From: Perna viridis
Taxonomy: Eukaryota
Length of the DNA: 64,000 nt
Direction of reading: 5' to 3'
Assembly: GCA_037379345.1 (NCBI GenBank)
Contig: CM074513.1
Location: 19,406,001 to 19,470,000 of the forward strand
The translations under genes and the position numbers were made by a program. The notes under the pieces were generated by a model. The model was not told where the DNA came from, did not search any database, and was given only the letters and a program-made list of their open reading frames with translations. Of this stretch, positions 1 to 64,000 are shown one piece after another (position 1 is the first letter of the stretch; every line of letters begins with the position of its first letter).

Positions 1-27500: not shown

Positions 27501-30500
27501 TATAAGTATTAAGTAGCTGTCTTTATATCTGTATAAGAATCATGCAAAATCTGAAAAATGTGATACACCCCAAAAAAGGCTACATATTTTTATTTTTGTA
27601 ATTAAGTTGTTTTATGGGTTTATACTATGAAATCTACGGTGCATTCTATATAATTTTTATCTTCTAAAAGCACAGGTTAAATGAAAAACCACCTGTTTAT
27701 TTCTGTTTACTATGGCATGTTTACTAGTCTTATTACCCATGAATCACATTTTGCGTGATCCTTAGCTGGAGTGCTACTTAAACTGCAATATAAAAACTAT
27801 AACAGTATATTGACCAGAAAAAAAAAAAAAAACATAAATGAATTTGGTACTTTATCAGAAAAAATGTATGGCAAAGCCCCACAAAATTCCTCGATTACAG
27901 GCATCATCTGTAAATTGTTTATAATTCATGTCTATACACTGTTACTTTCCATTTACAAAAAAGATACATTGAGAAAGGTGATCTAGTGATTAATGAGATA
28001 ATGGGCCTTGTATTAAATTAGAATAACTATTACTTAAGTCAAAAATGTCTTTTACAGACACATGGTCTTAACATACAGGTTGATTTTACCCAGAATGCAC
28101 TACTGATGTTTCGATAATCAATCATAATCTGACATCGATTAATTTTTCAATTTCCAACGATGCATGAGTAATTGTTTTTTTTTTTGTTTTTTTTTTTTTC
28201 AGAATTAGAAATCACTAATTTAAATCCAAATTCGTGCTATCAGTTATCTTTTCGTGTTTACACTTTCAGTCATTCAAACATTTATTAGTTAGCTGTTTCT
28301 TAACTTGACATGACTTGAAGGTAAAAAAAAGTTTCCTGTTGAAATTCCTTAAAATACAAGATGACCAAGCAATTAGAAATGACACTTGTTATGACCAAAC
28401 CCACCTGTAAACTATGTTAATAGTAAAATTCAAACACAGGTAAATGCATATATAGAACATATTCATCAAAGACTTGAATCTTCAGGCAGTAAGTGTGATT
28501 TTAATCAATAGTCGCATTGGACTGGTTATTTGATTATTTGATTATCTGATTATTTGAGTATTAATTTTCATCTGATTCCCAACACTTTCACCTTATACTT
28601 GTAAGAAAGATTATTGCTGAATGCATGTGGTGGCTAAGGCAGGCTGGCCTGTAGCTTTCCACTAAATTAAAAGTGAAACAGATTCTCCTCTTGTATCTAA
28701 TTGATTACGTAAGTGATAAAAGTGTACCTGCATTTCCTCCCAAACATCTTCATCTAATGCAGTTCCTGCAGCAGTGTGGTGCATTGGCACTATCAGACAA
28801 TGTCCCTCTGTTAATGACTTGTGGTTAGGTAGGCACAGATAGGACTAAAATAAAAGGCAAAAAAATCGATTTAAGTCGGCATGTCAAAATTTAAGTAGCA
28901 ATCCAGCTAAGGATCATGCAAAATGTGATTCATGGGTAAAAAGCCTACATTATTTTAATTTTTGATATTTTGTTTGAAATGTCATAGTGAACAGAAATTA
29001 ACGTGGTTTTTCATATAACCCGTGCTCTTAGAAGATAAAAATTATATAGAATGCACTGTAGATTTCAAAATTAAGGGAGATAACTCTGTAAATGACGTTC
29101 AAATTCAATAGAATCTACTGGATTTTCAATGTTGATTATCCCTTAAGAGCAGGCAGATTTGAATGAATAATTACACATTTCAAAGAATAGACCCATAAAA
29201 CAACTTAATTACAAAAGTAAAAATATGTAGCCTTTTTTGAGGTGTATCACATTTTTCAGATTTTGTATGATTCTTATAAAGATATAAAGACAGCTACTTA
29301 AATACACAATAAAAGTCTATCAAGTTATTTTGAAATGGAATGTCAAGTATATGTGTATGATTGCATAAAGTTCAAGTTCCTTTAATTCTTGCGTAAAGAT
29401 AAATAAAGATATTAACATAACCATTTATTAATAACATTTTGTTCAAAAACATCCTGCAGGAGGACACTTTTGAACAAACCACTATAGTATTAGATAATTA
29501 GTTAAAATCTTAGGAAAACAAAACCAAATTGTCATGCTTAAGTATGATATGTCCATTCCCCATCTTACCTGGGATTTGGAAAAAAGATACCAGAAAAAGA
29601 TGGAGAACGGAGCTGTCTTTCATGATGACAAGTTTTGTACAAAACAATTATACTAATATTCATTAATGTATTTTAGAGTTATCATACAATGTGAGGATGT
29701 GTAAAAAAACAGCCAAAGAAACATAATTATTGATTCCATTCTGTCACTCATTCTTTTGGTTGTGTAGCTTTAACCATATTGTTTATCTGGATATAAAGGA
29801 TCACCCAAATTGATCAGAATTCACTAGGAATTCTCCAATTAAAACATCAGAGAAAAAAGTGAGATTTGTTTTTTCATTAACCTCCTAATCCCGAGGTAAT
29901 GTCTAAATGTCCTCTATAACACCAACATAATCCTTCACACTGGTATTTGGTAAACTTCAAAAAAAATTCTTATAAGTAAATATTTTTCAAGACAATTTTT
30001 TACTACCTTTTTGTCAAGCATTCAAAAGATTTTGAGGTCTCTAATAAACTGCACTCTGAGTAATTAAAGCAACTGATATTCTTTTACAACTTCCAATTAC
30101 CATATAGCGGGAAATTTTTTGGAAGACACTAATTTTGGTGTATTTTAGCGATTTGTCTAAAAATGCCAAAAAAAATTCCATGAAATACATGTATTTACTC
30201 TGAGCTTTGAAAATTGAATATCCACCAAAGTTGCAGTCACCAAATATTTTGGCATACTTTTATGCCTAAAAATTGACAAATTTATGCCTGCCAAAATAAC
30301 TCGCTATACAGTATCAGTTGTAATTCAGTGTCTGTCCAGTACTCCATTTTCATCTGACTCGGGTCAAAGAAATAATTGACCACATCATAACACTTCCATT
30401 AAAAAAGGGTAAACTTGGGGGTAATAGCACCAACAAAGCCAAGCTGAAGTACAATTATAGCAAGCAAGATTTAGTTATGGACTTTCACACCTTAGAAAAT

Positions 30501-32663
30501 ATACTTACCTTAGTTCCAATGGCAATAATGAGATGCTTTGGTACATTGCCAAAACAAAATTGACATTTCTCAAGTTTTCCTGCCATTTTCTTATGGTCTG
30601 AAAGAGGTTGAAGTTTGATTTAATATGAATTAATACCTGTATAATGAGTGTACAAGCTAAAAAAGAGAGAGGGAACGGGACTTACTCTTCTAGCAAAAAA
30701 CAATTGAATTAGCCCAAATAGTCTTCACTATGCTTAATGTATTTTACAATGGTATTGGAAACTTCCTATTTATGAATTAACTTCTTTTGGATGTAAAAAC
30801 CTTAATTCAGATAAATTCTTTTGTAAGGCACAAACCAATTATTATAGCAGAGTGCACATTAACAGTAATCTATAAAAAAATTACTCTGGCCTTAAAAGCA
30901 CCAATAGCTCGATTTCAGTCTTACAGGAGGTAAACCTGTAGTACCGAGCTAGGACCTTTACTTCACATCTTTAACAATAGCAAAATGTTTATAAATCATA
31001 TCTTAAAGTTTTGTTAAATTATGGAGAAAAATAAATTCTAGTGAATGTTAAACTGTAAATGGCATAATTATTTTTATAAAATCAATACATCATCTTCATC
31101 CTTTTATGCCTTGCATCTGCCTCAAATTATTTCTAAATACGTATCTACTTATCTTACTTAACTTTCTTAAAAGGTTTCATTACAATACATTCAGCAGTTT
31201 AGAAGGACTTGTTCATACAAAATGTGAACATGATAAAAATCATAATTTTAATTATCTTCCATTACAGTCATCTAAAAATCATAGCCTATCCATCCTATAA
31301 AGTTTAATTAAAATCCAGTCAGCAATTTGATAGATAAAGTCATATATAGCCAGGCAGGGTGACTCTCATATACTCAGGGACAGATGCAGAAATTGAAGAA
31401 CAGGAGGGTACACTGATTGACAAAGAAGGGCCTCACACCATCACATTAATTGACAAAAGAGGGCCTCACACCATCACATTGATTGACAACAGAGGGCCTT
31501 ACACCAACACACAGGGGTATAAAAAAGTTACAATATTACCAGCTATGGCTTGAGATCTTTCTTTCATCTCTGATACAGATATTGACTGTTTCTTTGCGGC
31601 TCTGTCCAGGAAAACATCATCAATCTGATAGTCATCACTAGTTTTGTCTACAGACTAAGACAATAATAACAAAGGGTTATCTCCCATGCCAAACACAAAA
31701 GTACATATCACCTAATTTCCCTGTTTTTTTTTTTAATTCTATGACAACCAGAAAAATGTAAGCTAAATAAGTTTTATGATGTCTATCAGTGATTTCATTA
31801 TTCCCATAATTACATGAAAACAATGTAGAGTTTTTTGTAAGAAGTGCTAAAAGACAGACAGACAACTGAACAGTATAATAATATAAAATTGTCTATTAAA
31901 GACCTATTCATAACAATCAGCTACTCAGAATTGATTAGGTGAATATAGATATTTTTGTATTTATAATTTTACGAAGTGAAAAAGGACAACTGTATATACT
32001 TCTAAGAAAATGTCAACACTTGGCAAGAAAAAAAACAAAGGATTGTATAAATAAAAAACATACCCTTCCAGCAAGTCTGGCAAACATAAGACTGTCATCC
32101 TCTGCAGTTCCCATCTTTTCTCTTTCAACCTGTTAATTTTAGATTAGATTTTTTGGTTAAACTCTTAAAAACTGTTGCAAAGCCATTTAATTTCAGCAAT
32201 ATTGATTCTGCAACAAACAGATTTGTGACTGCTGAATCTTAGAAACAACTAAACTGAAAAGCATAGAATGCAAATGAGACAAAAATGCATGCTTAAGTAA
32301 TATAATGTTACATGTACAATGGAGGGCTATCAGCATTAAAGTTGAGTAACTGGTGCAGCCCAAGTTTTATCCATCTATAGAACATGTTTTGCCTCACTTG
32401 TCTTTCATCCAAAGTACATTATAATTTCTTTTTTTAAACAATATTTGTGAATAAATTCACAAAAGAATACCATCCACTTCCACCTGGACCCTAAACCATG
32501 AAATAGGATTACCTTCCCCTGTAAGAACCTAAAATTGCTAACTAAATACATAATTCAAAACCTTATGTTAAGTTTCAACAATATCCAAAGAGCATATTAG
32601 GGGAATTATGATTACTACCATTAAAAGGTACATGGGTGAGCAGACAGAATGAGCATGGTGTTT

Positions 32664-32730
<67 letters not shown>

Positions 32731-35700
32731 TAGATATACAAACGTCTCAGAATGTGACGACTCCATTCGCTACACTGCTCCATCAGATATATATATATAT
32801 ATATATAAATAGAAAGGTCTGAAAAATTCCCAACAATGTTAGAACTGTCAAATTTGCGATGCAAATTTTTGGTCGTTCCCTCCGCGGGACTCGAACTCGT
32901 GCTGCTGTGACATCTATGGCAACACCGCCTGCACTAAGTCCAGCACCCTAGACCACTCTGCCAGCTAGGCCATATACTCATAAAGCTATATGTATATATA
33001 TATATATAAAGAAACACCATGCTCAATATATATATCATGGCGTTTCTTTATATATATATATATACATATAGCTTTATGAGTTTTATGCTGAGGAAGGAAG
33101 ATTAGTTATTCAATTCAAATTTTACCATCTTCTGGTGATGTTACTTATAAAACTTACATTATAGGCTAGAAGCTGAGAAGGCTTTGGAACAGCCTTTACA
33201 TTTGTAGGTGTCCATTTGTCAATTGAATGCATGATCTCATCAAACATAATTTTGGTGTAATGAATTTGTAAATCATAAAAACTGAAATCTTTAACTGACT
33301 TACCAGAGTTTTAAGATCAAAGTTTTCATCATCATCAAAATATTGTTTTCTTTCACCTTGTTTTCCATGAGTGTCAACCTAAAATTAAAGAGCATGTATA
33401 TATCATACTAGTAGTTACATGTATAAATAAGAATAATGTATGAAAATATATATAAAATCCTCTGCTGTTCTAAACATTTTTAATAATTTTTCTAAAGATG
33501 TGTTTTTAAATAAGGTATAATTGTCAAATGAACTCAACCAAAACAAAATCTCGTACATTTCAACACACACCTAATTTTTAAAGTATTTTTCCCTAAACAC
33601 ATGTATTGTTTTTCTTGCCCTATTTAACTTTCTATAAAATAAACTTTGTTTTTCTTACCTTCTGTTTCTTTCTCCTCCTTTTATTTGCCAAGTCTTTCCC
33701 ATCAGTAGACATGTCAGGTAGTGGTCTGACACGACCATGTTTATCAGTCTTTGTCAATAATACAACATCCACCCCTAGTTCTTCATTCTTCTCTGCTGCT
33801 GGAGGTGCTTTGTTTCTTTCCTTCAGCTCTCTGGCTTCATCCAACTCTGCCTTTAATTTAGCAGCTTTTTCCTGTCAAGATAAGTTTTTTGTCTTTTTTT
33901 TTTTTTTTTTTTACTGACATCCAACAAAGATTTATTCAACGAAAAAATATATTTGTATAACTATCTTGGATGAATACCTTTGGCTTGCAATAAATATAAA
34001 TTTACATATATATCAACTTTGGTGGAATTGTCAAATTTCCGTATACTCAAGGTCACCCATTCCTGTTAGTAAAAAATGGGAGAATAAAGTATTGCAGTCA
34101 ATGTACTGTATCTCTAAAGTAGTTGAGCCTAAAATTAAGAATATTGTTTATGACCTTACTCCATACCATACCTCAACAAATACAAAAGTTTCTTTTCGTT
34201 TCCAAATCAAAGGACATTATTTTGATTGGTTTGATGAATTTAAATATTTTACTCAGCAATCAAAGGGGAATAACTCTAACTATCAAACCTTATAATGCCT
34301 AGCAATTGATTGATTTTAAGAATGATTTGAAATAGAGCCTACAACACTGTCCCTGTTAGGTCTATAGCAAGCATGGCTATAATTTAAATTATAAATTCAT
34401 CATTTCCCTGTTTTTTAGCAATGCCTTAAATGTTCCTGATAAAAAAACAATGGAATTTTTTTTGTTTAAAATCAATGATGAGTTAGTGGTTTAAAGTGAA
34501 AATATTTTATTGTGACAACATACTGTATCACCCAAAATTTCTGCTTTGACAATTTTAGCTCCTAGCTGGTTCATTTCTTGTTCTGTGAGGATTTTAATAG
34601 GGAGTGCTGTTTCCACTTCAGGTTCATCAGACTCTGAACTTTCACTTTCACTTTCACTGCCACTAGTACCTATAAACAAACAGAAAGACAGCATGGTTTA
34701 CTCATAATAAACATACATTTGCTTGTATGGTTGTTATATGCATATTTGTCAAATTTCAGGAAGTTTTGTGAGATGTTTCTTTTGTATTCAAACATGATTT
34801 CTTTCTTTTTAAAATGGAAATCTGCTTTTTTCAACTCTGTATTTTACAATTTCATTTTTACCATATACATATACTTGATATTTTGCCAATTTACCACTAT
34901 CCCTGGCTTTGTAAAACCATGTCTTTTCATTTTAACTGACCTACTGCATACTTTGATTTTGTACTTTTCACTATCACCATTTTCACAACATTACATACCA
35001 CTAACTAGCTTAACATCAAAGATTATGGGGACAAATTTTCACGTTATTACATGTAATAGAAAAAAATATGAAACCTTGCGAAATGGCTGGTACCTTTAAT
35101 CTGTTGAAAGATTCTGCACATAATATCTCATCATGCTTCTTGCACAGAAAGACTAGGTAGCATTGGGTTACTAAATTAGTTTGAGACTTACTAGAAGGAG
35201 TAACTTCCTTTCTTTTCCTTTCAGAAACCCTTTCTTCAGTCTTTTTCTCCACATTTACATACTCCATCTTTTTCCATGCTGGCACATCTAGTTTCTTAGA
35301 GGAGAATTTCGTCTCCTTCCTATCAAGTGAATCATCATCATCAAAATCACCAGGTTTAGCAAATCTGCCTTTAGGTTTATCTCTAGGATTCATTGATTCT
35401 TCATCACTGCCAGGCCTTTTAAACCTACTCGATAAGAAACTTTTGCTGTATCTTGGTGACCTTGACCTACTCTTTCTGTTGTATTTTGGTGATCTAGACC
35501 TTTCTCTTCTTCTGGAACTATTTCTTTCAAATGGAGACCTACTTCTGTAATCATTCTTTCTTTCTGGGGACCTAGAGTGTGATCTGGAAGGTCTTTTGAA
35601 TTTTCTATCATTTGGAGCCCCTGACTTTTTCATCCTTTCTTTTGACCTTGACCTTTTGTACCTTTCCCATTCCCCTGACCTTTTTCTGTATCTTTCCCTT

Positions 35701-38700
35701 GACCTACTTCTGTCTCTCCTTGATGAAGAGTATCTATTTTCAGGAGAATCATTCTCTTCATCATTTGGCCTTCTAAATCTGTTTCTTCTTTCATTTTCTT
35801 GATCTTCTTTCATTTTAACACTTGCTTTTTCTGCATCAGACAACATTTTCTCCAACTTTTTCAAAGACTATGAAAAGAAAACATTACTTTCAGAAGAGCT
35901 GTATCAACAACAAGTGCACTTTGTTAATGTCCACTTTTGTCAAGGTAAAAGTAGCTCCTTTAATTTTGATTCACTTAATTTCTTTTGAAATGTCTGTAAA
36001 TAATGTCATTTTTATTACCATCTAGAGACTACTGAACTGAAGTCTGAAAACTGTGAACTCTCCCCTTTTTTTATGAAATTCTACTTATTTTTTTAAAACA
36101 AAGCAATTGAAATATATGAAATAATCATGAAAATTAAACCTAGTAAAAAACTGAAAATACAGTTATAAAAAAAGATTCTCAACTACATTTATGTGTACTT
36201 CAAAAGACTTAATAATATAACAAATTACCCCATATTTTTCTGTTGCTACATCCTCAAGACTTCTCTTCTCCTCTTTGGCCTGTTCTACACACCTCTGGTA
36301 AGCCCTCTTCATCCAGCTAAGGCCCCCATCTCCAACCCCTCCCATAATTGATGATTTGGATTTGTTCTCTGGTAAACCAGTGCCTCCATCCTTCCAGTAA
36401 GGATTTAGCTCCCTTTCATGCTGCCCTGGCTAATATGATATTCTAATGTATATCAGACACATATTTATCCTGTAAACGCAGAGATTTTTGTTTTGTCTTT
36501 TTTTTTCACTGTTTATGTGATCAATCTACTTTCACAAGATGTAAATTTATGATTGTTCCTTAACTAGTAATATAATGTTCTACAAAAAAAATATTTACAA
36601 CAGCTTAATGTTCAAGTTACAGGTCTGACAGTGAAAATAACAAAAATAAAATTGTTAAGTAAATTTCATGGTTCATAGTAGACCATAACAAGAAAAGACA
36701 TGTGTCTGTTTCATTCCTACATTACCTTAACTATATTTTAATCCTCAAATAAGTTCTTTTGTATGTTTTTATCAAAAGTCATTGCATTCTTATTACAAAT
36801 AAAAATCATCACTTCTACATTTGTATGTTTGTTAAGAAGCAATCTTTATAAGAATCATGCAAATTTTGTAAAATGTGATACACCTTAAAAAAGGCTACAT
36901 ATTTTTATTTTTGTTATTAAGTTGCTTTATAGATCTTTATGATGAAATGTATAATTATTCATTCCAATCAGTCATCTCTTAGGAGATAATCCACATGTAA
37001 AATCCAACAGTTTCTATTGTATTTCAGTGCCATTTACAGAGTTATCTCCCTTAATTTTGAATTCTACAGTGCATTCTATATAACTTCTCTCTCCTACAAC
37101 AAGGGTTATATGAAAAGCCACAGGTTACTTTCTGTTTATCATGACATTTTAAACAAAATATCAAAAATAAAAATATGCAGGATTTCCAACCATGAATAAG
37201 ATTTCACATGACTCTTATGTGGAATGCTACTTACGTGATAATAATGCACAGAATATATATTCTAAACCAATTAGGCAAAGTCAACTTAAATGTTAAACTC
37301 ACATCCAACAGGTGGAAGGATTTTATTTTTCATTTATTTTTATTTCTAACCAGATATTTGCTAGCCTAATTTTAGATTTTTGAAGCATAGATATGTTCTA
37401 AATCCAGTTTCAAAGAAGAAACATCAGTTAAGTCGCCAAGAAATGAAAGATTTGTGTCAAATAGTATCTCAATACTAATAACTGCTTGAAAAAACCCTGA
37501 TTTTGAAATTCCTGCCCAAATTTTTAGGGATAGGGGGGAAAAGAATCTACAAATTTATTTTATTTGGTCTTACATAGAAAATATCCTTCAAATACTTTTC
37601 AGCTTACTTTTGATGGAACAAAATTCAAACTCCAGAAAGAAAATAATTCCAAAAATAATTATTTACCTTATTCAGTAAATTTGATTTGTCCTCTGCCTTT
37701 TGTTTTTCTTCTTCTAGCTTTTTCTGTTCCATAATTTCTTTCTTTGATATTGTTGGAATAATGTCTAAAGGGCTCTCCATCCAACTATCTCTCTAAAACA
37801 GGAAAATACAACCAGGTGAAGTTTTTCAAATTATTTCACAGAAGATAAAATTATTTAAGAGATATTGAATACTGCAAATCAGTCCAGTTTATCACTTTAT
37901 CTGCCAAAAAAAACAAGCCTAAGGCGAGTTTATTAAATACCAATTCAACTATTGAGAGTAAAATAAAGATGAGCAATAAGAATATAAATTTAACAATCAA
38001 ATGCAATAGGGTATGAAAGTCTCCACTTCAATCATGAGAATGGGTTCTAATCTACTATTCGAATGCCTGGAGATTTTCCATTTACAGAGTGTTGTGTTCA
38101 GTATTAACAGCAAAACATCTTTTCATGTAAATAAACTGATGAAAAATGACAAAACAATATTGCTGCTTGATAAAATTATCAAGAAAAGCAAAAATGGATT
38201 GTAATGCAGTGTTTCAAGATCCTGGAAGTAAATGATATCAAACTGCTGGTAGCACTGGAGGTTTTCAATTCATGTGAAAATAGCACTATACACTCAATCT
38301 CAAAGACAACATGATGTAAAATAAAACTGTAATCATTAATTTGCATTTCCCATATAATTTAGAACTGTTTCTTTTTATTAAATGTTTAAACTGAATGTTA
38401 ATCTTTAGTGCTGATTTCAGAGATAAACCTGTAAATCTTTGGAACAGTTCACACATTAGATTTTCCACCACTGACACTGTCTAATGTGGGAGATGTTTAA
38501 AAGGAATTATGTATGGACTTAATTCTATGTAGTATTCAGAAACAGTATGGAAGTTCCAGACATGAACCTGTGACATACTATATATAATAAAAGGTATTTT
38601 GATACTGAAGAAGTAAAAACCAAAAAATGCAAATCAGTCTTTCGATTCCAATACATTCTATATTAGAAATTGCAGTAAGGCAAAATTAACTTAGAATGAG

Positions 38701-41700
38701 ATTTACGAAGCCAATAAAACAAACAACTGACAAAGCAAGAGTGAGTAACTTAAAGGTTGTTCTGGAGGTAGACTGTATTTTATCTATTGAATGGATAAGA
38801 AAGCTTTATCAATCAAGCAGACCTTGCTATAAGTCTGCAGCTTTCAGCCAAATTGTTAAACATAATAACTAATGAAAATCATTAAACAAAAAAATGAAAG
38901 AAAATCATTCGTGCATAATATGAAATTGTAGATAACGAGATTTGGAAGGGGATTCCAGGCTATCATTGATTATTTTTTATTGAAAAAATGCAATAATTCA
39001 TATGTAACAAAATTTTCCTACCAACAAAAGGGTGAATTCAAACTCCAAGAACACCCCCTGTATCCAATGGTGAAATTTAAGTACTTCTGTATGTACAAAA
39101 CATACATTAAATCCACCACCAATAAACCACATCTTGCATTTTATGAGTCATAAACTTTTCAACACAGAAGTCGTGTTCATTGTGCATTTGGTGAGCGTTT
39201 CGCATGTATTTTGATATCGTGCATGCGGGAAATCCAAACTCCTCAAGAAGTGTAAGAGTGAATCTTGAAAGCAGAACAAAATCAGAGTTTTTGTTGCATG
39301 ATTATTTACAAGTAACTGGAGAGCTACTAATGTAGGTACCTGGAGCTGTGGTCCTTTCATTATTACAGGTTTATCCTCATTCACTGAAAGCTGTTCAGAG
39401 CCTAATTTACTGCTGGATCCTCCTTTCTCAACCCATACAGGGCTATCATCAGAATCCTTTTTAAAAGATTCAAACTTAATTCAGTTACAATCTACTGTAA
39501 AAGTATTAATTTTTGAAATAAGATATTTAATGCTTCTCCCTTAAATGTTCATTCATAAAAGAACTTCTTTTTGTAGGCATTGATAGGGGAGTGACATTAA
39601 CATTTTCTTTTATCTAAAATGATATTTTTGCATGTCGTTTGAATTTTATCAACTTTTGATGTACTTCTTTGTAACATGACTAAGTTGATGTCAAGATGAC
39701 AATTTAAGGGAAATGATGATGGTGTCCTCCCTGACTACAGATATATTCATACATGTAGGTGAAAACTCTACAGCTTTGCCAGGACCCTCCTGATATTTCA
39801 TGAAAAATTCAACAATCGCTCATTCACAAGCCCATGTCAAAGTGGGAGATTAAGTCACATTTTCAGAAATTTCTCCCATCTTATTTGAATTTTAAGCTTA
39901 AAATGGTAATAAGTTACTTCGATTTGTTAAAAACATTGCAGGAAAAAACTCAGCAAAACTACTTTGGGAAAATTTAAGAGGGAGAATTTTCCAATGTTAA
40001 CTCCTATGGGTCCAAAATTTTTTTTTTTACAATTTTCCCTAATGAATTCTGGGATTTCTTATATTTTTCCGAGAAATCTATGATCTTTTTGCTCCATTTG
40101 CTACTCTCCACTTATGCAATAGAAAAAAGTTCTTGAACAAATGGAAGAAATCACTGATTGTCAACTTGGTCTTGGTGCAAGAACCAATCAACGAAACAAC
40201 CCAACAACAAACTCAGAGATGAACAAATTTTCACAGAAATATAACACCAAATTGAGAGATAAAATGTATAATTCCGAACACTGTTTTACAAATATCCTCA
40301 AATACATATACCTCTGATGAACTATTACTTTCTGACTTCTTCTTCTTTTTCTCTTTTTTATGCTTTTTCTTTTTCTTTTTCTCCTTTTTTACTTTTTTTG
40401 CCTTTTTCTCATATTCCTATGAAAAATGAGATGTAAACTACATGTACATAATGTATAAATTCAATCATTTTTTGTTGTTGTTTTTTTTTTTATTTTGCTG
40501 AAGTGATTACTTGTAACAGGGTTGCTATGCTATTTCTTTCAGATTTTGGCAGAAGTGATTACTTGTAACAGGGTTGCTATGCTATTTCTTTCAGATTTTG
40601 GCAGAAGTGATTACTTGTAACAGGGTTGCTATGCTATTTCTTTCATTATTAACGGTGAATTTTAGATCAACAAACTTTTTCTTGTGATTCTTTTAAATTA
40701 TTATCAGTAAATTATACATTGTTAAACTATTTCTGGGTATTTTTAAAATCTAAATCTTCCATTACATACATGTATCTTTAAAACATTTTCCTGTAAACTA
40801 TTTTCACCTTGAATGGGGTATTTTAGAATAAATGTTCATTATTTTGTTAGTCATGAATTATTTTCAGCTAATATTTAAAGAAAGGAGCTTTTGCATTATA
40901 TTAAACACTTTTTAGAGTACTAGCTGGTTTGAAATACATGCATGTTCATGTACTGTATTTCTATACAAATTTAAAAGATGTTCCTTGTAACAAGTGTGAA
41001 CTACAATGGACCTGAATGCCTGCTTTTAATTTTTTTTCTAATTAAAAGCCTGTTTTGTAGAAATTAAAAATGAAATATTTCACAAGTAGCAGACATAGTA
41101 CCTTTTGTTCCTGCTCAAGTCTATCATTTAATGCAGGTAGCATCCAAGTGTCTTCACCTCTTAATTTAGCCTGTTCTTTCTTCCATTGATCTCTTTCATA
41201 ATCTCTTTTCGCCTAAAATGAAAAAAAATATAATCATACAGTGAAACCTGTCTAAATCAAACCCTGAATAATAAAAAAAACGTCTAAACTAAACCCTGAA
41301 CACTAAAAAATCTGTCTAAACCAAACCCTCAACACTAAAAAGCCTGTCTAAACCAAATCCTGAATACTCAAAAAACTGTCTAAACCAAACCCCATATACT
41401 AAAACAAACAGTCTAGTCTGCACTATGAAGACACAAAAAACCTGTCTAAACCAAACCATGAATACTCAAAAATCCTGTCTAACCCAAACCCAGAACACTA
41501 AATAAAACCATCTAAACCAAACCATGAACACTAAAAAAATGTCTAAAACCGAACCATAACACTTAAAAAACCTGTCTAAATCTAACTCTGAAAAATCCAA
41601 AAACCTGTCTAAACTGAACCCTGAATATTCCAAAAACCTGTCTAAACCATACCCTGAATACTCCAAAAACCTGTCTAAACCGGAACAATTTTAAAGTCTA

Positions 41701-44700
41701 AATGTATTCTTAACCTTGGTAATCTAGGCATCTATCTGAACCAAACCATTTTCAAAGTCCAAAAGGGGTGCTACAACAATGTAGAAAAATGCCAGTTATA
41801 AAGGTTGAGACTAAAAACTACAAATTTACTTCCAACAGTGAAAGGTCCTCAATGAAAGTACATGTATGTGGGTCCTAAACGTAGATACATGATATTGCAA
41901 TTATCCTGCATCAGAAATTAAGGGTCCATGATCATGGACCAATGCTAATTTGAACCCCCCATCTAAATGTCCCTAGTGTAGCAGCAAGCCAAATAAGAAC
42001 ACTTGGACACTGGTGATACAAGTTTTTGTCAAGTCTGTATAGATGTCTTTCACATTCACTTTCATTCTGGAAAAGTTATTTTATGAAGGTCAACTGGGGT
42101 TAGATCTGGTGACATTGCAATTGGGACCAAGGGAGCAGAAATTTGATTAGATTAGTGTCAGAAATTTTTAAATGATACACACATGTATATTACTTAAGCA
42201 TTTCCAATATTTAAATGAGCACAGACGTATTTCGAAATAACTATAACTGTTCTTGCAGCCTTTGAATCATTTCTTTGTCTAGTATAAAACCGTAAACCAG
42301 TTTTCACCAGGAATGTTTTAATAAATGGCAAATGTGAAAGTGGACTATTGGTATTACTGTATATGGAATTCCTTTTTGTTGTCCTACACTGACATTTCAA
42401 TTTAAAATTTTGTAAAAATTATTGGATTCAGACAGTTTTCAATGTTTATGAGCAATGCAATGTATTAGACCACATTGAATTATATATATATATATAATAT
42501 AATATAATATAATATATATATATAAAAGTTTTAGATTCAAACAAATAAAAAAGGATGAAAGTAACAACTTCAATACATCAACGGTGATATAATTTTATCA
42601 ATTATTCTCATCAATGCAAGTATAATAGTTTAGATTATTATGTTGGTTAAAAAAGCTCTGTCCAACTAATGTTTATTGTTTGTTTAGTGTAAGTTTTTGT
42701 AAGAATCAGGCAAAACGGGAAAAATCAAAAACATGCACGTCAAAAACCGAAACCCACTGATCTAACAATATAATTTCACTCAAGGATGCTTTCTCTATTA
42801 GAAAAGTCTATATTTCTCAGAAACTTTTCAATAGAATGTTAGAAAATTCAGGCTTTTGACAGAGTTATCTGCCCTTGAAATGTTCATTTTAAGTGCATTT
42901 CAATGAAATTATAACTAATTTTACCAAAATGATATGAAAAATCTTCTCTTTTTGCCTTGATTCTGATGGTGCAAAGAGTCAAATTAAACTTTCAAAATGG
43001 TGACACATGTACCATGTTTCACCCAGTGCCTATTTCTTATATAGACTGGCTATTAAAAATGCACTAATTCTCAATTAAATTTGCTTGACTTGACTTAGTG
43101 ACAGTTATTTTTGAGATGACTAAAGAAGACATTGGTATATGTAGCTAAGAAGGATAATTGTACACTGTACTTTCAATTTCCTACAAAACATGGACTCATT
43201 AAGACAAGAAACATTGAAGGCATGGAAATGACACTGGATAACCTCCATGTTTTGAGAAATTACATGTAGAGCTGTATTTTAGATACAATGTACATGTATT
43301 GTTACAACTGTTTTATCATTTGATTGATAATATACATTTACTACTATAAAAACAATTCATTGTAGTCTTGTCATTAGTACTCTAAAATAGCTTTATTTCA
43401 TTATTTTAGTTGTTTTCAGACAACTCCTAGTAATAATATGGTTGAAAATGAATAAACTGAAATGGAAATGATCACTAGGTTATTGTGTCTGTGTAACTCT
43501 AATTAGATAAGAGTGATAATTGTCTATGGACAGCCCCTAAGACATTTTTTATTTAAAACATATGTGATCCTTAAATACTTAAAATTATCTTTTCAGGTAC
43601 TTTTAATTACGACATAAACATATCAGAAGACAAAAACCTCCAAAATAATTTGTTTATATTACTAACCTACCAATTTTAAAAATGCAATACAATACTTCTA
43701 TACATGTACATTTTATCATGTTTATAAATGAGTATTATAGACAATACTCAGTCATATATATCAGTATTGTTGTTGCCAAGTTCAACTTATCCTCTTTCAA
43801 AAATATTATAGAGGTTTAACCTGTTTCTCTTGTGCAATCACAAATTTGGATTTTTTTTGTAACTAAGAAAAGTGCTTGCTCATGTGAATCATACCACATC
43901 AAGGTCAGGTCAAGAGGTGTTCAAATATTCAAATCAGCTCAATATTCCATATATGGTACAAATGTAAATTATTCTTTTTATAAGTTCGCCATTGTGATAT
44001 ATACTGTTCACCCTAAAAATCTGTGTATGCATTCAAAATTACATGTGCATGTACATGTAGATTCATATTTTAACATTGATTTTCAAACTACAATAAATAG
44101 TGTGAACAGACTGATTAATGGTCTGCTATGCAGGAAACATTCCTCACTAAAATAGATGATAACTATATGTACATGTAAATGCTTGCATGATGAAGAATTT
44201 CACCTTTGTACTAGAACTAGGTTAAACAAAAACAATAGTGATGATCAATGGCCATTGTCATTCATCCATTCCTGAAGTAAATGTAGGTCAGCAATTACAT
44301 AGTATTTTTTTCTGACACTGCATAGAAGAATAACCAGGCTATGTGTATAAAGACAAAACATGTCCATAAATTGACAATTGTTGTTCTGAATTGTTGGTGA
44401 CTTAGTAATTTGACCACTAGTGGGGTTAACCCACTATGACTGTGTTTGCTCAGTTAAAAGCCATGAGACCTCTTCCTGATTATGCCTATACTCGGCGTCA
44501 CATAAATAACATACTGTTAAAATTTGAATAAAAATATTTTCTACGACTTTATTGACACCAACCTTCGTTTAAATTGTCTTAAATGACTTGCTCATTCGTT
44601 TAGCCAAACAGCTTCTCAAAAACAAGTCGCTTATTAGCTTAAATCATGCGTAACAAATCCTTACGGGAAAATCCCATACTAATATCCGCCATGTTGGTTT

Positions 44701-45354
44701 TTACGGGACGATTTGTTTACAAACGAAGTGCGTAAGTTCCCGTCGAACTCCGGTGACAATCGTCTGCTTGATCAACTTCTCGGTATTATACGTTGTTCGC
44801 GTAAAATAAATCCGAGATATCCGAAATAACGCCGAATTGCATTCTGGGTTCTTCGGTTTTTGGACAAACCATTTAAACGTAAACAACATCTCCTAGCAAC
44901 CCGATCACTGTAAACATGGCCGACTTTTTACAATGTAAATATTGCCACCTAGAATTAAAATCTGACCGGAATTTAACGATTCAATGTTTAGGGAGAAGCC
45001 GTTTGGCTAAACGAATGAGCAAGTCATTCAAGACAATTTAAACGACGGTAGGTGTCAATAAATTATAAAGTCGTAGAAAATATTTTTATTCAAATTTTAA
45101 CAGTATGTTATTTATGTGACGCCGACTATAAGTAGAATACATTTATGTAACAAGAATGTGGCCGGGTTGGGGCTACATTTTTTACCTAATAAGTAAAATA
45201 GCGAGCACAAAGTGAGCTCCTACACCATATTAAATGTATACACTAAAGACTTTAAACAATTACTTACCTTTTCTATGACTCGTTCACGTGCTTCTTGTTT
45301 TTCTTTTCGTCTGGCCTTCTTCTCAGATTTACTTTCAAATGCAACAGCATCCAT
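18407..45354 (-). CDS. CWF19L2: CWF19-like protein 2, complete gene, 18 coding exons, 2745 nt CDS / 914 aa (exons listed separately)
   Basis: Manual splicing gives one open frame with GT-AG at every junction and matching phases. Recognisable motifs: N-terminal [10 protein letters not shown]-rich tract, [29 protein letters not shown]-terminal CwfJ domains ([54 protein letters not shown]). Confidence 0.96.
18772..19069 (+). mobile_element. TTAA-flanked MITE family A, copy 1
   Basis: TTAA|GTAGC...GCTAC|TTAA; homologous to 27513, 28895 and 36836. Confidence 0.85.
19107..19153 (-). ncRNA. Minimal type-I hammerhead ribozyme relic (G12->A), PLE pLTR-type
   Basis: ATTTGCAA CTGATGA A GAAGG ttgtg CTTTC aAAA TA TA TTGCAAAT, followed by AATAAA. 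Confidence 0.65.
20760..20861 (-). CDS. CWF19L2: CWF19L2 exon 17 ([13 protein letters not shown]...GFAHVIED...FGR)
   Basis: ttttcag|ATT ... AGG|gtcagt, 102 nt. Confidence 0.95.
21404..21484 (-). CDS. CWF19L2: CWF19L2 exon 16 ([27 protein letters not shown])
   Basis: cttcag|AAA ... GCT|gtaagt, 81 nt. Confidence 0.95.
21960..22415 (+). mobile_element. Degenerate tRNA-derived SINE interrupted by a PLE 3' fragment (about 22158-22368)
   Basis: SINE body ...actggttggcatgtagtcagaataatgtgtc...gactgttgctt resumes after the PLE piece as gagctag...aaatcctgctcagc. Confidence 0.7.
22937..23092 (-). CDS. CWF19L2: CWF19L2 exon 15 ([10 protein letters not shown]...[22 protein letters not shown])
   Basis: tatag|GTA ... 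AAG|gtactg, 156 nt. Confidence 0.95.
24085..25980 (+). mobile_element. Degenerate RTE-clade LINE (APE endonuclease plus RT), antisense in CWF19L2 intron 14
   Basis: [14 protein letters not shown]...[10 protein letters not shown] (APE N-terminus), [45 protein letters not shown]; many stops and frameshifts. Confidence 0.9.
26142..26312. repeat. About 51-bp tandem repeat, about 3.3 copies
   Basis: Recurring cagactttc(t/c)tgtgctatcgcaggggaagctaatcc. Confidence 0.85.
26425..26790 (+). repeat. Interspersed repeat, second copy at about 37312-37612
   Basis: Shared ggattttatttt...ccagatatttgct(g/a)gcctaatttta...atgttctaaatcca...gaagaaacat. Confidence 0.7.
27513..27777 (+). mobile_element. TTAA-flanked MITE family A, copy 2
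   Basis: TTAA|GTAGC...GCTAC|TTAA. Confidence 0.85.
28728..28844 (-). CDS. CWF19L2: CWF19L2 exon 14 (SYLCLP...[11 protein letters not shown]...DEDVWEEMQ)
   Basis: ttttag|TCC ... CAG|gtacac, 117 nt. Confidence 0.95.
28895..29297 (-). mobile_element. TTAA-flanked MITE family A, copy 3 (inverted, longer form)
   Basis: TTAA|GTAGC...GCTAC|TTAA; reverse complement of the other copies. Confidence 0.85.
30509..30597 (-). CDS. CWF19L2: CWF19L2 exon 13 ([15 protein letters not shown]...IAIGTK)
   Basis: tttcag|AC ... AAG|gtaagt, 89 nt, CxxC motif. Confidence 0.94.
31393..31510. repeat. About 33-bp tandem repeat (ATTGACAAAAGAGGGCCTCACACCATCAC), 3 copies
   Basis: Seen directly, just inside intron 12. 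Confidence 0.85.
31540..31654 (-). CDS. CWF19L2: CWF19L2 exon 12 ([15 protein letters not shown]...QAIA)
   Basis: cttag|TCT ... G|gtaata, 115 nt, phase 1. Confidence 0.92.
32064..32129 (-). CDS. CWF19L2: CWF19L2 exon 11 ([22 protein letters not shown])
   Basis: aacag|GTT ... AGG|gtatgt, 66 nt. Confidence 0.92.
32667..32975 (-). mobile_element. (TA)n-embedded tRNA-Leu-derived element, permuted fragment
   Basis: Highly similar to 62310-62712; tRNA-like head at 32875-32970. Confidence 0.85.
32976..33081. repeat. About 105-bp near-perfect palindrome made from duplicated target-site sequence
   Basis: actcataaagctatatg(ta)n aagaaacaccatg ... catggcgtttctt(ta)n catatagctttatgagt. Confidence 0.85.
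33304..33378 (-). CDS. CWF19L2: CWF19L2 exon 10 ([25 protein letters not shown])
   Basis: ttttag|GTT ... CTG|gtaagt, 75 nt. Confidence 0.93.
33659..33871 (-). CDS. CWF19L2: CWF19L2 exon 9 ([10 protein letters not shown]...[14 protein letters not shown]...KQK)
   Basis: gacag|GAA ... AAG|gtaaga, 213 nt. Confidence 0.93.
34524..34669 (-). CDS. CWF19L2: CWF19L2 exon 8 (...[18 protein letters not shown])
   Basis: ttatag|GT ... ACA|gtatgt, 146 nt. Confidence 0.93.
35192..35867 (-). CDS. CWF19L2: CWF19L2 exon 7 (large RS/charged low-complexity exon)
   Basis: ttttcatag|TCT ... TCT A|gtaagt, 676 nt, phase 1. Overlaps the 282-aa ORF in the track. Confidence 0.92.
36229..36429 (-). CDS. CWF19L2: CWF19L2 exon 6 ([20 protein letters not shown]...EKYG)
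   Basis: attag|CCA ... GGG|gtaatt, 201 nt, conserved motif. Confidence 0.95.
36836..37230 (+). mobile_element. TTAA-flanked MITE family A, copy 4 (longer form, older)
   Basis: TTAA|GAAGC...GCTAC|TTAC; homologous to the 28895 copy. Confidence 0.8.
37667..37792 (-). CDS. CWF19L2: CWF19L2 exon 5 (RDSWMESPL...LLNK)
   Basis: ttttag|AGA ... AAG|gtaaat, 126 nt. Confidence 0.9.
39340..39456 (-). CDS. CWF19L2: CWF19L2 exon 4 ([11 protein letters not shown]...GPQLQ)
   Basis: aaaag|GAT (weak AAG acceptor) ... CAG|gtacct, 117 nt, WVE motif. Confidence 0.85.
40312..40416 (-). CDS. CWF19L2: CWF19L2 exon 3 (lysine-rich tract)
   Basis: ttcatag|GAA ... GAG|gtatat, 105 nt. Confidence 0.9.
40500..40645. repeat. 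Perfect 52-bp tandem repeat, 2.8 copies
   Basis: gaagtgattacttgtaacagggttgctatgctatttctttca at 40500, 40552, 40604. Confidence 0.95.
41102..41212 (-). CDS. CWF19L2: CWF19L2 exon 2 (AKRDYERD...[10 protein letters not shown]...EQK)
   Basis: ttttag|GCG ... AAG|gtacta, 111 nt, conserved LRGEDTWML. Confidence 0.94.
41239..41690 (+). repeat. About 33-bp minisatellite beginning at a Tc1/mariner-pogo-like terminus (TA|CAGTGAAACCTGTCTAAA)
   Basis: About 13 units of aaacctgtctaaacc.aaccctgaata; the first unit starts with TA-CAGT. Confidence 0.8.
42687..43052 (+). mobile_element. TTAA-flanked MITE family B, copy 1
   Basis: gtgtaagtttttgtaagaatcaggc...; homologous to 48116 and 60596. Confidence 0.75.
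44491..45126. mobile_element. Young MITE with about 130-bp terminal inverted repeats, TATA/TA-flanked, CpG-rich core
   Basis: 44491-44617 is the reverse complement of about 44992-45126; tata on both sides. Confidence 0.92.
45268..45354 (-). CDS. CWF19L2: CWF19L2 exon 1 ([29 protein letters not shown])
   Basis: ATG at 45354 (aaaATGG), donor AAG|gtaagt, 87 nt. Confidence 0.9.
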
Positions 45355-45619
45355 TTTCGTTGATAATATTCGTTTAGAAAATGATTAAGATTTAGCGGAT
45401 GTCATGGACAGGGAGGTGTAATTGCGATTAAATATGTTTGACTTTTGTCAAATCGTGCCATATCATAATCGGACCAAACTGATTGAGAAAGGTCTTAATA
45501 TGGTGCAATGTCCTTACCTCATACATTTTTTTTGTTTTTGTTTTTTGTTTTTTTTTTTAAGGTATATGATTAAAAGATATTAATTCTGTATCTGTTGTTA
45601 ATCGAGAACTTTATATTTT

Positions 45620-46056
45620 GGCACTGGTCACTCCTAAGGCTTCTGGAACAGGGTTATGTTGCTACAAGATTGAAGTCATCACTACAGAAGTTTTATGGTC
45701 GTCATAATGAACTTGTGGATCGTTATTTTGTATCCATCTGCACCATGAAAACTGATTTATTCAACGGGTCATAGTTTTCCTTTCCTCGTTTGTCTACCCT
45801 GGACTTGACTTTTTATGAGCAACTCGGCGGGTGTTTCTAGAAAAGCAGAGGACGCTTACCCTACCGGTGCATCTGGTCCATACTCCCAGTTTTTAGTAGA
45901 GTCCGAGTTGCTCATTTGCTTTTGTTACTTTGTATGTATGATTTTAGTTACTTTATGTTCTTTGTTGTATATGTCTGTTTTCCATGTCTGGTCTTTGTCC
46001 CTGGATTACATTCTTTTGATTACCGCTGTAACCTTGGTTCCCTTGATTACTCTTTC
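45620..46056 (+). mobile_element. Penelope-like retroelement 3' fragment (RT C-terminus plus structured 3' UTR)
   Basis: LLEQGYVATRLKSSLQKFYGRHNELVDRY...TDLFNGS*, then the shared tail ending GATTACTCTTTC. Confidence 0.85.
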
Positions 46057-48115
46057 ATATAATGTTTCAAAAATGTCTTTACTCAGACCTATAAGATTTA
46101 ATTTACATTTGACAATATGCATAGTGGGGGGATAAAAATACTTCAGGATTTTAGTTATATAAGTTATGGTGACAATAATGGGGAAGAGTGTGCTCTCAAA
46201 ACACTAAAATATAATAAAAATGTCTCAATTTGCCTGTAAAAATGAATAATTATAATTATTATTTACCAGTAATTGTCTCAGGGAAAAGCAGTGAAAGTGG
46301 TAAACTAACTGTTGATTAAGTATTTCATACTCATTATTGAATAATAAAAAAAAATATATCATTTGAAAGAAGTTTCTTTAATCTTTTAATTGGTAGTAAA
46401 TTCATATGGTTAAACAAACAGAAGACCCAATGATTAAAAGTTTACTGGGGTATAGTTTAGGAAAATGAAAATTTTGATATTTTTTTTCTCGAGACATATA
46501 CACATTATTATGCAAACCACGCTTTTTAAAATAGCCATTACCATTCAGTAGTTTTTTTTTCCTTCATTGATACTAATTTCATTTTTAATGAATACAACAG
46601 TTTTCACAAACATTCAATGACAAATCATACTTTATGACCCTTTAAAAAGGTAATTTGTTTTCTTATTTGTCTAAAAAGATCTAATTCTGAAATGGAAAAT
46701 ATTTACATTCCTCTTATTTTAAATAAATAAATAATATATGTTGCCATTTTAGCATTTTGGGACATCACTCATCAAAATACATCCAGTGGTTTTTTACAAA
46801 CACCCTTAGCAAAGTTTCCCTATTTTAAACAGAGAAATTTGAAAAAATTTGCTAAAAAAGAGCCAAGTTCTATATAGGTTATTGAAGTACAATTGACTTC
46901 TTCCTCTATCATACACTCCCTGTGTTAATTAACCAAAACGGGAATAATACAACACGAGAACTTGTTAATCCCACTATCAATATGCAGTAGCACAAAATGT
47001 AATATAAAGTCCCTGATGGGATGCATAATATGTGAAAGTGAGAGATAGTTACTCTAAATCTTTGGGCATTTCTGGACCCACAGTGACTGTACTTTTATGT
47101 TTATCAGAAGTTAGAAAAAAAACTCTTTTCCTTGACATTTGTTTTATTTCTTTTTTTTCCAAATCAAATGTCACTAAAATGATCTCTTTTGACACAACTA
47201 TTGAGATACCCCTGCTGTAGACGTAAACTGAACATTCATGATACATTTAGCAATATAAATGTTTATGTCAATGGTAGTTCTTGATCAATTATGTAATTAC
47301 ATCTGAAAAATTTTGCCATATTGTTTTATTATTATTATTATTATTTCATAACACTAGTTGATATGTTTAACTTTAAGTCATACGGTGAAGAAATAAATAG
47401 CGAAACACACGAAAAAGTTTTGCAATGACGTTTACCTTATATATGGGCAGTTAACAAAATTCATTTCGTGCTGAAAACATTGGCATTTTGTCTTCAGTGT
47501 AAGCAGGGACCAGTTGTGACAGCTTCATTCGGTTTAAATTGTTTGTTTGTTTGTTTTTGTATGTTTTGTTGTTATTTGTCATGCACTGATTAATAACTTT
47601 GTTTATTCTGCACTTCACTATACGAGAACCAGTTTATACGAATTAAAATTTACGAATGGTATTGTCGGGCGCTTTTAATGTAATTTTTGTAATGTTCGTT
47701 TTAAAATGTGCCATATCGCTTATTCTCCCCTTATAAGGTAGACATTATGTAATTGATTCGATCTGTCATTATACTTCAATCTTCCAAGTGATTTCGTTTT
47801 ATATAGTACTGGGTGCATTTCGATCCCGGGATTTTTGGCATGTGGTACGTTTAAAAGTTGGACAGTGTCTGATATTATCCCTAACCTTTAAATATAGTTA
47901 TATGCAAAAATGATGTTTTGATATAGAAGCAAACACTTAAAAGGAAAAATGTCAATCATAGTAATTATATAAAGCCATGGTGAAAGTCAAGTGTTACGTG
48001 TAGAAACGTAGCCAATTAAGATTAGTATCTGTACCGTGTCATTGAGATTTTGCTGTGGCAAAAAGATAAAACAAAATACCAAGTACATTGTGACTGTTAA
48101 ATGTACTATATTTAA

Positions 48116-48491
48116 GTGTAAGTTTTTTTAAGAATCAGGGAAAATGGGAAAATATGAAACAAACATGTCAAAAAACCACTGATCTGAAAAATATTATAAT
48201 TTCACTGAATGTGCTTTCTCTGTTTGAAAAGGCCACCATTTCATCTCTGCATAATTGCATGATTTTATCAGAAATGTTTCAAAAGAATGTTAGAAAATTG
48301 AGGTTATATGAGGTTATGACATAATTATCTGCCCTTGAAATGTTTATTTACTCATTTAACCACAATACTATGGCAAATCTTGTCTTTTGTCCTTGATAGT
48401 GGTGGTGCAAATAGTCAAGTTAAACTTTCAAAATGATGGTTTTTTTTATTCTTTGTTTCACCCACTGCCTGATTCTTACAGAGACTGACAC
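48116..48491 (+). mobile_element. TTAA-flanked MITE family B, copy 2 (both ends intact)
   Basis: TTAA|GTGTAAG..TAAGAATCAGG ... CCTGATTCTTACAGAGACTGACAC|TTAA. Confidence 0.85.
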
Positions 48492-48590
48492 TTAATACAT
48501 TGCGCTATGATGTCGAAATATTCACTGTCTTCATCTTTTATTATCTAAAACCTTACTGGAACATCATATTAAGACCAAACGTAATATTTT

Positions 48591-49235
48591 GAAAGATGTA
48601 ATCAAGGGAACAAGGATTCTAGCGGAAATCGAAAGAATGTAATCCAGGGACAAAGACCAGACATGGAAAACAGACAAACACAACAAGGAACATAGAATAA
48701 CCAAAATAATACATACAAAAAGTAACAAAAGTAAATGTACAACTCGAACTCCACTAAAATCTGGGAGCATGGACCAGGAGCACTGGTAGGGTAAGCGTCT
48801 CTGCTTATCTAGAAACACACACCGATTTTCTCATAAAAAGTCAAATACAGGGTAGACGAAAGAGGAAAGGAAAACTATGACATGTTCAACAAATGAGTTC
48901 TCATGGGGCATATGGATATATTCTAACGATCCACGAGTTCATGACGACGACCATAAAACTTCTGTAGTGATGACTTCGCTCCAATCTCGTAGTAACATTG
49001 CCCTGGTCCAAAAGCCTAATTGTAAGAAGTCTAGCACGATACAAAAAGTCTGCGTAGTTACGGCAAGCTCTGGCATAACGTATGAGTTGTGATATGAAAA
49101 CTCCATACGCAGGTGCTGAAGGGATATTGCAACAGATGAAAGGAAAGTTGATAATACGGAATTAAAAGTCATCGCGTTTGTCGTATAGTTTAGTAAATAA
49201 TTTTCTTTTACTATCAATCTCGAAGTGTAGGTCAA
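48591..49235 (-). mobile_element. Penelope-like retroelement 3' fragment (longest copy)
   Basis: TKLYDKRDDFNFRIINFPF..NIPSAPAYGVFISQLIRYARAC..FLYRARLL plus the shared tail. Confidence 0.88.
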
Positions 49236-49269
49236 GATATGACTGACTATACAGTGTCTGTAGTATCCT

Positions 49270-49925
49270 TTAGGTAGTACAATACAGTTAGGTCATTTCT
49301 GAAAATTTGGTCTCATTTTGTTGAAATAAAGCAATTTTGAGGCAGTCCACACAGGAATTTCTAGTGTTTTGTCATAAAAAAAGTGCATATTTTCTAAATC
49401 CTTGGTGTGTGGAGGTTCAAGTCATTTATAAGTAATTTAGTGATTATTCTTATGAAATCCAGTAGCCATGGTAACATACTGAAAAAATATTACTGAGTTT
49501 TAGTACAAATCAGGGGTGCCTTTCCAAAACTAACAGCCAAATACTATATTTTATAAAATATCAGGCACTTAGACACTACCACAGGATGAAAGCATGCTTG
49601 GAGTAGGCGGAAAAAGGTAAAAATAATAAGACTCTTTTCGATTCATTCTAGCACAATTTTAGTCCCAAAAGTTCGTGCGAAATAAGGTATTTTGAAAATC
49701 AGCCATCTGATGCTGAGGAGAGAACCTAATACGGCAGGGGACTGAAACATTCTGGATACCATTTTTCATTTAAATTAGACCTGTTTACCATAACATATAT
49801 TACATCTGTCTATGTATAAATGCTTATCTACATTTAATCAAAATATCCACCAAATTTCAACTTTTAATTTTAAGTTTTACAAAATTTGACCGGAGTAACT
49901 TGGTGTGCGAAACAGTGCGCCTTAA
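49270..49925. mobile_element. Possible TTAA-target non-autonomous DNA transposon
   Basis: Left ttta|GGTAGTAC..CAG, right CAGTGCGCC|ttaa; weak TIR. Confidence 0.35.
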
Positions 49926-50375
49926 TGTAACTGTATAGGACACCCTTATCTCAAGTTCTTTAGGGGTGCGATGCGATGTATAAAATCCACAAAACTACGA
50001 TTGTTTAACAATAATACGTCATCTTTATAGCAGAAACTGAGATTGAAGGATCTAGCTGAACGATTTTTCTTCTTTCGGATCAGATCAGCTATAGTCAGGT
50101 ATAGGTCAGCGAGAAGAGGGGCACCATTTTTTCCAATTGAAATCAGACCGTTTGTTGAAAAACGCGTCCACTACACTAGACAAATATGTTAAAAAAAATC
50201 CAGCATTTTGGAAACATCTTCTTCAGAATATTTGGGAGATGATTTGGAATCTTTTTTTTTTACAAAGTATGAGAATATCTACCAAGAACTATATATTTAT
50301 ATCTAGATGTACCATCTTTCTAGTTGGGATTTCAAATTAAAGTAGGGAATAGAAATATAAAGAGTTAAATTATAA

Positions 50376-50740
50376 AAATCATAGGTTTTGATGCCATTGT
50401 ACTCTGATAATACACTTGAATTGAGGGTTTCCAGAAGACCTTTAGAATTTTTCAGGATCCATATTGAATTAATACCACTACGGGAGTAACAAGTACCGTG
50501 GTAGGACTGGATACCCTCTTTGATAGCTATGAGTATAGAAGTTAAAAGTTTTGAAAGAGGGTTGGTGGTGCACTTGCCTTTCTAGCTATGTAGGGTTGTT
50601 TGTACCATTCTTGTGGAGTTTAGAAATTCAAGTACATAGACGGAAGGTCACAATCATCGTCTTTGATAGAGAGACCAAAAGAGGATAGCACAGATGTATG
50701 GTTTTACAATATCTCTTCTCTGAAAGTGTGGCAGGAAATA
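50376..50740 (-). mobile_element. Penelope-like RT core fragment
   Basis: KLHKN...KCTTNPLSKLLTSIL...YSRSGINSIWILKNSK...IKTYDF; inverted homologue of 53095-53470. Confidence 0.85.
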
Positions 50741-51169
50741 ACATGATTGTCTTTGGAGGGGGTGTAGAAATTTTAAAACGGAACACATTGTGTATGGTAA
50801 TTAATATAACACTAGCGACCAATGATTTATGTGTAGGTCTAAAATCTAAGCATTTGTACAATGTAACTAATATTATGCATGACATAAAATCTTCATTCTT
50901 ATATCAACAATTGATCATCGTATCACAACGAACATTAAATCCAAATAATACAAGATTGCACCTAAATATTTGATTATTTGTGTCAAACCTAAATTGAATT
51001 GGTATAGAAATATGCAACTCCTATATTTAATTCCATTAAAAGTTTATATCCCACACATTTCTTAAATGATTAGGGCCATAACCATCAAAACCAACCAAAG
51101 CCTTATTTTATTATCAAAGACTTTAAAATTGTCGTAGATCAGTTGGGTTTACAGGAAACCAAATATCTT

Positions 51170-51460
51170 TGAAATAATAATCAAGGGAACCAAGCTTATA
51201 GCGGTAATCAAAAGAATGTAATCCAGGGACAAAAACCAGACATGCAAAACAGACATACACAAAAAAGAACATGAATTAACTAAAATCATACATACAAAGT
51301 AACAAAAGCAAATGAGCAACTCGGACTCCACTAAAAACTGGGAGCATGGACCAGGTGCACCGGTAGGGTAAGCGTCCTCTGCTTTTCTAGAAACACAAAC
51401 CTAGTTGCTCATAAAAATTCAAGTCCGGGGTAGACAAACGAGGAAAGGAAAAATATAAGC
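51170..51460 (-). mobile_element. Penelope-like retroelement 3' UTR fragment
   Basis: Reverse complement of 45770-46056. Confidence 0.88.
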
Positions 51461-52553
51461 CGTAAACAAATCTTTTATTTCACAACAGTTGTAACGTACG
51501 TAAAATAAGTAATAATTACGCTTCTCTACAAATTAGGACCATGTTGAAATAAAATTGTTCGCGCATCTCACCTAGATATGCCTGCAGGAGTCGAACCTTG
51601 AACAGATGGGACAAATATTGACACAAAGTTCAAGCTTGGTACAACACTGAAATTTATTTATGACTAAATGTATGACACAAGTTAATATGAGCAACGTCCT
51701 ATATATAGATATACAAGTATGTAGAATGTAAGTTCAAAACTATGAATGGCTATATTCTGACGAAAGTGACGAAAATTGTCGACAAGGAAGTAGACGATTG
51801 CGAAAGTGCGGAGGCACCGTTTTGTCTTTTAAAATAATACCTCGATGAATACGATTTTATATTTATTTATTTACTTTATAATTTGAAAATTATTGGCTGC
51901 GTAGAAAGGTATAAGCGTTCCCAAAAGAAAGTCTCACACATTCTCCTCACCGAATGAGATTCCGTCCATATATACATGTAGCAACATGGCAGTGCACCGT
52001 AAACCATGAATAAACTCCGTCCATCATTTGCACAGCGTAAAATCATATTATTTTGATTAGAATGAAAAGAGTTAAATAATATGAGACTCCCTTTTTATGA
52101 ATTAAGTCCCATAACGTTTAATCAGAAATCACAAATTTTCAAAAATTGAATGGGAACTTCCATAAATATAGATAAACTATTCAGCAAAATGTCATTACAA
52201 TTGCTGCATGGGTTTATGAGTTATGGTCCAAAAACAGAAAATCACCCCATATTTGTACGAATAAAGTTCCATAACTGAAAAACAATGGAAATTCATTAAA
52301 AAACATCTTGCCCCATTGTCATACAAATTAGCCCGAGATGTGCATCTTTTATTTCTAACAGACAATCAAAATATACAATATATAGGAAGTAAATCGTTTT
52401 AAATGATCTATTAAGTAACAAAGTAAAAACAGTATAACACATTTTGAAAGGTACTTTGAGTAGCATGAATACTCAGTGCAAGAATGCTGAATTGTGTTGC
52501 TCTAGTAAAGCACATAATTAATATATGAAACATGAACAATAAAATAAATTTAA

Positions 52554-52765
52554 GGAGGTCGACCTAGGGTATAGGACATAACTCTTGAAATCAGTGATGT
52601 GTTTGTATCATATTCAATTTCATAAAAGCCTTTCAAGCTTTCATCTGAAACAGAATTAAATCAGTCAAAGTTACTTTGACGCTTCTATGAGACTGATGTA
52701 ATATGGTAAGAACAAACGTTCCAATGACTTTTAAGATTTGTGTCCTTTAACCTACGTCTACTTCC
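52554..52765. mobile_element. Kolobok-type MITE (TTAA TSD, GG...CC termini)
   Basis: TTAA|GGAGGTCGACCTAGG ... CCTACGTCTACTTCC|TTAA. Confidence 0.75.
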
Positions 52766-53094
52766 TTAAAGACAATTATCATTTTAATAATGATAAAAAA
52801 AGACAGAAAAATAATGAGAAAAAAAGGCTTGATAATTACAAGACGCAAGGGAAGTCTTTAGCGATGACATTGAGTATAAAATTTAAAACTTGTCCTGACA
52901 ATCAAGACGCTTCCTGAAGCATTTCATTTATTTGAGGTAATGGGGAGCGACCATGTAAAATCAGAATTAGCCACCCAAGACGGCATAATTATTTGAACGA
53001 GAGTAACTCTATAAGGAAAGGGCTGGATAAGATAGTAAAATAATTAACTACTATTCGAAAAAAAAATATTATGAATATTGTTGGTAATTCTGTT

Positions 53095-53560
53095 GCTGTT
53101 ACAACATTTCCCAGAGAAGAGATAGTGGAAAACTACGAATCTGTGCTATCCTCTTTTGGTCTCTCTATCAAAGACGATGGTTGTGATTTACCGTCTATGT
53201 ACTGGGTTCCTAAACTCCACAAGAATCCATACAAACAACGTTACATAGATGGATCTGCAAAATGTACCACCAAACTTCTTTCAAAAAAACTTTTAACTTC
53301 TATACTCACAGCGTCAAATAGGGTATCGAGTCGTACCACAACACTTGTTACTCCTGTAGTGTTATTAATTCAATGTGGATCCTGAAAAATTCGAAAGATG
53401 TTTGGAAACCCTCAATTCAAGATTATTATCAGGAAATAATAGCATTAAAACCTATGTTTTTCAACATTTTTCACTTCTATTCTCCACATTATACATCTTT
53501 GTCCCTGGATTACATTCTTTGTTGATTTCCGCTAGCATCTTGTTTCCCTCGATTACTCTT
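53095..53560 (+). mobile_element. Penelope-like RT core fragment fused directly to the family 3' tail
   Basis: LPSMYWVPKLHKNPYKQRYI.GSAKCTTK (PLE RT), frameshifted; ends ...cctcgattactcttt. Confidence 0.88.
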
Positions 53561-53840
53561 TAAAATGCTGTTCATTTAAAAAAAATCACTTTGGCAAGCA
53601 TGTTGAAGTCTTGGCTTCTTGAAATACATTGTAGCAACGCTACTGGATTTTCCTATGACTTAAATTTATGACAGTATACATGCAACTAACATTTATTGAC
53701 ACGAAACCCACATCCTCATTCAATTTGAAAGACAAGAAAAATATTGTGTCTTTCGCATAATCAAAAGTTTCTGTAAAAATACTATATGCAAAGCAATTTC
53801 ACGCAAAGTAATATATTTACATTATTTTGTTAGTATGCCT

Positions 53841-55249
53841 TCATAGAAGTTCCTCTTCTTCTTGTCCTCCAATGCTTTCTTTTTGCGATGATATTTCGAT
53901 TTCCGTATTGTTAGTGTTTGTTTTAGGCACATAATAATTCGGTCCGACCAACGATAAAACTACAGGGAGCAATAGCGTAGCATGCATGGCTCCAATTACC
54001 ATGACGATGACAATTACCTTGAAAAAGGAGAAGAAAACAAACGATTTTGAAAATGCCAGCATCATGACCCCAATGATTGTTGAAATAGCACCATTTAAAA
54101 TTAGCCCTCCTGACCTATCAATTGCTGTCGCTGCCCTCGCATTGTTTATAGTCCCTTCCGCTTGAAAAAAAGCGTGACATATACGAGCACTAAAATCTAT
54201 TGAGAAACCAACACACATAATAATATGTATCATTGTTACTGAGCTTAAAGTCAAGCCCCAAAAATGCATGAATCCAATAACCCCAACCATTATCATTGCG
54301 GCTGACAAAGTAACAAGAAGGATAAGAACCGGAAGTGGCATGAAAAATACAGTTACCAAACATACCACAAGTATGCATGTAAGCAATGTCTGAATGGTCT
54401 GAGGAATAATTTGGACATATTGTTCAAAGAATATGAAAGCTGGAGAGTAAACAAAAACAGGGAGATCCGATACTTTTAAACCAACCCGTAAACGTTTCAT
54501 CAGACCTGCTAGTGATCTTGAAGTTAACAGACTTGTACTTTTTACAAAGAACCTCGAGGCAACGACAGAAAACTTTTTGATTGTGACGTCATTGATAAAG
54601 AGGTTACCTTGTTTGGTTGAAAGAAATTGTTTTAAGCCGTCGATGAAATTGACATCAGAAGTATTGTCATACAATGGAGTTTGCATGTAGGCGTGTAACC
54701 AAGATATCTGAAAATCATTTTCTATATCAATTTCTTTTTTAGCATTTTCTAGAAAAGAGTTGATCGATGTTAATGTCGAATTTGATCGATAACTTATTGG
54801 TGAATAGATATTTAATGAAAGCAACAAATTTTGACTAAACATATTATGGTTTAAATTGTAAAATTTATAATAGTAAGAATCCTTAGAAACGAGATCCCGA
54901 AGGTCCAAATCATCCCGGAAATTGGTCACACTCCAAACTGACAGACCTAAATACCCAAAAAATAACAACAATACTGGTATTTTTGCAGGTGTAAAGAGCA
55001 ACAGGCGCTTGACCACCCGTTTCGGAAATTTTTCAATTGGTGCTTCCAACTCATCTGTTGTTTTTTGTGGTTCATCACAACAACACAAAACATCAACATT
55101 TGACTTGTTTTCATTATCGTTACCCGCATTCGATTTCAACTTTATACATGTTGCCCAATGCAGATTTCTCGGAACTCGTTTTTCGATGATGGTCATCACT
55201 CCGACGAAGAAGGTCACGTAATTAAAGTAGCAAAACAGGATTGCACAAC
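53841..55249 (-). CDS. PTCHD3: PTCHD3-like exon 4 (terminal)
   Basis: ttgcag|GT ... TGA, 1409 nt, contains the 458-aa ORF in the track. Confidence 0.95.
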
Positions 55250-58200
55250 CTGCAATACAGTTTAAGTCAATATATTAATAGAATGGTTATTCATTATTGG
55301 CAATAAATGAAACTTGTTATCTATAAATTGATTGCTGTAGTTAAAGTACCACTGTTACGTCCCTCTTCACCTGGAGAGAAAGATGACTACTGGAATTACA
55401 TTAGTTTCTAAAACTGTTTGTAAAAGTCGAATGCGACGACTTCCAGGATTGGTTATGTTTCGGACTAATAATAGTAAATAAATGATAACGGTCAGAGAGA
55501 AAAATGCACTCTACAGAGCGGTGTAGATTTCAAGTGCTGCAAGGTTTTTTGTTGGTGATACAAATCTTTAAAGACAGGTGCATATCCGAAAAGTTTAAAA
55601 GAAGAGGAGGGGATTCTAGAGGGGATTATAGAACAAGAGGCACTAAAGAGCATAAATCGCACACATAGCTTGATAAGCTACATTCTGTAATAGAAACGTT
55701 TGTTTAAACGCACGACAAACGCACGATAGAAAGGTTCCTTTAAACACACGATAGGAGCGTTCCTTTACCCCGTCAGAATTTGGCTTAACCTAATTGTTTT
55801 GAAGATAAATGCGTAAAACTGTCGTCTGACCACAAAGATTTATTTTTAGTAACGATGGCCATGTTTGTCGACAGACATATAATGGTAACAACAAAATTAC
55901 CGAACACTAATCCGATCCATAATCAAGTCAAGAACAAAACAGACCTGGCAAAATAAATCGATATTAACAGGAACAGCTGGTACCGCAATGGTCCTGACTT
56001 GGTAAGGGCATTTCAAAGGAAATGGTTGGTTAAATCTAGGTTTTCAACGCGCTTAATCTCTCCCATTGCAGGCTGAATGTACCGGTGAATGTACCGGTGG
56101 TGATTAAATAGCATTTGCATGTAATTGCATCATAATGGGTAAATCAGCGATAACATCAGCACAAAGAACAATTTACAAAAACATTACTCATTATTGTAGA
56201 AGAAATTTAGTATATTTTAACAAAGGACTGATATCTTTGAAAAATTTGGTAAGATACCTTTTTGAAACGCATTTCCTCATACCCCTGATCTAGGAATTTG
56301 TTACGCAGATATTTATGGCGAACAAGAAAATCAGAATAGTTAGTACTTGCTCTAGCGTAGCGAAAAACTACTGTGTGATCCCCATTTTTTTAATAACGAC
56401 GGTCATGTTTTTTGACGGATCAAAAGTCTCCTCGTCAGTTCTGTGCAGGATACCCCAAGGCATATTCATACCAAGTAGGTTTCCAAATGGTCATATAGTG
56501 TCAAAGGAGAAGAGGTTTGCAAAAATTGTTGACGACGACGGACGCCAAGTGATGGCACAGAAGATGCAAAACTGTATTCTCCTTTATCTTGAGTTCTGGT
56601 GGATACCAAAGATTTTGGAGATAAATTAAAAAAAAAAACAAAAATGTTGTTGAACCTTTATGTCCTAATTTTAGTAACGGCGATCTTGTATGTTGACAGA
56701 TCAAAATATATCCCCACACGAATTCTATGATGAATACCCTTAGAAACATTCATGCCAAATTTTGTTCTAATTGGTCTAGTGGTGTAAGAGGAAAGAGTTT
56801 TGAAAGTAATAGCAATAAAATAACAAAACTAGAGTCTCTTAATAGCCTGGCTTGATATGTTAGATTTTAAGCCATAATTAAAGCAATACCCAAATCACGA
56901 CATAATAGAAATAGACATGACATAAAAAACGGAGACAGCAAAAAACAAACCACCAACAAACGACGGAAGCAAACCATATTTAATTAAACGAAAATGAGAA
57001 ACCCACACTCCATCACAAAAAAAAAAAAACATGGGCCAGAAAATCAGTCATAATAAACAATACATAGATCGTAATTAATGTTACAAATTACCTGTATACC
57101 AGCAGAAATTGCTAACGCTTGGAAACACAGACGCAGCACCCACACACAACACAACTATTTCTGTAAGTGACGTAATTGTAATGGCTACCCCACTTATTTT
57201 CATGGCAGAAGAGATTCGGGTAGGAACGTCGTCTCCATTATTTGTATCAGCTATGGCAGACAGTAAAACAAACATATCGTCAACACCAATTCCTGTGAAA
57301 ACAGAGAACTTGAAGTATACCGTAAAATGTTTTTTGTGATCATGTGTTTGATAACTCCGTTAATCAAGTTGACCTTTTCGTGTTAAGTGCGGGATAGTTG
57401 ATGAGCATGCTCAATAAACACTTCCACGAGTAAAATCGTTTGGTTGTACCCCAAAACCTACCTCACGGAAGTATATTTGACGCATGCAAATCGCCTGTCC
57501 CTCAATTATCAAAAAAGGATCTATAGCAACATTTTTTCTCTTATTCACCTAAAGTTGTTTGACTATCCATGTGAAACAAATGGTAACGGTACAACACAAA
57601 CAAAACCATAGCACTAGAGATACGAACTCCCACAGAAAAAAATACGTTTTCATAAACAAAAATAAACGAATTTTTTTTTTTTTACGTTAGAAGACAAATG
57701 AAAACTAAATATGTGAAAAAAAGTTATCTTATCAATTACAACTAAAGGTATGATTAATGTACCTAATATCAGGAAAGGCATTGCTCCAACACTATCCACG
57801 AACTTCACACCACATAGACTGCATAAACCGAAAGAACCGAGAATAGCCAACCCCGTCGACAGTACTCCAGCTAGCCCAAGATAGTAACTGTTGTCCACAC
57901 AGTTAATTCTCATCAATGTCAAACAAGAAAAGATAATAACAAGTGTAAAGGAAACGGGAAAAAATGAGATATCCCCTGAAACATGCTTGCTTAGCTCCTC
58001 GCTAAGACTTTCGGATGTCGAGTACTCTATACTAATATTTTTGTTAGTGAAAGATGTTATGTCAGTCAAATATGTCTTTTCCCACATTGAGGCAAGCTCT
58101 GGTTGTTCCTTCTGTAGATTATACCTAAACTTAAGGGCTTTTGCCGATGAGACCCTACCAGAGATTTTAATAGCACCACCAATAATCTGATCTAGGTAAA

Positions 58201-59263
58201 ACCGCTGGCCAGTTGACAGTTGGTAAATCGGAAATGATACAGTTCCCTGTTTTAAATCGACGAGGAATTCTTGGTTAAACAAAATGTTCCCTCCAGTTTC
58301 ACATTGCCCATGGGTACGAGCACATATGTCTTTATATGCAAAAGTTATGCCATTTTTACGGAGAGTAGATATCCTTTCTATATAAGTGATTAAATTTTGA
58401 ATGTCTTCCCAGTAGGTATAGTTAAAAATATTTCCTCCACTCTTCAGTTGAACAATGACTTCAGCGTACAGTCCAAAATCATGAAGACTTTGTTGATAGA
58501 AGTTTTCACTTGTGTTGACATTAAATAAAGACTTTACCTGGAAAGAATTTACAATCTACTGCGATTGCTATCAAAAAAATACTAGTATTGAAAAGGCTGA
58601 CATATCATATAACATTTAGTTTCACTTTCAATTGCCTTTGTTGTCCGCACCTGATCTTAAAAACGGCTCGAAAGAGTAATCAAGGGAAGCAAGATTTTAG
58701 TGGAAATCAAAAGAATGTAATCCAGGGACAATGTTCAGACAAGGAAAACAGACACACACACCAAAGAACATAAAATAACCAAAATAATACATACAAAGTA
58801 ACAAAGTATCGCTTTACAAAACATATATATCAAGTTTATCATTCTGGATATTTTGTCCAAACATTTCAGGCAAAACTGTTCAAAGATTTTCATTAGTTTA
58901 ATATTACTGCCTATTTTTATATTCCCCTTGCTTGCCTTTTAAGTTACATTTAACATGATAAGCAAAAATATTATTTTTTTCGTTAATTGTCGAGTTGCAA
59001 TAGAGTCACAAAAAGATATCTATGATAGATACCGTATTTTGGTCTTTACTTGCTTCACTCCCAGTTGGTGCATACTGCTCTATTCCAGATTCTCTTTCCA
59101 TTGAAAGGACGCCTAAACCCAGGCCAATTTCTATGACTGACACAATACTAATTACTTTTAATGGATGATTCGCCATGAACTTTCCATAGCGTCCAAATAC
59201 ACCTTCAATGATCTCGTCTACTTTTCTGTGTATCTTGTAAATGCACTTCATCTGTCTTGTCAT
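53841..59263 (-). CDS. PTCHD3: Patched domain-containing protein 3-like (patched-related, SSD/RND family), 4 coding exons, 871 aa
   Basis: Join 59033-59263, 57763-58537, 57092-57292, 53841-55249 is in frame. N-terminal TM (YGKFMANHP...), sterol-sensing domain with MPFLILGIGVDDMF and ITITSLT, second luminal loop (DLVSKDSY), YSPAFIFFEQY, GFSIDF and C-terminal TM block. The symbol means family-like, not proven orthology. Confidence 0.92.
55632..56830. mobile_element. Helentron-type element (same family as 16836-17817) with internal insertions, in PTCHD3-like intron 3
   Basis: aacaagaggc start; repeated ttttagtaacg..ggccatgttt and cattcataccaagt blocks; gacgacgacggacgccaagtgatggca. Confidence 0.6.
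57092..57292 (-). CDS. PTCHD3: PTCHD3-like exon 3 (GIGVDDMF...)
   Basis: cacag|GA ... ACA G|gtaatt, 201 nt. Confidence 0.94.
57763..58537 (-). CDS. PTCHD3: PTCHD3-like exon 2
   Basis: ttccag|GTA ... TTA G|gtacat, 775 nt open frame. Confidence 0.92.
58671..58806 (-). mobile_element. Short PLE 3' tail fragment in PTCHD3-like intron 1
   Basis: aaagagtaatcaagggaa...aagaatgtaatccagggaca. Confidence 0.8.
59033..59263 (-). CDS. PTCHD3: PTCHD3-like exon 1
   Basis: ATG preceded by in-frame TAA, donor ACG|gtatct, 231 nt. Confidence 0.87.
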
Positions 59264-59669
59264 TAATTATTTTGTGCTTGAAAACTATACCACATATCCA
59301 CCTTCTGTTTTTTGGTTTGAAGGTTTCGATAAAGTCAAAACCAACATCATCTAAAAAAAAACTCAAATTTTACTGCATTTTATATTAAATATCAATACAA
59401 ATGTTGCTTGTATAATATATGTTTCAATTAAAACATTGAAAATCATTATTATAGTTTTATTTCCAGTGCTAATTAAAATGGGTACCATGGGTTCCAAAGG
59501 ATGCTAGTTCCAAAACACCTACAGAAGTGATAACAGGTAATTACAGAGGCATTTCAATACTTTATAATATATTACTTTCTGAATAATTCAATAGAATTAA
59601 TATCATTCTATATCATATATTTAGATTAAAGTATAACTTTTTTGTATACGCATTATAAGTGTTTGTTTA

Positions 59670-59785
59670 AACCCTATATCATCTACCGTATATAGCATAC
59701 CCCTTATCACACCTCTAGACCTACATGTATATCGCATACCCTATATCACACCCTAGACCTATATCGTATACCCTATATCATACTC
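59670..59785. repeat. Short tandem repeat of ACCCTATATC/CTAGACCTATATCG units
   Basis: Seen directly. Confidence 0.7.
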
Positions 59786-59819
59786 CTTTGCAGACCATAC
59801 TTGAAGTATGGTTATAATA

Positions 59820-59979
59820 TATGATATAATGAACATACCATGTCAAAATCTTATCACATGCTGTATCAACCCTCGACCTATATCATCCGTGGGCCGGTGG
59901 CATTTGGGATTATAAATGAGTCTCGGGTTGATACAGCATGCGATACAGATTTTGACATGTAATATTCAGTATATCACAT
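59820..59979. mobile_element. Small foldback MITE (about 58-bp arms)
   Basis: catgtcaaaatc.tatcacatgctgtatcaaccc / gggttgatacagcatgcgatacagattttgacatg. Confidence 0.85.
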
Positions 59980-60595
59980 TTAATTTTGGGGATATATATC
60001 GACTACGTCAAATCCATTTATCAGGACTTCAGACAATTGTAAAAGTAACTTAAAAGGGGATGTGATTCAATAAAGTTATTTCAAAACAGATTATGGTCTG
60101 AATGATGTATTATTGTAATAGGTGCTGGTTTTGATCCCTGAATGGAATATTTTTACAACGTTGTACCTTAGAAAACATTACTTCAACAGAAATTGCAACC
60201 GATTTAAATCTCACTTTTTAATATATGTATCCAGTGTGAGTCTAACACATAGGTTATAGTTCCTTATACATACATGTATCTCCAGTCTCCTTCTTGTAAC
60301 TTCAATATTTAAAATTTACCTGCAATGACAAAAGAAACTACATATAAAAATGAATGCTGAATATTAACTACTCATATTATGTTCCATCAAAATACACAAA
60401 ATTAATTCTTTTTTTTTATTTCAATAGAACGGATAAACGACAAACTCCTACCTTTATTAATGTGGCCAAGTTTAAATGATATTTATATTTATGTGATAAA
60501 ATGTTATTTCCTCCAATACTAAATTTTACAACATACGCATTTCACGTTTAATCATAACCATGGTATCAATATCCACTGCATGTATTATCTCTTAA

Positions 60596-60945
60596 GTGTA
60601 AGTGTTTGTAAGAATCAGGTACCGATCTGACAATGTAATATCACTCAAGGATACTTTCTCTATTTGAAAAGGCCATAATTTGATGTTTGCATTACGGGCT
60701 TTGCGCGGAACTTTTTCGATAGTCTTACAAAAATGAGGCTTTGGAGTTATCTATCTGCCCTTGAAATATTCATGTTCAGTGCACCTCCGTGATATTGTAA
60801 CTCAATGGTCCAGCATGATATGGAAAGTCTTGTGTGTTTTCCTTGATTCTGTTGGTGCAAATAGTCAAATTACACTATCAAAATAATTTTTTTTTCATAC
60901 CATGTTTCACCGCTTTTAGGCTTTTTGGTCACGCTTCACTGAATT
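60596..60945 (+). mobile_element. TTAA-flanked MITE family B, copy 3 (right end decayed)
   Basis: TTAA|GTGTAAGTGTTTGTAAGAATCAGG; internal homology to the 48116 copy. Confidence 0.75.
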
Positions 60946-62294
60946 AAGTTCTCCGGGTTTTGTGCAAGTCTTCTCATTCAGCACAACGACGTTGCACTGA
61001 ACAGGTAATTTTTTTTTCTTTTTTGGTCATATATACATATATATGTTTTGATACATATTTATATTATGAGTGTTTGATGCATCCTGTAATAAATTTCAGT
61101 CGTCGTTGTCGTGCGACCATCCACTTTACTTACGTATTATTAAATATTGCCCTAACCCATTTTAGTATTCATGGTACTGTTAGTTTTTGGTTCATGGTGA
61201 TTGTGTCTACTTTGATGAAGTTCTGGTACCTGGAGAATGATACTACATTAATTCCCTTGATTCAAATACACTTTGATAATTGTAGCTTGCTTTTTTCCGA
61301 ATGAGAATAATTTGATATGACCATTTTTACTATTAGAAAAGATGTTGTCTTTATTTTATTTTGGATACAACATTTTCTGGAGCTTAATGTAGGGAGGGTT
61401 ACGTTATCGTATCTAATCCATGGTGTACAAAAACTCACCGAACCAACGATGTTTTTGAGGTCAACACATGCTATATATTTAGGTAACGATAGTCCTTTCT
61501 TTATTCAGGTCAGCATTTTTTTTAGAAACCATACATTTATCTGCCTCTAAAATCAACCAAATAAACCAAACCAAGAACGATAACTCTGGTAAAATGCCAA
61601 TACGCAATCTATAAGTTTTTATTGCAACAACTCAAACTGGTTTTGTGGCCTATAACCATTACTGAATTAGATATATAATTGTATTTGGTTCATGAATCAC
61701 TCCCGGTCAGATTTTTATTAATGCTATCTAATAAGTTGAAGAAAGTATTTCAAAACTGATGCTAATAAAAGTTTTAAAGTGCCAAAAATACTAATACTTA
61801 TAATGTGCTTGAATTTTTCTTCATAGTTAAGATAGCCCATAAAATAATTCCAAAATACATAATTGATAAGGACCTTGTGAAACTTGTGTTAAAACATCTA
61901 ACCACGTCAATAATGCTTTAGATTGTGTATCTGTCTAGTAGGCCTATTTAGATGTAAGTAGTTAACAATTTAGAGAAGATATATCATGTTATTTATGGCT
62001 TCTGTTGTTTAATAGGTAATTGACTGATGGTTAGCTCTCGAAAGTGTTCTATTTTTAGCAACGGTTAAAAATCGCGCTGATAAAAATTAATACATATACA
62101 AAACGTATTATAAACGTATTCAAATTGTTAGCAAATTTCTATGGAGAAAATGTCCCCATAGAGACTAGACTAGTGGTATCAAATTAGGGTATCTTTTAAA
62201 GAAATGTATTTCCGAGGGGACCCCTTCTTATTTTTTTTTATTCCGGAAATACTAAAAAGATATTTACGATTATGTTTCCTCACTGCTACTATTG

Positions 62295-62724
62295 ATATAT
62301 ATATATATAAGGGTCTGAAAAATTCCCAACGATGTTAGAACTGTCAAATTTGCGAAGCAAATTTTTGGGCGTTCCCTCCGCGGGACTCGAACTCGTACCG
62401 ATGTGACATCTATGGCAACACCGCCTGCACTAAGTCCAGCGCCCTAGACCACTCGGCCAGCTAGGCTATATAAAATATAGCTTTCGCTGGCCGGGTCATT
62501 CCTCCTCGTAGGATTAATCTAGGGCTGTAACTTAGTACACGATGTATGGTAGTACGGGACAGTTCATCTAGGTGTTATTATGTAGGATAGAGGATCAAAT
62601 TAATGATGCATGTCACAACAAATCAATATTATACAACGTCTCAGAATGTGACGACTCTATTCGCTACACTGCTCCATCGGATCAAATTGATACAGGGAAG
62701 ATAACGTAAACTTATATATATATA
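62295..62724 (-). mobile_element. (TA)n-flanked element of about 400 bp carrying a tRNA-Leu-derived Pol III unit
   Basis: Minus strand GCCTAGCTGGCCGAGTGGTCTAGGGCGCTGGACTTAG (A box, Leu-TAG-like) ... GAGTTCGAGTCC (B box) ... TTTTT terminator at 62318-62322; (TA)n at both ends. Confidence 0.85.
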
Positions 62725-64000
62725 AACATCTGTCTTATCCCTCCTATGATTAAGGATGGAACTGCAACATGTTTACGTTTATTTTGATTCTTATATTGTT
62801 TCATAATATTTATTTTCACTTGTTGGGTTCAACAGAATTTCTAGTTGGCTATTTGCTGCATATTTCCAATAAGTTAATACTGTCATTCCCTCTGTAATAT
62901 TCAATTTACTCATAAGAGGTAGCAGTTACCTTTTTTATATTTAGTCAGGATGAACTTATATTCGTATCTGTTCACCTTGTGTTACGGATATCATATAGGT
63001 CAAGATGACCAATGCCATACATCCTCATCAGGTACTCTAGCCTTTCATATCGATAGAGTCATATATATATTATTTTGTCTGAGAGTAAATAGTGAATAGT
63101 CCGGTAATAATTATATGGTAATTGACGGTAGAGTATCAAATTTGGAATTTAGACTTTAAAACTGTAAAGTTGTTTATTAGTCACCGCGAAAGCATCGAAA
63201 TACATTTAATGGTTTATAGGAAAATACAATGTAAAATCCATTAACCCGCGGAAATGTGCATCATTATATTATTTCACAGAAGTGAATGACAAATTACCAA
63301 TTTCTATATGATTCTCAAACTTGCTCAAACAAAAAAAAGAAACATTCATATAAAAATATAAAAGAGAGCACTTCATCTCAAAATAATGTAATACATTGTG
63401 TACGATAGGTGGATAAATGTCATCCTTATTAATATGCGTTTACATAGATACGCATAGAGCACTAAGCAATCGATTCTTCAATGAAATTAAGCTTTAAAAT
63501 CAATTAAAAATCTAACTTACAATTCTTTCAGCACGTTGAAGTTCATTTCAACACATATTATCCTAAGGTTTCAGCATTTGATATCGCAATACGTCACTAA
63601 GATAAAATATAATTTACAGAGTAAAGCATCATTACGCAATACACATTTACATGTTTGTATCTTTGTAATCAATCTTTAATATGATGTTGTCAACATAGAC
63701 TTTTCTTTCGTTATTGATTATTAATCCCCTAAAAGTAATTATAATATACAATATCAGAGCGAATTAAATAAATCATTTGTGTGCAAGATTTACCTGAACT
63801 TGTAAAAGTAGCTGATTTGAAAGACTCTCTAGTTCTTTTAACGACAAAAATAACAACCAATCAAATTACGCGGATAGAAATAGATCGAAATCCTATGAAG
63901 CGTAAACGACTTCGAATAAGATACGAAAGTTATTAATGAAATGCATCTGCTAATAGTATATGTGTAAATATTGCGGACTGTTCCTTTCAAATATTAGGGG

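Follow-up and report, generated by a model that had tools for sequence, protein, structure and literature searches.

Layout of the unit, its second copy and its relatives

The window, which is the whole 64,000-nt stretch of Perna viridis DNA that was analysed, is AT-rich animal sequence with many repeats. The region at 62295–62724 consists of a single unit of about 405 bp of a high-copy, non-coding repeat (copy 1), bounded by (TA)n runs at 62295–62309 and 62713–62724. The unit is read on the minus strand. Block A (62310–62372) contains two small hairpins (62364–62346 and 62340–62324) and a run of five T residues, T5 (62322–62318), and is identical at 48 of 63 nt to the related unit in a metagenome locus, L002. 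The tRNA-like head (62373–62466; 67 of 94 nt identical to L002) contains an A box (62459–62449), a TAG loop (62434–62428) and a B box (62394–62383), and both boxes are kept in L002. Position 1 of the head, 62466, is the predicted Pol III start. Directly before it lies a hairpin loop (62467–62479) with a run of four T residues, T4 (62475–62472), which is the predicted terminator for the RNA of the preceding unit. Block B (62480–62630; 109 of 151 nt identical to L002) is the predicted 3′ part of the RNA, and its portion at 62480–62540 is predicted to pair with 62427–62466 in the head. Block C (62631–62682) carries a small hairpin (62653–62637), and its TA-rich start is the second common breakpoint of the family. 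Where units follow one another head-to-tail, block C′ (62683–62711; identity to L002 at 19 of 29 nt) is connected to block A of the neighbouring unit. The left (TA)n run is the predicted RNA-3′, or priming, end of copy 1, with single-copy DNA to its left, and the right run forms the other end of the copy.

To the right, copy 1 adjoins a separate, unrelated low-copy repeat (62725–63065) that also lies between (TA)n runs and has a summed depth of about 1,000 in sequencing run X1, compared with 38 for single-copy DNA. On its minus strand, a relaxed match revealed a hammerhead-like core near 63031–62982, and most contigs placed there have the canonical letter at 62984. Judged from these letters, this repeat is possibly a retrozyme or an end of a Penelope-like element (PLE). 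It showed no similarity to the unit or to the 3′ UTR of the PLE in L002, and a tail common to it and the unit was not found.

The minus-strand features listed in the earlier note, namely the A and B boxes, the hairpins, T5 and the (TA)n ends, all lie where that note placed them. Its description of the head as tRNA-Leu(TAG) holds in so far as the head is tRNA-like and carries both boxes, but no tRNA gene was detected there by ARAGORN at default settings, and a tRNA match to the head was absent from the Rfam search. With lowered thresholds, ARAGORN reported tRNA-Leu(TAG) at the head only with an artificial 52-nt intron. The anticodon is not retained in L002 or in the second metagenome locus, L001. 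The box motifs and the low-threshold result suggest that the head may be derived from a tRNA; the leucine label is that of the earlier note and agrees with tRNA-Leu features, but not with any database match.

A second copy, copy 2, lies on the minus strand at 32667–32976. Its layout is (TA)n-C-(TA)n-A-head, and it ends at the predicted start. Block C matches at 32735–32788 (94% over 54 nt, E = 2e-17) and block A with the head at 32799–32976 (93% over 178 nt, E = 6e-74). Neither block B nor C′, which makes up roughly the final 30 nt, is present. This two-block match bears out the permuted block order that had been proposed for copy 2, which may itself be two separate insertions. In the junction at 32976–33064, the target site first recurs in inverted form over 50 nt (32976–33025); after this, 13 nt together with (TA)n are duplicated directly, with 32654–32666 recurring at 33036–33048. 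The inverted piece is target DNA and not element DNA. The junction fits an RT that runs off the end of the RNA and then switches to the target DNA, and host repair could produce the same signature. The inverted and direct copies of the target site together form a 106-nt fold-back at 32976–33081. A long Arg/Ser-rich reading frame on the minus strand at 35016–35867, with no Pfam match, is probably an exon of a gene whose intron carries copy 2.

A profile search found no third copy in the 64-kb window. Two other dispersed families are present, one with at least six copies (22157–22373, 26970–27156, 45637–46066, 48577–49017, 51156–51472 and 58670–58808) and one with four (18767–19073, 27508–27782, 28890–29301 and 36832–37233). 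Exons of a Patched-domain gene occupy 53841–58555 on the minus strand (Pfam Patched, E = 3e-7 for 57653–58555), and an imperfect palindrome of about 160 nt with a 39-nt tandem inside lies at 59819–59979.

L001 and L002 are two metagenome loci that were retrieved with a pattern built on the two hairpins of block A; exact-pattern scans of viral contigs and of prokaryote genomes, and a first such scan of metagenomes, gave no match. Both are about 70% identical to the window unit and 83% alike mutually. L001 runs from (TA)n through block A, the head and block B and stops at the start of block C in (CT)n(TA)n. In L002, (TA)n is accompanied by a complete unit of 438 bp and by the beginning of a further one (98% over 59 nt). 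Each of the five blocks shows 66–76% identity between the window unit and L002. Since blocks B, C and C′ match L002 no less well than the head does, they are parts of the element and not flank. The reading of the locus as a Pol III gene with a captured upstream flank is therefore set aside, because this "flank" is conserved in the relatives and pairs with the head. The sequences that flank the four loci do not match one another. A repeat resembling L001 and L002 may be present in mussel genomes.

The association with (TA)n was confirmed, as (TA)n adjoins at least one end at all four loci and six of the nine TA runs of at least 12 nt in the 64-kb window belong to the loci of copies 1 and 2. Three of the four loci have (TA)n at both ends; at its other end, the L002 contig becomes bacterial-looking, with bacterial-looking ORFs at 1300–2374, and this contig is probably a chimeric assembly.

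Abundance, joints and breakpoints of the family

Contigs from four sequencing runs (X1, X3, X4 and X11) were placed on 61900–63100 at 85% likeness, and the numbers placed per run were, in ascending order, 877, 13,956, 20,650 and 25,434, with about 14,000–25,000 for each DNA run. X11 is only guessed to be RNA, so its contigs do not count towards expression, and the contigs carry no information on strand, start or level. The summed depth rises from 38–60 on the left flank (X1, X3), with 38–66 left of 62269 in X1, to 1–3 million exactly over 62310–62719. The summed depth over the unit is 53,000–63,000 times that of the single-copy flank, a ratio that is inflated by short overlapping contigs and does not give a copy number; divided by 31, it becomes about 1,700–2,000. 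The safe reading is a copy number of thousands or more. Most contigs placed on the unit are 90–99% alike, and there are very many variants.

In all four runs, the end of one unit is joined head-to-tail to the start of another. Among the 15 joints listed (507 further joints exist), 10 jump back by 391–409 nt from the unit end to the unit start, connecting 62703–62714 to 62304–62319. The contigs with such joints number 65 in X1, 56 in X4, 57 in X3 and 8 in X11 among those listed. Record 10 of X11 reads head-A-C′-C-B on one strand. The recurrence of joints in which C′ is followed by A indicates that this is the native order. The joints in the four runs, together with the head-to-tail arrangement in L002, support the head-to-tail source and the circular permutation that the earlier note had proposed. 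Its further statement that the units are joined by (TA)n is correct as regards the presence of a TA linker, but this linker is mostly short, with 0–8 letters between the joined units where given among the joints listed, and is not a long (TA)n. None of the listed contig pieces spans the whole placed stretch.

Loose ends rich in TA are concentrated at two places. Those before 62295 were found in 122–138 contigs in X1 and X3, and those before 62630/62635 in 93 (X1), 66 (X4), 62 + 110 (X3) and 13 (X11) contigs. Block B has only about one half to two thirds of the depth seen over the head, with a step down at 62473. This drop by a third to half at the 5′ end of the head indicates that many copies may end there in a SINE-like manner and may thus lack block B. 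An extra letter that turns T4 at 62475–62472 into T5 accounts for about one fifth of the depth in X1, X3 and X4.

Fold and predicted transcript of the unit

On the minus strand, whole units fold better than their shuffled versions, with z = −3.9 for the window unit and −3.3 for the other unit (40 shuffles each), and the plus strand of the same two units gives −3.9 and −3.4, likewise with 40 shuffles each. In the consensus of three sequences, block B pairs with the head through 37 pairs, in which 94.6% of the cells are paired and 10 of the 37 show two-sided (compensatory) change; this covariation is of low power, as it is based on three sequences, two of them 83% alike, with the structure predicted on the same alignment. 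The observed values were reached in none of 500 shuffles, and slid controls were 26–40% paired. The A and B boxes lie on the minus strand, and this strand folds better than the plus strand in three of three sequences when folded as RNA and in two of three as DNA, and the consensus fold energy is −73.5 kcal/mol for the minus strand versus −59.5 kcal/mol for the plus strand. Such strand-asymmetric G-U pairing in the predicted folds fits a molecule that acts as RNA.

Counted from the head, T-runs of at least four residues occur at +145 (T5) and +400 (T4) in the window unit and at +267 (T4) and +428 (T7) in L002. The only position common to both is the loop directly before the next start. With the shared T-run immediately ahead of the following head, Pol III would be predicted to make an RNA of one unit in length, namely 403 nt for the window unit and 434 nt for L002. 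When each unit is rotated to begin at the head, the first 40 nt are predicted to pair with the last 70 nt or so in both. Because the predicted RNA starts at the head, copy 1 would be a rotated copy, and copy 2 would be collinear with the 5′ part of the RNA.

Against the full-unit model, the T5 at +145 in the window and the T4 at +267 in L002 should stop part of the Pol III transcription before the full unit, and the presence of T5 at +145 means that the model requires read-through. The earlier note had predicted a small RNA of about 150 nt ending at this T5 (62322–62318). The prediction does not extend to the family, because it depends on a T-run that L001 and L002 both lack and that is thus lineage-specific. 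A 161-nt RNA consisting of the head and the hairpins folds no better than shuffles (z = −0.40). An RNA of about 150 nt may be made in the window lineage as modelled, and it would not be conserved.

Mode of propagation and relation to known elements

We lean towards the reading that the unit is a non-autonomous retroelement copied by a PLE RT from the predicted unit-length Pol III RNA. In a tandem, Pol III would initiate at the tRNA-like head and terminate at the T-run that precedes the following head, and the two ends of the resulting unit-length RNA would pair. A PLE endonuclease with a bias towards (TA)n would nick a microsatellite, and the free end would anneal to an internal UA-rich linker of the RNA. 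The RT could then copy to the 5′ end of the RNA, stop there and switch to the target DNA, as would be the case for copy 2; alternatively, it could continue onto the 3′ end, by a template jump or around a circle, as far as the next TA linker, as would be the case for copy 1. The outcome would be rotated copies bounded by (TA)n. Copy 1 would begin at the C′/A linker, cross the start site and end at the next such linker, which requires a jump between templates or else a template that is circular or made of several units.

The PLE- or retrozyme-like direction suggested by the earlier note is supported by the head-to-tail units, by (TA)n and by the PLE end beside the unit in L002. In L002, the unit and a GIY-YIG ORF (E = 3e-7) are arranged tail-to-tail, and one (TA)n is common to the unit and the 3′ end of that ORF. 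Among 21 longer relatives of this ORF, 19 matches contain an RT (PF00078 or PF28514) and all 21 contain a CxxxxCxxC motif, that is, a linker of the Neptune/Nematis type. The segment at 81–790 of L002 is the 3′ end of a Neptune/Nematis-type PLE with GIY-YIG and the CxxxxCxxC linker. In the parts of PMC8557442 that were accessible, this linker is tied to the Neptune/Nematis and Naiad PLEs and suggested as a mediator of microsatellite bias, and PLEs are described as showing partial tandems, inverted 5′ copies, microsatellite bias and head-to-tail non-autonomous forms. The present family shows such traits of non-autonomous PLEs: head-to-tail tandems, an inverted junction (of target DNA, at copy 2) and microsatellite targets.

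The link between the unit and a PLE consists of one adjacency on a chimeric-looking contig. No similarity was found between the unit and the 3′ UTR of the L002 PLE, the one PLE compared (p = 0.17–0.94); according to the accessible text of PMC8557442, non-autonomous Chlamys elements generally share 3′ ends with their partners. An exact-word search for six family words in the Naiad, Chlamys and Hydra consensus files of that paper found none of the six, and its File S1, as far as accessible, lists bivalve Naiads without a (TA)n preference. Relatives of the L002 PLE were not found in the 64-kb window, and the PLE protein search yielded no viral locus. The 3′ UTR of the L002 PLE contains a possible variant hammerhead near 715–760, for which strict and relaxed scans gave no match; PLE hammerhead variants are described in the accessible part of PMC4209133.

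Two fragments in the window (50303–50722 and 53044–53469) are 83% identical in opposite orientation and have no Pfam match. Their translations look like pieces of PLE RT, and no match was obtained with L002-type PLE proteins.

The unit could also be a tRNA SINE mobilised by a LINE, comprising the head and block A or the whole unit, for which (TA)n is the insertion signature; recombination and renewed insertion into one microsatellite would subsequently have produced the tandems and the rotation. This is rather unlikely in our judgement. The A and B boxes are retained, copy 2 stops at the 5′ end of the head and has a direct duplication, and the step in depth at 62473 would be expected of such an element; tandems of bivalve SINEs exist, according to the available portion of PMC11481361. 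However, a start at the 5′ end of the head, as in a classical SINE, is seen in copy 2, whereas copy 1, L001 and L002 extend through block B. Blocks B, C and C′ keep a collinear order and equal the head in conservation, and block B pairs with the head. The tandem joints, among those listed, contain 0–8 extra letters and no target DNA, the copies break at the same internal linkers, and the six family words are missing from eight supplement files of PMC11481361.

It is quite unlikely that the unit is a SINE-derived satellite spread as DNA, either as the central repeat of a non-autonomous Helitron or Helentron or as excised circles that re-enter (TA)n by microhomology. Circles would yield the rotation; in oyster Helitrons, a microsatellite precedes short tandem arrays, the monomers of which measure about 437 bp in some cases (PMC8268682); and SINE-derived satellites are known (PMC10702118, in its accessible part). 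However, no common box flanks the copies, and Helitron/Helentron terminal boxes were not found around the repeat, where the DNA left of 62269 is single-copy and the flanks of the four loci are unrelated. The supplement of PMC8268682 with the C. gigas satellite consensus sequences contains none of four conserved words, CgiSat02, 03 and 10 look unrelated in their printed parts, and the strand asymmetry of the G-U pairing fits RNA.

In host Pol III RNAs, the 5′ end pairs with the 3′ end and a U-run closes the molecule, as in the predicted unit RNA, and the structure is conserved across about 30% divergence, but a host structured Pol III RNA gene in tandem arrays with a cellular function, the dispersed copies of which would be passive retro-copies, is very improbable, because no Rfam family corresponds to it, the 30% divergence and the very many variants fit a mobile family, and mobility alone can preserve structure.

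Several known systems are close to the unit. The nearest in logic are the SINE-like Sm-alpha and Sj-alpha repeats of Schistosoma; as given in the accessible text of PMC6765202, their tandem unit contains a Pol III promoter from which the upstream copy transcribes the next. Copies of Sm-alpha, like those of the present unit, hold sequence upstream of the promoter. The monomers of Sm-alpha are cut by a hammerhead ribozyme, whereas the monomer ends of the present family are predicted to be set by the start site and the adjacent T-run.

The nearest in size and fold are the metazoan non-LTR retrozymes, described in the accessible parts of PMC7229834 and bioRxiv 10.64898/2026.07.22.740005 as tandem or dispersed non-coding units of 170–400 nt with self-paired RNA and a proposed dependence on PLEs, those of mussels being about 350–390 bp. 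The unit likewise forms tandems with a predicted self-paired RNA, and its cut lengths of 408 and 438 nt are slightly above this range. It differs from these type I hammerhead elements in having tRNA-type A and B boxes, a comparison that for the mussel retrozymes is by description only. A strict type I hammerhead core is absent on both strands of all four copies, with none reported by Rfam. A hammerhead reading of block B was rejected, since L001 and L002 contain only a partial look-alike in which the core is absent.

Non-autonomous PLEs such as MRC1 of Chlamydomonas, in the accessible text of PMC8557442, also have head-to-tail insertions and a microsatellite bias and need no hammerhead. They differ in that 3′ sequence common with an autonomous partner was not found here with the one PLE compared, and the unit has a tRNA-like head, a feature not mentioned in that text. 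The TRIMp3 elements Helenus, Ajax and Cassandra have LTRs, a PBS and a PPT, with Helenus occurring in oysters and mussels (PMC10886601, accessible part). They resemble the unit as short non-autonomous retroelements with an internal Pol III promoter derived from a small RNA; in contrast to them, the unit ends in (TA)n, has no LTR pair and, in the window, contains no purine run of at least 10, and none of the six family words occurs in the supplement of that paper. The SINE-derived satellites of squamates, as described in the accessible part of PMC10702118, are also tandem units built from part of a SINE, whereas the non-head part of the unit covaries with the head and its copies are dispersed into (TA)n.

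In Rfam, no match in the window region surpassed E = 1, and L001 and L002 gave none at E = 2. A full-text search of the literature found no description of the family and no paper with any of the six family sequence words. Likewise, 12 of the 33 supplement files of PMC10294476 contain no family words. All these searches by exact words miss diverged or line-broken matches. The accessible parts of PMC4758252, PMC10294476, PMC11481361, PMC6201952, PMC11136912 and PMC12602865 describe no such element. So abundant a repeat is probably already catalogued under some label.

By analogy with these systems, the unit would work like a PLE-dependent Sm-alpha or retrozyme, and it would be a member of neither according to their defining hammerhead. 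A more specific and distinctly speculative possibility is that it represents a "Pol III retrozyme" without a ribozyme, from an old family of invertebrates in which a terminator lies directly before the unit's own start. Its unit-length RNA, with paired ends, would either be circularised or have its two ends bridged by the RT of a Neptune-type PLE, primed at internal UA linkers by nicked (TA)n, making it a SINE-like parasite of PLEs without fixed ends.

When repeats are annotated, a family that lacks fixed ends can easily be broken up into several or taken for an ordinary SINE or satellite. If the PLE-dependent reading is true, Pol III-driven non-autonomous elements would extend from those with LINE and LTR helpers, that is, SINEs and TRIMp3, to a hammerhead-free parasite of PLEs, and a promoter–terminator pair could substitute for a ribozyme in making monomer RNA. 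The thousands of copies that break at a few TA linkers would then be a natural record of the priming of PLE RT on microsatellites and of its template jumps, which are poorly understood.
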